Shown: positions 1-64,000 of the stretch, piece after piece
Position numbering within the stretch: position 1 is the stretch's first letter
How the letters are laid out: each line of letters begins with the position of its first letter
Source: an uncultured Mycoplasmataceae bacterium
Lineage (GTDB): Bacteria; Bacillota_I; Bacilli_A; Mycoplasmatales; Mycoplasmoidaceae
Length of the DNA: 64,000 nucleotides
NCBI GenBank assembly: GCA_949282725.1
Contig: CASDPP010000003.1
Location: 68,289 to 132,288, forward strand
Direction: 5' to 3'
Notes under the pieces: generated by a model
The model's database searches: none
Seen by the model: the letters and a program-made list of their open reading frames with translations, nothing else
What the model was told of the DNA's origin: nothing
Position numbers and translations under genes: made by a program

Positions 1-1192
<1,192 letters not shown>

Positions 1193-1203
<11 letters not shown>

Positions 1204-2008
1204 TTTTATCTAATGTTTTATATAAGTTAAATAATGCTTCTGTTGATAATTCTTCTGCTCTAATTGTTTCAGAAATATTTTTGTCTTTTAATACTTTTAG
1301 TGTTTGGTTCCCATATAATGTTTTTAAATTGTTATATAAGGTTTTTCTTTTCATTTTAAATGATTCATTAAGAAATTTAATAAATTTAGAATCATAATTC
1401 TTGTTATTTTTAATAATTTCAATAAATACTGAATCAACATCTGGTTGTGGTTCAAAGTTTTTGCCATTTAAAGTCATAATGTTTTTAACATCACAATAAT
1501 AATTAAATGCTGCAGAAAAACCATTATAATTTTTTGTTTTTGGTTTTGCTTTAATTCTTTCTACCATTTCTTTTTGTAACATGAAATAACCTTTTCTAAT
1601 TTTATTACATTCCATAAATTGAAAAAGTACTTGAGAACTTATTGAATAAGGTAAATTAGAAACTATAATTGGGTTTTTGTATTGTTTAACAAGTTCATCT
1701 AAACTAACCTTTAAAACATCATTATTAATGATTTTAATTTGTTTAATATCAATGAATCTTTTATTTAAAAATTCATTAAGTCTTTTATCAAATTCAATTA
1801 AAATTAATTCTACTTTTTTATCTATTAAAAAATCTGTTATTGATCCTAGTCCAGGACCGATTTCAATAATTAAATCCACATTTTTAGTATCAACCGCTTT
1901 AACTATTTCTTGACAAATGTTTTGATTTATTAAAAAATTTTGTCCTAGTTTTTTAGAAGGAAAGAAATTATTTTTAGTTAAATATGTTTTTGTATTTTTT
2001 AAATCCAT
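1193..2008 (-). CDS. rsmA: 16S rRNA (adenine1518/1519-N6)-dimethyltransferase
   Basis: 271-aa ORF with KKLGQNFLINQNI...IIEIGPGLGSIT (SAM-binding motif) and VSNLPYSISS, typical of KsgA/RsmA. Confidence 0.85.
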
Positions 2009-2014
2009 ATTTAA

Positions 2015-3163
2015 TTATTCTAAAATTAGTTTATCTAACTTGCTTTCTAAGTTGTTGTGTTTTTTTCTACTATTTAAAATAATTTTATGCATGATGTATG
2101 ATTGTGCTAATGAGAATAGAGCGTTAAAGAACCAGTAAACACCAACACCGGTAGCAGAAAATGCAACGATTAATGACATAACCCCGGCAAAAATGTTTTG
2201 TGTCAAATTCATTTTTTTCATTTGTTTACCACCTTTTTGTGATAATGTTGCAGCATTTCTATTTCTTTTTTTAGCTCATTTTTGTGGTAATTTCATTGAT
2301 AAAAACTGAGTTGGAATTACCAATAATAAAAAGAAAATATATGTTCAACCTAAGTTAGTGAAATTTCCAAACACTTGTGATAAAGGAGTATAAGCAAAGT
2401 TTCAAATCCCAAATAAAATTGATGCTTTTAGAGGTCTTACTATTGTTACCACACGATAAACAATTAAAAAGATTGGTAATGTAATAAACATTTGTTCAAA
2501 TGCAGCAAATGGTTTTACATTATTTTTACGGTATAGTTCCATGATTTCTTGTTGTTTTTTTTGTTTAGAAACATTATCTTTTAAATCTTTATATTTAGCA
2601 TTAATTTCAGAAATCTTTCCTTGAACTTCTGTCATCTTTTCATTTTGTAAAGTAGATTTTAAAGTAACTAAGATTGATACAGCTCTAATAATAACTAATA
2701 AAATAAAAATTGACAATAAAGCATTTGTTGCTCCAATTCAATTATTAGTTAATCACATTAAATTTAAAACCATTCAAGCGCCTGGTCATACAAAAAATGC
2801 ATAAAACGGTCCATATTCTAACGATCAATCACTAAATGTGTGAAACTGATTATACATTCCTCCTGACGATAAATCATATAATCAATTACCAGATGTACCA
2901 AAATTAAAACCAAATTCTAAACCTGCTCCTATATTAACGTTTGTTGATATTTGTGAGTCTCACATTGATTGAAAACAACCTCATAAACCCATTAACATAA
3001 AAAAAGCAAAAATTAAAAATTTAATTCATTTAAATGTTATTTTGAAATATTTTTTAAAGTTAGAACTTTTTGTTTTTGGTTTAGATCAAAAAGGACTAGC
3101 TTGATTGCTATCTGTAGAATTTGTTGATATTCTTTTAAACGATAGTGCTGTATTATTTGACAT
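2015..3163 (-). CDS. yidC: membrane protein insertase YidC/Oxa1 family
   Basis: Track fragments 2015..2221 and 2402..2716 are in one frame, and 2015..3163 is exactly 383 codons, joined only by TGA. The protein is hydrophobic and multi-pass with a basic C-terminal tail. Position rpmH-rnpA-yidC is conserved. ATG at 3161..3163. Confidence 0.8.
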
Positions 3164-3491
3164 ATAACAATTTTAACGTTTTTAAAATTTCTTTTTCATT
3201 TTTTTCAAATTGATCCGTTTTATATGATTGTTTAACATATATCAAAAGATCAATGCTTTCTGGAATCTTATTTAATTTATAAATGATTGCTTTAATTTGT
3301 CTTCTTATTTTATTTCTAATAACTGCTTTTTTAAAATTTTTTTTACTTATTGATATAGCAATTCGAAATTTTCCTGAATCGTTTTTTATATATTTTAAAT
3401 TAACAATGTTAGTAGATAATAACTTTTTACTTTGTTGTAATTTTTTGAAGTTTTTTACTCCACGCAAAGATTCATATTTTTTATTTTTCAT
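3153..3491 (-). CDS. rnpA: ribonuclease P protein component
   Basis: Basic 112-aa ORF directly downstream of and overlapping rpmH. It contains the RNR-like motif [13 protein letters not shown]. Confidence 0.8.
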
Positions 3492-3627
3492 CTGAAACAG
3501 TTAGTTTATGACGTCCTTTAACTCTTCTTCTTTTTAGTACTTTTCTACCTTTAGAAGTCGAATTACGAGACATAAACCCGTGTTTTTTAGCTCTACGTTT
3601 TTTATTTGGTTGATATGTTCTTTTCAT
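3481..3627 (-). CDS. rpmH: 50S ribosomal protein L34
   Basis: Hand translation gives [48 protein letters not shown]. It is below the ORF-track size cut-off, and its stop overlaps the rnpA start (ATGAAAAATAA). Confidence 0.9.
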
Positions 3628-3686
3628 AATAATAATTATATTAATTATAATTACATTTTTATTAATTTCATATAATATTAAAACAT

Positions 3687-5045
3687 ATGATTGATCTTAA
3701 AAAATTAAATGATCAGTTGGAAGAATTAAAACAAATCATTAAAACTAGTGATTCTGATTTTTTATTTTTTAATGAATTTATTAGTCCTTTAGTAATTAAT
3801 GACATAAAAAATAATAATATTATTATTAAAACTGTTAGCGATTGATCAAAAGTTAATTTAACTAACAATTATAAGCAACAATTTGATCAATTTTTTAGCC
3901 AAAAAAATAATGAAAAAATGAGCTGTTGTTTTGTTGGTAAAAACGAACAATTTAATGAAACTAAATTTGATGAAAATATAGTTCATGCTAATGTTTCTAA
4001 ACCAATAGGTTTAAATAAAAATTTTACATTTGATAATTTTGTTGTTGGTGGTTTTAATAAAACAGCTTTTAATGCATGCAAAACATTATTTAATAAAAAA
4101 ATTATGTGGAATCCTATATTTATCAGTGGAGATGTAGGGTTAGGAAAAACACATTTATTGCATGCTATTGGCAATGAATTTCATAAACTTTATCCTGAAA
4201 AAAAGATTAAATATATATCAGCTGATAATTTCATTAGAGAAATATATAATGCTCTTTCAAAAGACGCTAACACATTAGAAAGAGTAAAGGAAGAATATGA
4301 ATCGATGGATTTATTTTTATTAGATGATATCCAATTTTTAGAAGGAAAAGAAAAAATTAATGAAATCTTTTTTAATTTATTTAATAAAAATATCCAAGAT
4401 GGTAAAATTATTGTTATGACATCTGATAAAGATCCTAGTTATTTAAGAAATGTTGAGGATCGAATTAAATCTAGAATTCAATCTGGTTTATTTATTAAAA
4501 TAAAGTCACCTGAATTATCTTCTGTTAAATCTATTTTTGAAAAAAAAGTAAATGAATATGAAACTTCTTATATTTTTACACAAGATGCAATTGATTATAT
4601 TTGTCGTAGAAATGTTAGTGATATTAGAAAACTAGAAGGATTTATTAATCGAATTTTATTTTATGCAATTAATAATTTACCACCTAATGCAGTTATCACA
4701 CTAGATATTGTTAAAAATAATACGGAAGTTGAAAAATATGAAATGATTAAAAATATTGGATATGACATTGACCCAAGACAAGTTATTGAAATAGTATGTA
4801 ATATTTATAATGTTTCATCAGATTTAGTTACATCTAAAAGCAGATTAAAAAATTTAAATACTGTTAGACATGTTTGTATGTACATACTAAAAAGAAAATT
4901 TAATATGCCATATAACCAAATTGGTTCTTATTTTTCAGGCAGAAATCACTCTACTGTTTTAGAAGCTGTTGAAAAAATTAATGTGTTAATGGAAAAAGAC
5001 CCGAATTTAAAACAGTTTATTGAAAATATTTATAAAAAAATATAA
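3687..5045 (+). CDS. dnaA: chromosomal replication initiator protein DnaA
   Basis: Track ORF 3918..5045 has the AAA+ Walker A ([15 protein letters not shown]) and the C-terminal DnaA-box-binding region ([11 protein letters not shown]). An in-frame ATG at 3687 extends it 77 codons through one TGA. Confidence 0.9.
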
Positions 5046-5050
5046 TTTTT

Positions 5051-6310
5051 TTATATCTTAATTGTTTTTTTTCTTCTGATAATAAATCAAATTCCTAAAC
5101 TAATTAAAGATAAAACAATAGCTGCTATTCCTAATGATAACCCTAAAATTAAATTTAAGTTGTTGTCTTCTTGTTGTGAATTAACATTTAAAGTAATTGT
5201 TTCAGAATCAACATAAATACTTGTCGAACTATTTGTCGCCTTTAATTTGAATTTATATGTTCCTTCAACACATTGATCTGTTCAATATAATGATCCTTGA
5301 TTATCAATTGACAGCCAATCTGGTTTATCCCCTTCATTCATTACAATTTCTCATTGATCTGGGTCTAATAATTGACTATTAATAGAGTATTTTTCTGATC
5401 CTGATTGATTTTTTAAAGTATTTATATTTATGTTACCTTGTACTTGAAACGATTGAAATAATGAAATAATAGTAATTTGTTCTGCCGATGTTTTTTCATT
5501 GCCTAAATTAAAACCTTTTATTTGAAATGTGTATATACCTTCTGGTACTTGATTTCAATTAATTATTCCATCTGAAATTGACAAACCTTCTGGTATTTGT
5601 GTTGTTTGTTTTATTGGAACTAATGATCAATTTGTAAATTTAGTGATTGTTTCTGGACTAAATCCACTATAAGTAAATTTGTTAGTTGTTGATCCTGATT
5701 CTGTTGGTTTGATTTCAATTTGACTAAAATCACCTGCTATAGTTGCTTGAGCAGAATCATAACTTCATTCATCCACATTGCTTGCTTCAAAACCAAAATT
5801 CAACGCTGATGTATAATCATTTTTTGAATTACTTGGTACATATATTTTAAATAATGTAGATCCGTATCAATTTTGTCCAAATGATGGAATTTGTGTTGAT
5901 GAAAAAGCTATTTCACTAATTTGTGTAGGATTAAAAGCTTGTTGTCCGATATTATTTAATGAATTAGGTATCATTATATCACCTGATAAATTTGAACATC
6001 CAGCAAATGAATTAATTCCAATAGAAGTTAAACTTGTAGCTTGAGATAAATCTAACGAAATAAGGTCTGGTGTATTATAAAAAGCCAAATCTCCGATTGC
6101 TGTTATATTAGAATTTACTTTTAGCATTCCTTCGCCTGAGACGTATCCTGTGATTGTTGTCCCGTCAACAGTTACAGTAATATCACCCATAACTTCATTC
6201 CCATTAGTGGTGTTTTGGATATGAATTTTTTTTGAATTGTTTTGAATGTTTGTATTAACTAATATCGGACTAAATAATAATAGTGAACTAAGAAATGTAA
6301 TTTTTTTCAT
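5051..6310 (-). CDS. BspA-like leucine-rich-repeat surface protein with two Ig-like repeats and a C-terminal membrane anchor
   Basis: N-terminal signal-like MKKITFLSSLLLFSPILV is followed by LRR_5-type repeats (ITAIGDLAFYN..SLTSIGINSFAGCSNL..LNNIGQQAF). After TGA read-through come two He_PIG-like units (IPEGLSISDGIINWNQVPEGIYTFQIK and KPDWLSIDNQGSLYWTDQCVEGTYKFKLK). It ends in a hydrophobic helix plus RRKK. 5051..6310 is exactly 420 codons. Confidence 0.65.
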
Positions 6311-6588
6311 AATTTAATAAATTAAATTATAAACTATTTATTTGTTTATTGTTATTTATGATTGTTGTAAATAATTATAATTTTTATATTTTTTTATTAT
6401 TTGAAATTTTAGTTGTATAATATTTCTAACCTGGAAACGTTTTACAGGGAAAAAAATAAAAAATTTAACAAGAAGGCCTCTAATTAAGATTTTGATAAGA
6501 TTATAATCGCATAAATAATGATTTTAATTATCTTAATTCAAAAGTCTAAATCTTGCATAAAATTTCCTTCCTGTTTAAATTTTTTTTT

Positions 6589-6750
6589 GCTCTTTTTTTC
6601 CAAAGAGCACCGCTCTTTAAATCATTTTTTGCCAGTCAAAAAATGATATAATCTCCCACCGGGAGAAAAAAAAGACAAAAATTTTTTTGGCTTCGGGCGT
6701 GGCGCGGAAAATCGTTTCCGCAAAAATCGCGTAGCGCATTTTTGGCTGGA
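6589..6750. other. GC-rich cluster of perfect hairpins, possibly a structured RNA or miniature repeat element
   Basis: GCTCTTT(6589-6595)/AAAGAGC(6602-6608)/GCTCTTT(6612-6618) form two mutually exclusive hairpins. ATCATTTTTT(6621-6630)-GCCAGTC-AAAAAATGAT(6638-6647) is a 10-bp stem. TCTCCC-ACC-GGGAGA lies at 6652-6666 and GCGGAAA-ATCG-TTTCCGC at 6704-6721. By hand count, 6689..6752 is about 58% G+C in a very AT-rich context. Confidence 0.3.
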
Positions 6751-6757
6751 GCAAATT

Positions 6758-7237
6758 TTATATTTTCATCCGATAAATTAAATGAATATAATCTAAAATT
6801 TCTACATATGTTTCATTTGCTTTTTTATCTGAAAATTTTTTTTTATTATTTCAATTATTAAATTTTGTTTTTGTCTCTTCACAACATTTTAAATATGTAG
6901 ACCATATTTTTTCTTCCACATTTTTATCTCTTAAAAAAATATTTCTTGATTGATCATTATTTGAATAATCAAATTGTTTGTTTGGGTGAACAAAAAAATC
7001 TCTTCATTCTTTTATTCTTTTTGAATTTAAAATTTTTTTTCCTAAGTTAAATTTTTTTATAATGTCGTTTAAGTTAATTAAAATGGTTAAAAATAAAAAA
7101 TTTGATGCAAAATTTAAAAGATAACTATCTTTTTTTTCTTTACAATTATCTGAAATCATTAAAAGTATTAGATATAAATCTTTAGTTTCAATTAACTTTT
7201 GTTTATAAAATTCTTTTCTACTACTAGATTTATTCAT
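6758..7237 (-). CDS. hypothetical protein downstream of hsdR (Rx4H motif, possible HEPN-like)
   Basis: Track ORF 7004..7237 extends through TGA codons to TAA at 6758..6760, exactly 160 codons. It looks predominantly helical and contains WRDFFVHP (R-x4-H). It starts 25 nt after hsdR on the same strand. Confidence 0.5.
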
Positions 7238-7262
7238 ATTTTATTCTTTGTTTTAATATTTA

Positions 7263-10200
7263 TTAAAAACTAAAATCATCATCTGATATTGTGTAATATC
7301 TATCAAAAAAATTCTTAATTCTTTCAATTATTTTATTTTTTGTATTAAATCTTACTTTTTCTTTACTAAATCTAGATAATGGTGGCATAATCTTGGCAAT
7401 ATCTACACCATTTGTTTCAATTTGTCCTTTTTGAAAAGAATTTGACATAAATTTAATAGTTTCTTCTTTATTTAAATGTTCTTCTGAAATTATTTTTAAT
7501 AATTCTTCTCATCTTTTTTTTCTAATATATTGTCTAAATTCACCATAAACTTCGTTTGTTTTATTTAATATTTTTATAAATTCCAGAATTAAATCTTTTT
7601 TATTTCTAAGTTGAATATTAGAATCCAAAATTTTGTTTATGTTAACCAATATTTCTTTATCGTTTGTTTTTGTATATTTATTTAATAAATTTAAGATGTA
7701 ATCTATATTAACATCTTCCTGTTTGATAAGTTCTATTTCAAAAACTATATCATCAGTGACATCTTCTTTGTCAACGTGTTTTCTATATTGTTCATAAATA
7801 TCTAAATAAATAGATTTGTAATCTTGTCATTCTCTTTCTGTTAATATTTGATCGTTTTCGAATTCATCAAAACAACTTAAAATGTTTCTTACTTTTAATA
7901 TTTGACCGTAAAGAAAAATAAAATCTTTTTTATTTCTTTCTCCTATTATCTCTTTACCAATTGGATAAATATTTTTTAATTTTTCAATAAGTTTTTTGTA
8001 ACCTATAAATTCTTGACCTTTATAACTGTATCCATAATAATATTCATCATAAGTTTTTAAAATAACAATGTTTTTAGAGTCTTTATTACCAAATAATAAA
8101 AGAGCTTTATTTAAATTTTCCTCAAGATTTCTAAAACATATTATGTTACCAAATTTTTTAATATTGTTTAAAATACGATTTGTTCTTGAAAATGCTTGTA
8201 TTAAACCGTGATATTTAAGATTTTTATCTACTCATAAAGTATTTAATGTTGTTGCATCAAACCCAGTCAAAAACATATTAACAACTATTAATAGATCTAG
8301 TTCCTTGTTTTTCATTCTCATAGAAACATCTTTATAATAGTTTGAAAAATTACTTCCTGCATCAAATGACGTTCCGAACATTTTGTTGTAATTACTTATA
8401 GCATTTTCTAAAAATTCTCTTGAATTTTTGTCTAATCCATCTACACTATCACTATTTTCATCTTCAATAATTTCATCTTCTCCTTCATTTGGATTGTAAC
8501 TGTATATTAAACCTATTTTTAAATTGTGTTGAATTGATTTAAATTTAGAATAATATGCTTTAGCTAGTTCTATATCACCGACAGCAAAAAGAGAATTAAA
8601 TCCTGATAAACTAACTTCTTTCTTTTTTTCTCCTATGTTTCTGTTTTTTACTAATTTATTTATATTTGTTACTTGTTTAAATGTGTAGTTTTCACTATGT
8701 TTTGTATATTGATCAAAATGTTTTAAAATATAGTTTACAACATTAGTTATTCTTTCATCGTTATGTAAAACTTTTTTGTTGTCAATAGCATATACTTTTT
8801 TATCTAATATGTTTGATTTTCCTTTAAAAGTATTAATATAAGTTAATTTAAAAGGTAAAACATTTTCATCGTCAATTGCATCTATGATTGTGTATGAGTG
8901 TAGTTGTTCTCCGAATAAATCTTGAGTTGTTTGATAGTGAATTAAGTTTTCTTTAAATATCGGAGTTCCAGTAAAACCAAACATGTAATATTTTTTGAAT
9001 TTGGTTCTAATTTGTTTATGCATTTGTCCAAACTGACTTCTATGACACTCATCAAAAATAATAACAACTTCTTCATTATATATGTCGTGTTTAGAATTCT
9101 TTTTAATGAATTTATCTAATTTTTGAATTGTTGTTATGATGATGTTTGAATCAGGATCTTCTAATTGTTTTTGTAATATTTTTGTATTAGTATTTGAGTT
9201 AGCACAACCTTCTTGAAATCTGTCATATTCTCTCATTGTTTGATAATCTAAATCTTTTCTATCAACAACAAATAATACTTTTTTTATATATTCAAGTTGT
9301 GTTGCTAAAATAGCAGTTTTAAAACTTGTTAAAGTTTTACCACTTCCTGTTGTATGTCAAACATATCCACCAGATCCTTGTTTTCCATATTTTTTGTAGT
9401 TATGAGATAATGCTATTTTATCAATTATTCTTTCTGTGGCTACTATTTGATATGATCTCATTACTAATAGTCTTTCATCTGAAGTAAAAACACAATATTT
9501 AGTAATTATGTTTAGAATTGTGTGTTTAGAAAAGAATGTTTTTGTAAAGTCTGATAATGATTTAATTTTATTATTTTTACTATCTGCTCAATAATTAGTG
9601 AATTCAAATGTATTATTTCTTTTCTTTGTTGAGTTTTTTACATGTTCTTGTCTTGTTGTATTTGAATAGTATTTTGTCAATGTACCATTTGAAATTACAA
9701 ATATCTGAACATAATCAAATAAACCCTTACCAGATCAAAAACTATCTCTTTTATATCTAGTTATTTGATTAAATGCTTCTTGTAAACTAACTCCTCTTCT
9801 TTTTAATTCAATATGAACTAATGGTAATCCATTAACTAATATAGTTACATCATATCTATTTTTATGTTTACCATCATTATTTTCATATTGATTAATTACT
9901 TGTAAAGAATTGTTGTGAATATTTTTTTTATCAATTATATAAATGTTTCTTTCTTGACCATTATCTAATTTAATGTTTTTTACTCAATCTAATTGAATTC
10001 TTTTACTTTTTTCAACAATGCTATCTTTATTATTAGAAATAAAAGAATCAAAGAATAATTTTCATTCTTTTTCAGAAAATTTATGTTTATTTAATCTTTC
10101 AATTTGATTACGAAGATTTTGAATAAGTTCTTCTTCATTTTTAATAAATAAATAATCATAACCTTGTAGTTTTAAGTTTTTGATGAATTCTTTTTCTAAA

Positions 10201-10301
10201 TTTTCCTCACTTTGATGAGAAGTTTGTTTATCTGTTTTTTGTTTAAATTCTGTAACTACTGTACTTTCGTTATTTTCTGATATTGTTTTTATTTTGTTCA
10301 T
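7263..10301 (-). CDS. hsdR: Type I restriction enzyme R subunit (HsdR)
   Basis: Track fragments 10062..10301, 8232..9236 and 7263..7448 share one frame, and 3039 nt is 1013 codons. Hand translation of 9237..10061 shows only TGA interruptions. Motifs seen: [38 protein letters not shown] (Walker A) and [10 protein letters not shown] (DEAH box). Confidence 0.9.
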
Positions 10302-10304
10302 AAT

Positions 10305-10838
10305 TTATTCTTCCTCAAATGTTAATAATTTATTTCTATAGTATTCGTATTGTTTAGTTCTCATTTCTATTTCTGCTGGTATTCCTTCAGATAAGTCATT
10401 TACTAATGTATCAAATTTGTCTAAAATTTCTACTATTTCTTTTTGTTTTTCTTGTGGTGGAATTGGAATTTTTATATCTAAAATCCTTTTCATGCTTGGG
10501 TGTTTTATACCAGCACCAACAAAACAATTTTCTATAAAATTTTTATTAGATTGTAAAAAATAATAAATATATTTAGTGTTAAATTTATTTTTATCGATAG
10601 AAACACAGATATTATTTAAAGAATTTAAAAATTTTCCATTTCAATATTTAATATTTGCTGTGCCTCCTGTAGGTATTGTAATAACTTCATTCTCATAATA
10701 ATTTTTACAAATTTTATCATTTGTATACCCATTCAAAAAACCAGTTGATAATAATTTAATATCACCATCTTTTTGTATTAATTTTTTTAATTGTTTAGAA
10801 CTAATAGATTTAATATTTATTATTTTTTGTTGTTTCAT
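10305..10838 (-). CDS. hsdS: Type I R-M specificity subunit, C-terminal half (TRD2 plus distal conserved region)
   Basis: Fragments 10641..10838 and 10305..10493 are in frame across one TGA. It ends with IPIPPQEKQKEIVEILDKFDTLVNDLSEGIPAEIEMRTKQYEYYRNKLL, the conserved HsdS coiled-coil region. It has its own ATG at 10838, preceded by AAGGAATAGACAAA. Confidence 0.85.
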
Positions 10839-10873
10839 TTTGTCTATTCCTTGAAATTTTTTATTTCATTTTG

Positions 10874-11461
10874 TTATTTCTCACAAAGAATATCATCTAA
10901 TCCCCCCCCGTTATCTTTTTCTTTATCAAAATCTAATAATTTATTTCTATAGTATTCATATTGTTTCTTTCTAGCTGTAAGCTCTGCTGTAAGCTCTGCT
11001 GTAAGCTCTGTAAATTTATCCAGAATATCTACTATTTCTTTTTGCTTTTCTAAAGGTGGAATTGAAATAATTAAATTTTCAATTACCTTCTTTTTAATGG
11101 AAGGAATTGTTGTTGTAGTTTTTTTAGAAATTAAATAGTTTTCATTATTTTTAAGAAAATAATATAAAAATTTATTTAATAATTTATTTTCGTTTCTTGA
11201 TTTAATTAAAAAACAATGATAACCTAACCAAAATTTTGTTTTAATAAAATCAACATTACCCGCTGATCCACCTTCTGCTATTGTTATTGAATTTTCTGGT
11301 GCATTATATGTACTAAGATAACCTGTGGGTTTGGTCCCTCCATTTATTAATGGATATTCTCCTGATTTTTTAGTTTTATTTTTATTTACTTGTTGACCTT
11401 TTATTATTTCACAACAATCAATAATTTTTAAATATTCAATATTTTTACTATTTATTTTCAT
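10874..11461 (-). CDS. hsdS: Type I R-M specificity subunit, N-terminal half (TRD1 plus central conserved region)
   Basis: 195-aa ORF ending IPPLEKQKEIVDILDKFTELTAELTAELTARKKQYEYYRNKLLDFDKEKDNGGGLDDILCEK. It terminates 8 codons after the G8 tract (minus-strand sense). Confidence 0.85.
   Translation of the reverse strand: MKINSKNIEYLKIIDCCEIIKGQQVNKNKTKKSGEYPLINGGTKPTGYLSTYNAPENSITIAEGGSAGNVDFIKTKFWLGYHCFLIKSRNENKLLNKFLYYFLKNNENYLISKKTTTTIPSIKKKVIENLIISIPPLEKQKEIVDILDKFTELTAELTAELTARKKQYEYYRNKLLDFDKEKDNGGGLDDILCEK
10902..10909 (-). repeat. homopolymeric C8 (G8 in gene sense) at the hsdS TRD1/TRD2 junction
   Basis: Direct read at 10901-10910 is tccccccccg. A +1 length change reads GGG GGG GGG ATT AGA TGA TAT TCT TTG TGA GAA ATA ACA AAA TGA AAT AAA AAA TTT CAA GGA ATA GAC AAA ATG AAA CAA. 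This has no TAA or TAG and is in frame with the downstream half. Confidence 0.9.
10974..11009 (-). repeat. three perfect tandem copies of a 12-bp unit (gctgtaagctct) encoding (TAEL)3 in the HsdS central conserved region
   Basis: Direct read gives units at 10974-10985, 10986-10997 and 10998-11009. The protein reads ELTAELTAELTA. Confidence 0.95.
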
Positions 11462-11463
11462 AT

Positions 11464-13013
11464 TTATAATTTTTTAATTATTTGTTCTATTTTTGTTCTT
11501 AAATTATGTTGAGTTTTAACTATTCTATTTATTTTGCTATTTAATTCGAATATATCTATTTTTTCAGTGGTTATTTCTTTTTTTATGTAAGTATTTACCG
11601 CAATGTTATAATCATTTTCTTTTATTTCATCTAATGTTGCTAAATAAGCAAAATTTTCTTCATTTTTTCTTGATTTAAATATGTTAATAATTTTTTCAAT
11701 ATTTTCTTTTGATAATTTATTTTTTGTTTCTTTTCTAACAAATTGATTGCTTGCATCAATAAATAAAATATCATTATTATTTTGTTTATTTTTCTTTAAA
11801 ACAATAATACAAGTAGCTATTGTAACACCAAAGAAAAGATCTGAAGGTAACAAAATAACTGTATCAATAAAATTATTATCAATTAAATATTTTCTTATTT
11901 TTTGTTCTGCTCCTTCTCTATATAAAACACCAGGAAACTCAACTATTGCACACGTTCCTTGAGGAGATAATCAACTTAACATATGCATCACAAATGCTAA
12001 ATCTGCTTTACTTTTAGGTGCTAAAACTCCTGCTGGACTAAATCTTGAATCATTAATTAACAACGGATTACTATCTCCTGCTCATTTAACTGAGTATGGC
12101 GGATTTGAAACTATCGCATCAAATGGTTCATCATCAATATGCTTAGGATCTTCTAATGTATCTCCTAATTTAATACTAAATTTATCATAATTTACATCAT
12201 GAAGAAACATATTAATCTTACATAAATTAAATGTTGTAATATTTTTTTCCTGACCATAAAATCCTTTTTTAACATTTTCTTTTCCTAATATTTTTGCAAA
12301 ATTTAAAAGCAATGATCCTGAACCACATGCTGGATCATAAACTTTATTAACATATTTTCTATCAACTATTGTTAATCTAGTAAGTAATTCACTAACTTCT
12401 TGTGGAGTAAAGAATTCCCCCCCGACTTACCTGCTTCACTAGCATACATAGTCATTAAAAATTCATATGCATCTCCAAAAACATCTATGTTATTTTCTTT
12501 ATAATTTCCCAATTTAAGACTATCAATCGCATTTAACAATTTAATTATTTTTTTATTTCTTTCATTTACAGATGAACCTAATTTATTACTATTAAAATCT
12601 ACATCTGCAAATAATCCTTTCATACTTTCTTCTGAATCATAACCAATAGCAGAATTTTCTATACTTTTAAAAATGTTAGATAATGTAATATTTATATCAT
12701 CATCATTTTTAGCATTTTTTACAATATTACTAAAAAGTTGAGAAGGTAAAATGTAAAATCCTTTTTCTTGTATTGTTTCTTCTCTACCGTATTCTGCTTG
12801 TTCATCAGAAATTTTTTCATAATTAAAATTTACATTACCTGCTTTTTTTTCTTGATTATTAATATACTCAACTAAATTTTCTGAGATGAATCGATAAAAT
12901 AATAATCCTAAAACATATTGTTTAAAATCTCATCCATCTACTGAACCTCTTAACTCATTAGCTATTTTTCAAATAATTTTAAATAATTCTTTTCTTTCTA
13001 TTTCTTTAGACAT
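11464..13013 (-). pseudogene. hsdM: Type I R-M methyltransferase subunit HsdM, frameshifted at a C7/G7 tract (apparent phase-OFF allele)
   Basis: N-terminus MSKEIERKELFKIIWKIANELRGSVDGWDFKQYVLGLLFYRFISENL. Fragment 12372..12623 is in frame with ATG 13013 and ends ..EAGKSGGNSLLHKK. Fragments 12082..12312 (with the NPPY motif SNPPYSVK) and 11464..11853 are in the +1-shifted frame. Total length is 1550 nt, which is 3n+2. With G8 the junction reads [34 protein letters not shown]. Confidence 0.85.
12417..12423 (-). repeat. homopolymeric C7 (G7 in gene sense) inside hsdM
   Basis: Direct read is agaattcccc/cccgactt. It sits exactly at the frame break between the two hsdM reading frames. Confidence 0.9.
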
Positions 13014-13014
13014 A

Positions 13015-13245
13015 ATTTTTTTATTAATAATATTATATAATATTAACAAAACTATTTATATAGTTCAAGGCAATTTTAAAATTCTAATTTCATAGAATCT
13101 TCTTACCTTTCTGTTTTGCCTTGTTTTTTTTATATATCTGTTGTTGAAAACTTTGTTGGAATTTTGATTTTATATATTTATATATAATAATAAAATTAAA
13201 ATAAAATAAATTATAAATATAAAATATTTATAATATATATAACTT
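13015..13245. other. candidate oriC / DNA-unwinding region upstream of dnaN
   Basis: 231-bp non-coding spacer. TGTTGTTGAAAA and TTTGTTGGAA at 13139-13160 include TTTTCAACA, two mismatches from the DnaA box TTATCCACA. About 90 bp of almost pure A/T follows (13161-13245). The usual dnaA-flanking spacers are only 59 bp and 5 bp here. Confidence 0.3.
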
Positions 13246-14361
13246 ATGAAATTTTCCATCAATACTAAATACTTTTTAAAAAATTTAAAATATATTCAAA
13301 GTAATTCATCTTCTAATACTAATCCTATTTTAGATGGAATTTATATTAATGTAAATCAAGATGATGTAACTATTACCTCATCTAATGAAAAAGATACTAT
13401 TAAAATAAAATTAGATCAAAATCTAACTATTCATTCGACAGGAAATATATTAGTCAAAACAAGTTTATTTATTGATTTAATATCTAAAATAAAATCAGAT
13501 ATAATTGAAATTAATCAATTAGATACATCAGTTATTAGAATAACAGGAAATAAAGTTGTAGCTGATTTAAACCTCCTAGACTCAAATTTATATCCATCTT
13601 TTGATTTTTCAATTGAAAATGGACAACAAATAACTATACCATCATATTTAATTTCTAAAATTAAACATAAAATAATACCTTCTATTTTAATGAACAGTTT
13701 TGATAATAACGTTTTATCTGGTATTTTATTTGATTCTACAAGATTAGAAAATAAATTAGAAATTGTAGGAACTGATTCATATCATTTATCTTACATCAAT
13801 GAAAACTTTAATGGACCTAAACTTAAATTTGTTTTAAGTAAGAAATTTATTGATTTAATATCTGAAATAATTTCAGATACTGATATTAAAGAAATTAATT
13901 TAATTATAAAAGAAAAAAATATTATTCTTAACTTACCTAATTATCAAATTTTATCTAGATTATTTGATAATGAATATCCTAATATTTCTAAAATTATTGA
14001 AACAAAAAATCAATATCATTTTGAAATAAATAAAGATGATTTAATTGATGCTATTAACTACGCTACAACAATACGAACAAATGAAAATAAATCATCTTCT
14101 TTACAATTTGATATTAAAGAATCGGAATTAGTTGTTTCATTGCAAAGCATGGAAGGTAATGTTCAAAGTAATATAAATATAGAAAAAAGTAATATTAATC
14201 CAACAATATTTTATTTCAATTATAAATATTTAATTGATATTTTTAAATCTATTACATCTGATAAAATTCTTATTGAATATCAAAGTAATATTCAACCAAT
14301 TATTGTTAAAGATTTAAATGATGATTCTTATATTGGTATAACATTACCAATAAAACAATAA
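13246..14361 (+). CDS. dnaN: DNA polymerase III beta sliding clamp
   Basis: 371-aa ORF of the right size and in the conserved position upstream of gyrB-gyrA. It shows a three-domain clamp-like pattern ending YIGITLPIKQ. Confidence 0.8.
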   Translation: MKFSINTKYFLKNLKYIQSNSSSNTNPILDGIYINVNQDDVTITSSNEKDTIKIKLDQNLTIHSTGNILVKTSLFIDLISKIKSDIIEINQLDTSVIRITGNKVVADLNLLDSNLYPSFDFSIENGQQITIPSYLISKIKHKIIPSILMNSFDNNVLSGILFDSTRLENKLEIVGTDSYHLSYINENFNGPKLKFVLSKKFIDLISEIISDTDIKEINLIIKEKNIILNLPNYQILSRLFDNEYPNISKIIETKNQYHFEINKDDLIDAINYATTIRTNENKSSSLQFDIKESELVVSLQSMEGNVQSNINIEKSNINPTIFYFNYKYLIDIFKSITSDKILIEYQSNIQPIIVKDLNDDSYIGITLPIKQ

Positions 14362-14430
14362 AAATATAAAATAATTAACTAAAACTTATATATTATATAT
14401 ATAATATATAAGTATTTTTTAATAACATAT

Positions 14431-16392
14431 ATGGAAAATAAAGAATTAGATAAAAATAAAGATAATTATACAGCTAGTGATATACGAATCTTAGAAGGAT
14501 TAGAAGCTGTTAGAAAAAGACCAGGGATGTATATAGGTTCTACAAGTTCTGAAGGTCTTCACCACATGATATGAGAAATTGTTGATAACTCAATCGATGA
14601 AGCAATGGGTGGATTTGCTACAAGAGTTATTGTTACATTAACCAAAGAAGGGTCAATTAAAGTAGATGATGATGGTAGAGGTATTCCAATTGATATTCAC
14701 CCTAAAACAGGAAAATCAACTGTTGAAACTGTTTTAACAGTACTACACGCTGGTGGTAAATTTGATAATTCAACATATAAAATATCAGGTGGTTTACATG
14801 GTGTGGGTGCATCAGTTACTAATGCTTTATCAAAATGAATGAAAGTATGAGTAGCAAGACACAATAAATTACACTTTATTGAATTTGTTGATGGTGGTAA
14901 AACAGTTAAACCATTAGAACAAATAGGTGATTGTGAAAAAGAACACGGAACAATAGTAGAGTTTTTCCCAGACTTTAGAGTTATGGAAAAAGCTCCATTT
15001 GAACATACAAAAATAGTTAATAGATTACAACAATTAGCTTATTTAAATAAAGGGTTAAAAATTATCTTTATTGATGAACAAATGAACACTAAAGATGAAT
15101 GACACTATGAAGGTGGTTTAAAAGAATATATTGTTGATTTAAATAAAGATAAAGAAGTATTAACACCAACAATTGTTTATGGTGAAGTAGAACAAAACGT
15201 TAAAATACCTAATTCAGAAGATAACGAAACATATTCTATTAAATTAGAATTAGCATTCCAATATAACAAATCATATAACTTATCATGTTATTCTTTCTGT
15301 AATAACATTAATACTACTGAAGGTGGTACTCATGAAGAAGGATTTAAATTAGCTATTACAAGAATCATTAATAAATATGCTATTGAAAAGAAATTCATGA
15401 AAGAACAAGATGATAAATTGTCTAAAGAAGACGTTGCTGAAGGTTTAACAGCAATTATTTCAATTAAACACCCAAACCCTCAATATGAAGGACAAACAAA
15501 AAGAAAACTAGGTAACTCTGAAGTTAGACAATATGTTAATAAAGTTACATCAGATATTTTTGAAAAATTTATTTTAGAAAACCCAGATGAAGCTAAAATT
15601 ATTATTCAAAAAATTATCTTAGCTCAACAAGCTAGAAAAAAATCTCAAGAAGCTAAAGAAGCAATTAGAAGAAAATCTCCATTTGATAGTGGTTCATTAC
15701 CAGGTAAATTAGCTGATTGTTCTACAAAAAATTCTTCAATATCTGAAATCTACATCGTTGAAGGGGATTCAGCTGGTGGATCTGCTAAGTTAGGTAGAAA
15801 TAGAGAATTTCAAGCAATCTTACCTTTAAGAGGTAAAATTTTAAATGTTGAAAAAGCAAAAACCGAAAAAATCTTTGAAAATGAAGAAATTACTGCAATG
15901 ATTACTGCATTTGGAGCAGGAGTAAAACCAGAATTTGATTTAACTAAATTAAGATACAACAAAATTATCATTATGACCGATGCTGATGTGGATGGTGCTC
16001 ACATTAGAATCTTATTATTAACATTCTTCTTTAGATACATGTATCCACTAGTTGAACAAGGACACATTTATGCTGCTCAACCGCCTTTATACAAGTTTGT
16101 ATGCAACAAATCTGTTAAATATGCTTATTCTGATGAAGAATTAGAACAATTTAAAAAAGAAGTAGGAACAAATAAATATAGTGTTCAAAGATATAAAGGT
16201 TTAGGGGAAATGAACCCTGATCAATTATGAGAAACGACAATGGATCCAAAAAATAGAATATTACATCAAATTACCATTGATGATGCAGTTAAAGCTGATC
16301 AAGACTTTTCATTCTTAATGGGAGATGATGTAATGCCTAGAAAGGAATTTATTTCTAAAAATGCTAAATTTGTTAAAAATTTAGACATCTAA
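14431..16392 (+). CDS. gyrB: DNA gyrase subunit B
   Basis: ATG at 14431 gives [58 protein letters not shown]. Fragments 14605.. and 15397.. are in the same frame, joined by TGA. The Toprim motifs [15 protein letters not shown] and [12 protein letters not shown] are present. Confidence 0.95.
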
Positions 16393-16406
16393 TTTAAGGA
16401 GGGAAT

Positions 16407-19016
16407 ATGGCAAATAATAATATTGAAAAAATTAAAGAAGAATTATCAAAAACAATTGTAAAAAATAGACCAATCGTTACTGAGCTTGAAACATCATTTT
16501 TAGATTATGCAATGTCAGTAATTGTTGCTAGAGCTATTCCTGATGCACGTGATGGTTTAAAACCAGTTCATAGAAGAGTTCTTTATGCTGCTTATGCATT
16601 AGGTATGACTCCTGATAAACCATATAAGAAATCAGCTCGTTTAGTTGGGGAAGTAATTGGTAAGTTTCACCCACACGGAGATACTGCTGCTTATAATACA
16701 ATGGTAAGATTAGCACAAGACTTCTCAATGAGATACCCTCTAATTGATGGACACGGTAACTTTGGTTCAGTAGATGGTGATGCTGCTGCAGCTATGAGAT
16801 ATACAGAAGCTAGATTATCTAAACTAGCTGAAACAACAATGGCAGATATTGAAAAAAATACTGTTGATTTTGCAGATAACTATGATGGAAGTGAAAAAGA
16901 ACCAGTTGTTTTACCTTCATTATTACCTAATTTATTAGCTAATGGTTCATCAGGTATTGCTGTAGGTATTGCAACAAATATTCCACCACATAATTTATCT
17001 GAATTAGTAGAAGCAATTAATTTAGTAGCAAAAAACCCTGATGCAAGTATTAATGAAATTCAAACAGTTTTAAAAGGTCCTGATTTTCCTACATCTGCTG
17101 AAATTATTAATAGTGCAGGAATTAATGATTATTTCAATACTGGTAGAGGTTCTATTACTATTAGATCAAAAGGAACTTATGAAACACATGATAATGGTAA
17201 ATCGACAATTATCTTTACAGAAATTCCTTACATGGTAAATAAAACTACATTAATTGAAAAAATTATTGAATTAGTAAGAAACGAACAAATTCAAGGTATC
17301 GCTGATTTAAGAGATGAATCATCTCGTGAAGGAATAAGAATAGTAATTGAAACAAAAAGAGATGTTGTCCCTGAAGTTTTAATGAATCAATTATATAAAT
17401 CTACACCACTACAAGTAAACTTTAGTGTTAATATGATTGCTCTTGTTAAGGGTGAACCGAAATTATTAAACATTAAAGAAGTATTACAAATTTATATTGA
17501 TCACCAAGTAGAAGTATTAACAAGAAAAACACAATATGAATTAAAAAAATCTAAAGAAAGAGAACACATTTTAGAAGGTTTACATATTGCAACAGGATCA
17601 ATTGATGAAGTTATTAAAATTATTAGAGAATCTTCTGACAATAATGAAGCTATGCAACATTTAATGTCTAGATTTAATTTATCTGAAATTCAATCTAAAG
17701 CTATTTTAGACATGAGACTTAGATCATTAAGTAGCATGGAAAGTAAAAAAATTGAAGAAGAATTAGCAGCTATTAAGAAAACAATTATAGAACTTCAATC
17801 AATTTTAGATAGTTACAACAAAAAAATTGAGAAAATTCTTGAAGAACTAGATAAATTATCTAAAAAATTCTCTGATAAAAGAAAAACAGTTATTAGATAT
17901 GATATTAATTCTGATATTAGTGATGAAGATTTAATACCTGAAGAAGATATTGTTGTGACAATGTCATCTAGAGGTTATTTCAAAAGATTACCTGTTGATA
18001 CATATCATGTACAAAAAAGAGGTGGTGTTGGAGTAATAGGATTAAACACACATGAAGATGATGATGTACATAAAATTGTTGTTACTTCTACTCATACAGA
18101 TATTTTATTCTTTACTAACTTAGGTAAAATTTATCGTACAAGAGGACACCAAATTCCAATTGGTTCACGTCAATCTAAAGGAATTCCCGCAATTAACATA
18201 ATTGGAGTTGAAAAAAATGAAAAAGTATTAACAATTTTACCAATAAATGATTATAAAGAAGGATATTTATTTTTTGTAACTAAAAAAGGTATTTCTAAAA
18301 AAACTTCATTATCTGAATTTGAAAGAATTCAAAGTAATGGTAAAATTTGTATTAGTTTAAAAGAAGGTGATGAATTATATGATGTTATCTTTGTAAAAGA
18401 TAATGATGAAATATATATTGGTGGATCTAATGGTAATATGATTAGATTCAATGAAAATAATGTTCGTCCAATGGGTAGAACTGCAGCAGGTGTTAAGGCA
18501 ATGAAGTTAGAATCATCAGAAAAAGTAGTTGGTTTATCTTCTTCAATAACAGGAAACAAAATTTTATCAATTGGTTCTAAAGGTGTTGGTAAAGTTACTG
18601 ACGTTAATGAATATCGTTTAACTTCAAGAAATGCTAAAGGGGTAAGAACATTAAAAGTAAATGATAAAACAGGAAAACTAGTATATGTAAATTCTATCTT
18701 TGGTAATGAAGATATTTTAATGATTACAAATAAAGGTAAAATTATTAGATTTAATATATCAACAGTTAGAGAAATTAGTCGTTCTACATCAGGCGTTAAA
18801 TTAATGAATGTGGATGAAGGAGATAAAATTATTTCAGTAACAGTTTTTAGACATGAAGCTGAAACACCACAACAAGTTCCCGAACTAGAAATGATTAATC
18901 CAGATTTACAAGAACAAGAAATTTCTCAACAACAAGAAGAAAAAAATGAAGAAATAAATAAAGAAGCTAGTGAAGCAGGGGAATTAAATGAACAAAATAA
19001 ACAAGAAAACCAATAA
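16407..19016 (+). CDS. gyrA: DNA gyrase subunit A
   Basis: 869-aa ORF with the AAAMRYTEARL active-site Tyr region and the QRDR-like HPHGDTAAYNTMVRLAQ. A good SD (AAGGAGG) lies 7 nt upstream. The C-terminal tail is acidic and Gln-rich. Confidence 0.95.
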   Translation: MANNNIEKIKEELSKTIVKNRPIVTELETSFLDYAMSVIVARAIPDARDGLKPVHRRVLYAAYALGMTPDKPYKKSARLVGEVIGKFHPHGDTAAYNTMVRLAQDFSMRYPLIDGHGNFGSVDGDAAAAMRYTEARLSKLAETTMADIEKNTVDFADNYDGSEKEPVVLPSLLPNLLANGSSGIAVGIATNIPPHNLSELVEAINLVAKNPDASINEIQTVLKGPDFPTSAEIINSAGINDYFNTGRGSITIRSKGTYETHDNGKSTIIFTEIPYMVNKTTLIEKIIELVRNEQIQGIADLRDESSREGIRIVIETKRDVVPEVLMNQLYKSTPLQVNFSVNMIALVKGEPKLLNIKEVLQIYIDHQVEVLTRKTQYELKKSKEREHILEGLHIATGSIDEVIKIIRESSDNNEAMQHLMSRFNLSEIQSKAILDMRLRSLSSMESKKIEEELAAIKKTIIELQSILDSYNKKIEKILEELDKLSKKFSDKRKTVIRYDINSDISDEDLIPEEDIVVTMSSRGYFKRLPVDTYHVQKRGGVGVIGLNTHEDDDVHKIVVTSTHTDILFFTNLGKIYRTRGHQIPIGSRQSKGIPAINIIGVEKNEKVLTILPINDYKEGYLFFVTKKGISKKTSLSEFERIQSNGKICISLKEGDELYDVIFVKDNDEIYIGGSNGNMIRFNENNVRPMGRTAAGVKAMKLESSEKVVGLSSSITGNKILSIGSKGVGKVTDVNEYRLTSRNAKGVRTLKVNDKTGKLVYVNSIFGNEDILMITNKGKIIRFNISTVREISRSTSGVKLMNVDEGDKIISVTVFRHEAETPQQVPELEMINPDLQEQEISQQQEEKNEEINKEASEAGELNEQNKQENQ

Positions 19017-19980
19017 CATATTAGTTATTGGTGGTGCAGGATATATTGGTTCTGTTCTAGTTGAAGATTTAATTAATAATAAACAAAAAGTAGTTGTTTA
19101 TGATGATTTATCAACAGGGTTTAAATCACAAGTTCATCCTAAAGCAAAATTTATTAAAGGATGTATGAAAGATACTAAAAAATTATCTTTAGTGATTAAG
19201 CAAAACAAAATCACTCATATTGTTTTACTAGCAGCAAAAATAAAAGTTGGTGAGTCTACACAAAAACCATTGGAGTATTATGATACCAATGTTAATGGAT
19301 TAATTTCAGTATTAGAAGCAATGAAAAATGCTAAATGTCATAATTTAGTATTTGCTTCATCAGCAGCAACATATGGGGATATTAAATCTAACAAACCATT
19401 ATCGGAAAATCTTGTTACAAAACCATGCAATCCATATGGATGAACTAAATATATTGACGAACAAATAATTAAGGATTATAGTAAAACAAACAAAATTAAT
19501 TATTTATTACTAAGATTTTTTAATGTTTCAGGAGCAAGTAGTTCAAAAAAATATGGAATATATGATAAAAACACAAGTTTATTAATTGCTAAAATTAATG
19601 ATGCAATCATTAATAATAAACAATTTAAAATTTTTGGTGGTAAATATAAAACAAAAGATAAAACAGCATTAAGAGATTATATAGATGTAAGAGACGTATC
19701 AAATGCTATTGTACTGGGGATTGATTATTTAAAGAAAAACAAGAGTGATGTTTTTAATATTTGTTCATCAGTAAAAATTTCTGTTTTAGATGTTATAAAA
19801 ACAGCACAAAAAGTAACCAATAAAAAATTAAATTACACAATTACTGATAATCGTCCTGGTGATCCAGAAATTTTAATTGGAGATAATAAAAAAATTAAAG
19901 CTAAGTTAAATTGAAAACCAAAATACGATTTAAAAGAAATGATTTTAAGTGATTATCAATTTCGATTAAAGCTTAATTAA
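18988..19980 (+). CDS. galE: UDP-glucose 4-epimerase (NAD-dependent epimerase/dehydratase)
   Basis: The Rossmann motif VIGGAGYIGS sits at the N-terminus. The ORF continues through TGA after NPYG (W)TKY, the catalytic YxxxK region, to TAA at 19978. It overlaps the gyrA tail by 29 nt. Confidence 0.75.
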
Positions 19981-22117
19981 CAATTCTTTTTAAGTTTTTA
20001 TGATGTTTAAAAATTGTTCTTAAACCATAAGGGGCTTTAAATAAAATATCAATTAAATCACCTTTAATTCCTACAACAGTTCCTGAACCAAATGTTGTGT
20101 GAACAACAATATCTCCAACATTAAATGTAACATTTTTTTGTTCATAATTATCATGAAAATTATGTTTTTTAGAGTTATATCACCCTAGGTCTAAATTACT
20201 AATTGCTTTAGTTTTTGGGTTATATATTTCTAAATTTTCTTTTCCTATTTCATCAACAAATTCTGATTCATCAGATGAATTAGATAAATAGCCAAAACCA
20301 CGGTTACAAGAAATAGATAAGAATTCTTTTGCTCTAGTTAAACCTACATATGCTATTCTTCTTTCTTCTTGGATATCTTCAGCGTTTATTGAAGGGAATA
20401 CACCATCATTGAATGCAATTATAAAAACATATCTAAATTCTGTTCCCTTAGCTCGATGAACAGTCATTAAAGAAACTTTATCTTTATTTTGGTCTTCGTC
20501 AGATTCGGTATATAAACTAATTTCTTCTAAATAACCATTCAAATCTTTTGGATCGTTTTCTTTTTCATAGTTTTCCATTGTTCTTAAAAGTTCTAAGACA
20601 TTTTCCATCCGGTCTTCAATATCTAGCGAATGCAAATATGCATCATATTGTAATTCGTTAATAATATGTTTAAGAGTTTCAGTAATTGTCATTTCTTTAG
20701 TTTGCTCTCTTAATTTAAGAATTAAATCATAAAAAGAACTTACTGTTCGATAATTTCAATTATTTGTATTAGATTTAATGGCTTCTAAAAATGAAATATC
20801 TTTTTCTAAACAATATTGATTTATTTTTTCAATTGTTTGTGGACCTATTTTTCTATTTGGAACATTAATTACTCTTTTTAATGACAGTTCATCATCTGAA
20901 ACCATTAATTTCAAATAACTAATTAAATCTTTAATTTCCTTTCTTTCATAGAAACGAAAACCTCCATATATATGATATGGGATACTATTACTAATCAATT
21001 GTTCTTCAATATATCTTGATAAGAAATTACTACGATATAAAATTGCAATTTCAGTATTTGGCACATTCAATTTATTTAATTCTTTAATTTTGTTACAAAC
21101 ATATTGAGCTTCTTCAGCTTGAGTACGAGCAAAATAAAATATTGGTTTTTTTCCTTGCGGGTTTTGTGTTTGTAATTTTTTATCGACTCGATTTTTATTA
21201 TGAGAGATTAAAGAATTTGCAGCATTTAAAATACTTTTTGTTGATCGATAATTAATATCTAACATTACGAATTTAGCATTTTTAAATTTTTTATGAAAAT
21301 CTAGAAATATTTGAGAATATGAACCTCTTCAGTTATATATTGATTGATCAGGATCTCCTACAATTAATATATTGTTTTTATCAGGATTAATTAAATGGAG
21401 TAATATTCTAAATTGTTTTAAGTTAGTATCTTGAAATTCATCTACTAAAATGTATTTAAAAACATGTTTCCATTTATTAGCTACATCTGGCAATTTATCA
21501 AATAATTCTAATGTTAAAATAATTAAATCATTGAAATCCACTAAATTATGATCTAATAATCTTTTTTGATAATCAAGATAAATTTGTTTAATCATTTGAT
21601 ATTCATTATTTGTATAAATTGAATAAGAACGCAATTCAAATGGATCGTGATTTATAGTAAAATCAAAATCAGCATCTTTCAATAAAGAAATTAATGAGAC
21701 AGCTTTATTAATTTTCATTTGCGATTGAGTAAAATGTCGAAATTGATATATTTCACGAATAATACTTTTTTGGTCTTCAACATCTATTACTGAGAAATTT
21801 TGTGAACGATTTAAATGTTGAATATCATGTTTTAAAATTTTTAAACATATAGCATGGTATGTTCCTATTCATTTAAAATTGTATTCACCAATCAAAGAGT
21901 TGATTCTTGATTTCATTTCATTAGCAGCTTTATTAGTAAAAGTAATAGCTAAAATACTATTAGGATCAAAATTCATTTCTTCCACTAAATAAGCTACACG
22001 ATAAGATAAAACTCTTGTTTTACCACTACCCGCACCAGCAATAATTGCAATAGGTCCTTCATGATAAACAACAGCTTCTTCTTGTTCTTTATTTAATTTT
22101 GATAAATCGATTGACAT
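19973..22117 (-). CDS. pcrA: ATP-dependent DNA helicase PcrA/UvrD family
   Basis: Four track fragments share one frame. The N-terminus [37 protein letters not shown] carries Walker A. Also seen are VDEFQDTN and [19 protein letters not shown]. The start is taken at the second in-frame ATG. Confidence 0.9.
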
Positions 22118-22118
22118 A

Positions 22119-22829
22119 TTAGATTTCCTCAAATGAATCAGGTTTAATTTCACCAGGTAAAGAATAGTTTTTAGGACTAATTATTTTTTTAGTATTGTGA
22201 GATCTATTTGGATCATCACTTTTACTTTTTAAATCAATAGTAACAGTTGAACTATATATATCATGAATAGCTTGTCTTTTATTTCTAATAAACATCATAA
22301 TAACTAAAAAAATAAAAACAAATGTTGAAACATATCATAAAGCTAAAAACAAATTAACTGTTGGGATGTTATTATCTTTTATGTTAAGTAATTGTTCCAT
22401 GAATAAAGCAGCTTTTTCATCTCCTAAACACGAAAGAGTAATTCCTAATGATAAACCTATTAAACCGTTTAAAATTCATAAGAAAAATTGTCTTTTAATT
22501 AAATTAATTCAAAATGGTTGAGTAATATGAACATTAATAATTGCATACCCTACAATTTTCAATCCGATTGTTTGTCCTTTTCATATTAGAGGAACAACAT
22601 TAAAATATAAGAAATAAAAAATAAAACAAACAAGAGCAAAAACAGAATATTTTCAAGATGTAATTGATTCATATTGTAAATGAAAACCATTAGGATTTTT
22701 GAAAACAAAAAATAAATAAAAAAATAAAAATAAAAAAAGACCACAAAACAAAAAATCAATGATCCAACTAAAGCTTCTTGTAATAGCTTTTCCTAAATAA
22801 TATCTTTGTTTATCATTATTTTTTTTCAT
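22119..22829 (-). CDS. RDD-family-like integral membrane protein
   Basis: Fragment 22653..22835 extends through several TGA codons to TAA at 22119. There are multiple hydrophobic helices. The track start is a TTG, so I use ATG at 22829. Confidence 0.45.
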
Positions 22830-23763
22830 TATCAAAATATTTCTTTATATATGAATAAGAGAATTTAAATTTAGATAAGTATTCAGTTTGTTTAGTATCT
22901 TGATGTAACTTTTTATTTTGATTGATGTATTTATTCTTTTTTCAATTAGAAATATTATCTTCTACTCATTTTGAAATATTTTCAATATGACGGTTAACTA
23001 ATTTTTTATTATGAATAATTCATAATAATTTTCTAAAAAAAGTAATTAAAACTGATTGAATAATTATAAATTCAAATAATTCATAATCATTTTTAGCTAA
23101 TCAATATTTCTTATTATTTGCTAACAAATAATTTGCTTCTGATATAAAAGAATAAATTCCATATGTGAATGAAACATTTTCTTTCTTTTTAAATAAATCA
23201 TTATTGATATAGCAGACTTTTTTCGCATAATTAACATATTCAAAGATTAACACTAATGGATAATATGTAAAAGGAGTTAACACATTATCAATTTTTTTTA
23301 ATATTTTAGATGAAAAGACAATGTTTTTAATAGTTGGATAAACTAATTGGTAAAGACTGACATCATTCACATCAAAAATTTTTATTTGTTCATTTAATGA
23401 GGTTTTTTTGAACAAAATAAAATCCAGATTATTATTTTTAGTAATTGTAGAATTAATAGTTTCAACAAAATCATTATTTAAGATAATGTTAGAACCTAAA
23501 TAAAAAATATAATCAGTTTTTACAAACTTTAAAGCTGATTTTAAACAATATGAATGGGAAAGAGTTTCATTAAAACTAATCACATGAAACGATTTTATTT
23601 TTTTAAAATCATAATTATTTAATATAGTTGCAACAGCATTACTAGAATTATCATCAACCAGTAAAAAATTAAAATTCATATCACTTTGCTCAAAAATAGC
23701 ATCTAGTGATTGTTTAAGGTATTTAATATTTTTACTAACGTGATATACTAGAGTAAGTTTCAT
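22816..23763 (-). CDS. glycosyltransferase family 2
   Basis: The N-terminal pattern LTLVYHVSKNIKYLKQSLDAIFEQSDMNFNFLLVDDNSSN is a GT-A fold signature with a DD motif. It extends through TGA to 22816, 316 codons. Confidence 0.65.
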
Positions 23764-23765
23764 AA

Positions 23766-24125
23766 TTAATTTTTAACTTTATTATTTTTATTTTCTTTTT
23801 CTTTATCATTATCATCTTCAAATTCTTTTGTAAAAGATTTAAATGATTTTTTGATATTTTTCAATAAATCATCAATATTATTTGGATCGTTAGGATCAAT
23901 ACCAGAATCTTTAAACATTTTGTTAAAAATGTTGTTCATTTGTGTTAAGCTATTAACATGAGTTGTAATTAAATGAGCCACTAGATCTTCAATACTACTA
24001 CCTTTAAAATTAGGACTAGGTCTAGATTTCATTTCATTTAAAATAGTTTCTAATTTTTCAATAATATCAGAATCTAAAGATATTTCAATTTTTACTTTAT
24101 TACCAGTTTTGTCTTTCTTTTCCAT
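23766..24125 (-). CDS. hypothetical acidic protein
   Basis: ORF with start MEKKDKTGNK. I recognise no family. Confidence 0.4.
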   Translation of the reverse strand: MEKKDKTGNKVKIEISLDSDIIEKLETILNEMKSRPSPNFKGSSIEDLVAHLITTHVNSLTQMNNIFNKMFKDSGIDPNDPNNIDDLLKNIKKSFKSFTKEFEDDNDKEKENKNNKVKN

Positions 24126-24274
24126 AAAATTATTTATTATTATAATTATATAAAACAAAACCAAATATTAATTTATTTTATAAATTAATACTCCAAACAA
24201 ATTAATTGAAAACAAAAATAGATATTATTAATATAATTATATTAATCTAATAAATATTATAGTATTTTAGAACA

Positions 24275-25526
<1,252 letters not shown>

Positions 25527-25549
<23 letters not shown>

Positions 25550-26189
25550 AAAAGGATTATTCATTACTTTTGAAGGTCCAGATGGAAGTGGAAAAACAAC
25601 AATCATTAAAGAACTTTATAAAAATCTAAATAAAAGATTTAAAAATAAAGTTGTTTTAACACGAGAGCCGGGTGGAAACAAAAACATTATTGCTGAATCA
25701 ATAAGAAATATTTTATTAAATACAGATTCTAAAATATCTTATCGTGCAGAAGCTTTGTTATTTGCTGCTTCTAGAGCACAACACATTGATGATTTTATTG
25801 TTCCTAGTTTAAAAAAAGAAAAAATAATTTTGTGTGATCGCTTTGTTCATTCATCTTATGTTTATCAAGGTATAGGTAGAAAATTAGGCATTGATAACAT
25901 TAAAAAAATAAATGAATTTGCAATGTCAAATGTAAAACCTGATCTAACTATTTTTTTAATGATTAATCCAATTGATGCTTTAAATAGAATTAAAAAGGAC
26001 AAAAACAGAGAAATTAACCGATTAGATAAAGAAAAAGTAAATTTGCATAAACAAGTTTATCAAGGATATTTAAAATTAATTAAATCTGAAAAAAAAAATA
26101 AAATTTTTGTTGTTGATGCAAATAAATCTGTTGATGAAATAACAGATGAAATTCTTAAATTTTTAAATAAGAAGTTTTTTAATAATTAA
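25527..26189 (+). CDS. tmk: thymidylate kinase
   Basis: The P-loop FITFEGPDGSGKTT and the DRF motif (LCDRFVHSSYVYQG) are present. Confidence 0.9.
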
Positions 26190-26192
26190 TAC

Positions 26193-26993
26193 ATGGACTA
26201 CACAAATTTAATTAAAAATAAAAAAAAACCTCATGCAATTTTATTAGTACAAAACACCATTTCAAATACTAATAAATTTATTGTTGATTACATTAAAAGT
26301 CTTTTTAAAGATGACGGAATTATTTATAAAAAAATTGAAAATAATTCATATGCTGATTTAAAGATTCTAAATGCTTATGAAAAAGAAATTAAAAAAGAAG
26401 AAATATTAAAAATTCAGTCAGATTTTAGTGTAAGTTCAATTGATAAATACAATATACAAATATACATTATTAAAGGTGTAGAAAGTTTATCAACAATTTG
26501 TTCTAATACTTTGTTAAAGTTTTTAGAAGAACCAAAACAAAATGTTTATGCAATTTTTACAACAAAAAATCCAGATAAAGTAATTTCAACAATTAAAAGT
26601 AGATGTCAAACTTATATTATGCAACCTGACCAAATTCAATTTAAAACAATTGTTGAAGAAAATAAATTATCCAAACAAGAAATAGACTTCGCTAAATCAT
26701 TATTCTATGATTTAAAAGAGTTACAAGATAGTTTAAAAACAAATAAATTTAAGGAATTATTTAATCAAATAAATGAGGTTAATCAAATTATAAAAGATGG
26801 AGTAAAAACAAAAGATTACTACAACATATTTAAAAATCTTTCTTATCAAGAAATTGAAACTATTTTAAATGGTTTAATGGTGTTTAATCCAAAAAAAACT
26901 AATGAAATCATTTTACTAATTAACTCATTACAACATAATCCTATAAAATCAATAATATATGCTAAATTAATTACTATTTTAAATACATTATGA
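26193..26993 (+). CDS. holB: DNA polymerase III delta-prime subunit
   Basis: 266-aa ORF directly after tmk, the conserved tmk-holB order. It contains NTLLKFLEEP and TIKSRCQ motifs. Confidence 0.75.
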   Translation: MDYTNLIKNKKKPHAILLVQNTISNTNKFIVDYIKSLFKDDGIIYKKIENNSYADLKILNAYEKEIKKEEILKIQSDFSVSSIDKYNIQIYIIKGVESLSTICSNTLLKFLEEPKQNVYAIFTTKNPDKVISTIKSRCQTYIMQPDQIQFKTIVEENKLSKQEIDFAKSLFYDLKELQDSLKTNKFKELFNQINEVNQIIKDGVKTKDYYNIFKNLSYQEIETILNGLMVFNPKKTNEIILLINSLQHNPIKSIIYAKLITILNTL

Positions 26994-28315
26994 AACCAAT
27001 AGTTGCTCTTTCTACACCACGAATGAATAATCCAATACACATCATTAGAATTTCAGGTGATGATATTTATTCAATTTTACAAAAAATATGTTTAGAAAAA
27101 ATAACCAAAAAAGGTTACACAATTCAAAAAGTAACTATCATTGATAATGGAAATAAAATAGATGAAGTTTTATTAAATAAATTTGTTGCTCCTAAGTCTT
27201 ACACGGGAGAAGATTTAATTGAAATTAATTCACATGGAAGTGTATATATTGCTGATAAAATAATAAACTTGTTAATCAAAAATGGTTGTCGCCAAGCATT
27301 AAGAGGAGAGTTTTCTCAAAGAGCATTTCTAAATAAAAAAATGTCATTAGCTCAATCTAAGGCAGTACATAATTTAGTTAATTCTTATGATAAATATTCT
27401 CACAAGCATGCAATTAGTGGTTTAGATAATAAGACACAAAAGATTTTATTATCTATTCTAGATAAATTAAAAGAAAACATTGGTCAAGTAGAAGTTAACA
27501 TTGATTATCCAGAATATGAGCAAACTCCAGATGTATCACATGAAAAAATAATTCAAAATTTTAGAGAAATAATAGAACAAATCAAAATAATTACTAGCTC
27601 ATCTAAAATTATGTTATCAAATAGTAAAGGAATTAATATTGCTATTGTCGGTGAACCTAATGCAGGAAAATCTTCGTTGTTAAATTTGTTAAGTAATGAA
27701 CAAAAAGCAATTGTTTCTAATATCCCAGGAACAACAAGAGATTATATCGAAAATAAAATTTTAATAGATGACATTTTATTTAATTTTATTGATACCGCAG
27801 GAATAAGAAAATCATCTAATGTTATTGAGAAAAAAGGAATAGCTCAAACAAAAAAAATAATAAATAAAGCAACATATGTTATTTACTTATTAGATGGTAG
27901 CAAACCATTATCTAAAAACCATAAAAAATATATTGCTTTAATTCCTAAACAAAAATTAATATTAGTTAATAATAAATCAGATCTAGCTAATAAAAACAAA
28001 CTTAAATTAGTTATACCTATCAGTGTTAAAAAGAAAAACATTAAACCACTAATTGATAAATTAATATCTTTAATTGAAATTTCACCTGAAGTATTAAATA
28101 GTTCTTATGTTCAAGATAATGAAGATATTGTTAAATTAGAAAAAGTATTAAAATTAACTAAACAAGCATACACATTATATAATGATCAAAAATTAAATGA
28201 GCTTATTTATGATAAATTGTTTGAAGCTATTGAAACGCTTAATGAAGTATTAGGAAACTCAGAAAAATTAGATTTTGTAAACTTATTATTTTCTAAATTT
28301 TGTGTAGGTAAATAA
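26990..28315 (+). CDS. mnmE: tRNA modification GTPase MnmE
   Basis: The G domain has IVGEPNAGKSSLLN and DTAGIR. The C-terminal FCVGK is the MnmE signature. Confidence 0.9.
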   Translation: MKPIVALSTPRMNNPIHIIRISGDDIYSILQKICLEKITKKGYTIQKVTIIDNGNKIDEVLLNKFVAPKSYTGEDLIEINSHGSVYIADKIINLLIKNGCRQALRGEFSQRAFLNKKMSLAQSKAVHNLVNSYDKYSHKHAISGLDNKTQKILLSILDKLKENIGQVEVNIDYPEYEQTPDVSHEKIIQNFREIIEQIKIITSSSKIMLSNSKGINIAIVGEPNAGKSSLLNLLSNEQKAIVSNIPGTTRDYIENKILIDDILFNFIDTAGIRKSSNVIEKKGIAQTKKIINKATYVIYLLDGSKPLSKNHKKYIALIPKQKLILVNNKSDLANKNKLKLVIPISVKKKNIKPLIDKLISLIEISPEVLNSSYVQDNEDIVKLEKVLKLTKQAYTLYNDQKLNELIYDKLFEAIETLNEVLGNSEKLDFVNLLFSKFCVGK

Positions 28316-28316
28316 A

Positions 28317-29099
28317 ATGAAATTATTTGATACTCATGCTCATTTAAACATTAAACCATTAGAACAAGATATTGATTCAATACACCAACAATGTATTGAG
28401 CAAAACATTTATGTTAATATTGTTGGAATTGATTTAGAAAGTTCTATTAAAGCAATAGAACAAGCTAACAAATATAAAAATTTTTATGCAATAATCGGAA
28501 TCCATCCTTCTGACATTAATGAAAAAACTTTCGAAGATGAATTTAATAAAATTATAGAACTATCAAAACAAAATAAAGTAGTAGGGATTGGGGAAACAGG
28601 ATTAGATTATTATCATGATAAAGGACAAAATAAAAACAATCAAATTAAATGTTTCATTAAATTTATTGAATTATCTAAAAATTTAGATAAAACATTAGTT
28701 GTTCATGTTAGAGATGCTCACGAAGACGCAATCGAAATTCTTAAAAAATACAAAGATAAAAATCAAAGAGTAATTATTCATTGTTTTAGTGGAGAGAAAA
28801 AACATTTAGATGAATATTTAAAATTAGGTTGTTATATTTCAATTTCAGGTATTGTAACATTTAAAAATGCTAAACAATTCCAATCATTAATAAACGAAAT
28901 TGACGAATCAAAATTAATTATTGAAACAGATTCTCCATTTTTATCACCTGAACCATTTAGAGGTAAAAGAAATAGTCCATTAAATATTCAATATGTTTTT
29001 AATAAAGTAGCAGAATTAAAACAAAATGACAAGAAAGAACTAGCAGATCGAATATTTGAAAATACTAAAAAGGCATTTAATATACCTAATATTATTTAG
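28317..29099 (+). CDS. tatD: TatD-family metal-dependent hydrolase/DNase
   Basis: [30 protein letters not shown] and ETDSPFLSP are all present. Confidence 0.85.
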
Positions 29100-31089
29100 A
29101 AGATTGATTAGTTAATTCAATAATCATATCTCTTAAATGTGCTGCACGTTCATATTCTTGATTCTTAGCAGCTTGTAACATTTCTTTACGTAACACAGCA
29201 ATAGCTTTTATTGAGTTTTTCTGATTCATTTTATTTTGCCCTTTAAAATAACTCTCAATAACTTTTGCATCTTCTTTTGATGAAATATCATCAAAAATAG
29301 GTTTCTTAATAGTTTTAGGAATAATATGATTTTTCTTATTGTATTTAATTTGTAATTCTCTACGACGCTTAGTTTCTTTTATGGCATAATCCATAGATTC
29401 ACTAATAGTATCAGCATACATTAAAACTTTTCCATTTTCATTTCTTGCTACACGACCAAACATTTGAATAAGAGATTTTTCATTTCTAAATAGTCCTGGT
29501 TTATCAGCATCAAAGATAACCATTAATGATACTTCAGGAACATCTAAACCTTCTCTTAATAAATTAATACCAACAATAATATCATGTTTACCTCTTCTTA
29601 AATCATTAATGATCTTAGTTCGTTCTAATGTTTTTAATTCATTATGTAAATACGCAACTTTAAATTTTTGATTTTTTAAATATTCTGTTAAACTTTCAGC
29701 CATTTTAATTGTTAAAACTGAAATAAATGTTTTTGATTTTTTATCAACTTGTTCTTTTAGTGTTTTAACTAAATCATCAATTTGATATTTGGTAGGACGA
29801 ACTTCAATAGTTGGATCTAATAATCCTGTTGGTCTAACGATTTGTTCGATAACAACACCATGAGATTTTTTAATTTCATAATCATTTGGTGTAGCTGAAA
29901 CATAAATTATTTTATTTATTTTAGAATTAAATTCTTCAAAATTCAATGGACGATTATCTAATGCTGAAGGTAATCTAAAACCATATTTTACTAAAGTTTC
30001 TTTTCTTGAACGATCGCCATTATACATTCCCCTAATTTGTGGGACGGTCATATGAGATTCATCAACAACTAATAATCAATCATCACCGAAATAATCAAAA
30101 AGTGTGTAAGGAGTTTGTCCTTCTGATCTTAATTCTAAGTGTCTTGAATAGTTTTCTATACCAGAACAATAACCTAGTTCTTTTAGTGACTCAATATCAT
30201 GAGTGGTTCTTTCATGAATTCTTTGTTTTTCAACTAATTTATTGTTTTTTGCAAAATATTTTTCTCTTTCAATTAGCTCACTTTTAATTCTTTCAATAGA
30301 CTCATCTAATCGATCTGAATCCATGATATATTCATTAGCTGGGACAATTACAAACGTTTTATAACGTTCAATTAATTTTCCTGTTACAGTGTCTGTGGTA
30401 GCAATTTCTTCAATTGTATTACCAAAAAATGAAATTCTTAAATAATATTCTTCTGTATGTCCAGGAGCAATTTCAAAAGTATCTCCTTTTTGTCTAAATG
30501 TACCAGGATGCAGATCAATATCGTTTCTTTGATATTGTAATCTAATTAAATCATATTGTAATTGTTTAATTGTTCTTGTTTGATTTTGTGATAAAACAAT
30601 ACGAAACTTTTCAAAATCATTTGGAGCAACGGAAGCATAAATAGCAGCCACTGAAGCAATAACAATTGTTTTTTCTTTTGATGCCAATGAGTTAATTGTT
30701 GAAAGTCTTAATAATTCAATTTCTTCATTTTGCTTAGCAGATTTTTCAATATATGTATCAGAACGGGGAATATATGCTTCTGGTTGATAAAAATCAAAAT
30801 ATGAAACAAAATATTCAACATTATTATTTTTAAATAACTCTTTAAATTCAGAATACAATTGAGCAGCTAAAGTTTTATTATGAACAATAATCAATGCATT
30901 TTTTTGAATGTTATTAATTACATTAGCAATAGTAAAAGTTTTACCAGTACCTGTTGCTCCTAAAAGAACTTGTGATTTTATACCTTTTTTTATATTGTCA
31001 GTAAGCGATTTAATAGCATTAGGTTGGTCACCTTTTGGTTTTAATTCAGTTGTTAAAACAAAACTATTTGCTAATTTTTTTTGTGACAT
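29092..31089 (-). CDS. uvrB: excinuclease ABC subunit B
   Basis: Two fragments are joined by TGA in one frame, 666 codons. Seen are [15 protein letters not shown], the helicase motifs and the C-terminal UVR domain ([15 protein letters not shown]). Confidence 0.95.
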
Positions 31090-33709
31090 TCTTTACCTTT
31101 TTTGGTTTTTTAGTTGTTTTTATTTGTGTTGATTGTTTTTCTTTCTTTTTTGCAGCTACTTGTTTTAAAAGTTTTTCTTTAGCGCTTAGTATTTCTTTTT
31201 TAGGTGCGTCTTTAGGTGAATGAGGTTTTAAATTAACTTTTAAATTTGGTTTTTCTTTTGTTATAGTGTTAATATTATCAATGTTTGAATCAACAGCTTT
31301 TTGTGTAATTGCTGAAAGAGTTAAATTATATTTATTTAAAATATTTCTTAATGCTAATCTTAAATTGTCATTGGATCTTGGTAAGAAAATTTTATGTAAT
31401 GATAATATTACTTGATGAGCAATATTTTTTCTCATTTCATTAAAGTTTCAGTCAGCTTCTTCAACATAAATATTTAATGGTGATCTTTGTTCTAATGAAC
31501 GAAGTCATGCACCTTCTCTAATTTTAGATATTTTATCTAAGTGGGCTGTTCATTGAACGTCTAGTGATTGAATAAAGATATCTTTTAAAATTTTTAGTGA
31601 ACCTTGTTTTTGTAATATTTCAATTCTGTTTGTTACGCTGACAGTTAAAATATCAGTTAAGATTTTAATTGCATCATCAGTTGTTTTATTTACAAATCAA
31701 TCATTTGTTAGAATAACTTCTTTAAAGAAATTGTTATTAACAACAGCAGTTAATCTAGGACCATCTATATAAAGTTCATTATTAGGTAACTTAAATAAAT
31801 TAACTATATCTTTAGCAACAGGTTGACATAATTTAATTAAAGATTCAGATATATCATCGTGTTTTAAAATATAATTTCTTTGAGCATAAACTAATTCTCT
31901 TTGATTGCTTAAAACACTATCATAATCAATTAAATTTTTTCTCGTATCAAAGTTCATTCCTTCAATTTTCTTTTGTGTAGAATTTAATAATTTAGTGAAG
32001 AAGTATGAGTCAAAATAATCATTATCAACAATTTTAGATTCAGCTTTATCAAATTTATCAGTTGCAAATCTTCTAAACAATGTATCTTCAAGAGAAATAA
32101 AAAATCTTGTAATTCCAGGATCACCCTGTCTTCCTGAACGCCCTCTTAATTGGTTATCAATTCTACGAGATTCATTTCTTTCGGTACCAATAACATATAA
32201 TCCACCAAGTTCTTTTACACCAGGACCAAGTTTAATATCGGTTCCCCTACCAGCCATATTAGTAGAAATAGTAATTGCTCCCTTTTGTCCTGCATTTTTT
32301 ACTATTTCTGCTTCTCGCATATCATTTTTAGCATTTAATAATTCAAAGTTTAATCCTTTATTTTTTAACATGCTACAAAGTTGTTCACTATCTTCTACTG
32401 AAGCAGTACCTACTAGAATTGGTTGACCTGTTTTATGAACTCTTTCTATTTCATCTACAACATGGACTCATTTACTAATTTTATTAGCAAACACATAGTC
32501 ATTCATGTCTTTTCTAATATTAGGTTTGTTTGTTGGAATAGGAACAACAACCATGTTATAAATTTTAATAAATTCTTCTTCTTCTGTTAGAGCAGTTCCA
32601 GAAACTCCTGATAATTTTGAATACATTCTAAAAAATGATTGGTAAGTAATAGTGGCAACGGTAACATTTTCAGGTTCAATTTTTACCATTTCTTTAGCTT
32701 GAATTGCTTGTTGCAAACCGGCGTTATAACTTCTTCCGTGTAAGATTCTTCCTGTAAATTGGTCTACTAATAAGATTTCATTATTTTTAACAACATATTC
32801 AACACCTTCTTTAAAAACAAAATTAGCAGTTAAAGAGTTTTTAATTTTGTGTAATAGTTCACTATTAGCAAAAGAAAAAATATTTTTTATTTTGAAGTAG
32901 TTTTGTGTTTTAATAACACCTTCATCCGTCAAGGAAATAGCATTGCTTTCAGGATCTATTTTATAGTCATTTTTACCTAACGTTTTTACAAAAGTATCAA
33001 CCGCAACATAACTTGAAATATCTTGTTTAGGTTGTCCTGAAATAATTAATGGAGTTCGTGCTTCATCAATTAAAACCGAGTCTGCTTCATCCACGATTGC
33101 AAAATTTAGTTCACGAATTACTTTTTCTTCATAATTACGAACCATATTATCTCTTAGATAATCAAAACCTAATTCTGAATTTGTTGTATATGTAATGTCA
33201 TATCCATACATTTCTTTTTTTTGTTTTTGATCAAAAGAAGATAAGTTATATCCAACAGTAATACCTAGTGGGTTTAAACATTCTGCACAAAATTTTGCAT
33301 CTCTTTGCACTAAATATTCATTAACTGTAACAACATGAACACCCTTTTTAGATAAAGCATTTAAATAAGCAACAATAACAATCGTTAATGTTTTACCCTC
33401 TCCGGTATACATTTCAGCAAAGTCACCCCAATGAACAACAATAGCACCTATTAATTGCACTTTGAATGCAAACATTCCAGTAACACGATAAATAGTTTCT
33501 CTTGCTGTAGCAAAAGCTTCGGGTAAGATATCATCTAATGTTTCACCTTTCTTAAGACGTTGTAAAAAAACATCAGTCATTCCAGAAAGATCATCATCAG
33601 ATAGTTTTGCAAAACGATCTTTTAATGAATCAATTTTATCAGCAAGAAGTTTTGCTTTTTTTAATATTCTAGTTCTTGGAGCAAAAATTGAACCTTTTTT
33701 TGATACCAT
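31064..33709 (-). CDS. secA: preprotein translocase ATPase SecA
   Basis: Fragments 32468.., 31697.. and 31064.. are in one frame, 882 codons. The true start is MVSKKGSIFAPRTRILKKAK at 33709. Motifs seen: EMYTGEGKTLT, DEADSVLIDEARTPLIISG, TNMAGRGTDIKLG. Confidence 0.95.
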
Positions 33710-33766
33710 ATTATCAAATAATAATATATTATTATAATATAATAATTGATATATTATTAAAGATAT

Positions 33767-34939
33767 ATGAACAAAGCAACGCAAAAGAATATTGAAAATT
33801 CTGTTGGCAATAATAATAGTGAAAAAAACGAAATATTTTCTAAAAAGAAATTAATTTTATTAATTTCATCATTATTTGTTTCTATTGGATTAGTAGTTGT
33901 AACTTTTTTATGCATTTTAAAAGTTCCATTAGATCAATTTTTTAGTGATTTAGCAAATGGTATTCAAGCAAAAACATGAATCTTTATATTATTAATTCTC
34001 ATGTTATGTCTTAAAGCTTTCCTGATTGCACCCTCACACATAATAAGAATTCATGCATTAGGAATTAAAGTTAATAAATTAGATGCTTTTTTATATTCAT
34101 TATCTTATTTATTTTTAACTTTAATTAGTCCAGCAAACTTGCTAACAGATCCATTTACTTTATTTTGATTAAAAACATGTAAGTTAACAAATAAACAAGT
34201 TTATTCAATATTAACAACAAACGCTTTCATTTGACAAGTTGTTCAAATTGTTATTACCTTACCATCATATATTTATTTTTGTAGTCAATATCCTTTATTC
34301 ACAACAGAAACAGAAAATATTATTATTTTCTGAATGATTACTATAGGGATGCTTATTGACATTGGTATTTTTGCTTTCTTTAGCATTTTAATTTTTTCTA
34401 AAAAAATAACTTACTATTTGTCAATTTCATTTAATTATGTTAAAAAAACATTTAAATTAAAATATCATACAAAAGAAGAAACAAAGAAAAAATATTTAAT
34501 TCGTGGAGAATCAGTTGTTTTATCAATTAATATGTTGAAAGATTACAAAAACTCTATTTTAATTTTTGTGTGTTATATCTTCGTTGAATTAATTACATAC
34601 TTTAACTTTATTGCTTCTATTAATTTACTATTACCTTTAGGTTCATCAACAGATTTTATTCAAACATTTAATGTTATTAATGTGGCAGCTACAGCTAACA
34701 AATTTATTCCTATTCCAGGTAATTTAGGAAGTACAGAATATACATTTAGTAAATTAATTCAATTATTTGTAAAAGTAGATGGTGTTAATGTCGATGAAAA
34801 TACAGCAAACTCTGCAATTTTATTATGAAGATGAGTAAACTTATATGTTCCAGCAATTTTAGGAATCCCAACATTTATTTATTATGTAATTAAATCTACA
34901 TACCGTGTTTCTACAAATAAAGAAAAATTTAGAAACTAA
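33767..34939 (+). CDS. flippase-like / LPG_synthase_TM-type multi-pass membrane protein
   Basis: Fragments 33767.. and 34334.. are in one frame across TGA codons, 391 codons. There are about 8 hydrophobic helices and a C-terminal PIPGNLGSTE-type motif seen in UPF0104 proteins. Confidence 0.45.
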
Positions 34940-34941
34940 TT

Positions 34942-35778
34942 ATGTTTGAATCTTTAAAAATTAAAATTAAAATTGGTGATATTCCAATTATTTGATGTGG
35001 ACAAAATAAAAATCCTAACAAGATATTTTTTATTTTAAATGTTGCTAATGCACCAAAAGAAATTGTTAAGATGTATGATTTAAAAAATATCAATACAGAA
35101 AACAATTTACTTGTTTCATTAGATTGACCAGGAATAGGCGAAAACCCATTACAACCATCAAAAAAAATAAGATACTATTTGGATTATATTAATCAAATAA
35201 TTAATTATTTTAAAGATAAATACCCAAATAGTAAATTTAATTTAATTGGAGAATCTTTTGGAGCAGACATAGCTATTTTATATGCAAAAAAATATCCTAA
35301 ATCAATTGATACTTTAATAGCAAGCAACCCCCCTTTTGGATTAAAAAATCCAAAAAAAAGCGAGGAAAGTGATTCAACATTTTATATGTTTTGAACTCAT
35401 CTTTTTACTTTATTATTTAATAAAGAATATAAAACTACACCAGCTGGTTTTGAACAATTAACTAATAATGAATTACTTAAAAGAATGTTTTTAATATCTA
35501 GAAAAAAAACACAATCTTCTAGATTGCATGTTGCCGCTTGAAAGGCAATGATGTTAGCTAAGAAGGCAACAATTAAAAGATTTAAAAACGATTTAAAACC
35601 TAATTCATATTTCTTTTTTGCAAAAAATGAATTTTATTGTAAAAAAAACCAACCAATAGTAAAAAAGATTAAGCAATGTAAAACAACAAAAAACAAAATA
35701 TTTGAATTTAATAGCTCAGAACATTTTTTGTTTTTTGATCCACAAATAGCAAAACAAATTTGAGAAAAAATATTGTAA
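34942..35778 (+). CDS. alpha/beta hydrolase (lipase/esterase GXSXG)
   Basis: The nucleophile elbow is LIGESFGADIAILYA. Three in-frame segments are joined by TGA. An in-frame C6 tract lies at 35328..35333. Confidence 0.6.
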
Positions 35779-35779
35779 T

Positions 35780-36814
35780 ATGTCAATAAAGTTATCTATT
35801 TTAATAGCAACATACAATGTTGAAAATTATATTGAAAAAGCTATCGATAGTGTATTAATGCAAGAATACGATAATTTTGAAATTATCATTGTTGATGATG
35901 CTTCAACAGACTACACCTATAAAATTCTTAAAGAATATGCAAGAAAATACAAAAATATTTTTGTGTACAAAAATAAAAGTAATAAAGGTATCGGATGAAA
36001 TAGAAATTTTTTAATATCAAAAGTCAAAGGAGAATATTTTTTATTTTTAGATTCAGATGATTTTTTTAGTAAAAATTTATTTAAAAAATGCGTTCCAATT
36101 ATAGAAGAAAAAAAGAAGGACATGTATGTTTTTAAAACAAGAATTGTTATGCAAAAACTGCATAACGTAAAATTTATCTTTTTTCCAACAAGTACTAATG
36201 TTGAATGTTTTTCTGGACTAGATTATGTGAGAAAAAACATTCCTCTTCCTTGAGGTTCTTTTATAAAGACAGAATTTTTTAGAAATTTAAAATTATCTTT
36301 TTACAACCGATACGCAAAAAACTATGAAGATATAGGTATGATGTTAATTGTTTATTTATCAGCAAAAACATTTCATCAAATTAATTTCTATGGTTACAAC
36401 TATTTAAGAAGACCAAAATCAATTTCACAAATTAATAATTTAAGATCTAAAAAAACTTTAAATGATTTAGTAAAACAAGTAGATTATTGTTTAAATGAAT
36501 CTAAGAAAAGAGGTTTTTTAAATCAAAAAGATTATCGAGAAACTATTGCTTCATATCTATATATGCCATATGGATTTTTGTCTTTTGTTAAGATGATGGG
36601 AATAGATCGAAAACAAAAAAAAGAAAACAAATTATTTCTAATGAAAAAGAAACAAGAGTTCTTTTATTTAGTATTTCATAAATATAAATTTGATACAATC
36701 AACGTTCAGTCTTCTTGATGAAAAAAAATAATTTATTTATTTAGATTTAAAATTTTTGATTGAAGAAAATTAAAATATATAGTTAAAAATAAATTAAACA
36801 AAGAAAAGATTTAA
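35780..36814 (+). CDS. glycosyltransferase family 2
   Basis: LSILIATYNVENYIEKAIDSVLMQEYDNFEIIIVDDASTD followed by FLDSDD is the GT2 signature. It extends through TGA codons to TAA at 36812. Confidence 0.8.
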
Positions 36815-37900
36815 AAAATCAATTCATTTTTTTTCAAAAGCTTCATAAGAATATTTATCAATAGCTTCTTCTTGACAAGAAGAATAAAGATCATGATAGT
36901 TTGGTTTTTTTAAAAATTCCTTGATCATTTTTATTGCTTCATATTTAGAAGTTTTTTTAGGAATTAATAAACCCGTTTTATTGTTAATTATTTCAGAAGC
37001 TGAAGTAAAGGTATCTCAAACTATGCATGGTGTTTGAAGAGAAACGCTTTCAACTAATGTAAAAGGGAAACCTTCATATTTTGAAAACATAATTGAAGCT
37101 TTGTAGTTATTAATTGTATCTTGAATTTTATCTTTTTCTAAAATTCCTTTGTACGAACAATTACCATTTATTTTTTTTGTTCATTTTGATTTTCCAATAC
37201 CATAAAAATCAACCTGAATATCCAATTTTTTACAAATTTTAAGAAGATATTTAATATTTTTTTGATATTGATTTATTCTGCCGAAATAAACTAATTTTTC
37301 ATTTGAAGATCCCTTGGTGAACGATTTAATATTTTCGATCGGCATGTAAGGCAATTGGATACAAGCATGATTTTTTAAATTTAATTTAAATGTATTAATT
37401 ATTTCTTTCGCATTTAATTTATCAAAAAACACACAATTTGATGAATTTTTGAATGCTAGTTTTAAACATAAAACGTTTGTTAAAAACCAAAAAGCAACCT
37501 TTCTTAAAATTTTATTTTTAATAAACACTTCCAAAGTGTAGTATTTTAAACAATTATGTTGTACTCTAATTTCATTAGGAAGTTGTTGTTCAAAATCAAA
37601 AGAATAAAGTAAATTGTTAATTATTAAATCATATTGAACTTTAATATCATTAATATAACGAGCATTTTTCTTTAAAACAAAAAGTGATTTTCAAGATGAA
37701 GAAGTACACGGAATTTGTGGATGAATAATTTTAATTCTAGGATCAATATCATTATCAACAAAATTTTTTGATTGAAAAATGTAAGCAACATTCACTTCAT
37801 AACCACGTCCAACAAGAATCTTAGATAAGATTCTTGCATAATTTTCAATTCCACCAGTTGTATTTATATTTTGATAAGTAATGATTAAAACTCTTTTCAT
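36794..37900 (-). CDS. glycosyltransferase family 1 (GT4-type)
   Basis: MKRVLIITYQNINTTGGIENYARILSK, and after TGA joins the C-terminal EGFPFTLVES motif (the E-x7-E region). Length is 369 codons, converging on and overlapping the GT2 gene by 21 nt. Confidence 0.7.
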
Positions 37901-37907
37901 TTTAACT

Positions 37908-39203
37908 TCATTTTATTTGATTTACGTTTTTAGGATGTTTATTGACTTTTATACTATCAATTACACCGTTTTTTACATTAATTACTTTATCTGCTAAGTT
38001 TGCAATAGCAGGGTTGTGAGTAACAATAATAATAGTTGTTTTATATTTTTTATTAATATCAACAAAAAGTTGCATGATGTTTTTAGACATTTCTTCATCA
38101 ACAGCACCTGTTGGTTCATCTCCAAAAATAATATTTGGTCTTTTAGCAATAGATCTAGCAATTGAAACTCTTTGTTGTTGTCCCCCAGATAATTGATGTG
38201 GGAAATTATTACGATATTGATATAAACCGATTAATTTTAAAATATTATTAATGTCATTTTCTTTTTCTTCTTTATTTTTGTATTTAATATTAGATAGATT
38301 TTGTCCTATTTCAACATTTTCAAAAACAGTTAAATTAGGTAATAAACCATATTGTTGAAAAACATAACCAATGTTATTCTTTCTAAATTTAGTTAATTCA
38401 TTAAAAGAAAAATTGATTAAATTTTTATTACATACAATTGTTTGTCCATAACTAGCTTTATCCATTCCTGAAATAATATTTAACAGTGTTGTCTTACCAC
38501 TACCAGAAGGTCCTAAAATAACAACAAATTCTCCATATTTGATTTGTAAATTAATGTCATCCAAAACTTTAAAAGCAATAAAATTGTTGAAGTAGTATTT
38601 TGAAACATTTTTTAAATCAATGACATATTTTGATTTTTTATTTTTTTGTGAATCAGACCTTTTTGATTTTTCTAATTTCTTGATCAAATTAGCATGATAA
38701 GAAGTGAAGTTATTCTTTTTAATCATTGCTAAATATTCAGCATGTTTTTTCAAATGTTGTTTTACTCTTTTTTGAAATAAAACATATCTTTTTTTGTTTT
38801 GGTGTTTTAAATACTTTAACAAAAATAATAACTTATTGTATCTTCTAGTAGATTGATTAATATGAAATAATTCAAAGATATTAGCTTTTAAAATATCTTC
38901 ATTATCACGATATTTTTCAATAAATTCAATAAATTTTATTAATGAAACATCATTTTTTTTATTATTGATAAAAAGAATTTTCTTTTGATTCAACAATAAG
39001 TATTTAGTTCAATAGTAACAAGCGTTGTTATATTTTCTAGAAATTTTATTTAATTTACGATTAATTGATTTTAAAGATTTATATTCTTGTTTTGTTAATT
39101 TTTTATTGTTAGATAAAATAGAAACAAGTTTTTCTTTTTCAGATTTAAACTTATCTAATCTAGTTTTAAAATAATTAATTTTTTCTATTAAGTTTTTTTT
39201 CAT
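37908..39203 (-). CDS. ABC transporter ATP-binding protein (MacB/LolD-like) with a ~200-aa N-terminal extension
   Basis: Walker A GPSGSGKTTLLN, the signature LSGGQQQRVSIARS and Walker B IIFGDEPTGAVD are present. ORF 39009..39203 joins in frame through one TGA, and the track M at 38996 is a TTG. Confidence 0.85.
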
Positions 39204-39204
39204 A

Positions 39205-42200
39205 TTATTTTATTGAATCAACTAACGAAGACTTTTTTAAGTCTATATACATGAAGACAACACTTAATATAAACTCTATTGATATTATAAATACACTTAT
39301 GATATATCATAAAACATTAATTTTTACATTTAGCAACAAACCGACACCATTCATTATTGTTAATTGAAATAATGACAACAAACCAAGGGATAATGGAATC
39401 GATAATAAAACCCCAATAATAATAACTGGTAAATAAATTGACATAAATGATAATGCATTACTTGAGTCTGAATAACCTAAAGATTTTAATAAAGCAGCTA
39501 GTTTTCTTGAGTCGGTAATAATCATTGAGCAAATTAATAAAACCACAAAAAACACCATCAAGATAATTATTGAAAGTAATACCATTTCAATTTGGTTTAT
39601 TGAATTAGAAACAGAAATATAAACATCTTGATTCATTGCTTTGCTTGTAACATCCGATAAACAAGAAACATAAGTAGATGATCCAAATATTTCTGATATT
39701 TTAGTTAATAACTCAGGTAACAAGTTATTCATTTGTTCTCAATATTGTTTTTGTTCTTCATAAGTTTGTCCATTAACAAATTGGTTATATAAATCAAATA
39801 TTTTTTTGCCAATTTCAGAAGATGAATTAGGATTTGTTTTATTATAAAAACCTGTTAATTCATTAATAATTTGAGTATTAGCTCCATATTTAAAAACATT
39901 TTTAGAACTATCTGATAGTAAGTTATCATTACTTGCTCATATTCCAGAAGGGGAATATAACATTAAACGTGAATTTAATAGTGAAGTATTATTAACATCA
40001 TTTATGAACACACCATTAAAGCCATACGGGATAATGTTATAATTTGAATTTTCTAAATCTTTAGATAAACTTAATTCAGATATATCGTTAATAGATGAAC
40101 GTGAATTTTGATCAAATTCTTCTACTGTGATTGTTGAATGACAAGACTCTGTATAGTTAATGTAATTGTTATGGAAGTTAGGGTTTTGTTCATCATTAGT
40201 TAAAAGCTTAGTACGCAGTCCTAAGATTAAATTAGCTACTTGCTGATCAATAAAATATTCTTCATTTAATCGAGAACTACTAATACCTACAACTTTGAAT
40301 TTAATTGTTTGTTCAGGATAATTATCATATATTTTTTTAGTAAATCGATTTGTTGTATTGGTTGGATTCAGCTCTAAATATTGTCCAATAGAAATATTTC
40401 TTTTTTTAGCAGCAAGTTCATTAATAATAATAGGAAAATATTCATCTGTAGCTTTAACATTATTTGATAATAAATTTAAAATATTTTCATTATGACTATT
40501 TATTAAATTAACAGCTTTTGAATTTTTGTCTACTCCAATAATTTTTATTGATTCATTAGACCATTTATTATTAAATGTAGCATCAACATATGTATATGTT
40601 TCATCATTTTCATTTAATGGAATAATGTTATAGTTAATTGAATAATCAGTATTAGGTGTTTTAAATTGTTGATCATCATATATTTTTCACAAAAATTGGA
40701 TAAACTTAGAATCTAAATGTGTACCAGTTCAATTAATAGCATTTTTAGTATTTATTGAATAAGTATCATCAGAATTTTTAGTAAGATAATCTTTATATGA
40801 AGTTCAATCTGGATCTTGTAAGTTATATATTAAATCACCATAATGATTTAATACTTCTTGATATTTAATTTCACAATTATTTTTAGTATTAATATCCATT
40901 AATGATGAAGCAATATCTCAAGGATTTGACGATAATCCTAGCACACTAATACCCACTTGATAATTTAAACATAGTTTAGTCATTACTCTATTTTTTAAAT
41001 AGGAAACATCAGTATATTCACCAATAGCATCTGACATCAATGGTAAGAATGTATTTTCTTGTGAACAATTTAAATCAGGAGAAAAAGGACTTGATAAATT
41101 TTGATCAATATAATCAGAAAAAGAAGCGCCTAGAATTGGTATAAAAGAACTTAAATAATAATCTTTAACAAAATCATTTGTTAAATTATTTTCTATTCCA
41201 TATCATTGATCAGAATTAATTTTTTGGCTTTCAGTAGCGTTAGAATAAATTCCGGGTAAGAAATTATTTCCAACATTTGAAGCTGAAGTTTGTCATCCTG
41301 ATTTACCAATATATTGATCGTTTGTAGGAATATATTGTCCGCCTTGATCTGTTGGTGTATAAAGGTCAACAGCATATTCATAATTTTTAGTTATCGATGT
41401 TTGACTAATAGCAGAATCAAATTTGTTATTTAATGTAATTGTAAAAACAAGCGATGATAATGCTAATGTTGTCATGATACATAAAACAAATAGTTTTCAT
41501 AATGAAGAAAAAGCGATTGATACTCTAAATTTTGTAATAACTCCAAACTTATTAAAAAGTTTTTTTACATGCTTTGTTAAAAAGTTAAATTTATATTCAC
41601 TTCCAGGTTTCATTAGTTCAGTGACTTTTTTTCTTAAAACTAATAAAGTTGTGATTATTGAAACTATTGAAAATAAAAGAAATGGAATGATGAAAGAAAA
41701 CACAAGCGGAACTCAGTCAATAACAATAGTAGAAGTAGGCAATGTTCAAAATGTCGAAAATAAATTTAAAGCAGGTATTTGCAAGAACATTCCTAACAAA
41801 TATCCCGAAATACCACCAATAACAGCTGGAACAAAAGAGAAAGGGATCAATGATAAAACAATTCTTGTTTTACTAACACCATTTGATCTAATAACACCAA
41901 TATTAACTCTGTTATTTGATATATATCTTCTAACTATAATTGCTGAAATTAAAGTTGATAAAATCACAACAAAAATAGTTAACAAATAATCTAAAAAATC
42001 TATTTTATTTACAAACGAAGGAACAAAAGAAATTCTAAATGCTGAGCTATTTAATTTATTTGTAGTATCATCGGCAAAATAAGCGGCCTTAACATTTTCA
42101 GGTCAATTCATTATTGTTTTCGCTTTTTCATTAATTTCATTTAATAATTCTTGTTGATTAACACCATTTAAGAATTTTCCTACTAAATATGATTCAATTT

Positions 42201-43824
42201 GATTTCCACGAAAACTGTTATATGTTCTTTCAAAACCAACTTTATTAGTAAAAACAATACATTCTTTTTGTGGATTTGGTATAGGTCTATCCATTGACAC
42301 TACAGGATAAACAAAATCTCCAGTAATTCCTGAAGCTAATATAGCATAAGGTATTCCGCTATCGCCAGAAACATTAATAAAACAAGATTTATAAGTAGAT
42401 CTTCAATGATTATATTTTTCATCAAAGATGTCAACAGTTAAAGTATTTAATCAATCAATGAAAGATTGTTTCAAAGAAGAAACTTCAGAATGATTTTTAA
42501 TGTATTGATCAAAATCAGGATCAAAATTATTTAAAGTATTATTTTTATATTCTTGAATGATAATATCTGTTAAAGGATAAAGATTATGTTTTTCCATAAA
42601 TTGAGGAGAAACAATTGCAAATTCACTAGTTCAATTATCTATTTTTCATGTGAAAGGTATAGCAGTAGCACTACTTATATTTTTTCAATTTTGAATTAAG
42701 CTATATTGTTTGTTATTAATAGACTCTAATTCATAATTGGTAATAAAAGTTTGGTATTGTGTTTGAATAACACTAAAGTCATCAGGGTTATTTGTTAATA
42801 AATCATTGATATTTTTAACATCATTAAAAAAGGTTGAAGATGTTTCACTTACTTGACCAAAAACTAAAATTTTAAAGAAGTTTCTAATAATATTTTGTTT
42901 ATCTTTATCAATTGAAACCACATCTCAATTTTCTAAATGATATGATAGTGTTGTGACAATTTCATCATTACTTAAAGAAACATTATTAGGTTTTCAATCT
43001 TCTTGAGAAAAATTATGTCAACCTTCAATATTATTGATTGAATTAAAAATTACTTCTCGATCAACAATTTTATCATATGGATGTGTAACATCTTCTGGTT
43101 GTGTTTGAGAAATATCATAATAAATTCCATCACTAGAATTTGATAATTTTAAAACATTAGCATTACGATAGTATAGATCATCAGATAAACTATCTAAATA
43201 ATCTTGCATTGGAGTATTTGATGTTGTTAAATAGTTATATAAGTTTTCAGAATAAGAACTTATTGCATTATTAATTTCTGGTAAATCTTGTTGCAATTGA
43301 CTTAAAATTTCTGAATTAGAATAAGTTGATTTGTGATCTGAAGAATCGTTTAAATAAGTTAATTGTTGATTGTTTGTTACAGTAATTGAATGATAAATAT
43401 ATTGGTAGTGTGGATCTGTTTGTTGTACAGATTTATAAGTGTTATAAAAACTATCTACCATTGTTTCTGAAGATGATTCATTACCTATTAATCTAAAATA
43501 ATATGTTTTAGAATATTGCCCTGGACTAATTTCAGTTTGTTCTGGTCAAAAAATTAAATACCCATCTGATGATCAACCACGACCTAATGTTTCTGGTTTT
43601 GTAGTATCAGAACCAGGTTCGTAATTTATATTACCTACATTATACGATTCAGAGACTGTGAAATTATGCTGATTACCTTCAGTAGAGACTTTTTGATAAG
43701 TTGTATCAATATTGTATGTAGTGGTTTTTAAGATTGTGAAAAAACCAACTGATAAAAATGTTAAAAATGTTAAACCAATAAGAAATATTTTATTTTTTTT
43801 GAATGAACGGAAAACGTTTTTCAA
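39205..43824 (-). CDS. giant ABC transporter permease with two FtsX-type membrane domains
   Basis: Eight track fragments share one frame, and 4620 nt is 1540 codons. There is an N-terminal TM helix (MKNVFRSFKKNKIFLIGLTFLTFLSVGFF). FtsX-like helices lie at 41497..41985 and 39307..39732. Spot translation of the gaps showed only TGA interruptions. Confidence 0.8.
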
Positions 43825-43907
43825 TAAATTTCACATTGTAAATAAATTATATATGAATAAAATATTATTCATATTAGATATTTTTTTATTATAATTAACA
43901 TGTTATT

Positions 43908-45482
43908 ATGGGTTTCTTTTCTGATACAAAAAATAGAAAGAAAAAAAATAAAAAAAGAAAAGGGATAACTTCTCCATCAGTTTTTTGTATCATCTTCTTT
44001 TTAATGTTCCTAGTAATTGGAATTTCATGAATTTTATATTGAGTTAATGGTGCTGATCCATACGGCAAATTTCACCCAGCTGGTATTTTAGAATTATTTA
44101 CTGCCCCTATTAAAGGATTTGTTAATTCAGGCGAAATCATTATTTTCTTATTTATGATTTCTGCATTTTTGAGGATTGTAAATAAGTCTAAAGCTTTAGA
44201 TGCAGGAATCGGAACAATATTTTTAAAATTAAAGGGTAAAGAATTAACTTTAATCATTATTTTATTTTTTACTTTCATGCTTTGTGGTACTACGTTTGGT
44301 ATGTGTGAAGCTACAATTCCTTTTTATTTCTTGCTAATTCCTATTTTATTAGCAGCAGGGTTTGATTCTTATACTGCATTATTAGTTATTACATTTGGTG
44401 CAGGTATTGGGGTTTTAGCTTCAACAATTAACCCAATGGTTTATAACAACGCATTTAATGCTGTAAATAAATTTTTACCAGCAGGATGAGGAGAATTATC
44501 AACTTCTACTGGAATGGTATGAAGAATTGTTTCTTTAGTTGTTTTAGCTTCATTTACACTAGGGTATATGTTATTTTATACACACAGAATTAGAAAAAAT
44601 CCTCAAAAATCAATCATGTATGATTTAAGAGAAGCACACAAAGAAAAATTTCATTTTGATGTTAAAAAAATCCCAGAATTAACAACAAAAAGAAAATGAA
44701 TTATTGTTTGTTTTGCCACCACATTCATCTTATTGATTGTAGGTGCTATTCCATGAGATACTATAACAGGTTTAAACGGGTTTGAATTATTAGGCAAATA
44801 TTTAGCTGAATGATTTCCATATATTGCTGGTCAATCATATGATCCAGTAACTCACCAAGTAGTAAGTAATATTGCTGATGTTGGTTCTTGATCAGTATTT
44901 GAAATGGCATTCTTATTTTTTATTGCTACATTCATCGTTGCTTTAATTAACTGACAAGGAGAAAAAGAATTTGGTAATGATATTGTTCAAGGTGCTGCTG
45001 ATTTTGCAGGTGTAGCGTTAATTGTAGCAATTGCTAATGGATTTAGTGTTTTATTAGCTGAAACAGGAATAAGAGATGTATTAATTGATTCAGTATCAAC
45101 TTTAGCAACAACATTACACCCAACATTATTTGCTTTGATTCTATTTATTTTATTCTTCATTATCTCTATCTTTATTCCTTCAATGTCAGGATTTGCAAAT
45201 GCTGTATTCCCTACAGTAGGTCCTGCGTTATCAGGAGGTATTGATGCTTTAAATGGTACAGGAATGACAGTATCAGGTTCAGTATTAGGATTCTCAATGG
45301 CTAATGGTTTAGTTAACTTAACAATGCCTACAGCAGGTCCATTTGTAATTTGTTTACAAATTTGTGATATTTCATTATCAAGATTTTACAAATCATCTTA
45401 CATTCTAGTTGGTGGTATTACACTACTTTCAGCATTATTGTTAATGATTGGTACATTAATTCCTGGCGGAAGAATATTCTAA
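43908..45482 (+). CDS. YfcC / DcuC-like anaerobic-carrier family transporter
   Basis: 525 codons in one frame across many TGA codons. The protein is multi-pass with TFGAGIGVLASTINP and FIPSMSGFANAVFPTVGP segments typical of YfcC-type carriers. Confidence 0.55.
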
Positions 45483-45500
45483 AAAAACACAAAAATATAA

Positions 45501-45523
45501 ACACCACATAGTGGTGTTTTTTT
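45501..45523 (+). terminator. rho-independent terminator after the YfcC-like gene
   Basis: ACACCAC-ATA-GTGGTGT followed by T6. Confidence 0.75.
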
Positions 45524-45601
45524 ATTTGTATTTAATTTTTGGAGAAATTTAGGAATTTTATTTTTACTTTTTTGTTTTAATTCTAATCACAACAAAAAAT
45601 T

Positions 45602-46246
45602 ATGAATAAGATTATTAACAAACAAATCAATAATGAAAATAATTTAATTTTATTGTGACAAACAAAAAATAACTCATCTGCTTTTATTGAAATGTTATAT
45701 CGATATAAACCTTGCTTAATTAATCAGTCTAGGATTTGACAAAAAAGATTACAAAACATTAAAACAGAGTTTGATTATTCTGAAATTTTATCTTTATGTG
45801 TAATAACTTTCTATAATGCAATGAATACATTTAAATGTGTTATTGGAAATAATCAAAAGAAATTCTCTTCATATTTGATTAATATGATCAAGTATGAAAT
45901 AGTTAAAGAAATTAGAAAATGATGTAGTAAAAAGAATAAAATCAATGCAGCAATGAATTTTGTAGATTTAACTATTTTGAACCAATTTTCAGGTATTAAT
46001 CAAAACTCTTTAAAACAAAATGAGGATCAAGAAGAAAAATCAAAATATATAAATCTAGCAATTAGAATTTACTTAGAAGATAAACCAAAAATTTATCAAA
46101 AATACATTTATTTAAAATCTCTTGGCAAATCATCATCCGAAATTTCTAAAATAACAAATCTACCCATTGAAAAAGTTTACTATATAGGGTCTAAAATTAA
46201 AATAGGATTAAAAAAAACACTTGAAAGATATAAAATATATGTATAA
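45602..46246 (+). CDS. small sigma-70 family protein (region 2 plus region 4 HTH), alternative sigma factor candidate
   Basis: 214 aa after joining through TGA codons. The N-terminal part has a region-2-like segment (AFIEMLYRYKPCLINQSRIW). The C-terminal HTH is YLKSLGKSSSEISKITNLPIEKVYYIGSKIKIGLKK. Confidence 0.55.
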
Positions 46247-46260
46247 TATTATTGCTATTG

Positions 46261-46284
46261 AAAGGAGTTAAAAGCTCCTTTTTT
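46261..46284 (+). terminator. rho-independent terminator after the sigma-like gene
   Basis: AAAGGAG-TTAAAAG-CTCCTTT followed by a T run. Confidence 0.55.
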
Positions 46285-46303
46285 CTTTAGTAAGATTTAA
46301 ATT

Positions 46304-46444
46304 ATGAAATGTATATTAGTTTGTTCAGAATGTAATTCAAGAAACTATCATTACTCAAAGAAAAAAGATAGCGATAAACGATTGGAACTAAGAAAATATT
46401 GTCCTAATTGTAAAAAAACAACTCTACATAAAGAAACAAGATAA
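46304..46444 (+). CDS. rpmG: 50S ribosomal protein L33
   Basis: Hand translation gives [46 protein letters not shown], with the CxxC...CxxC zinc ribbon. It is below the track size cut-off. Confidence 0.9.
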
Positions 46445-46446
46445 TT

Positions 46447-46665
46447 ATGGAAAAAGTAAAGCAACAAGAAAATAAAAAAATAAAAGATAAAAAACCAAAA
46501 GAAAATAAAATCAAAAGATGATTTTATGGTTTGGGTAAAGAATTTTCAAGAACAACATGACCTAGTGTTGGTAAAATCTTTCAACATTTAATTATTGTTA
46601 TTTTAATTACTGTAATTCTTGCTCTTATTTTCTTAGGATTTGATTTAATAGTTCCACATGCATAA
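46447..46665 (+). CDS. secE: preprotein translocase subunit SecE
   Basis: 72 aa with a basic N-terminus and a single C-terminal TM helix (FQHLIIVILITVILALIFLGFDLIV). The position rpmG-secE-nusG is conserved. Confidence 0.8.
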
Positions 46666-46682
46666 ACATTTAAGGAGAAGAT

Positions 46683-47342
46683 ATGGATAAATTTCAATGA
46701 TTTATATTAACTGTAATAGGTGGTAAAGAAGATTCAATTATTTCAACTGTAAAAGAAAAAATTAGAAACTTTGGATATGAAGATTTAGTAAAAGAAATTA
46801 AAGTTTTTAAAGAAAAAATTGAACAAGTAGATGTTTTTTCTAAATATGATCCTAACCTACCTAAGTCATTAAAAAACACAAAGACAACAAAATGAGAAAC
46901 ACTACCAGATGGTAAATATCGTAGAACTAAAACAAAAATAATTAATAAATATCCTGGATATGTATTTATTAATATGATTATGAATTCACAAATCTGATAT
47001 ACAATCAGAAATACAAATGGTGTATTAGGTTTCGTAGGTTCTTCTGGTAAAGGATCAATGCCAATTCCTATTTCAATTGAAGAATATGAAAAAGTTTCTA
47101 GTGTAAAACAAGAACAACCAGCAGAAACAAAAGAAGAAATTGCAGAAGAAAAACAAGTTATTTACACAACAGATTTAGTTGTTGGAGATAATGTTTCAAT
47201 TATTTCTGGTGCTTTTGAAGGAACAGAAGGGGTTATCAAATCTCTTAACGTTCATAAAGGAACAGCAAACGTAGAAATTGAAATTTTTGGAAGAATTACA
47301 GAAGCAACAATTGGTTTTTCAGAATTAAAAAGAAAGGAATAA
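46683..47342 (+). CDS. nusG: transcription termination/antitermination factor NusG
   Basis: MDKFQWFILTVIGGKED.. is the NGN domain, with YPGYVFINM. The C-terminal KOW region is VGDNVSIISGAFEGTEGVIKSLN. Confidence 0.9.
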
Positions 47343-47349
47343 TTAAATT

Positions 47350-47637
47350 ATGTCTAGTGCCCAAATTACAGCTATTTATACTCTTGGAATTATTGGAATA
47401 TTATTAATTATTGCATTAATCCTTATGTTAGTAATTGTTTATCGTAAAATTCATAATGTATTTAAAAAAGTTGATTATCTTGTTGAAGATATTACATATA
47501 AATCAGAAATGTTAACTCCAGTAGTAGAATCAATAAGAGAAGCAAATAATTTCTTACCTGAAATTAAAAAGAAATTACAATCAAAAACAAAAACTCCTTT
47601 TGATTCTTTAAAAGATAAACCTAAAAAAAAGAATTAG
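47350..47637 (+). CDS. small membrane-anchored protein (DUF948-like)
   Basis: 95 aa with one N-terminal TM helix followed by a charged helical tail. Confidence 0.4.
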   Translation: MSSAQITAIYTLGIIGILLIIALILMLVIVYRKIHNVFKKVDYLVEDITYKSEMLTPVVESIREANNFLPEIKKKLQSKTKTPFDSLKDKPKKKN

Positions 47638-48119
47638 TATTTAATTTTTAAAATTTTAACACTATAAGGTTCTTGAGTACCTTGTACTTTTACTACTTCT
47701 CCAACAGTTCTATTTAAAATAGCTTTTGCTAAAGGAGATAAGTTAGAAATTTTATTTTGATCTGGGTCTGCTTCAACTTCACCTACAATTTCATATTCAT
47801 TATCTTCTTTATCACTTAAATCATGGATTGTTACTTTGCAACCAATTTTAACAACTTTATTTTTGTTGTCTTCATTGTTTTCAATGATTTTAGCATAGTT
47901 TAAAATGTTTTGAATTTCGCTAATTCTTTTTTCGATTTCAGCTTGTAGATTTTTAGCTGCATCATAATCAGCGTTTTCAGATAAATCACCTTGTTCTCTT
48001 GCGTCTTGAATTAATTTAATTACTTCTGGTCTTTTAACTTCAATTAATTGTTTTAATTCTTTTTCAAGATTTTCAACACCTTCTTTAGTTAATAAAAACT
48101 CTTTCTTTTCTTCACTCAT
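47634..48119 (-). CDS. greA: transcription elongation factor GreA
   Basis: LTKEGVENLEKELKQLIEVKRPEVIKLIQDAREQGDLSENADYDAAK is the GreA coiled-coil signature. Confidence 0.9.
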   Translation of the reverse strand: MSEEKKEFLLTKEGVENLEKELKQLIEVKRPEVIKLIQDAREQGDLSENADYDAAKNLQAEIEKRISEIQNILNYAKIIENNEDNKNKVVKIGCKVTIHDLSDKEDNEYEIVGEVEADPDQNKISNLSPLAKAILNRTVGEVVKVQGTQEPYSVKILKIKY

Positions 48120-48212
48120 ATAAATGTAATATTTTTAATATTATACAAATAAAATACAATAATTTTTATTATTTATTAATTTAAGTTATTATTAAATTAT
48201 AATATAAGATAT

Positions 48213-48443
48213 ATGACAACAGGAGCAATTGTAGGATTAGTATTTGGAATTATTGGAGCTTTAATTATAGGAATCGTTATCGGTTTTGTTATTGCAAAAA
48301 ATGTATTTAAAAAACAAATAAAAGAAAATCCACCAATAACTGAATCACAAATTAGAGCTATGTATTCTCAAATGGGAAGAAAACCATCTGAACAACAAGT
48401 AAAACAAATCATGGCTATTTTTAAGAGACAAGCCTCTAAATAA
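48213..48443 (+). CDS. UPF0154 (YneF-like) small membrane protein
   Basis: 76 aa with an N-terminal TM helix, then NPPITESQIRAMYSQMGRKPSEQQVKQIM, which is typical of UPF0154. Confidence 0.6.
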   Translation: MTTGAIVGLVFGIIGALIIGIVIGFVIAKNVFKKQIKENPPITESQIRAMYSQMGRKPSEQQVKQIMAIFKRQASK

Positions 48444-49006
48444 TGATTAAATTTATTAAATCAGCTTCTTCAGAGCAAGACTGAATAAATGATGATAAAG
48501 TAGAGTTTTGTTTTATTGGTCGATCTAATACTGGTAAATCCACTTTGATCAATACTTTAGCTAATAATAAAATATCTAAAACATCCAAAACACCAGGTAG
48601 AACACAACTAGTGAATTTTTTTGATTTTAATAATTTTCGAATCATTGACTTACCGGGATATGGTTTTAGTAAAATATCCAAGAAAAAACAAGATGATATT
48701 ATTAGGATAACAGAACAATATTTATTAAATCGTAAAAATTTATTTGCAATTTTTCAATTATGTGATGCAAATGTTATTACGCCACTTGATGCTGAAATGT
48801 CTGTATTTTTTCAAAAGAAATTTAAAAATCATTTTATTATCTTGAACAAAATAGATAAACAATCTATTAGTAGATATAAAAACAATCTTTCTAAAATTGC
48901 TAATTTTTTACATGTAAGTGTTAAAAACATTATTTTAATTAGTGCTAAGAATAAAACTAATATCAATCAAGTTATTAGTAAAATGGTAGAACTTTCAAAA
49001 ATATAA
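48443..49006 (+). CDS. engB: ribosome biogenesis GTPase EngB/YsxC/YihA
   Basis: ATG overlaps the preceding stop (TAATG). G1 is GRSNTGKSTLIN, followed by TPGRTQ and DLPGYGF. Confidence 0.85.
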
Positions 49007-49029
49007 GATATTTTCTATTTTATTAATAA

Positions 49030-50121
49030 ATGGTAGAAAAAAATAAGAAAAAAAGTTTAAATTTTTTTCCATTGTTTATTTGTTCATTAATTTTTGAGTT
49101 AAGTTTTTATTCAAATTATTTTTTTCTGATATTATTAATTCCTATTTGTTATTATTTATTTTTAACTAATGTAAAAATAAAAGACATTATTTTAATTTTT
49201 CTATTTGGATTTTTTCCATGTATAACAAATATTTTTATTAAAAATTTTAATGTATATGATTGGCTATATAAATTAATACTAGATGTTACTCATTTTGATC
49301 TTAGAGAAAACATTAAATGTTATTTTGAAAAACTTTATCCAGAAAAAGAAAGTAACTTTTTAAAACTTCTTATTTTAAATATTAAAAATGATCAAGGGTT
49401 TAATATATATAAACAAATAATCAACTTATCAATTGTTTATTTGATTGTTATTAGTGGATTTCATATTAGTTTTATTCAATTAGTAATTAATAAAATTTTT
49501 AAAAAACTAAAGAAACTTGGTTTTATTTTTAATATTTTATTAACAAGTGTTTATTCTTGGATATTAAATTTTAGTGTTAGTATCAATAGATGTTTTTTTA
49601 GTTTGTTGTTCCATAAAAAAATATCAAAAATTTCCAGTGATAATTTTGATACAACATCTTTAGTTGGCTATTTAAATTTGTTAATTGTTCCTCAGTCTTA
49701 TAGTAACATTGGATTTCAATTAAGTTATTTATGTACATTAGGAATTTTATTTTTAAATAAATTTGATATAAAAAATATTTTTATTAATAGAATAAGCATT
49801 AATTACATTGCACTATTAATTAGTTTTCCAATAGTTTTATCATTAAATCAAAAAATATCAGTATTTGCATTAATTAATTCATTTATTTTTTCAACGTTTT
49901 TTATTTTTAGTTTTTGTGTTTTATTATTTATATGTTTTGTTCCTTTTTTATCTTTTTTGTCATGTTTTTTAATAAATATTATTTACGAGACAATAAACGT
50001 GTTTGATTACCTTAACATAAATCTAGAATTGTCAATAATGAATGTTTATGTATCGGTAATGTTTTATTTTGTTATTGGTTTGTTTGGTATTTTTTTATAT
50101 AAAAAATATAATATTATTTAA
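49030..50121 (+). CDS. ComEC/Rec2-like membrane protein (short form)
   Basis: 363-aa polytopic protein with VISGFHISFI, which resembles the ComEC core motif. It lies immediately upstream of holA, as comEC-holA does in Firmicutes. Confidence 0.55.
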   Translation: MVEKNKKKSLNFFPLFICSLIFELSFYSNYFFLILLIPICYYLFLTNVKIKDIILIFLFGFFPCITNIFIKNFNVYDWLYKLILDVTHFDLRENIKCYFEKLYPEKESNFLKLLILNIKNDQGFNIYKQIINLSIVYLIVISGFHISFIQLVINKIFKKLKKLGFIFNILLTSVYSWILNFSVSINRCFFSLLFHKKISKISSDNFDTTSLVGYLNLLIVPQSYSNIGFQLSYLCTLGILFLNKFDIKNIFINRISINYIALLISFPIVLSLNQKISVFALINSFIFSTFFIFSFCVLLFICFVPFLSFLSCFLINIIYETINVFDYLNINLELSIMNVYVSVMFYFVIGLFGIFLYKKYNII

Positions 50122-50123
50122 TA

Positions 50124-51014
50124 ATGACAATTTTATATTCTGATAGTTTAGATGATTTAAAATATGAAGTGAAAGATATTCCTAATAAGGTATATCTAGA
50201 TTACCAAGGTAATTTATTAGAATTATTAAATAAACTAAGTCAAGAATCATTTTTTTCATCAAATAATGAGAACTATTTAATTACTAATCCAAGTTTTTTA
50301 TTTGACAAAAAACTTAATAAAGAAATTATTGATAAAATTTTTAATACCAACAAATCAATTTATTTTTTAGTGCATTCAGATAAACTTGATGGATTAAATA
50401 AGGAAATCGAACAAAATAAAAACATTAAAAAAGTTCATATTTCTAAAAAAATTAGTTTAAAAGATTTTGAACAAATTTTAAGTAAATACAATATTAATTT
50501 TCCATCAGAAGAAATTAAGAAAAAATTTTATGAGCAAGCTTACCAAAACAAATTTTTTATATTAAACGAAATCGAAAAATTAATGATTTATTCATCCAAT
50601 AATCAATTAACAGAAGAAGCGGTTAATAAACTAAAAATCACATTATTTGAAGAAAATATTTTTAATCTTTTTACTTTCTTTTTTAAAAGTGATAAAATAA
50701 AATTTCTTAAAGGATATGAATCATTAATTCAACAAAAAGTTTCACCAATAACAATAATTAACGCTTTTGGTACTCAATTAATTACAGCAATAGTTTATAA
50801 GACATGTTTATTAAAACAAATGAATTCCACACAAATTTTTAAGGAAGCTAAAATACCTATTTTTCAACAAATTAAAATGGATTTTATTAAAAATATAAAA
50901 AAAGATAAATTAATCAACTTAATAAACAATTTATGTTTATTAGATTATAATACAAAGATAAAAAAAGTAGATCAATACACCCAAGTAAAAATCTTCTTTT
51001 TAAAAAACATCTAA
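50124..51014 (+). CDS. holA: DNA polymerase III delta subunit
   Basis: 296 aa. The call rests on size and on conserved synteny after comEC. Sequence similarity is weak by eye. Confidence 0.5.
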   Translation: MTILYSDSLDDLKYEVKDIPNKVYLDYQGNLLELLNKLSQESFFSSNNENYLITNPSFLFDKKLNKEIIDKIFNTNKSIYFLVHSDKLDGLNKEIEQNKNIKKVHISKKISLKDFEQILSKYNINFPSEEIKKKFYEQAYQNKFFILNEIEKLMIYSSNNQLTEEAVNKLKITLFEENIFNLFTFFFKSDKIKFLKGYESLIQQKVSPITIINAFGTQLITAIVYKTCLLKQMNSTQIFKEAKIPIFQQIKMDFIKNIKKDKLINLINNLCLLDYNTKIKKVDQYTQVKIFFLKNI

Positions 51015-51016
51015 AT

Positions 51017-52147
51017 ATGGAAAAAAAATATAAAGACATTCAAGAATCGTTAATTAAAAATTTAGATATAGTTTTTGGTAATAAAACCACATCTACTTAT
51101 TTAGCAGACAATAAATCTTTCCAAGATATCATTGAAAATTTACTTGGTTGTCTTTCATATTGTCTTCAAAAAACTAAATCATCTGAGACACCACTTACTA
51201 ACCTAAAAAATAAATTTAAAAAAATAATTAATAGAGATCTTAATATTAAACCAAAAAAATATAAAGACATATATGAATTATTAGATGAAGTTAATTATTT
51301 AAATGTTTATGTTAAAAACACATTTAAAGTAGATATTAATGAATTATCAAAAATTAATAATGAACCAAAAGTAAATGATAATGAATTAAAAGTTAATGAA
51401 TCTAGTACTTCACAAGCACAACAAAACATTAATGCAATTAACGATTTAACAAAAAAATTATCAGCACAACAATCTTTAAATGAAAAAATAAGAAGTGGAA
51501 AGTTTTTTATTTATGATTCGAAACCAAAGATTATTCCAATTTTAAGAAAGACTTTTTTAATTTTATCTGCATTATTTTGTTTAACAGTATTATTGATTTC
51601 TTGTTTCATGATTGCAGTTCAAAAATTTAAAAACGGGTTTGAAGAACCGTACAACTATTCATCAACAATTTTTTTAGGTGTAATTTATGTTATTTATACT
51701 TTGGGTATTTTATGATATGTTTACAAATTGTTAAAACACGAATTTAAAAATAAAAATGAAAATGAAATATATCATTTTAAATTTACATATTTATCGATTT
51801 TAATTTCTTTATTTTCGATAATATTTATTTTTGATTTATTTTCATTTAAATTTTCAGGACACACATCATTTTTTGATAGTTTTCAATATATTTTAAAAAA
51901 CAATTTAAATATTCAATTACAATTATGAGGTTGATATGTTTCAACATTAATTTTAATGGGAATATTAATCTTAATGATTGTTGTTTATGTAGCAGGTGTT
52001 TCATTTAATTCTAAAGTCGATGTTACAAAAATAAATGAAATTATGACGGATATTCAAAATGAATTATTTGGGACTAGTAAAGAAAAACCTATTACTCCTG
52101 AATCATCTTCAGAACAAGATTCAAAAGACAAAACAATAATTAATTAA
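51017..52147 (+). CDS. hypothetical membrane protein
   Basis: Three track ORFs (51017.., 51728.., 51956..) are in one frame joined by TGA, 377 codons. Four hydrophobic helices lie in the C-terminal half. Confidence 0.5.
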
Positions 52148-52149
52148 TT

Positions 52150-53046
52150 ATGTTAACTAAACAAAAACACTCAGGATTAAAAGACTTCTTTTTTCCTATT
52201 GGAGGATTTAAAATATTTTCTTCTGTTAAATTTATAACGGTATTAGCAATACTAATTGCTTTACGAATAGTTTTAGGTGTAATAGGAGTTCCAATAGCTA
52301 TCACAACTCAAAAAATTTCTTTTGCATGAATTCCATTAATGATTATGGGGTGATTTTTTGGCCCAATTTTTGGTTTTATATTCGGAGCTTTTACAGATAC
52401 ACTAACATGATTAATTTTTCCTGGAAGTGTATGATTTTGAATGTTTGCTATTCAAGAACCACTAGTAGCAACAATTAGTGGTATTTTTTCTGGAATATAT
52501 AGAATAAGAGTTAAATCAGAAGAAAGATCAACAAACATTGTCTTTGATACCATTTTTCAGCAAATTATTTTATTCTCGTTTTCAATTGTTGGTTTTATTT
52601 GTTTAACAATGTGATTAACACCAGATGTATTAACATCAGCAGATAAAAATTTTATTTTATTTTTCAAAATTTTAACAATTTTCTTTTTGTCAATATTTGT
52701 AATAGTAAATGAATGAATTACTATTTATTTATTTAAAAATAATAAGAAAAAAACTAAGAAAAAACTTTTATTTATTTATGCATCGTCTTTAGTTTCAGTT
52801 AACATCTTAATATTTTCATTTGTTATGGGACCAATTAGTACTTATTCATACTATGTTTATATTAATGGACACGCCCCAACAAGTCAAAGCTTTATTAAAT
52901 ATGGCTTTTTAATATATTTAATACCGAGAATTGTTGTTCAATCAATTAAAGTTCCAATAGAATGTATGTTGTTTATGAGTTTAGTTTATGCTTTAAATCC
53001 AACGTTTGAAAGATTAAAAAACCATTTAACTTATTCTAACTTTTAA
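52150..53046 (+). CDS. ECF-transporter S-component-like membrane protein
   Basis: 299 codons across many TGA (Trp) codons. A basic N-terminus is followed by about 6 TM helices (FITVLAILIALRIVLGVIGVP..). It resembles the folate-family ECF S components annotated in Mollicutes. Confidence 0.45.
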
Positions 53047-53669
53047 TTACAAGCTAATTTTCGACCATGAAATTGGTTAATTTTAGTTTTTTTATAAATT
53101 TCTAAATAATTTTCATCAGTTACTTTTCCACCAACAACTAATTCAATTTTATTATTTGCTCATTTTTTTAGTTGTTTTAATTCATTAATATTTTCAATTG
53201 CACAAGGATTTGAACAACCTTTTGTTAAAATTCTTCTTACACCTAAATTTATTAATGTTTTTATAGCTTCTTTTTTATCATCAATCAAATCAAAAGCCAT
53301 ATGAAACACAACGGGTTTATTTTTTGTTTCTTTCATTAAAAGCTTCATGCTTTCAACATCTATTTTGTTATCATTAGTTAAAATTCCAAAAACAAAACCT
53401 TTAATTTTTGTATCTCTAAATTTTTTAATATCTGATATAAGTTTTTTTAAATCTGATGGATTAGTAGTGAAATCATCGTTTTTTCTTCGAATCATGATAA
53501 AAACATTTGAATTTTTAAAACTAGTTGCATAATCAATTAAAGATTTTGTTGGTGTATAACCCCCAAATTCTAAATGACTACATAATTCAATTCTGTCTGC
53601 TTTTTTCTTTTGTGATAATAGTATTTCTTTTTTTGTTTCAACACAAGCTTCTCTAATAATTTTTTCCAT
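53043..53669 (-). CDS. cutC: copper homeostasis protein CutC family
   Basis: MEKIIREACVETKKEILLSQKKKADRIELCSHLEFGGYTPT, then FHMAFD, with a TGA-joined C-terminal FHGRK. Confidence 0.75.
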
Positions 53670-53718
53670 ATTAATAATTATTATAATTTATGTAAAATAC
53701 ATAAAAAATAAAACTTAA

Positions 53719-53747
53719 TTGATTTTTATTTTAATAATATGTATAAT
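53719..53747 (+). promoter_or_regulatory. candidate sigma-70 promoter for rplJ-rplL
   Basis: TTGATT (53719-53724), a 17-nt spacer, then TATAAT (53742-53747). Such matches can arise by chance in AT-rich DNA. Confidence 0.4.
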
Positions 53748-53760
53748 ACATATGCAATAT

Positions 53761-53860
53761 ACCAAAGAAAATAACGAGAGAAATCTTTAATAATGTTATC
53801 GAGGTGTGATGTTAATTTTTCATATTTCTTTGGTTTATTGGTAAAACAATAAACTTTTTT
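53761..53860 (+). promoter_or_regulatory. candidate ribosomal protein L10 leader (autoregulatory 5' UTR)
   Basis: A perfect 10-bp long-range stem pairs ACCAAAGAAA (53761-53770) with TTTCTTTGGT (53825-53834), enclosing 54 nt. It is followed by TTATTG-GTAAAA-CAATAA and T6 (53835-53860), an attenuator-like hairpin just upstream of the rplJ SD. Confidence 0.35.
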
Positions 53861-53897
53861 ATTTGTATATTGCAAAATTGGGAAAGGAGAAAGCTTT

Positions 53898-54383
53898 ATG
53901 AAACCAATCATTGAAAAGAAACAGCAAGAAACTAATCATTTAGCAGAAGAATTAAAAACAGCTAAATCATTTTTGGTTTTTGAATATTTAGGACTTAGTG
54001 CTAAAAAAATTACAGAACTAAGAAATAAATTACATAAATCAAATGCAAAAATGTATGTTTCAAAAAACAACATTTTCAATAGAGCATTAGCATCTGCTAA
54101 CATCAGTGAAATTAAAGACATTACTGGACCTAACGCAATTATCATTTCTAAAGGAGATGAAATTGCACCATTTAAAGAAATTCATGAAATTATGAAAGAT
54201 CATAAATTCATTGTTTTTAAAGGTGGTATAGCAGAAAGTAACTTTATTTCATCTGATAAATTATCACAAATTGCAAGCATTCCAGGAAGAGAAGGATTAT
54301 ATTCAATGTTATTGAGTTGTCTTCAAGGAAGTATTCGCAATTTCTTATATGGCTTAAAAGCTATAGAATCACAAAAACAATAA
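53898..54383 (+). CDS. rplJ: 50S ribosomal protein L10
   Basis: 161 aa. SD GGAAAGGAG lies upstream and rplL follows. Confidence 0.9.
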   Translation: MKPIIEKKQQETNHLAEELKTAKSFLVFEYLGLSAKKITELRNKLHKSNAKMYVSKNNIFNRALASANISEIKDITGPNAIIISKGDEIAPFKEIHEIMKDHKFIVFKGGIAESNFISSDKLSQIASIPGREGLYSMLLSCLQGSIRNFLYGLKAIESQKQ

Positions 54384-54407
54384 TTAAATTTATAGAAAGG
54401 AAAAATT

Positions 54408-54776
54408 ATGGCAAAAGTAACAAAAGAACAAATTATTGAAACTTTAAAAGAAATGACTTTACTAGAAATTAATGACCTAGTAAAAGAAATCGAAACAGCA
54501 TTCGGTGTTTCAGCAGCAGCTCCAGTAGCAGTAGCAGCTGGTCCTGCAGCAGCAGAAGCAGCACCTACATCAGTAACAATTTCATTAGTTGATGCAGGAG
54601 CACAAAAAGTTGCTGTTATTAAAGCGTTCAGAGAAGCAACAGGATTAGGATTAATGGAAGCTAAAGCAGCAGTAGAAAAAACTCCAGCTGTTATTAAAGA
54701 AAACATTAAACCTGAAGAAGCTGAAGAATTAAAGAAAAAATTCGAAGCTGCTGGTGCTAAAGTTAAAATTGGTTAA
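54408..54776 (+). CDS. rplL: 50S ribosomal protein L7/L12
   Basis: An Ala-rich hinge ([18 protein letters not shown]) and the C-terminal domain [24 protein letters not shown] are present. Confidence 0.95.
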
Positions 54777-54810
54777 TAGCATTATATTGGGAAGTGATTA
54801 ATCCCAATAT

Positions 54811-54886
54811 GGACCTGTAGCTCAGTTGGTAGAGCAATTGACTCTTAATCAATGGGTCCAGGGTTCGATCCCCTGCGGGTCCACCA
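54811..54886 (+). tRNA. tRNA-Lys (anticodon CUU), CCA encoded
   Basis: Hand-folded cloverleaf has acceptor GGACCTG/CGGGTCC, anticodon stem ATTGA/TCAAT with loop CTCTTAA, and T loop TTCGATC. Confidence 0.85.
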
Positions 54887-54898
54887 ATTAAAAATTAA

Positions 54899-54925
54899 AT
54901 GGTACATTCATGTACCATTTTTTTA
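54899..54925 (+). terminator. rho-independent terminator after tRNA-Lys
   Basis: ATGGTACA-TTCA-TGTACCAT followed by T7. Confidence 0.8.
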
Positions 54926-54957
54926 TTTTATAGTTAAAAAAAATTATAATTTTATTA

Positions 54958-56775
54958 ATGGACAAAAAATATATTAGAAATTTTTGTATTATTGCTCATA
55001 TAGATCATGGTAAATCTACTTTAAGTGATCGTATTATTGAACTTACACAAACTATCGATAAAAGAGAAATGCAACCACAAATTTTAGATAGTATGGATAT
55101 TGAAAGAGAAAGAGGAATAACCATTAAATTAAATGCTATTCAATTGCAATATCATTGTAAAAAAAATAATCATGATTACATATTTCATTTAATAGATACC
55201 CCAGGACATATTGACTTTACTTATGAAGTTTCACGAAGTTTAGCTGCTTGTGAAGGTGCAATATTAGTTGTTGATGCAACACAAGGAATAGAAGCACAAA
55301 CGCTTTCTAATGTTTATTTAGCATTAGAAAATGATTTAACAATTATTCCTGTAATTAATAAAGTTGACTTACCTAATGCAGATATTGAAGAAACAAAAAA
55401 AGAAATTGAAAAACAATTAGGTCTTGATACATCAAAAATTTGTTGTGTATCAGCAAAAACAGGATTAAATGTTGAATCAATTTTAGAAGAAATAATTGAA
55501 ATGATTCCTCCACCAGAAGGCGATGATAACAAAAAACTTCAAGCTCTAATATTTGACTCATATTTTGATCAATACAAAGGTGTTGTTTGTTTAGTAAGAA
55601 TTAAAAATGGAAAAATTAAAGTTGGCCAACATATTAAAATGATGTCTTCTAATAAAGATTTCATTATTAGTGAACTTGGTATTAGAACTCCTAAAATTCA
55701 AAATAAGCAAGAATTATTAAGTGGTGAAGTAGGATGAATTGCTGCTAATATTAAAACAGCAAAAGATATTAGTGTTGGTGATACAATTACAGATTTTGAT
55801 AATCCGGTAGAACAACCACTTAAAGGATATAAAAAAATATTACCAATGGTTTTTTGCGGTATTTATCCAGTTGATAATTCTAAATTTACAGAACTTAAAG
55901 AAGCGATGGCAAAAATCTCATTATCTGATTCATCATTACAATATGAATATGAAACATCTCAAGCATTAGGATTTGGTTTGCGTTGTGGTTTTTTAGGATT
56001 ATTACATATGGATGTTATTAAAGAAAGAATTAGAAGAGAATTTAATATTGATTTAATAATGTCTGCACCAAGTGTAAAATATGAAGTATTATTAACAAAT
56101 AAAGAAACTATTATGGTAGATAACCCAACAAATCTTCCTGATAGAACTTATATTAAAGAGATAAGAGAACCTTTTGTTAAAGCATTTATTGTTGTTCCAG
56201 AACAGTATATTGGGGCAATAATGGAACTATGTCAATCATTTAGAGGAAAATATAAAGATTTAGAATATTTAGATTCTATTAGATATCGTTTAGTTTATGA
56301 AATTCCATTAGGAGAAATTATTTATAGTTTCTTTGATAAACTAAAAACCGTATCTAAGGGTTATGCGACATTAGATTATGAATTTATAGAATATCGTAAA
56401 GAAGACTTAGTAAAAATTGATATCATGTTAAATGGAAATAAAATAGATGCATTAAGTTTAATTACACATCGAGATTTTGCTTATCAAAAAGCAAAACAAA
56501 TGTGTGAAAAATTAAAACAATATATTCCTAGACAACAATTTGAAGTTCCTGTTCAAGCAGCAATAGGGGGTAAAATTATTGCTCGTGAAAATATTAAAGC
56601 AATGTATAAAAATGTTTTAGCAAAGTGTTATGGTGGCGATGTTAGTAGAAAGAAAAAACTTCTTGAACAACAAAAAGAAGGTAAGAAAAGACTTAAATCT
56701 ATTGGTAATGTTTCATTACCAAGTGATATTTTTATAAAAGTCTTTAGCGACGAAGAACCAAATCAAGATAATTAA
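54958..56775 (+). CDS. lepA: elongation factor 4 (LepA)
   Basis: [20 protein letters not shown] and DTPGHIDF are present. Two fragments are in frame across one TGA. The C-terminal LepA-specific region is [22 protein letters not shown]. Confidence 0.95.
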
Positions 56776-56823
56776 AAAATTTACAATAATATAATTATTA
56801 AGTTTATAATATATAAACCTATT

Positions 56824-56900
56824 CGGGAAGTAGCTTAGCTTGGTAGAGCACTTGGTTTGGGACCAAGGGGTCGCAGGTTCGAATCCTGTCTTCCCGACCA
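56824..56900 (+). tRNA. tRNA-Pro (anticodon UGG)
   Basis: Acceptor CGGGAAG/CTTCCCG, anticodon stem CTTGG/CCAAG with loop TTTGGGA, and a CCA end. Confidence 0.85.
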
Positions 56901-56901
56901 T

Positions 56902-56978
56902 GGCAGGGTATCTCAGTTGGTTAGAGAACTCGGCTCATACCCGGGGTGTCGTGAGTTCGAATCTCACCCCTGCTACCA
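56902..56978 (+). tRNA. tRNA-Met elongator (anticodon CAU)
   Basis: Anticodon loop is CTCATAC and the 3' end is GCTACCA. The G1-U72 pair and overall sequence resemble Mollicutes elongator tRNA-Met. Confidence 0.7.
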
Positions 56979-56984
56979 TGTATA

Positions 56985-57061
56985 GGAGCTTTAGCTCAAT
57001 TGGTTAGAGCCCCCGACTCATAATCGGTTGGTTATAGGTTCGAGTCCTATAAGCTCCACCA
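56985..57061 (+). tRNA. tRNA-Ile2 (CAU, presumably lysidine-modified)
   Basis: Acceptor GGAGCTT/AAGCTCC and anticodon loop CTCATAA. The body (TTTAGCTCAATTGGTTAGAGC ... GTCCTATAAG.TCCACCA) resembles tRNA-Ile(CAU) rather than tRNA-Met. Confidence 0.6.
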
Positions 57062-57115
57062 AATAAATTATTAACGTGCTTTTTTATTGTTATAATAAAA
57101 TAAGCATGTTACAAT

Positions 57116-57208
57116 GGATGCTTACCCAAGTCCGGTTGAAGGGATCGGTCTTGAAAACCGAAAGGTACAGAAATGTACGCGGGGGTTCGAATCCCTCAGC
57201 ATCCGCCA
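57116..57208 (+). tRNA. tRNA-Ser (anticodon UGA), long variable arm
   Basis: 93 nt. The anticodon loop is CTTGAAA, the long extra arm is GGTACAGAAATGTACG, and the T loop is TTCGAAT. Confidence 0.85.
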
Positions 57209-57211
57209 TAT

Positions 57212-57288
57212 CGCGGAGTAGAGCAGCTTGGTAGCTCGTCAGGCTCATAATCTGAAGGTCGTTGGTTCAAATCCAGCCTCCGCAACCA
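57212..57288 (+). tRNA. initiator tRNA-fMet (anticodon CAU)
   Basis: CGCGGAG...CTCCGCA ACCA gives the C1xA72 mismatch typical of bacterial initiators. The anticodon loop is CTCATAA. Confidence 0.7.
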
Positions 57289-57290
57289 AA

Positions 57291-57366
57291 GGTCCTGTGG
57301 TGTACCGGTTAACATGCCTCTCTGTCACAGAGGAGATTGCGAGTTCGATTCTCGTCAGGACCGCCA
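57291..57366 (+). tRNA. tRNA-Asp (anticodon GUC)
   Basis: Acceptor GGTCCTG/CAGGACC, anticodon stem CCTCT/AGAGG with loop CTGTCAC. Confidence 0.85.
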
Positions 57367-57370
57367 TAAT

Positions 57371-57446
<76 letters not shown>

Positions 57447-57459
57447 TTTAGCAAAAATA

Positions 57460-57486
57460 AAAGTAGGCTTTATTGCTTACTTTTTT
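57460..57486. terminator. bidirectional rho-independent terminator (tRNA cluster / IspD-like gene)
   Basis: AAAAGTAGGC-TTTATT-GCTTACTTTT has an A run on one side and a T run on the other. Confidence 0.6.
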
Positions 57487-58150
57487 ATTTTTTTAAATCT
57501 TGTGAAATAGTTATCTTAAAATTATTAATTTTACCTAAAAACATATTTTTAGAATTTAGTTTTAGTTTCATCATTCCTATTAGATCTTTAGATTCATAAT
57601 CAATTCTTGAAAAGTTTAATAATTTACCGACAAAAGATTGGGGTGTTTGAATTAAATATTTATTAGAACGTTGAATGTAATTGTATTGTTTTTTATTTAA
57701 TTCAACAACAGCATCATGTACAGGATAATAAGCAGTAGAAAATTGATATTTTTTAGCAACTTTAATCGATTCATCTATTAAAAAATTATCAACATTAACA
57801 CGAGCAATATCGTGTGTAACAAAAATTGATTTATTAAACTCTTGTTGGTATTTATTTTTAATTACTTTTAAACATTCAATTAATGAATGCTGTCTAGATT
57901 TTTTTGAACCAGAAACAACAATTAATTTATTTTTATATTTAGGATAAAGTTTCTGTATTTTATTTTTAAAAAAAGAAACAAAATCAGGATTAACAACAAA
58001 ATAAACAAAATCAATATTTTTATTTTTTAAAAAAACATTTAATGAATAAGTAAATAAAAATTGATCATTATATTTAATTAATGATTTGATTTGATTTTTA
58101 TTATTCATTCTTGTGCCAGCACCTGCTGCTAATAAAATTCCAAAAGTCAT
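57485..58150 (-). CDS. IspD/TarI-family nucleotidyltransferase (cytidylyltransferase-like)
   Basis: The N-terminus MTFGILLAAGAGTRM is the signature of the IspD/TarI nucleotide-diphospho-sugar transferase fold. Length is 221 aa. Confidence 0.6.
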   Translation of the reverse strand: MTFGILLAAGAGTRMNNKNQIKSLIKYNDQFLFTYSLNVFLKNKNIDFVYFVVNPDFVSFFKNKIQKLYPKYKNKLIVVSGSKKSRQHSLIECLKVIKNKYQQEFNKSIFVTHDIARVNVDNFLIDESIKVAKKYQFSTAYYPVHDAVVELNKKQYNYIQRSNKYLIQTPQSFVGKLLNFSRIDYESKDLIGMMKLKLNSKNMFLGKINNFKITISQDLKK

Positions 58151-58207
58151 TTATATCAATATTATAAAGAAAAAACATCTACATAAAATAGATGTTAATT
58201 TGTTAAA

Positions 58208-58284
58208 TGGCGCACTCTATAAGAGTCGAACTTACAACCTTTTGATCCGAAGTCAAATGCTCTATCCAATTGAGCTAAGAGTGC
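58208..58284 (-). tRNA. tRNA-Arg (anticodon UCG)
   Basis: The reverse complement is GCACTCTTAGCTCAATTGGATAGAGCATTTGACTTCGGATCAAAAGGTTGTAAGTTCGACTCTTATAGAGTGCGCCA. The anticodon loop is CTTCGGA. Confidence 0.85.
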
Positions 58285-58631
58285 TTATATTCTTTATATA
58301 ATCTATCAAGAGTTTTTTTGTGTAGGTTTTTATAACCAGCAGCTGATGGAATAATTTCTTTATGATATTTTAATAATTTAGGATTTAATCTTTTGTAAGA
58401 AAAAGTATATGAATTATTTACTGAATCAGATTTAATTAAATAAAACTTATACTTTTTACCTACTGTAAAAAAGACATTTAAATCTTTAATTAAATAATCT
58501 GATACCTCTGAAATGTGACAAATTCCTCTAATACCAGCATATTCTAATAAAACATATGATGGCATTATTGCAATAACTTCACATTCACAAATTTGATTTT
58601 CTTTAAAAAAATCATTAAAATTATTTTCCAT
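58275..58631 (-). CDS. S1 RNA-binding domain protein
   Basis: 118 aa with an S1/OB-like N-terminal half (ICECEVIAIMPSYVLLEYAGIRGICHISEVSD). Its last 10 nt overlap the 5' end of tRNA-Arg. Confidence 0.5.
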   Translation of the reverse strand: MENNFNDFFKENQICECEVIAIMPSYVLLEYAGIRGICHISEVSDYLIKDLNVFFTVGKKYKFYLIKSDSVNNSYTFSYKRLNPKLLKYHKEIIPSAAGYKNLHKKTLDRLYKEYKHS

Positions 58632-58657
58632 CTTAATTAAATTATAATATTAAAAAT

Positions 58658-58903
58658 ATGGCCAACAGTAAAGAACTTAAATTAGTTAATGAAATTAAAG
58701 ATTTATTAGAAACAGTAAGAATTTATATTAACAATGATGGCGGGGATATTGAATTTATTTCATTTAAAAACAAAATATTAACACTAAAAATTTTAGGTGC
58801 ATGTGTTGGATGCCCATTTATTAACGTAACATTCGATCAAGGCGTAAAACAAATTTTTTTAAATGAATTTAAAGGAAAAATCAAAGATGTTATCTTTATT
58901 TAG
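58658..58903 (+). CDS. NifU-like (Nfu C-terminal domain) iron-sulfur cluster protein
   Basis: DGGDIEFISFKNKILTLKILGACVGCP contains the CxxC Nfu motif. Confidence 0.7.
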   Translation: MANSKELKLVNEIKDLLETVRIYINNDGGDIEFISFKNKILTLKILGACVGCPFINVTFDQGVKQIFLNEFKGKIKDVIFI

Positions 58904-60251
58904 ATTCTTTATTTTTAATAACATCAAGGAAATGATCAAATAATTTTTGATGTTTGATAGAAGTTTCCACCATATCTAAATTGTTATTTTTAGTAAAGAA
59001 CTCTTTAATTTGTTCTTTTGTGTCAGAATATAATTTAGACATTTTTTCATAGAAAGAATCAAGATCTTTTTCAGTAATTTCAATTTTGTTTTGTTCAATT
59101 AATTGTTGAATTATTAGAATAATTGAAATATTTCTTTTAGAAGATTTATCTAAAAATTCTTCAACTTCTTTTTCATTTTTTAAACCTAATTGACTTGAAT
59201 AAATATCTTTAACATCTATGTTAAATGATTTAGCTCTTTTTTCATATTCATATTTTAAACGATTACGTTCTTTTTCAAGCAATCTACTAGGTAAATATGA
59301 GAACTTACTTTGTTCATAGAATTTCTCAGTAATATCATTTATAGTTTTATCTTTTAATTGCAATTCAGCACGATCTAAAATTAATTTTCTTGCATATTTG
59401 TTTAAATCATCTTTATTTTTAACATTTGGTAAATTTAAAGATTTAATATACTCATCATTAATTTCTGGTTTTTTAATTGATTTAATTTCTTTAATTTTAA
59501 TTTTAAAAGTAGCGGGTTTATTTTTTAAAGATTCTTCAAAATAATCTTCAGGGAATTTTACATTAATTTCTTTTTCTTCTCCTTCTTTAAGACCAATTAA
59601 TTGTTTTTCAAAACCAGGAATGAATGAATTAGAGCCAACGGTTAACTCATAATTTGTCGCACTACCACCATCAAATTCTTTACCATCAACATATCCAGTA
59701 AAATCAATAAAAGCAATGTCGCCATTTTTAATTGGTTCTTTTGAACTTGAAAACATTCAATCCTTTTTTAAAATACGGTCAACTTCAAATTCTACTTCAG
59801 CATCTGTAATTACAGGTTCTTCATATTTAATTTTTAATTTTTCAATTGTAGGTATTTCAATTTTCGGATAATTTTGGAATTCATATTTCAATACTAAAGA
59901 ATCAGGAGTTACTTCTTCAATTGAAGTAAGCATTGTATCAATAATTTCATGATTATCATTTAATTCATTTGAATTCATAAATTCAAAATGAATAAGTTGA
60001 GAAATATTATTTAAAGCATTTGCTAAAACATCTTTTGTGTTAATGTGTTTTTTTAATATTTGATCAGGAACTTTATTTTTTCTAAATCCCGGAACAGATA
60101 TTTTTGATTTGAATTTATTGAAAACTCGTTCTTGTTGTTTTTTTCATTCATTTTTGTCAACAAAGATTTTATAAGTGGTATCATTATCACTTGTGTGTTT
60201 TTTAACTTCTGATATATATTTTCTTTCAATTTTTTTAGTATTATTTTCCAT
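58896..60251 (-). CDS. tig: trigger factor
   Basis: 452 codons in one frame across TGA. The N-terminal ribosome-binding motif is SVPGFRKNKVP. The central FKBP-type PPIase is DFTGYVDGKEFDGGSATNYELTVGSNSFIPGFE. Confidence 0.9.
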
Positions 60252-60267
60252 AATTAGTAATTATAAC

Positions 60268-61011
60268 TTAATGCAATATTTTTTTATCTTTTTGTGTAAT
60301 TACTTTTATTCATGATTCAAAATCAGGAGATAGATCTACTTCATTTCCAAAACTTTTTAAAATATATTTAGAAATATTTAGAGCTAATTTTTTAATATCT
60401 GTTGTTCAATTATTTAAAAAATAATAATCAAAAATATCTTGGATAACAAAATAAGCCACATTATTAAGTGAAGGTTCTTTAATAAAAATTGATGAAACTT
60501 CATCAAATAATGATTTATAAAAAGGATCTTCATATGGCTCAGTAGGAGAATTATTAGTAACACGATTCATTTGTTTAGTTGATGAATTTAAAATATCAAA
60601 TTCAAAACTTAATTCGCATTCTTTTAATATTCCTAAAATAAAACGTTTAGTGTTATTTTTTACTTTTTCATCTAAAAATATTTGTTTGAAAACAGATAAA
60701 TCGGTTTCATCAAAAGCCCCCATATATTTAGTTAAATATAAAGTCAAAACATCAATATTAACATGATGATCGCGATAAACATGTGATAAAAACTCTAATT
60801 TAGACATATTTTGATATTTTGAAAGTTCTTTTTGAGATGAATATAAATTTTTAATGGCTATTTGTAGTTCTTGTAAAACATCAAAATATTTTGAAGGAAT
60901 GTATGGTTGGTTCATTTCTTCTTGAATTATTTCATACGCTTCTTGAATTTTTTTATTATCAATTAGCTTATATATTTTATTTATTAGTTCTTCGTAATAT
61001 TTGTCATTCAT
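60268..61011 (-). CDS. hypothetical protein
   Basis: Track ORF 60406..61011 extends through TGA to TAA at 60268, 248 codons. I recognise no family with confidence. Confidence 0.45.
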
Positions 61012-61012
61012 A

Positions 61013-61543
61013 TTAACCTAAAATATGTAGCTTTTTAACATCCATAAAACGATCTAGTTTATTTTCTTTAAATAATTGTTTTATTTTTGCTGCTGTATTA
61101 TTAATTTTATTAATTAATAATTGAGGATATTTAAAATTTTTTGAATTTTCTAAAAATTCTTTAGAATCTAGTAAGATCATTTTTTTATTATATGTAACAT
61201 TTCTTGCAACATAATCTAAATCAAAATCAATATATTTTAAAACACCATCTTCGACAATTGGTGGGCTAGCAAGATTAATATATAGTTCATAACCAGTATT
61301 TTTTTTACGAAAAATAATATTGAATCATTCATCTTTTAGAAAGAATCAAATCATTTTATATTTAATTTTAGAATGATAATGATTTTTAGTTCCTGAATGA
61401 TTTGTTATTATTTTTGAGTTATTGCCTTTGAAACAATATAATTCATTATTCTCAAAAACTAATTCAGGAAATTCTCAGGTACGATAAAGTCAACCATTAA
61501 ATTTGTATGCATGTATAGATAATTTTTTATGATTTTTTTTCAT
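61013..61543 (-). CDS. DUF402 / Ntdp-like nucleoside tri- and diphosphatase
   Basis: Hand translation gives MKKNHKKLSIHAYKFNGWLYRTWEF...YINLASPPIVEDGVLKYIDFDLDY, the DUF402 signature. Length is 177 codons. It was missed by the track because of frequent TGA codons. Confidence 0.6.
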
Positions 61544-62105
61544 TATTCTCAAAATATATTTTTTTAATACTAGGATATACAATCAAGATTATCGGGAAAT
61601 CTATCAAATAAATTATTCCTATAATTTCAACATTAATTAGAAATGATGCTCATCAACTATTGTTGGTATATCAAAGATAACCACACAAAGTATGTAAAAA
61701 TAGCTTTATACTAAAGATAATTAAAAGTGTAATTGCTAGAAAAACTATTTCGAGCGTTAATTTATATTCCTTAATTTTTAATTTGTTAAAGAACAATTTT
61801 ATTATATCATGGTGATAAATTAATGGAAAAAATATATATAGAGAAATAATATATTCTAATAAGAAATCTAAAAAATTTACACTTGCTGGTCAGACAACAC
61901 ACAACAATCAAGGTGTAACCAACAAATAAAAAAAAGCATATTTTTTACTAGAAATACATAATAATGATAAAGAAAATATTATTAAATATATATCTATTGG
62001 ATAACCGTTTAATATTAGAAAAAAATTAAAGACAAATTTTACTACTAAAGTAAGAGCCATTAATATTGATATTAAACAAAGATAATAAACATTAGATTTT
62101 TTCAT
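61527..62105 (-). CDS. ThiT-like thiamine transporter S component (putative)
   Basis: 193 codons across TGA codons, with about 6 TM helices. It lies immediately downstream of a TPP riboswitch. Confidence 0.5.
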
Positions 62106-62220
62106 AAAAAAAAACTGTGCAAAAGCACAGTTTTGAATCTATAAGACTTCCTCCGTAAGTATTAACTTAATCAGGTTTAACGGTATTTCTCAACTAAAAT
62201 AATTAGTACCCGTGCTTTAT
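62106..62220 (-). promoter_or_regulatory. TPP (thi-box) riboswitch with intrinsic terminator
   Basis: The minus-strand RNA is GCACGGGUACUAAUUAUUUUAGUUGAGAAAUACCGUUAAACCUGAUUAAGUUAAUACUUACGGAGGAAGUC. It shares UGAGAAAUACC, ACCUGAU, the UAAU-loop hairpin and GGAAGU with the E. coli thiM aptamer as I remember it. AAACUGUGC-UUUU-GCACAGUUU plus a U9 run follows and ends at the AUG. Confidence 0.8.
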
Positions 62221-62231
62221 TAATTTTTTAA

Positions 62232-62309
62232 TGGGGCGATTAATGGGACTTGAACCCACGAGTGCCTGAATCACAGTCAGGTGCGTTAGCCAGCTTCGCC
62301 ATAATCGCC
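62232..62309 (-). tRNA. tRNA-His (anticodon GUG) with encoded G-1
   Basis: The reverse complement is GGCGATTATGGCGAAGCTGGCTAACGCACCTGACTGTGATTCAGGCACTCGTGGGTTCAAGTCCCATTAATCGCCCCA. The extra 5' G pairs with C73, and the anticodon loop is CTGTGAT. Confidence 0.85.
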
Positions 62310-62350
62310 ATAAATTATTATATTTGAAATGTTAATTAAATATTAACAAA

Positions 62351-62773
62351 CTACTTATTAGAGATTTTTTTTAATTTATCAATTTCTTTTTGTAGTTTTG
62401 TTTGGATAAGATCAAAAGATTTTAAAGATGAAGATTCTATATTGATTAAAGCGTTAATTATTTTTTCTTCTCTTGCTTTAATAACATCTTGATTTTTGTT
62501 ATTATCGCCTATGATATCAAAGAAATCTGTAATAATGGAAATGGTGTTATCCTTTACAGAAAAAATACCAGAATTTATTAATGCTTTCACTCTATTATTT
62601 TTTAAATCTCTTATGTAACAAATAGAAGGAACTATTGCTCCTATTATAGGTGCATGATTTGCTAAAAGTCCGATATAACCATTAGTTGTTTTTAATTCTA
62701 CTTGTAAAACTTCATCTTCAAAAAAGACTCCTTCGGGTGTATTAATAATTAGTTTAACAGCTTTAAAAGACAT
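62351..62773 (-). CDS. atpC: F-type ATP synthase epsilon subunit
   Basis: KLIINTPEGVFFEDEVLQVELKTTNGYIGLLANHAPIIGAIVPS matches the epsilon N-terminal beta-sandwich signature. The C-terminal part is helical. Confidence 0.75.
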   Translation of the reverse strand: MSFKAVKLIINTPEGVFFEDEVLQVELKTTNGYIGLLANHAPIIGAIVPSICYIRDLKNNRVKALINSGIFSVKDNTISIITDFFDIIGDNNKNQDVIKAREEKIINALINIESSSLKSFDLIQTKLQKEIDKLKKISNK

Positions 62774-62778
62774 AATAA

Positions 62779-63414
62779 TTATTTTTTATTTGTTTGTTTA
62801 ATCACATTAAATGACATGAAAATTTTAATAATTTGGTTAACTATTTGATCAGAATCACGTGGTAGTTCATACACATTATCTAAATGGAAACACAAAATAC
62901 TTCCTGTAGTTTCACTAACTAAAAAAGCAAAACAGTCATATTTTTCTGTGATACCATAAGCAGCACGGTGTCTTGCACCATAGTCTATTTTAATGAATTT
63001 TTTTGATAATGGTAAATAACTTGAAACAGATGCTATTTTTCAATCTTTAATAATCATTGCACCGTCATGGAAAGGGGAATTTTTATTGTAAAAAATTGTG
63101 TAAACTAATTCAGGGAAAAATTCTGAATCAAGTTTATTACCAACATTAATGTAATGCGATAAACTATCATTGTTTTCAACAACAATAATCGCTCCAATTT
63201 TGTTTTGAGATAATTTTAGTAGTGTACTAGACAATGAAGGAATAAAAGTATTTATTTTTTCAATTTCATGTTTTTTCTTAAATAGTTTTTTAAATGTATG
63301 AGAAAATCATAATTTAATGTCTACATCAAAAAAATACACAATTATCATGATTGTAAGAATTACAATCAATAAAATTAAAATGGTTAATAATGCTATTTCA
63401 ATAGAAATATTCAT
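62779..63414 (-). CDS. cdaA: diadenylate cyclase CdaA (DisA_N/DAC domain)
   Basis: An N-terminal TM helix is followed by GAIIVVENN, FHDGAMIIKD and, after a TGA join, GARHRAAYGITEKYDCFAFLVSETTGSI. Length is 212 codons. Confidence 0.8.
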
Positions 63415-63426
63415 ATCTTTATTATA

Positions 63427-64000
63427 TTAATATAAATAATACTCAAAATTATTTTTTTTAAATTCATTAAGATATTTTCGTGTTTGATTTTTTTCTAAAT
63501 ATAAGACAATTTGATTTTTGTGGAATTTAGAAAAATAAATTATTTTATTTAGAAATATGTCTAATAATTCTTTGCTTTGTAAATAGTAGTTAGGAATTGG
63601 TAAGAGCAATTTATTTTTTTCATTTCTCGAATTAAAAGAGTTAAAAAATAAACGGATTATTTTTGTTGAAACAATTCTTTCATAAATATCATTGATAGTT
63701 TTGTTTTGTAAATATTCAATGTTTATCATTGAATCAATTGTATATAAAATTTTCGGTTTAAAATATAAACATCCCGACTTACTTTTGATTGTTTCAAATG
63801 AAATATTTAGTTCATTCGACAAAAGGATTTGGTCAATTCAATAAATTATTCTTTTTTCAGTATAGAAATTTTTTATTGTTTTTGAATTAATAAAATATAG
63901 AGATTGTTCATTTTCAAAAGGAATATAAAAATTATGTAAATTCAATAAAGTTTGTTCAATGTTAGAACAAAAAAGATTATGAATAGTTAGCTTAGCTTTC
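63427..64000 (-). CDS. hypothetical protein, C-terminal part (5' end beyond window)
   Basis: The open frame continues upstream of the track M, which is a TTG, through TGA to the window edge. I recognise no family. Confidence 0.35.

What the first reader, a model, noticed from the sequence alone, without database searches (positions are those of the whole stretch)
10874..10920. A C8 tract sits exactly where one extra base would fuse two half-hsdS genes into a full two-TRD specificity subunit
As sequenced, hsdS is two ORFs. The first is TRD1 plus the central conserved region (10874..11461). The second is TRD2 plus the distal conserved region (10305..10838).

The first ORF stops 8 codons after a G8 run (gene sense, 10902..10909). 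I translated the junction by hand with G9. It reads DNGGG IRWYSLWEITKWNKKFQGIDK MKQQK, with no TAA or TAG and only TGA (Trp), and it lands exactly in frame on the ATG of the second half. The combined span is 1157 nt, so +1 gives 386 codons. With G7 it terminates immediately at TAG.

An 8-nt C/G homopolymer is very unlikely by chance in DNA this AT-rich, and such tracts are classic slipped-strand phase-variation sites. In type IC systems (EcoDXXI, EcoR124I), truncated single-TRD HsdS proteins are known to dimerise and specify palindromic sites. Tract length could therefore switch the enzyme between two different recognition sequences rather than simply on and off. The downstream half also has its own AGGA-ATG start, so a split-subunit assembly is a third possibility.
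Basis: partly seen in the sequence, partly recalled or inferred. Interest (0 to 1): 0.85.

Follow-up and report, generated by a model that had tools for sequence, protein, structure and literature searches.

The report
Poly-G switches in a restriction-modification operon

Summary
C8 lies at 10902-10909 (G8 in gene sense). G9 fuses the two half-hsdS ORFs into a 385-aa two-TRD HsdS, and G7 or G10 stop at once.

The tract length varies in nature. Eleven assemblies carry the same dnaN-adjacent locus. Six are read through the hsdS tract, showing G8, G9 or G11. One assembly has no substitutions against the window over 17.1 kb yet carries G9 and a fused hsdS.

The G9-frame linker is true TRD2 coding sequence. 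ORF2 on its own therefore lacks the start of its domain.

G7 in hsdM (12417-12423) truncates the methyltransferase, and G8 restores a 516-aa HsdM. G7, G8 and G9 all occur in nature. As sequenced, the whole system is predicted OFF.

A 12-bp TAEL repeat (10974-11010) also varies between 2, 3 and 4 copies.

The system is type IC (EcoR124-like). Its architecture matches NgoAV of Neisseria gonorrhoeae, where poly-G length switches specificity between a truncated and a fused HsdS. Simple repeats between TRDs are documented in about 8% of hsdS genes.

Verdict: a real hypermutable switch and a new member of a known kind. The combination of three variable elements in one operon is a modest novelty. The two specificities are inferred, not shown.

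The parts
12372..13013 (-). hsdM 5' fragment as sequenced. It encodes 213 aa: the HsdM_N domain plus the first residues of the N6_Mtase domain. It ends prematurely because the tract is G7.
   Evidence: Code-4 ORF list, frame analysis, and Pfam on the repaired protein.
12417..12423 (-). hsdM poly-G tract. It is G7 here (C7 on the + strand), which is OFF. G8 reads AAG TCG GGG GGG GAA TTC = KSGGEF, running through the conserved GGEFFTP motif of the methyltransferase domain, and gives a 516-aa HsdM.
   Evidence: G8 (ON) is found in L088, L089, L090, L095 and L096, and G9 (OFF) in L091-L094. P0242 is identical to the window's G8-repaired HsdM. Only 1 of 80 HsdM relatives has a G-run of 7 or more at this motif.
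11464..12416 (-). The rest of hsdM, the catalytic N6_Mtase domain. It is open to its stop codon only in the frame reached with G8.
   Evidence: Match to the EcoR124II M protein, E=5.9e-172.
10874..11461 (-). hsdS ORF1 (195 aa): TRD1 plus the complete central conserved coiled-coil region, followed by an 8-codon out-of-frame tail.
10974..11010 (-). Perfect 12-bp tandem repeat, 3.1 copies, encoding (TAEL)n in the central conserved region. It is the EcoR124-type spacer-length determinant. Copy number is 2, 3 or 4 in other alleles.
   Evidence: TRF. L091 (2 units) and L095 (3 units) differ by one unit with no substitutions over 13.2 kb. Role in EcoR124I/II is as quoted in PMC7383803.
10902..10909 (-). 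hsdS poly-G tract. It is G8 here (C8 on the + strand), which gives the truncated HsdS. A length of 3n (G9) gives the full two-TRD HsdS.
   Evidence: G9 is found in L081 and L089, G8 in L088 (L096's contig ends after 8 G's inside the tract, so its length is not known), and G11 in L091, L092 and L095.
10839..10901 (-). N-terminal 21 codons of TRD2 (IRWYSLWEITKWNKKFQGIDK). They are translated only when the tract is G9. In the G8 state this stretch holds the ORF1 tail, its stop codon and the gap between the ORFs.
   Evidence: The stretch aligns to TRD starts in P0015, P0006 and P0050 and to EcoR124II TRD2. The same TRD type sits at the N-terminus of the L088 allele, starting MIKEIKWYYLWEITKWNKKFQGIDK.
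10305..10838 (-). hsdS ORF2 (177 aa): the remainder of TRD2 plus the distal conserved region. An AGGA lies 9 nt upstream of its ATG.
7263..10301 (-). hsdR, intact here (1012 aa), with a type IC EcoR124_C C-terminal domain.
   Evidence: Pfam. It is disrupted in relatives by non-repeat mutations.
9719..9726 (-). Site within hsdR of the 8-bp deletion found in the otherwise identical assembly L081. The 8 bp are present and in frame in the window.

Best explanation
This is a type IC (EcoR124-like) restriction-modification operon, hsdM-hsdS-hsdR. It sits between dnaA and dnaN in an uncultured Mollicute, and its activity and specificity are set by hypermutable simple repeats.

**The switches.**
- **hsdS poly-G tract.** It lies directly after the central coiled-coil region. 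Replication slippage changes its length. A length of 3n (G9) gives a full HsdS (TRD1-CCR-TRD2-DCR, 385 aa). Any other length (G8 here) gives a 187-198-aa TRD1+CCR half-subunit.
- **hsdM poly-G tract.** It lies at the KSGGEFFTP motif and acts as an ON/OFF switch. G8 is ON. G7, as in this window, and G9 are OFF.
- **12-bp TAEL repeat.** It is a third variable element, with 2 to 4 copies, expected to change spacer length.

**Predicted effect of the hsdS switch.** By analogy with NgoAV and truncated EcoDXXI, the half-subunit should dimerise and direct M2S2-type methylation of a palindromic bipartite site. The full HsdS should specify an asymmetric bipartite site.

**State of the window.** It reads hsdM OFF, hsdS half, hsdR intact. 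The system is therefore predicted to be silent, and one G insertion away from activity.

**Shown:** the anatomy, the frames, the tract polymorphism among natural haplotypes, the homology of the linker to TRD2, and type IC membership.

**Inferred:** slippage within clones, dimerisation of the half-subunit, the two recognition sequences, and any regulatory (phasevarion) role.
For: **Anatomy and family.**
- Frames are established.
- Pfam finds Methylase_S twice, N6_Mtase with HsdM_N, and EcoR124_C.
- EcoR124II M matches at E=5.9e-172 and EcoR124II S at E=4e-36.

**Tract states in assemblies of the same locus.**

| Assembly | hsdM tract | hsdS tract | hsdR |
|---|---|---|---|
| window | G7 | G8 | intact |
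| L081 | G7 | G9 (fused, 385 aa) | 8-bp deletion |
| L089 | G8 | G9 | intact (all ON) |
| L088 | G8 | G8 | intact |
| L095 | G8 | G11 | frameshift |
| L091, L092 | G9 | G11 | frameshift |
| L096 | G8 | contig ends in the tract | not covered |
| L090 | G8 | not covered | not covered |
| L093, L094 | G9 | not covered | not covered |

**Haplotype pairs with no substitutions differ only at the repeats.**
- Window vs L081: 17.1 kb, differing at the hsdS tract plus an 8-bp hsdR deletion.
- Window vs L096: 2.35 kb, differing only at the hsdM tract.
- L091 vs L095: 13.2 kb, differing at the hsdM tract plus one TAEL unit.

**The downstream frames are kept open.**
- Every hsdS allele is open for 384-392 aa when the tract length is 3n.
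- P0242 equals the window's HsdM with G8.

**The linker is real TRD2 sequence**.

**The tracts are not chance features.**
- Rare codons build both tracts.
- In hsdS genes of loci found by HsdM homology, a G-run of 7 or more follows the central conserved region in 9 of 53 cases. It follows the distal conserved region in 0 of 65 cases.
- Two more such tracts were found in loci picked for a GGG at the junction: Campylobacter lari with G9 and L086 with G8.

**Precedent.** NgoAV in PMC9577141 and the REBASE survey in PMC7383803.
Against: - No read-level data were available, so switching within a clone is not shown. The differences between assemblies could in part be consensus or assembly choices.
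- No methylome or expression data exist for this organism.
- hsdM is OFF in three haplotype groups, and hsdR carries ordinary, non-repeat, inactivating mutations in two lineages. In some strains the system therefore looks to be decaying rather than being used.
- Tract lengths are the same across several assemblies of one lineage (G9 in L091-L094). This could mean the same strain was sampled repeatedly, or that switching is not very fast.
- The hsdM tract lies mid-gene, whereas most hsdM repeats in the REBASE survey lie in the 5' region.
Confidence: 0.72

Rival explanations
1. Decaying R-M system. The frameshifts are ordinary loss-of-function mutations that happened to fall at the most mutable sites. 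The locus is a set of pseudogenes with no maintained switching function.
For: - hsdM is out of frame in the window, L081 and L091-L094.
- hsdR is broken by an 8-bp deletion in L081, and by an A3-to-A4 insertion in L091, L092 and L095. Neither is a reversible repeat change.
- The window has both hsdM and hsdS out of frame.
Against: - All sequence downstream of both tracts stays open in the restored frame in every allele, with no secondary stops over 190 and 318 codons.
- Fully in-frame versions exist (L089; P0242).
- Both tracts are retained across alleles that are 94-98% identical and carry different TRDs.
- The tracts are built from rare codons.
- The same junction tract recurs across phyla.
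- On the hsdR-broken background, hsdM still differs ON versus OFF between haplotypes with no substitutions (L095 vs L091).
Confidence: 0.13
2. Homopolymer length error. The window's true sequence is G9 in hsdS and G8 in hsdM, and both were under-called by one base during sequencing or assembly, so both genes are actually intact.
For: - Both tracts are exactly one base short of the in-frame length.
- The related sequences are metagenome assemblies, and the window probably is too.
- One contig (L096) breaks inside the hsdS tract, which shows that assemblers struggle there.
Against: - 31 A/T runs of 8 or more lie in intact ORFs.
- Lengths of 7, 8, 9 and 11 are seen, not only minus one.
- The two assemblies read through both tracts for one haplotype, L091 (ENA) and L092 (Logan), agree at G9/G11, and L093 and L094 also show G9 in hsdM.
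- L081 shares the window's hsdM G7.
- Even if the window's lengths were wrong, the tracts and their natural polymorphism would remain.
Confidence: 0.08
3. Split-subunit assembly. ORF1 and ORF2 are both translated, ORF2 from its own AGGA-ATG. They associate through their conserved regions as a heterodimeric HsdS with the same specificity as the fused protein, so tract length has no phenotypic effect.
For: - AGGA lies 9 nt upstream of ATG 10838.
- ORF2 retains most of TRD2 and the whole distal conserved region.
Against: - ORF2 lacks the first 21 residues of TRD2 (IRWYSLWEITKWNKKFQGIDK). These are conserved in homologous TRDs, including the same TRD type at the N-terminus of the L088 allele and EcoR124II TRD2.
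Confidence: 0.04
4. Transcriptional slippage or ribosomal frameshifting on the G-run yields a mixture of truncated and full-length proteins from a single allele. Under this reading the DNA length sets a ratio rather than a binary state.
For: No direct evidence from these tools. It rests on general knowledge that long homopolymers can cause RNA polymerase slippage.
Against: Nothing was tested here. From my own knowledge, slippage is best documented on A/T runs of 9 or more, whereas this is a G run of 7-8. Differences in DNA length already explain the observed gene calls.
Confidence: 0.03

Closest known systems
NgoAV type I R-M system of Neisseria gonorrhoeae FA1090 (Adamczyk-Poplawska et al. 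2011; PMC9577141)
   Same: - Gene layout is hsdM, hsdS1, hsdS2, hsdR, with a poly-G tract at the 3' end of hsdS1, between the two TRDs.
- The out-of-frame length gives a truncated HsdS of about 200 aa carrying TRD1 and the central region.
- A one-base change fuses hsdS1 and hsdS2 into a protein of about 400 aa.
- Tract length is polymorphic among strains (6G to 9G in gonococci; G8, G9 and G11 here).
- hsdS2 alone is inactive. Here ORF2 lacks the start of TRD2.
   Different: - The host is a 24% G+C, code-4 Mollicute.
- The specificities are unknown here. For NgoAV they are GCAN8TGC and GCAN7STCA.
- This operon has a second poly-G tract in hsdM that turns the whole system ON or OFF, and a variable TAEL copy number. 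Neither is described for NgoAV in the papers read.
EcoR124I / EcoR124II (type IC) and truncated EcoDXXI HsdS
   Same: - HsdM, HsdS and HsdR are clear homologues of the EcoR124II proteins.
- The central conserved region carries the 12-bp TAEL repeat, whose copy number (2 vs 3) changes the spacer from N6 to N7 in EcoR124I/II (quoted in PMC7383803). Here 2, 3 and 4 copies occur.
- Truncated type IC HsdS subunits dimerise to recognise palindromic sites (MacWilliams and Bickle 1996, cited).
   Different: - In the alignment to the EcoR124II S protein, the five residues that include the tract's first two Gly codons fall in a gap, so EcoR124II has no counterpart of the tract there.
- The EcoDXXI truncation was a laboratory construct, not a natural reversible switch.
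Simple-repeat-containing hsdS and hsdM genes catalogued from REBASE (Atack et al. 2019, PMC7383803)
   Same: - The hsdS repeat lies between the two TRDs, immediately after the TAEL coiled coil, as in all hsdS cases in that survey.
- The hsdM repeat is predicted to act as an ON/OFF switch.
   Different: - The survey required mononucleotide tracts of 9 or more and full-length annotated genes, so a G7/G8 locus with both genes out of frame would have been missed.
- Mycoplasmataceae hsdS repeats reported there are AG(n), not poly-G.
- Most hsdM repeats there lie in the 5' region, whereas here the tract is at codons 198-200 of 516.
- In the passages read, the one species named with both kinds (Mannheimia haemolytica) has its hsdM repeat and its hsdS poly-G repeat in different systems.
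Helicobacter pylori type IIG enzymes JHP1272 / HP1353-HP1354 (Krebes et al. 2014, PMC3936762)
   Same: The logic is two switches. One homopolymer turns the enzyme on or off, and a second homopolymer changes its recognition specificity.
   Different: Those are single-polypeptide type IIG enzymes with both tracts in one gene. Here the two tracts sit in separate subunit genes of a type I system.

Membership tests
Type IC restriction-modification systems (EcoR124 family) | HsdM, HsdS and HsdR are homologous to the EcoR124 subunits, and HsdR has the EcoR124-type C-terminal domain. | tested here: met
   HsdM matches the EcoR124II M protein at E=5.9e-172. HsdS matches the EcoR124II S protein at E=4.2e-36. 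HsdR hits Pfam EcoR124_C at 1.4e-56 and T1R_D3-like.
Type IC restriction-modification systems (EcoR124 family) | The central conserved region of HsdS carries tandem 12-bp (TAEL) repeats. | tested here: met
   A perfect 12-bp repeat of 3.1 copies lies at 10974-10911-side coordinates 10974-11010 and encodes TELTAELTAELTAR.
Type IC restriction-modification systems (EcoR124 family) | Gene order is hsdM-hsdS-hsdR. | tested here: met
   hsdM is at 13013..11464, hsdS at 11461..10305 and hsdR at 10301..7263, all on the minus strand, with gaps of 2-3 nt between genes. That this order is typical of type IC rests on my own knowledge.
NgoAV-like repeat-switched hsdS (full vs truncated specificity subunit) | A homopolymer lies between the two TRD coding regions, directly after the central conserved region. 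| tested here: met
   The G8 tract starts 11 codons after YYRNKLL. The same position holds a tract in C. lari (G9), in L086 (G8), and in 9 of 53 related hsdS genes.
NgoAV-like repeat-switched hsdS (full vs truncated specificity subunit) | One tract length fuses the halves into a full two-TRD ORF. Other lengths give a TRD1+CCR protein with the coiled-coil region intact. | tested here: met
   G6 and G9 give 384 and 385 aa. G7, G8 and G10 give 187, 195 and 188 aa, all of which retain ...RKKQYEYYRNKLLDF.
NgoAV-like repeat-switched hsdS (full vs truncated specificity subunit) | Tract length is polymorphic among strains or isolates of the species. | tested here: met
   G8, G9 and G11 are found in the assemblies read through the tract. 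The window and L081 differ G8 vs G9 with no substitutions over 17.1 kb.
NgoAV-like repeat-switched hsdS (full vs truncated specificity subunit) | The truncated and full forms give two different methylation specificities. | not testable with these tools
   This needs methylome data or heterologous expression. It is inferred from NgoAV.
NgoAV-like repeat-switched hsdS (full vs truncated specificity subunit) | Reversible switching occurs within a clonal population. | not testable with these tools
   No reads were available. An indirect hint is that contig L096 ends inside the tract.
Phase-variable hsdM (ON/OFF by a simple repeat) | A simple repeat lies inside the hsdM ORF, and its length decides whether the full-length protein is made. 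| tested here: met
   G7 gives 213 aa and G8 gives 516 aa.
Phase-variable hsdM (ON/OFF by a simple repeat) | ON and OFF lengths are both found in natural strains. | tested here: met
   G7, G8 and G9 are all observed. Two haplotype pairs with no substitutions differ only at this tract or at this tract plus one TAEL unit: window vs L096, and L091 vs L095.
Phase-variable hsdM (ON/OFF by a simple repeat) | The repeat lies in the 5' region of the gene, as in most surveyed cases. | tested here: not met
   The tract is at codons 198-200 of 516, in the conserved GGEFFTP motif. The survey statement is in PMC7383803. This is a tendency rather than a strict criterion.

The most novel reading that the evidence does not exclude
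One type IC operon in a minimal-genome Mollicute carries three independent hypermutable elements:
- an hsdM poly-G tract (ON/OFF);
- an hsdS poly-G tract (half vs full specificity subunit);
- the TAEL 12-bp copy number (spacer length).

On top of these come swapped TRDs. Together they would give a single locus an OFF state plus several distinct methylation specificities.

The hsdM tract still differs ON vs OFF between substitution-free haplotypes whose hsdR is already destroyed. The system may therefore be kept as a phase-variable epigenetic regulator (a phasevarion) rather than for defence.
Probability: 0.35. Interest if true: 0.55.

Novelty: new member of a known kind. Interest (0 to 1): 0.4.

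Why it matters
**What it shows.**
- The locus is a clean natural example of repeat-driven switching. Haplotypes with no substitutions over 2-17 kb differ only at these repeats, apart from one 8-bp hsdR deletion. The repeats therefore mutate faster than anything around them.
- It extends NgoAV-type hsdS switching to uncultured Mollicutes.
- Poly-G tracts at the central-region/TRD2 junction recur in this type IC family across phyla.

**A practical lesson.** Annotation pipelines will call this operon four pseudogene fragments, although it is one or two G's away from a working enzyme. Surveys that require tracts of 9 or more, or intact genes, will miss such loci.

**Limits.** The mechanism itself is established, so this does not open a new question.

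Tried and rejected
- **Exact-protein look-up of ORF1 (195 aa).** It is not on record.
- **Metagenome (JGI) DNA scan.** I used the tract flanks with a variable gap and got 0 matches.
- **Genome-contig scan with HsdM.** It returned only 62-70% identical relatives from many phyla and not this species. Those loci were still useful for the family-wide tract surveys.
- **First HsdS protein search.** It gave no near-identical proteins. The fused 385-aa protein of L081 is evidently not in that index.
- **Sample origin.** A search of papers for the sample and run accession prefixes found nothing relevant, so the host or habitat is unknown.
- **Other hsdS copies or a shufflon arrangement in the window.** There are none. 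tblastn finds only this locus.
- **Split-subunit reading.** Considered and rejected (see rivals).
- **Not run.** Structure prediction and fold search were skipped, because sequence matches to EcoR124II were already decisive.
Full report
**1. The observation**

The window is 24.3% G+C and uses TGA as Trp. Long ORFs appear only with code 4.

On the minus strand, between dnaA (3687-5045) and dnaN (13246-14361), lies a tight operon:
- hsdM, 13013..11464
- hsdS, 11461..10305
- hsdR, 7263..10301

The + strand has C8 at 10902-10909, which is G8 in gene sense. As sequenced, hsdS is two ORFs:
- 10874..11461, 195 aa, ending DNGGGLDDILCEK*
- 10305..10838, 177 aa

Inserting one G gives a single open 385-aa ORF reading ...DNGGGIRWYSLWEITKWNKKFQGIDKMKQQK.... 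G7 and G10 stop at once at TAG.

The tract is far beyond chance:
- About 0.005 G/C runs of 8 or more are expected in the window.
- GGG is only 7.3% of Gly codons in the other genes, so three GGG codons in a row have P of about 4e-4.
- 31 A/T runs of 8 or more lie inside intact ORFs, so there is no general homopolymer miscalling.

**2.

The only other G/C run of 7 or more in 64 kb is C7 at 12417-12423, inside hsdM.
- With G7, hsdM stops after 213 aa.
- With G8, it reads AAG TCG GGG GGG GAA TTC (KSGGEF) through the conserved GGEFFTP motif and gives a 516-aa HsdM with HsdM_N and a complete N6_Mtase domain.

HsdM is needed for both methylation and restriction. As sequenced, the whole system is therefore predicted to be OFF, whatever the state of hsdS.

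The codon choice TCG-GGG-GGG has P of about 2e-4 under the window's codon usage. Among 80 HsdM relatives at 62-70% identity, the same motif carries a G-run of only 2-3 nt in 72 cases, and of 7 or more in just one. The hsdM tract is thus specific to this lineage.

**3. Family**

- The repaired HsdM matches the EcoR124II M protein at E=5.9e-172.
- The fused HsdS matches the EcoR124II S protein at E=4e-36.
- HsdR has the EcoR124_C domain.
- The central conserved region of HsdS contains a perfect 12-bp tandem repeat (10974-11010, 3.1 copies) encoding TAEL units.

This is a type IC system.

**4. The linker is real coding sequence**

In the G9 frame, the 21 residues between the tract and the ORF2 ATG (IRWYSLWEITKWNKKFQGIDK) align to TRD starts elsewhere:
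- the start of homologous TRDs in unrelated HsdS proteins, such as P0015 (HLWEITKWNKSFNTVNK), P0006 and P0050;
- the start of EcoR124II TRD2, GEVEWKTLGEIGKW;
- within the same species, the L088 allele, where this TRD type sits at the N-terminus and begins MIKEIKWYYLWEITKWNKKFQGIDKEKQQK.

So G9 (3n) is the native frame. ORF2 started from its own ATG would lack the first conserved segment of its domain.

**5. Natural variation**

Exact-protein look-ups with DnaN and GyrA, and with near-identical HsdM proteins, retrieved the same dnaN-adjacent locus from several ENA and Logan metagenome assemblies. The tract lengths come, the TAEL counts, and the hsdR lesions.

| Assembly | hsdM tract | hsdS tract | TAEL units | hsdR |
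|---|---|---|---|---|
| window | G7 (OFF) | G8 (half, 195 aa) | 3 | intact |
| L081 | G7 (OFF) | G9 (fused, 385 aa) | 3 | 8-bp deletion |
| L096 | G8 (ON) | contig ends inside the tract | 3 | not covered |
| L089 | G8 (ON) | G9 (fused) | 3 | intact (everything ON) |
| L090 | G8 (ON) | not covered | not covered | not covered |
| L088 | G8 (ON) | G8 (half, 211 aa) | 4 | intact |
| L095 | G8 (ON) | G11 (half, 202 aa) | 3 | +1 A frameshift |
| L091, L092 | G9 (OFF) | G11 (half, 198 aa) | 2 | +1 A frameshift |
| L093, L094 | G9 (OFF) | not covered | not covered | not covered |

In every one of these loci, the two tracts are the only G/C runs of 6 or more.

Three haplotype pairs have no substitutions at all, yet differ at the repeats:
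- Window vs L081: 17.1 kb, differing at the hsdS tract plus the 8-bp hsdR deletion.
- Window vs L096: 2.35 kb, differing only at the hsdM tract.
- L091 vs L095: 13.2 kb, differing at the hsdM tract plus one 12-bp TAEL unit.

The repeats therefore change faster than any base substitution accumulates in the surrounding kilobases.

All four combinations of hsdM ON/OFF with hsdS full/half are observed. Every hsdS allele, including those currently out of frame and those with different TRDs, gives an open 384-392-aa two-TRD ORF when the tract length is a multiple of three. P0242 is identical to the window's HsdM repaired to G8. Keeping hundreds of downstream codons open in out-of-frame alleles is what a reversible switch predicts, and not what old pseudogenes predict.

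**6. A family-wide feature**

In Campylobacter lari, the homologous hsdS has G9 encoding NGGG at exactly the same junction. An unrelated 31% G+C contig (L086) has G8 there.

In loci retrieved through HsdM homology from many phyla:
- 9 of 53 central conserved regions are followed within 75 nt by a G-run of 7 or more. Some of these are out of frame (L022, L070).
- 0 of 65 distal conserved regions, which end in the same YYRxxLL motif, are followed by such a run.

This agrees with the REBASE survey, where simple repeats in hsdS "invariably occur between two TRDs", immediately after the TAEL coiled coil (PMC7383803).

**7. Mechanism**

*Shown.*
- The anatomy and the frames.
- The hypermutability inferred from natural haplotypes.
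- Type IC membership.

*Inferred from named precedents.*
- Lengths other than 3n yield TRD1 plus a complete central coiled coil. Its end, ...RKKQYEYYRNKLLDF..., resembles a natural HsdS C-terminus, ...TKQYEYYRNKLLTFEEE.
- Such half-subunits dimerise and specify a palindromic bipartite site. This was shown for NgoAV, where the truncated form recognises GCAN8TGC and the fused form GCAN7STCA (PMC9577141). It was also shown for truncated EcoDXXI (cited).
- TAEL copy number should set spacer length, as in EcoR124I (N6) versus EcoR124II (N7).
- The hsdM tract acts as a master ON/OFF switch. The same two-switch logic was demonstrated for the H. pylori type IIG enzymes JHP1272 and HP1353-54 (PMC3936762).

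**8. Rivals**

- **Decay.** It has some support. hsdM is OFF in several lineages, and hsdR carries non-repeat lesions in two. The open downstream frames, the ON variants and the retention of the tracts across diverged alleles argue against simple pseudogenisation. On the hsdR-broken background, hsdM still differs ON versus OFF (L095 vs L091). This hints that methylation, not restriction, may be what matters there, or else that slippage simply continues neutrally.
- **Homopolymer error in this particular assembly.** It cannot be excluded without reads, but it would not remove the phenomenon.
- **Split-subunit assembly and RNA-level slippage.** Both are minor possibilities.

**9. Organism**

GyrB is 100% identical only to unnamed metagenome proteins. 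The nearest named relatives are Ureaplasma diversum (70%), Malacoplasma penetrans (69%) and Mycoplasmataceae or Malacoplasma MAGs. The source is an uncultured Mollicute of unknown habitat.

**10. Verdict**

It describes a known kind of switch, NgoAV-like and catalogued in about 8% of hsdS genes.

This analysis adds four things:
- the hsdM tract, which makes the system OFF as sequenced;
- the variable TAEL repeat;
- direct population evidence that each repeat varies on otherwise identical haplotypes;
- the recurrence of the junction tract across phyla.

Novelty: new member of a known kind. Interest is moderate.

Noticed in passing
window 5051-13245; L088 6067-8951; L091 13440-16303: The R-M operon, a 159-aa ORF with no Pfam hit (6758-7237) and a BspA-type LRR surface protein (5051-6310) are wedged between dnaA and dnaN, which are usually neighbours at the replication origin. 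In other strains, two N6_N4_Mtase genes and a 428-435-aa ORF follow hsdR instead. This looks like a strain-variable island at the origin.
   Followed up: partly
window 9719-9726 (hsdR); L091, L092 and L095 hsdR at alignment column 833: hsdR is inactivated by ordinary, non-repeat mutations in two lineages. L081 has an 8-bp deletion, and L091, L092 and L095 have an A3-to-A4 insertion. In both lineages the hsdM and hsdS tracts are retained.
   Followed up: yes
L096 (ends at window ~10902) and L082 (ends at window 13168), both from sample ERZ17292903: Two short-read contigs from one sample break at this locus. One ends inside the hsdS poly-G tract, and the other ends 79 nt upstream of dnaN. Within-sample heterogeneity at this locus would produce such breaks.
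   Followed up: no
hsdS alleles in L088, L091, L095 vs window 10305-11461: TRDs are swapped between strains. L091 and L095 have a different TRD1 (about 38% identity). L088 has the window's TRD2 type in the TRD1 position (76% identity) and a different TRD2. The sequence flanking the tract, GATTTTGATAAAGAAAA(A/G)GAT(AAC/GAT)-Gn-ATTAGATGA, is shared by all alleles and may also serve as a recombination joint.
   Followed up: partly
L084/L085 5577 (Campylobacter lari CP177183.1, CP177185.1); L070 9259; L022 10313: Homologous type IC hsdS genes in C. lari (G9, in frame), a Bacteroidales MAG (G13, out of frame) and a Paludibacter MAG (G9, out of frame) carry poly-G at the same junction. These are candidate phase-variable hsdS genes in those organisms.
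   Followed up: partly
window 35328-35333: This is the third-longest G/C run in the window (C6). It lies inside the 34942-35778 (+) ORF and is followed by the short inverted repeat TTTGGATT...AATCCAAA. Its significance is unknown.
   Followed up: no
L087 5001-6179 (ERZ1645015 scaffold_0, 19.5% G+C): A related code-4 contig encodes an HsdS (P0015) with the same LWEITKWNK-type TRD2 but has no G tract at the junction, which reads AAT AAT AAT GAT instead. The tract is therefore not obligatory for this TRD or for low-GC hosts.
   Followed up: partly

Follow-up and report, generated by a model that had tools for sequence, protein, structure and literature searches.

The stretch of DNA analysed here (the window, 64 kb) has a GC content of 24% and contains long reading frames only under genetic code 4, which therefore points to a Mollicute origin. 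Its minus strand carries an hsd operon in the order hsdM, hsdS (11461-10305 as a whole) and hsdR (Table 1), which is the typical order of type IC systems. For all three subunits, the best solved relatives are EcoR124 chains. HsdS matches EcoR124 HsdS (7bst_A) with E=4e-36, both conserved regions being aligned at near identity, and HsdM matches EcoR124 HsdM end to end (E=6e-172, 576 bits, versus 62 bits for EcoKI HsdM). The match of HsdR to EcoR124 HsdR reaches E=7e-246 and 822 bits, and no HsdR of another family is present among the matches listed. Pfam domains were detected in HsdS (Methylase_S twice), HsdM (HsdM_N and N6_Mtase) and HsdR (HSDR_N, SWI2_SNF2, T1R_D3-like and EcoR124_C, the last with E=1e-56). 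HsdS shows the type IC architecture of TRD1, a central helix with TAEL-type repeats, TRD2 and a similar C-terminal conserved helix, and its C-terminal conserved region is comparable to that of EcoR124 (29 residues each). Type IC was originally defined by genetic complementation and antibody cross-reactivity with EcoR124 subunits (PMC3874165); judged by sequence, architecture and gene order, the operon belongs to this family. The closest HsdM found in a genome scan shares 70% identity, and an exact-protein lookup with the truncated HsdS of 195 aa found no record. The 64-kb window contains only one hsdS, which rules out a shufflon with extra hsdS copies.

Within the central conserved region of hsdS, between TRD1 and TRD2, GCTGTAAGCTCT occurs three times in tandem at 10974-11009, followed by one more matching base (G at 11010). 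These mismatch-free copies, noticed in the original prediction, are confirmed by Tandem Repeats Finder, which reports positions 10974-11010 with a period of 12, 3.1 copies (3.08), 100% matches and a score of 74, the highest of the 150 rows obtained for the window. On the minus strand, the codons run ACA GAG CTT, then twice ACA GCA GAG CTT, and end with ACA GCT; the region is translated as DKF-TELTAELTAELTA-RKKQYEYYRNKLL. The repeat peptide corresponds to (ELTA)3 or, in the phase used in the literature, to two full TAEL units with TEL before and TA after them. GAG and CTT are rare here (5.3% of Glu and 10% of Leu codons, respectively) and each occurs three times in the repeat, which has a GC content of 51% within a gene of 22.7% GC. 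For these reasons, the repeat is no chance feature.

Two homopolymers accompany the repeat, and they are the only G/C runs of at least 7 in the 64 kb, where 0.044 would be expected. Their codons are rare as well (GGG, 7.6% of Gly codons; TCG, 3.3% of Ser codons). The first, a G8 tract approximately 65 nt downstream of the repeat, encodes a Gly linker and splits hsdS: G9 gives a full-length HsdS of 385 aa, while G8 or G11 yields a half-HsdS of 195-202 aa that retains the whole central helix. The second lies in hsdM, where G8 restores the frame and produces an exact match to EcoR124 HsdM at the motif. Given the frameshifted hsdM and the truncated hsdS, a silent system is predicted for the window as sequenced.

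Table 1. Features of the hsd operon in the window; all positions refer to the window
Feature	Position	Strand	Remarks
12-bp tandem repeat in hsdS	10974-11010	-	3.08 perfect copies; encodes TELTAELTAELTA, the putative length-setting segment of the HsdS central coiled-coil helix
Central conserved region of HsdS (PPLEKQKEIVDILDKF...RKKQYEYYRNKLLDF)	10928-11059	-	Gapless alignment to the central region of EcoR124 HsdS 7bst_A
hsdS reading frame as in the window	10874-11461	-	TRD1 and central region, 195 aa, premature stop; Pfam Methylase_S
Poly-G at the junction of central region and TRD2 in hsdS	10902-10909	-	G8 in the window (C8 on the plus strand)
TRD2 and C-terminal conserved region of hsdS (the latter 10317-10460)	10305-10901	-	Out of frame in the window; in-frame fusion if the tract is G9
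hsdM, EcoR124-type N6-adenine methyltransferase subunit	11464-13013	-	Frameshifted in the window; intact in L087 (520 aa) and L089 (516 aa)
Poly-G in the GKSGGEFFTP motif of hsdM	12417-12423	-	G7 in the window; G8 in frame (ON), G7 and G9 out of frame (OFF)
TRD1 cassette and hsdM 3' end	11052-11553	-	Unrelated TRD1 in the lineage L086/L087
hsdR, EcoR124-type	7263-10301	-	1012 aa, intact in the window

EcoR124I contains two TAEL repeats and recognises a site with an N6 spacer, EcoR124II contains three and recognises N7, and three are likewise present in EcoDXXI and EcoprrI (PMC3874165). The central regions of the window and of EcoR124 HsdS (DKFTELTAELTAELTARKKQY and DKFTALTAELTAELNMRKKQY, respectively) align without a gap, and TEL-TAEL-TAEL-TA in the window pairs with TAL-TAEL-TAEL-NM in the solved EcoR124 chain, which has two TAEL units. 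Because of this gapless alignment, the three DNA copies in the window are read as a 13-residue linker of (TAEL)2 length, i.e., the N6-type length of EcoR124I, and not of (TAEL)3 length. The two-copy state would correspond to a linker of 9 residues and the four-copy state to one of 17 residues, resembling EcoR124II; both lengths occur naturally in the family. The original prediction had placed a (TAEL)3 peptide in the central coiled coil of a type IC HsdS and had given two repeats with N6 for EcoR124I and three with N7 for EcoR124II. The type IC family, the location in the coiled coil, the threefold peptide (as (ELTA)3) and the EcoR124 figures all stand, while the length has to be corrected to (TAEL)2.

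By its GyrB protein, the organism falls near Ureaplasma, Malacoplasma and Mycoplasmataceae MAGs (about 70% identity), and the GyrB search also returned eight near-identical sequences that form a cluster and come from ENA and Logan assemblies. The contigs of this cluster provided four further copies of the locus (L001, L086, L087 and L089), so that five assemblies can be compared, including the window (Table 2). Protein lookups with dnaN and gyrA gave two contigs only, and a metagenome scan with a 28-nt lineage-specific anchor adjoining the repeat gave no match. All comparison sequences are consensus metagenome scaffolds, in which homopolymer lengths may contain sequencing error.

Table 2. State of the three tracts and of hsdR in five assemblies of the locus
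Assembly	12-bp repeat	hsdS poly-G	hsdM poly-G	hsdR
Window	3 copies	G8, truncated	G7, off	intact
L001	3 copies	G9, full	G7, off	broken
L089	3 copies	G9, full	G8, on	intact
L087	3 copies	G11, truncated	G8, on	broken
L086	2 copies	G11, truncated	G9, off	broken

The metagenome contigs L087 and L086, which belong to the same species, show 0 mismatches across 19,174 bp and differ at two places only. The first difference is a 12-bp indel of exactly one unit, with three copies in L087 and two in L086 (FTELTAELTAELTARKK vs FTELTAELTARKK), and the second is 1 bp in the hsdM poly-G (G8 vs G9). The window and L001 form another clonal pair, with 0 mismatches over 17.4 kb; their hsdS homopolymers are 1 bp apart in length, and hsdR of L001 has an 8-bp deletion. 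In both pairs, hsdM and hsdS differ at repeat tracts only and contain no point differences. L089 is 2.6% diverged from the window, and all three of its hsd genes are intact and in frame. Coding homopolymers that differ in length between close genomes and thereby shift the frame, which is how phase variation is recognised, are found in hsdS (G8 vs G9) and in hsdM (G8 vs G9).

Copy number is therefore mutable in this species, as anticipated in the original prediction, which had proposed the strain comparison that now separates L087 and L086 by one unit. Because zero-mismatch pairs differ by one unit, both here and in two clusters of homologous proteins described below, the repeat changes at a rate no lower than that of point substitution, in the species as well as in the family. 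The operon contains three mutable tracts, namely the hsdM poly-G, the hsdS repeat and the hsdS poly-G. The third switch that had been postulated for this operon is thus present at the DNA level, next to hsdM tracts of G7, G8 or G9 and hsdS tracts of G8, G9 or G11 among the five assemblies.

In the same set of assemblies, hsdR has been inactivated twice independently by lesions outside repeats: the 8-bp deletion in L001 removes window positions 9719-9726, and L086 and L087 share an additional A (GAAAGA to GAAAAGA). Two such lesions, together with hsdM and hsdS genes that differ only at their tracts inside each clonal pair, suggest a drift toward a methyltransferase-only system. L086 and L087 also have a different TRD1 and a different hsdM C-terminus, combined with the same TRD2 as the window. 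One boundary of this TRD1 swap lies in the hsdM 3' end; the other coincides with the beginning of the central conserved region, some 55 nt upstream of the repeat when the coding strand is followed.

The hsd operon and a 159-aa ORF (window 6732-13140) occupy a strain-variable slot upstream of dnaN. Sister strains (L084, positions 164-8710; L090; L091), which are 99.6% identical in the dnaN-gyrA flank, contain a type II CRISPR-Cas system in this slot instead. It comprises cas1, cas2, a 254-aa gene and an HNH-containing Cas9-like protein (1156-1180 aa), and its array consists of a 36-nt repeat (GTTTTGGTGCTGTATCATTATTATGTAGGCAATAAC) and 30-nt spacers, with more than 40 units. In four short contigs of the species (L002, L085, L092 and L093), the sequence stops at dnaN or immediately upstream of it, which fits a break in the assembly where strains differ at this variable defence slot.

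A survey of EcoR124-type HsdS covered the best 120 protein homologues as well as 80 genomes from many phyla, which yielded 39 central regions. The linker measures 9, 13 or 17 residues, in steps of four: 13 residues in 27 of the 39 regions, 17 in nine, 9 in two and, in a single case, 14. The 13-residue linker of the window is therefore the modal state of the family. Linkers of 9 residues were found in six of the 120 proteins and are present in full-length HsdS of other species. The C-terminal conserved region is constant at about 17 residues in the relatives and is not repetitive, its period-12 run never exceeding 17 nt. In the central region, by contrast, a perfect period-12 run spans nearly the whole linker in 27 of the 39 relatives and extends up to 51 nt. 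Across lineages, 28 different repeat units occur, and the copies inside one gene are identical, which points to concerted evolution by slippage or unequal crossing-over.

The unit of the window, GAGCTTACAGCA, is common to six loci of Firmicutes-type genomes (L022, L037, L047, L048, L051 and L077), where it is present in three or four copies. The repeat block is identical to that of five of the Firmicutes-type loci at 38-39 of 39 positions and to that of L022 at 37 of 39, while the DNA of the flanking conserved region is only 50-67% identical. Selection acting on the DNA, allelic recombination and chance are all candidate causes of this near-identity of the repeat DNA despite AT-drifted flanks. 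GC3 of the repeat is above that of the adjacent TRD in 34 of 40 loci, and the GAG-CTN core (Glu-Leu) is retained in most relatives, including AT-rich ones. A recent horizontal import of the GC-rich unit is ruled out, as the flanks are fully AT-adapted and the higher GC3 of the repeat is found family-wide. Since the unit is common to Firmicutes genes and the higher GC3 is a family trait, the odd codons of the repeat are, on this comparison, inherited and not the mark of a recent local event. The original prediction had taken the perfect copies as a sign that copy number is recent; a reading of them as a recent local duplication has to be abandoned, because perfect copies are the norm in the family and the exact unit also occurs in Firmicutes genes.

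Single-unit changes are visible in the family as well. In two unrelated protein clusters, P0121 vs P0123 and P0030 vs P0128, sequences with 0 mismatches are one 4-aa unit apart. P0030 and P0127-P0129 are ENA metagenome proteins that represent an extended HsdS with three TRDs and three TELTAELT-type conserved regions; members of the cluster are one 4-aa unit apart in the third region and have T and A swapped between units, a pattern suggestive of exchange between the three arrays. The hsdS genes L047 (Desulfitobacteriia) and L051 (Haloimpatiens) have an identical TRD2 start, identical conserved regions and the same repeat unit, whereas TRD1 and the number of copies (3 vs 4) are not the same. 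This pair represents a natural domain swap combined with a change of the ruler.

Simple repeats are located 19-76 nt downstream of the central region in 14 of the 39 relatives, at the same junction as the poly-G of the window. These loci (L006, L008, L015, L021, L022, L024, L025, L033, L036, L044, L059, L061, L076 and L081) belong to many phyla, and the repeats consist either of a G or C run of 7-9 or of (AC)n, (AG)n, (ACAG)n, (GCAA)n or (AGAC)n. At the hsdM motif, homopolymers are rare among the relatives (1 of 79).

The reading favoured here, to which a probability of roughly three in four is assigned, is that the repeat serves as a length ruler of the central coiled-coil helix in a type IC HsdS, and that units gained or lost retune the spacer of the recognised site. 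Each 12-bp unit would add four residues, or about one helical turn, to the helix that separates the two DNA-reading domains. Copy number would shift by slipped-strand mispairing or by unequal crossing-over between identical units, and if the system behaves like EcoR124I/II and NgoAV, the non-specific spacer would become 1 bp longer with every unit gained and 1 bp shorter with every unit lost. The repeat thus very likely resets the spacing of the recognised site. The hsdM poly-G would switch the whole system on or off, and the hsdS poly-G would decide which HsdS is made: the full-length form, whose site is asymmetric and bipartite, or the half form, which should dimerise and recognise the TRD1 half-site as a palindrome. 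In a half-HsdS homodimer, repeat number should still set the distance between the methylated bases, as deduced from earlier work (PMC3874165). In L086 and L087, hsdS is in the truncated frame, and the unit change would act in such a homodimer and not in the context of EcoR124I/II. We infer both the switching rate and the biological role, which may be changed defence specificity or epigenetic phase variation.

A wider interpretation is put forward more tentatively and is rather doubtful as it stands. The ruler repeat and the tract at the TRD2 junction may form a conserved and selected two-knob specificity module of EcoR124-family HsdS genes in many phyla, in which the DNA identity of the units is itself under selection, for slippage and as a point of TRD exchange. 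The proposed selection on the DNA is based on the GAG-CTN core, which resists AT drift even at 24% GC. Combined with the hsdM knob and the recurrent loss of hsdR, the module would here act mainly as a multi-state epigenetic switch and less as a defence.

Alternatively, the operon could be decaying and mostly silent, so that the 12-bp indel and the tract changes are neutral slippage in pseudogenes. In three of the five assemblies hsdM is out of frame, in three hsdS is in the truncated frame, and hsdR carries two independent lesions outside repeats; furthermore, the whole operon is absent in sister strains, with CRISPR-Cas in its place. Only one copy-number difference was observed among the five assemblies, and it lies in L086, a contig with hsdM off from a lineage with a fixed hsdR frameshift. 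Because it is a lone event in such a lineage and contig, the two-copy allele could be neutral slippage in a silent gene. General decay is nevertheless unlikely. L089, although 2.6% diverged from the window, still has three intact, in-frame genes, hsdM is in frame in L087, and in both clonal pairs the differences within hsdM and hsdS are confined to repeat tracts, without point differences. Tracts of G8-G11 built from rare GGG and TCG codons at 24% GC are improbable without selection, and a methyltransferase-only phase-variable system would be expected to lose hsdR but keep hsdM and hsdS.

It is less probable still that a copy change simply inactivates HsdS, because a central helix of 9 residues would be mismatched with the C-terminal helix of 17 residues; the repeat would then produce an on/off lesion and no retuning of the spacer. 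Such an effect would agree with the constant C-terminal region of about 17 residues and with the rarity of the 9-residue state (2/39 relatives, 6/120 proteins), and how the register shift is accommodated has been called unclear (PMC3874165). However, linkers of 9 residues occur naturally in full-length HsdS of other species, EcoR124I is functional despite a 13/17 mismatch, and in NgoAV, strains that differ in repeat number also differ in the spacer of the sites they methylate (PMC6789123). There is very little to suggest that the contig differences are assembly or sequencing artefacts and that repeat number is really fixed: although the comparison sequences are all metagenome scaffolds and homopolymers are error-prone, typical assembly k-mers and reads are longer than the array of 24-37 bp, the indel comprises precisely one unit in register, and single-unit differences also occur between otherwise identical proteins of unrelated samples and in cultured gonococci (PMC6789123).

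If the length-ruler reading holds, the EcoR124 ruler operates in a wild, uncultured Mollicute and changes between clonal genomes as readily as homopolymer tracts. The three stacked tracts would then govern whether the system is on or off, whether the specificity subunit is full or half, and how long the spacer is. With a single hsdS gene, an organism with a small genome could in principle cycle through many methylation specificities, which is relevant to both phage defence and epigenetic phase variation. The pairing of ruler and junction tract is apparently common across phyla, and the hypothesis of Atack et al. 2019 can be tested on natural variants.

The individual elements are known already: the ruler mechanism, textbook knowledge for type IC, from E. 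coli and gonococci, the combination of ruler and downstream poly-G from NgoAV, and junction repeats from Atack et al. 2019. New are the uncultured Mollicute host, a single operon with three tracts stacked in it and the direct evidence from clonal metagenome contigs. The closest parallel is the type IC system NgoAV of Neisseria gonorrhoeae. It also has a strain-variable 4-aa repeat in the central coiled coil, LEAT being the same motif in another phase, and one versus two LEAT repeats lead to recognition of GACN6TGC versus GACN7TGC (PMC6789123). As in the window, a poly-G is located just downstream of the repeat; truncation of HsdS at about residue 201, to be compared with the 195-aa product of the window, results in palindromic specificity (PMC6789123, PMC3874165), in this case GCAN8TGC (PMC6789123). 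The window differs from NgoAV by its Mollicute host with code 4 and 24% GC, by an additional on/off tract, the hsdM poly-G, and by other TRDs.

The type IC prototypes EcoR124I and EcoR124II, encoded on plasmid R124, belong to the same family in all three subunits and share the gapless central region; there, a 12-bp repeat sets spacer length and is altered by unequal crossing-over (PMC3874165). Unlike in EcoR124, the flanking partial units are perfect copies in the window, and this is why three DNA copies correspond to the two-TAEL (N6) length. EcoR124 also lacks homopolymer tracts in hsdS and hsdM. Atack et al. 2019 (PMC7383803) catalogued simple repeats between the two TRDs of hsdS that switch between full-length and half HsdS; for Mycoplasmataceae, the survey lists AG[n] in hsdS and, in hsdR, tracts of dinucleotides. 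The genes in that catalogue resemble the one described here in that a simple tract immediately follows the TAEL coiled coil. There, interplay with the TAEL repeat was a hypothesis only, whereas here a TAEL-type repeat varies within a clone. Finally, truncated HsdS of EcoR124I(delta50) and EcoDXXI::Tn5, consisting of TRD1 and the central helix, dimerises and reads a palindrome, and in such homodimers the methylated bases are 7 nt apart with two TAEL repeats and 8 nt apart with three (PMC3874165). Those truncations are laboratory constructs, whereas in the window a natural homopolymer provides the truncation in a presumably reversible form.

Follow-up and report, generated by a model that had tools for sequence, protein, structure and literature searches.

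Among described systems, the closest to the locus analysed here is NgoAV of Neisseria gonorrhoeae (Adamczyk-Poplawska 2011/2022, PMC9577141; Sanchez-Buso 2019, PMC6789123), in which a poly-G run and LEAT repeats in hsdS alter the methylated motif, and in which a change of one G fuses hsdS1 and hsdS2, with GCAN8TGC versus GCAN7STCA as the resulting specificities. In a survey of REBASE (Atack et al. 2020, PMC7383803), 2 % of the hsdM genes and 7.9 % of the hsdS genes carried SSRs, and the SSR-bearing hsdM genes include those of Haemophilus influenzae, with CGAGA repeats, and Mannheimia haemolytica, with ACAGC repeats. An engineered variant of a related enzyme, EcoR124I-NT, demonstrates that a half-HsdS carrying the N-terminal TRD only gives an active enzyme with the symmetric site GAAN7TTC (PMC2877798). 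Within the Mollicutes, the CpG methyltransferase and the Type III mod gene of M. agalactiae are phase-variable through poly(G)/poly(GA) tracts, and the mid-gene methyltransferase poly(G), of 6-11 residues, is tied to truncation and varies within cultures, as followed by fragment-length analysis (PMC9465063).

The kind of switch considered below is already known, with NgoAV as its nearest example. Judged from its sequence, our locus is an hsdM-hsdS-hsdR operon on the minus strand of a 64-kb stretch of DNA (the whole of which we refer to as the window) from an uncultured Mollicute, and it encodes a Type IC (EcoR124/NgoAV-like) R-M system. We consider it highly probable that this is an SSR-driven phase-variable operon, the activity and specificity of which are set by three hypermutable repeats, and that the window captures it in the OFF state.

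Operon layout and reading frames

All translation was performed under genetic code 4 (TGA = Trp), as table 11 breaks every gene of the window (24.3 % GC) at TGA. The resulting features are collected in Table 1. A consensus scan of sigma-70 promoters and terminators gave 47 promoter-like sites against 57 expected, and is uninformative at 22-24 % GC. The window contains two G/C runs of at least 7 nt, compared with 0.04-0.10 expected per 64 kb; both lie inside the R-M operon, one in hsdM and one in hsdS, and no other G/C run of the 64 kb reaches the length of either. A C6 run at 35328 was also considered as an additional switch and was rejected, being in frame within an intact ORF.

Table 1. Positions of the operon features and repeats in the window (ORFs translated under code 4).
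Feature	Position	Strand	Remarks
hsdR, restriction/translocase subunit	7263..10301	-	one intact 1012-aa ORF
hsdS, specificity subunit	10305..11461	-	two ORFs in the window
hsdS'', 177 aa	10838..10305	-	TRD2 + C-terminal conserved region
hsdS homopolymer, G8 (C8 on +)	10902..10909	-	linker between central conserved helix and TRD2, ..DKEKDN-GGG-IRW..
hsdS', 195 aa	11461..10874	-	TRD1 + central conserved region
(TAEL)n repeat, perfect 12-bp tandem, 3.1 copies	10974..11010	-	HsdS central conserved region
hsdM, Type IC methyltransferase subunit	11464..13013	-	frameshifted in the window
hsdM homopolymer, G7 (C7 on +)	12417..12423	-	codons TCG GGG GGG G, motif AGK-S-G-G-E
hsdM 5' ORF, 213 aa	13013..12372	-	remainder open in the shifted frame to a stop at 11464-11466
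Intergenic, presumed operon promoter region	13014..13245	.	AT-rich, divergent, between hsdM (-) and dnaN (+)

An earlier note on this DNA had placed a loss of frame in hsdM at a C7 tract, and positions 12417-12423 of the plus strand are indeed CCCCCCC, or G7 in the coding sense. Located 40 % of the way along the gene, this run falls on a conserved motif of the catalytic domain. In agreement with the note, the frame from the ATG at 13013 reaches AGKSGG, continues as NSLLHKKLVNYLLD and ends at a stop at 12374-12372 (code 4), the C-terminal part is open in the shifted frame as far as 11464, and the gene (13013..11464) has a length of 1550 nt, i.e., 3n+2. The proposed repair by a single G also holds, as G8 yields a 516-aa protein that covers the whole of the hsdM equivalog model (TIGR00497, positions 1-515 of 515, 750 bits). 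The repaired protein carries the Pfam domains HsdM_N (PF12161) and N6_Mtase (PF02384), with a gamma-class N6-adenine methyltransferase domain, and matches EcoR124II HsdM (7bst_D) with E = 6e-172, and exactly this "repaired" 516-aa HsdM is present in a public collection. In terms of frame, the gene is ON at run lengths of G8, G5 and G11 and OFF at all others, with G8 (or G5) giving 516 (or 515) aa.

The claim of the same note that hsdS and hsdR are intact, with no other lesion, stands for hsdR, which is a single ORF, and fails for hsdS, which is split directly 3' of its own G8 run. The two halves of hsdS fuse only at run lengths of 3n (G6, G9, G12), to give proteins of 384-386 aa (385 aa for G9). 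The G9-fused HsdS contains two Methylase_S stretches (Pfam) and aligns to EcoR124II HsdS (7bst_A) over a range that takes in both LTAELTAEL and the conserved region of the C-terminus, with the G run sitting in a 5-residue insertion relative to the EcoR124II protein. At the level of sequence, the matches of HsdM and HsdS to the solved EcoR124II subunits are unambiguous. The (TAEL)x3 repeat, 65 nt upstream of the hsdS G8 run, is the best repeat in the window (TRF score 74, 100 % matches). The interpretation of the hsdM state in terms of slipped-strand switching is not weakened but reinforced by hsdS having a variable G run of its own.

HsdR has the domains HSDR_N, SWI2_SNF2/ResIII, T1R_D3-like and EcoR124_C, the latter being the family-IC C-terminal domain (Pfam, all E < 1e-40), and scores 568 bits against TIGR00348. 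Three lineages of relatives carry irreversible hsdR lesions, three in all, which arose independently. We note that this recurrent loss of hsdR, with hsdM and hsdS retained, hints indirectly at a function apart from restriction.

Length variation among samples of the species

Every run length considered here is an assembly consensus, taken from metagenome assemblies. Across nine independent metagenome samples, the hsdM run is G7 in two, G8 in four and G9 in three, with identical flanks, and its length differs within each of three lineages; the hsdS run is found as G8, G9 or G11, and TAEL as two, three or four copies. The comparison of G-tract lengths across strains had been set as a test by the earlier note, and G7 proves not to be fixed. 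Two further scans of JGI metagenome contigs, with the exact flank plus G6 and with a degenerate motif plus G7, returned no matches.

These length polymorphisms stand on a background of zero substitutions. Over 2.3 kb, the window and sample L009 show 0 substitutions, and their sole difference is the hsdM run, which is G7 in the window and an in-frame G8 in L009. Similarly, L004 and L005 show 0 substitutions over 11,783 nt and differ only at the hsdM run and by one TAEL unit. The window and L131, which belong to the same clone and have hsdM G7 in common, show 0 substitutions over 16,130 nt, the differences being hsdS G8 versus G9 and an 8-bp deletion in hsdR of L131. The share of samples in the ON frame (4/9 for hsdM, 2/8 for hsdS) is near the 1/3 that would result if the frame were not under selection. 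The full-length 385-aa HsdS is found in L002 and L131, and L002 presents the all-ON configuration, in which it is accompanied by a 516-aa HsdM and a 1012-aa HsdR.

We also observe that contigs end right within the TAEL repeat in L003 and L007/L134 and within the hsdS run in L009, which is an indirect hint of mixed lengths in the population.

As all of the sequences are metagenome assemblies, and both runs of the window are exactly one G below an in-frame length, it could be argued that the true lengths are hsdM G8 and hsdS G9, both under-called by one base in assembly or sequencing. However, the independent assembly L131 repeats hsdM G7 yet calls the hsdS run G9, over-length runs (G9, G11) occur among the samples as well as under-length ones, and ENA and Logan assemblies that probably derive from shared samples (L002/L003 and L005/L006) concur with one another. 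Furthermore, all 26 of the 26 A/T runs of at least 7 nt are identical between L004 and L005, which do differ at the hsdM G run, and stretches of 11.8-16.1 kb agree except for the SSRs and one 8-bp deletion. The recurrence of G7 in L131 and the stability of the A/T runs thus make a general homopolymer error, the alternative raised by the earlier note, unlikely, and we give very little credence to the under-calling of these two runs in particular.

The variation in genomic length also bears on the suggestion that G7 is itself functional, the G run causing transcription to slip or the ribosome to shift frame so that full-length HsdM is produced. A fixed length would be expected of such a recoding site, whereas the length varies here, with the in-frame G8 seen most often (4/9). 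Homopolymers can, in general, support slippage of RNA polymerase, but G7 is short for efficient slippage. We therefore regard recoding as extremely improbable.

Maintenance of the genes and codon choice

The reading frames are otherwise maintained. None of the nine samples has an hsdM lesion besides the run, even at 9 % divergence, and hsdM dN/dS is 0.04-0.09 upstream and 0.27-0.63 downstream of the run, and thus <1 on both sides. At 3n, hsdS reads through to full length in lineages A and B and, within lineage C, in L001; the TRD2 of L008 is decayed.

Both G runs are written with the rarest codons available, TCG making up 3.1 % of Ser and GGG 7.3 % of Gly codons in the window, such that the probability of TCG GGG GGG given SGG is ~1.6e-4 in the window. 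Only two of the 41 Gly-Gly pairs of the window are encoded by GGGGGG, and these are the two runs, and the nearest non-Mollicute homologues (72 % identity) write SGG as AGC GGT GGC or AGT GGT GGA. In a Mycoplasmataceae MAG with 66 % HsdM identity (L019), an hsdM G8 and an hsdS-linker G9 are found at the same positions, both in frame. A scan of genome contigs with GCNGGNAARTCGGGGGGG gave at least 119 loci, nearly all of them chance matches in GC-rich DNA, and, among the matches listed, which do not include the window's own species, the only real hsdM sites are those of L019 and L125. Taken together, the codon choice and the positional conservation of the runs suggest selected mutability. We note that hsdM of M. 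enhydrae carries a second frameshift, at a T7.

The same evidence can be set against pseudogenisation, by which the clone is in the course of losing the operon, G7 being the first, effectively permanent inactivation at a mutation-prone site, without adaptive switching. Such decay is hard to reconcile with the presence of G8 in another sample of the same clone at 0 substitutions, with the absence of a second hsdM lesion in nine samples at up to 9 % divergence, with a dN/dS of <1 on either side of the run, with the composition of both runs from the rarest codons and the conservation of their positions in a genome whose HsdM is just 66 % identical, or with the existence of an all-ON relative. It does find support in the occurrence of G7 in two samples of one clone, one of which has lost hsdR by the 8-bp deletion, in the irreversible breakage of hsdR in three lineages and the decayed TRD2 of L008, in the two frameshifts in M. 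enhydrae hsdM, and in the fact that hsdM is OFF in five of the nine samples. On balance, we consider pseudogenisation unlikely, and the contention of the earlier note that the window holds a slipped-strand OFF state rather than a decayed gene is supported by the variable length of the hsdM run, the lack of any other hsdM lesion and the dN/dS of <1. As G7 is common to the window and L131, and the hsdR deletion in L131 is irreversible, a stable OFF state with incipient decay is nevertheless possible.

The proposed switch and its relation to known systems

In the slipped-strand mechanism that we favor, mispairing at replication would alter the repeat lengths far faster than point mutation does, so that a population would contain OFF cells together with ON cells of specificity A or B; the reversibility of the switch within a clone and its rate are inferred. 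At the hsdM run, G8 gives full-length HsdM, and G7 (as in the window) or G9 gives truncation before the catalytic domain, turning the whole system OFF because the M2S methyltransferase and the R2M2S endonuclease both need HsdM. At the hsdS run, a length of 3n gives a two-TRD HsdS, and other lengths (G8 here) a TRD1-only half subunit which, by analogy with NgoAV and the engineered EcoR124I-NT, would be active, dimerise and recognise a symmetric site. At the third repeat, the copy number of (TAEL)n would alter the spacer of the bipartite site. In EcoR124, two versus three copies of TAEL reportedly correspond to N6 versus N7 spacers, as Price et al. are said to have described in 1989. The window itself would represent the consensus sequence of cells that are for the most part hsdM-OFF. 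An effect of the switch on gene expression may follow, and the phasevarion named in the earlier note, in the sense of a regulon under its control, is a hypothetical outcome.

A broader reading, which we offer as a tentative whole and regard as possible but doubtful, is that these repeats form a three-dial combinatorial epigenetic switch, with several methylomes and a null state, in which the poly-G dials and the 4-aa repeat are position-conserved across Mycoplasmataceae, the hsdM run is a Mollicute-specific innovation, and the repeated discard of hsdR would mean a shift from defence to gene regulation. Were the three-dial reading true, alternative methylomes would arise from one hsdS gene, without a recombinase.

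Over 11-16 kb of this uncultured host-associated Mollicute, no positions evolve faster than the repeats governing the state of a Type I R-M system. Runs of 7-8 nt, which are under survey cut-offs, appear to act as switches, and surveys may thus under-count phase-variable methyltransferases in AT-rich genomes. For example, the REBASE survey placed the threshold for high-frequency switching at 9 nt (PMC7383803), which is above the G7 and G8 of the window (relatives reach G9 and G11), and such a survey would therefore miss the hsdM run. Automatic annotation will call run-shifted methyltransferases of this type pseudogenes, and users of MAGs should bear in mind that a "frameshifted" hsdM near oriC can be a population state and is not necessarily an assembly error. 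As the operon combines ON/OFF control (hsdM) with control of specificity (the hsdS run and the TAEL copies), it provides a compact test case for the question of what Type I phase variation is for, bet-hedging in defence or epigenetic regulation.

Compared with NgoAV, the present system is likewise Type IC, with a poly-G that ends the TRD1 and central-region half of hsdS (208/410 aa in NgoAV, 195/385 here) and a 4-aa repeat of variable copy number (LEAT in NgoAV, TAEL here), which in NgoAV correlates with spacer length. Unlike here, where the hsdM poly-G supplies the operon with a further, ON/OFF level of control, NgoAV hsdM has no repeat, and thus NgoAV switching alters specificity and does not turn the system off; the host here is, in addition, a code-4 Mollicute, and the activity of the truncated HsdS is predicted from the match in architecture. 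With EcoR124I and EcoR124II (R124/3), the locus shares an identical 12-residue HsdM motif and the HsdS central region ILDKFT-LTAELTAEL-RKKQY-YYR, but the EcoR124 genes are without a homopolymer, and the E. coli systems are not frameshift phase variable.

As in H. influenzae and M. haemolytica, a repeat within hsdM would switch a Type I methyltransferase, and hence restriction, ON and OFF, although the repeats of those species are pentanucleotides located mostly near the 5' end, whereas the present one is a mononucleotide run in mid-gene. Moreover, the hsdS G-run of M. haemolytica belongs to a different system from its SSR-bearing hsdM, whereas here both are found in one operon. The Mollicute host and the poly(G) in the middle of a methyltransferase gene are shared with M. 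agalactiae, the enzymes of which are, however, Type II and Type III. Finally, the Type I variation described in Mollicutes proceeds by recombination among several hsdS genes, M. pulmonis and M. agalactiae having hsdS inversion systems, or through AG repeats in hsdS, in contrast to the combination found here of a poly-G in hsdM with a poly-G in a single hsdS.

The hsd operon and its setting

Because its GC content is 24.3 % and TGA is read as a sense codon, the window represents a Mollicute-type genome, and GyrB (nearest named relatives Ureaplasma and Malacoplasma at ~68–70 % identity; closest match overall 79 %) points to what is probably a mycoplasma of the Mycoplasmoidales-like group, uncultured and represented in metagenome assemblies only. 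The dnaA–dnaN pair near oriC is usually adjacent; here, ~8 kb comprising the Type IC hsd operon, a 159-aa ORF and a BspA-type LRR_5 gene are inserted between the two (window 3687–13246), and gyrB and gyrA adjoin. A TPP riboswitch (62131–62223, minus strand, 64 bits) and ten tRNA genes (54811–62308, seven clustered at 56.8–57.4 kb) are ordinary housekeeping content.

Features of the hsd locus and its surroundings (window positions unless a contig is named)
Feature	Position	Strand	Remarks
dnaA	3687-5045	+	
BspA-type LRR_5 surface-protein gene	5051-6310	-	
159-aa ORF	6758-7237	-	without Pfam match
hsdR	10301..7263	-	intact 1012-aa ORF; all Type IC domains including EcoR124_C
hsdS 3' ORF	10838..10305	-	177 aa; TRD2 and C-terminal conserved region
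hsdS G8 run	C8 at 10902-10909 of +	-	hsdS split directly after run
hsdS 5' ORF	11461..10874	-	195 aa; TRD1 and central conserved region
(TAEL)n repeat	10974-11010	-	perfect 12-bp x 3.1 tandem; 65 nt upstream of hsdS G run
hsdM G7 run	C7 at 12417-12423 of +	-	read from sequence
dnaN	13246-14361	+	
N6_N4_Mtase pair and 428-435-aa ORF	L001 6067-8951; L132 7452-10315; L134 3974-6837		

Read with code 4 from the ATG at 13013, hsdM encodes a normal HsdM N-terminal domain as far as YASEAGKSGG and then leaves its frame, giving a 213-aa product (stop at 12374–12372); the remainder is open to 11464 in the shifted frame, and the whole gene measures 1550 nt, or 3n+2. Repair to G8 yields a product of 516 aa, which covers positions 1–515 of 515 of TIGR00497 (hsdM equivalog) with 750 bits, aligns with EcoR124II HsdM (E = 6e-172; the motif in the AGKSGGE region is the same in both), and is present in exactly this form in a public collection. 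The coordinates, frames and one-G repair proposed in the earlier note are thus correct, as is its description of hsdR as intact in the window. It had also called hsdS intact, which does not hold, as that gene is split just after a second homopolymer. The two halves fuse to a 384–386-aa HsdS at run lengths of 3n, and the fused protein can be aligned with EcoR124II HsdS. In that alignment the linker ahead of TRD2 has a short insertion, whose GGG is encoded by the G run. The (TAEL)n repeat is the top-scoring tandem repeat of the window.

We note that TRD1 of HsdS in two related metagenome contigs (L001 and L008) shares 82 % identity with TRD2 of the window's HsdS (L001 1628–2784 vs window 10305–11461), and three different TRD1 alleles occur among the samples; specificity therefore also evolves by domain shuffling. 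In lineages B and C, hsdR is directly followed by a pair of adjacent N6_N4_Mtase genes and a 428–435-aa ORF; in the window, only the 159-aa ORF stands there. The region looks like a variable defence/methylase islet.

Run lengths across samples

The locus was recovered by exact-sequence look-up from eight further samples, with dnaN|hsdM-hsdS-hsdR synteny kept. All run lengths are assembly consensuses, and samples were taken to be independent on the basis of their accession numbers; L002/L003 and L005/L006, two ENA/Logan pairs that each probably represent a single sample, were counted once.

Repeat lengths and hsdR state in the window and in metagenome contigs carrying the locus
Source	hsdM run	hsdS run	TAEL copies	hsdR
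Window	G7	G8	3	intact
L131 (ERZ16268069)	G7	G9	3	8-bp deletion
L009 (ERZ17292903)	G8	at least G8, contig end inside run	3	outside contig
L002 (ERZ16268156), all ON	G8	G9	3	intact
L004 (ERZ16268089)	G8	G11	3	+1 A frameshift
L005 (ERZ16268105)	G9	G11	2	+1 A frameshift
L007 and L134 (ERZ17292901)	G9	G11	contig break within repeat	+1 A frameshift
L001 (ERZ16268080)	G8	G8	4	intact
L008 (ERZ16268162)	G9	G8	3	decayed

The comparison of tract lengths suggested in the earlier note shows that G7 is not fixed in hsdM, with G7, G8 and G9 found among the nine samples. Three pairs are decisive because their background is invariant: L004 and L005 show 0 substitutions in 11,783 nt and differ only in the hsdM run and one TAEL unit, with 26 of 26 A/T runs of 7 nt or more identical; the window and L131 (0 substitutions in 16,130 nt) differ only in the hsdS run and the 8-bp hsdR deletion; and the hsdM run is the sole difference between the window and L009 (0 substitutions in 2.3 kb). 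Since the hsdM run varies inside each of three lineages that are 2–9 % apart, the changes are recurrent. This variability of the genomic run contradicts slippage-based recoding at a G7 of constant length. Miscalling of run lengths in assembly is unlikely, as G7 is reproduced in the second assembly of the same clone (L131), where the neighbouring hsdS run is called differently and the assemblies agree everywhere else, and as the runs of other samples are too long in some cases and too short in others. Mixed repeat lengths in one sample cause assemblers to break contigs at the repeat, and three short contigs break inside the TAEL repeat (L003 end, L007 end, L134 start) and one inside the hsdS run (L009 end), although the k-mer used in assembly (k87) exceeds these repeats in length. 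The breaks are suggestive, and no more than that, of mixed lengths within single samples.

With hsdM at G9, a 331-aa ORF (L005 6569–7564, corresponding to window ~12445 downstream) starts at an internal ATG (tATGctagtgaag), crosses the G run and continues in the frame of the complete N6_Mtase domain; its putative product would be an N-terminally truncated HsdM. The window, at G7, does not have this reading.

Maintenance of the runs

The expected number of G/C runs of 7 or more is 0.04–0.10 per 64 kb, and the window has two, those of hsdM and hsdS, which exceeds chance. (The third-longest, a C6 at 35328–35333, reads N-P-P-F in frame; the ORF around it is intact and hydrolase-like, of the GxSxG type.) Both hsd runs are built from the rarest synonymous codons, TCG making up 3.1 % of Ser and GGG 7.3 % of Gly codons in the window; from this usage, the probability of Ser-Gly-Gly being written TCG GGG GGG is ~1.6e-4, and of the 41 Gly-Gly dipeptides that the long ORFs of the window contain, these two alone are written GGGGGG. 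The nearest non-Mollicute homologues (72 % identity, 28–34 % GC) write SGG as AGC GGT GGC or AGT GGT GGA. Two non-Mollicute Type IC relatives, L138 and L139 (standard code, HsdM 72 % identical), lack the hsdM run, but their hsdS linker has, after a TAEL repeat, a G8 that is in frame (..PENPQGGAKW.., at 5140 and 3877, respectively); linker poly-G therefore seems widespread in the Type IC family, and the hsdM run Mollicute-specific.

A distant Mycoplasmataceae MAG (L019; HsdM 66 %, HsdS 35 % identity) carries both runs in frame and at the positions seen in the window, G8 on the corresponding codons of hsdM and G9 at the corresponding point of the hsdS linker, and has (LEAE)x4 where the window has (TAEL)n. 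Mycoplasma enhydrae (NZ_JAOXHI010000001.1) has an out-of-frame G7 at the same hsdM motif, where G8 is needed, and a T7 run, where T6 is needed, shifts the frame again (reverse strand, ~2905 and ~3520). In this cultured species, hsdM is decaying or else switched off twice over.

Among five lineage representatives, both hsdM halves are stop-free in their proper frames, with dN/dS of 0.04–0.09 upstream and 0.27–0.63 downstream of the run, and setting hsdS to 3n gives an intact two-TRD protein for lineages A and B and, within lineage C, for L001; this includes copies whose observed run length breaks the frame. The relatives carry three independent irreversible lesions in hsdR (window ~9726), a gene that is intact in the window: the deletion in L131, a clone otherwise identical to the window; the +1 A frameshift of lineage B (L004, L005, L134, L136); and 1-bp and 41-bp deletions in L008. 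In none of the nine samples does hsdM have a lesion outside the G run. The pattern is one in which hsdM and hsdS are kept, varying at repeats only, while hsdR is repeatedly lost. Simple decay of the operon in the window's own clone is possible, given that G7 is common to the window and L131 and that L131 has an hsdR deletion, but it leaves unexplained the rare-codon construction of the runs, the conserved position of both, the lack of a second hsdM lesion and the G8 sibling, L009.

Proposed switching and known systems

We propose, as the most likely mechanism, that slipped-strand mispairing alters the length of three repeats, the hsdM and hsdS G runs and (TAEL)n. In hsdM, G8 would be ON, and G7 or G9 would end translation ahead of the AdoMet-binding and catalytic domain. 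HsdM is required for Type I methylation (M2S1) and restriction (R2M2S1) alike, and the window's state would therefore be fully OFF whatever the state of hsdS. With hsdM ON, the hsdS run may, by homology, determine whether the specificity subunit has both TRDs or is a half subunit with TRD1 only. In NgoAV, the hsdS poly-G switch moves the methylated motif from GCAN8TGC to GCAN7STCA (PMC9577141), and the copy number of a 4-aa repeat correlates with an N6 or N7 spacer (PMC6789123); in engineered EcoR124I-NT, a half subunit recognizes the symmetric site GAAN7TTC (PMC2877798). By homology, a corresponding specificity choice and TAEL spacer effect are predicted at this locus. Poly(G) of 6–11 nt varies within mycoplasma cultures (PMC9465063), making G7–G9 plausible switches; runs of G7 and G8 are shorter than the 9-nt criterion of the REBASE survey (PMC7383803).

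Retention of the modification genes with repeated loss of the restriction gene has also been reported from Type III phasevarions (PMC1976455); the likeness is circumstantial, and a phasevarion role for the hsd locus is offered as a hypothesis. Phase variation of Type I systems through simple sequence repeats is established; in REBASE, such repeats occur in 2 % of the hsdM genes and 7.9 % of the hsdS genes (PMC7383803). It is known in hsdM from H. influenzae and M. haemolytica, and hsdS poly-G is known from NgoAV, of which the hsdS half of the locus is an architectural twin. In M. haemolytica, the hsdM and hsdS repeats lie in different systems; here both lie in one operon. The combination of an hsdM homopolymer, an hsdS homopolymer and a TAEL repeat in one operon, and, for Mollicutes, the location of an hsdM run at the conserved motif AGKSGGE, both appear undescribed in the literature on Type I phase variation searched, and the locus is a modest architectural twist on known phase-variable Type I systems.
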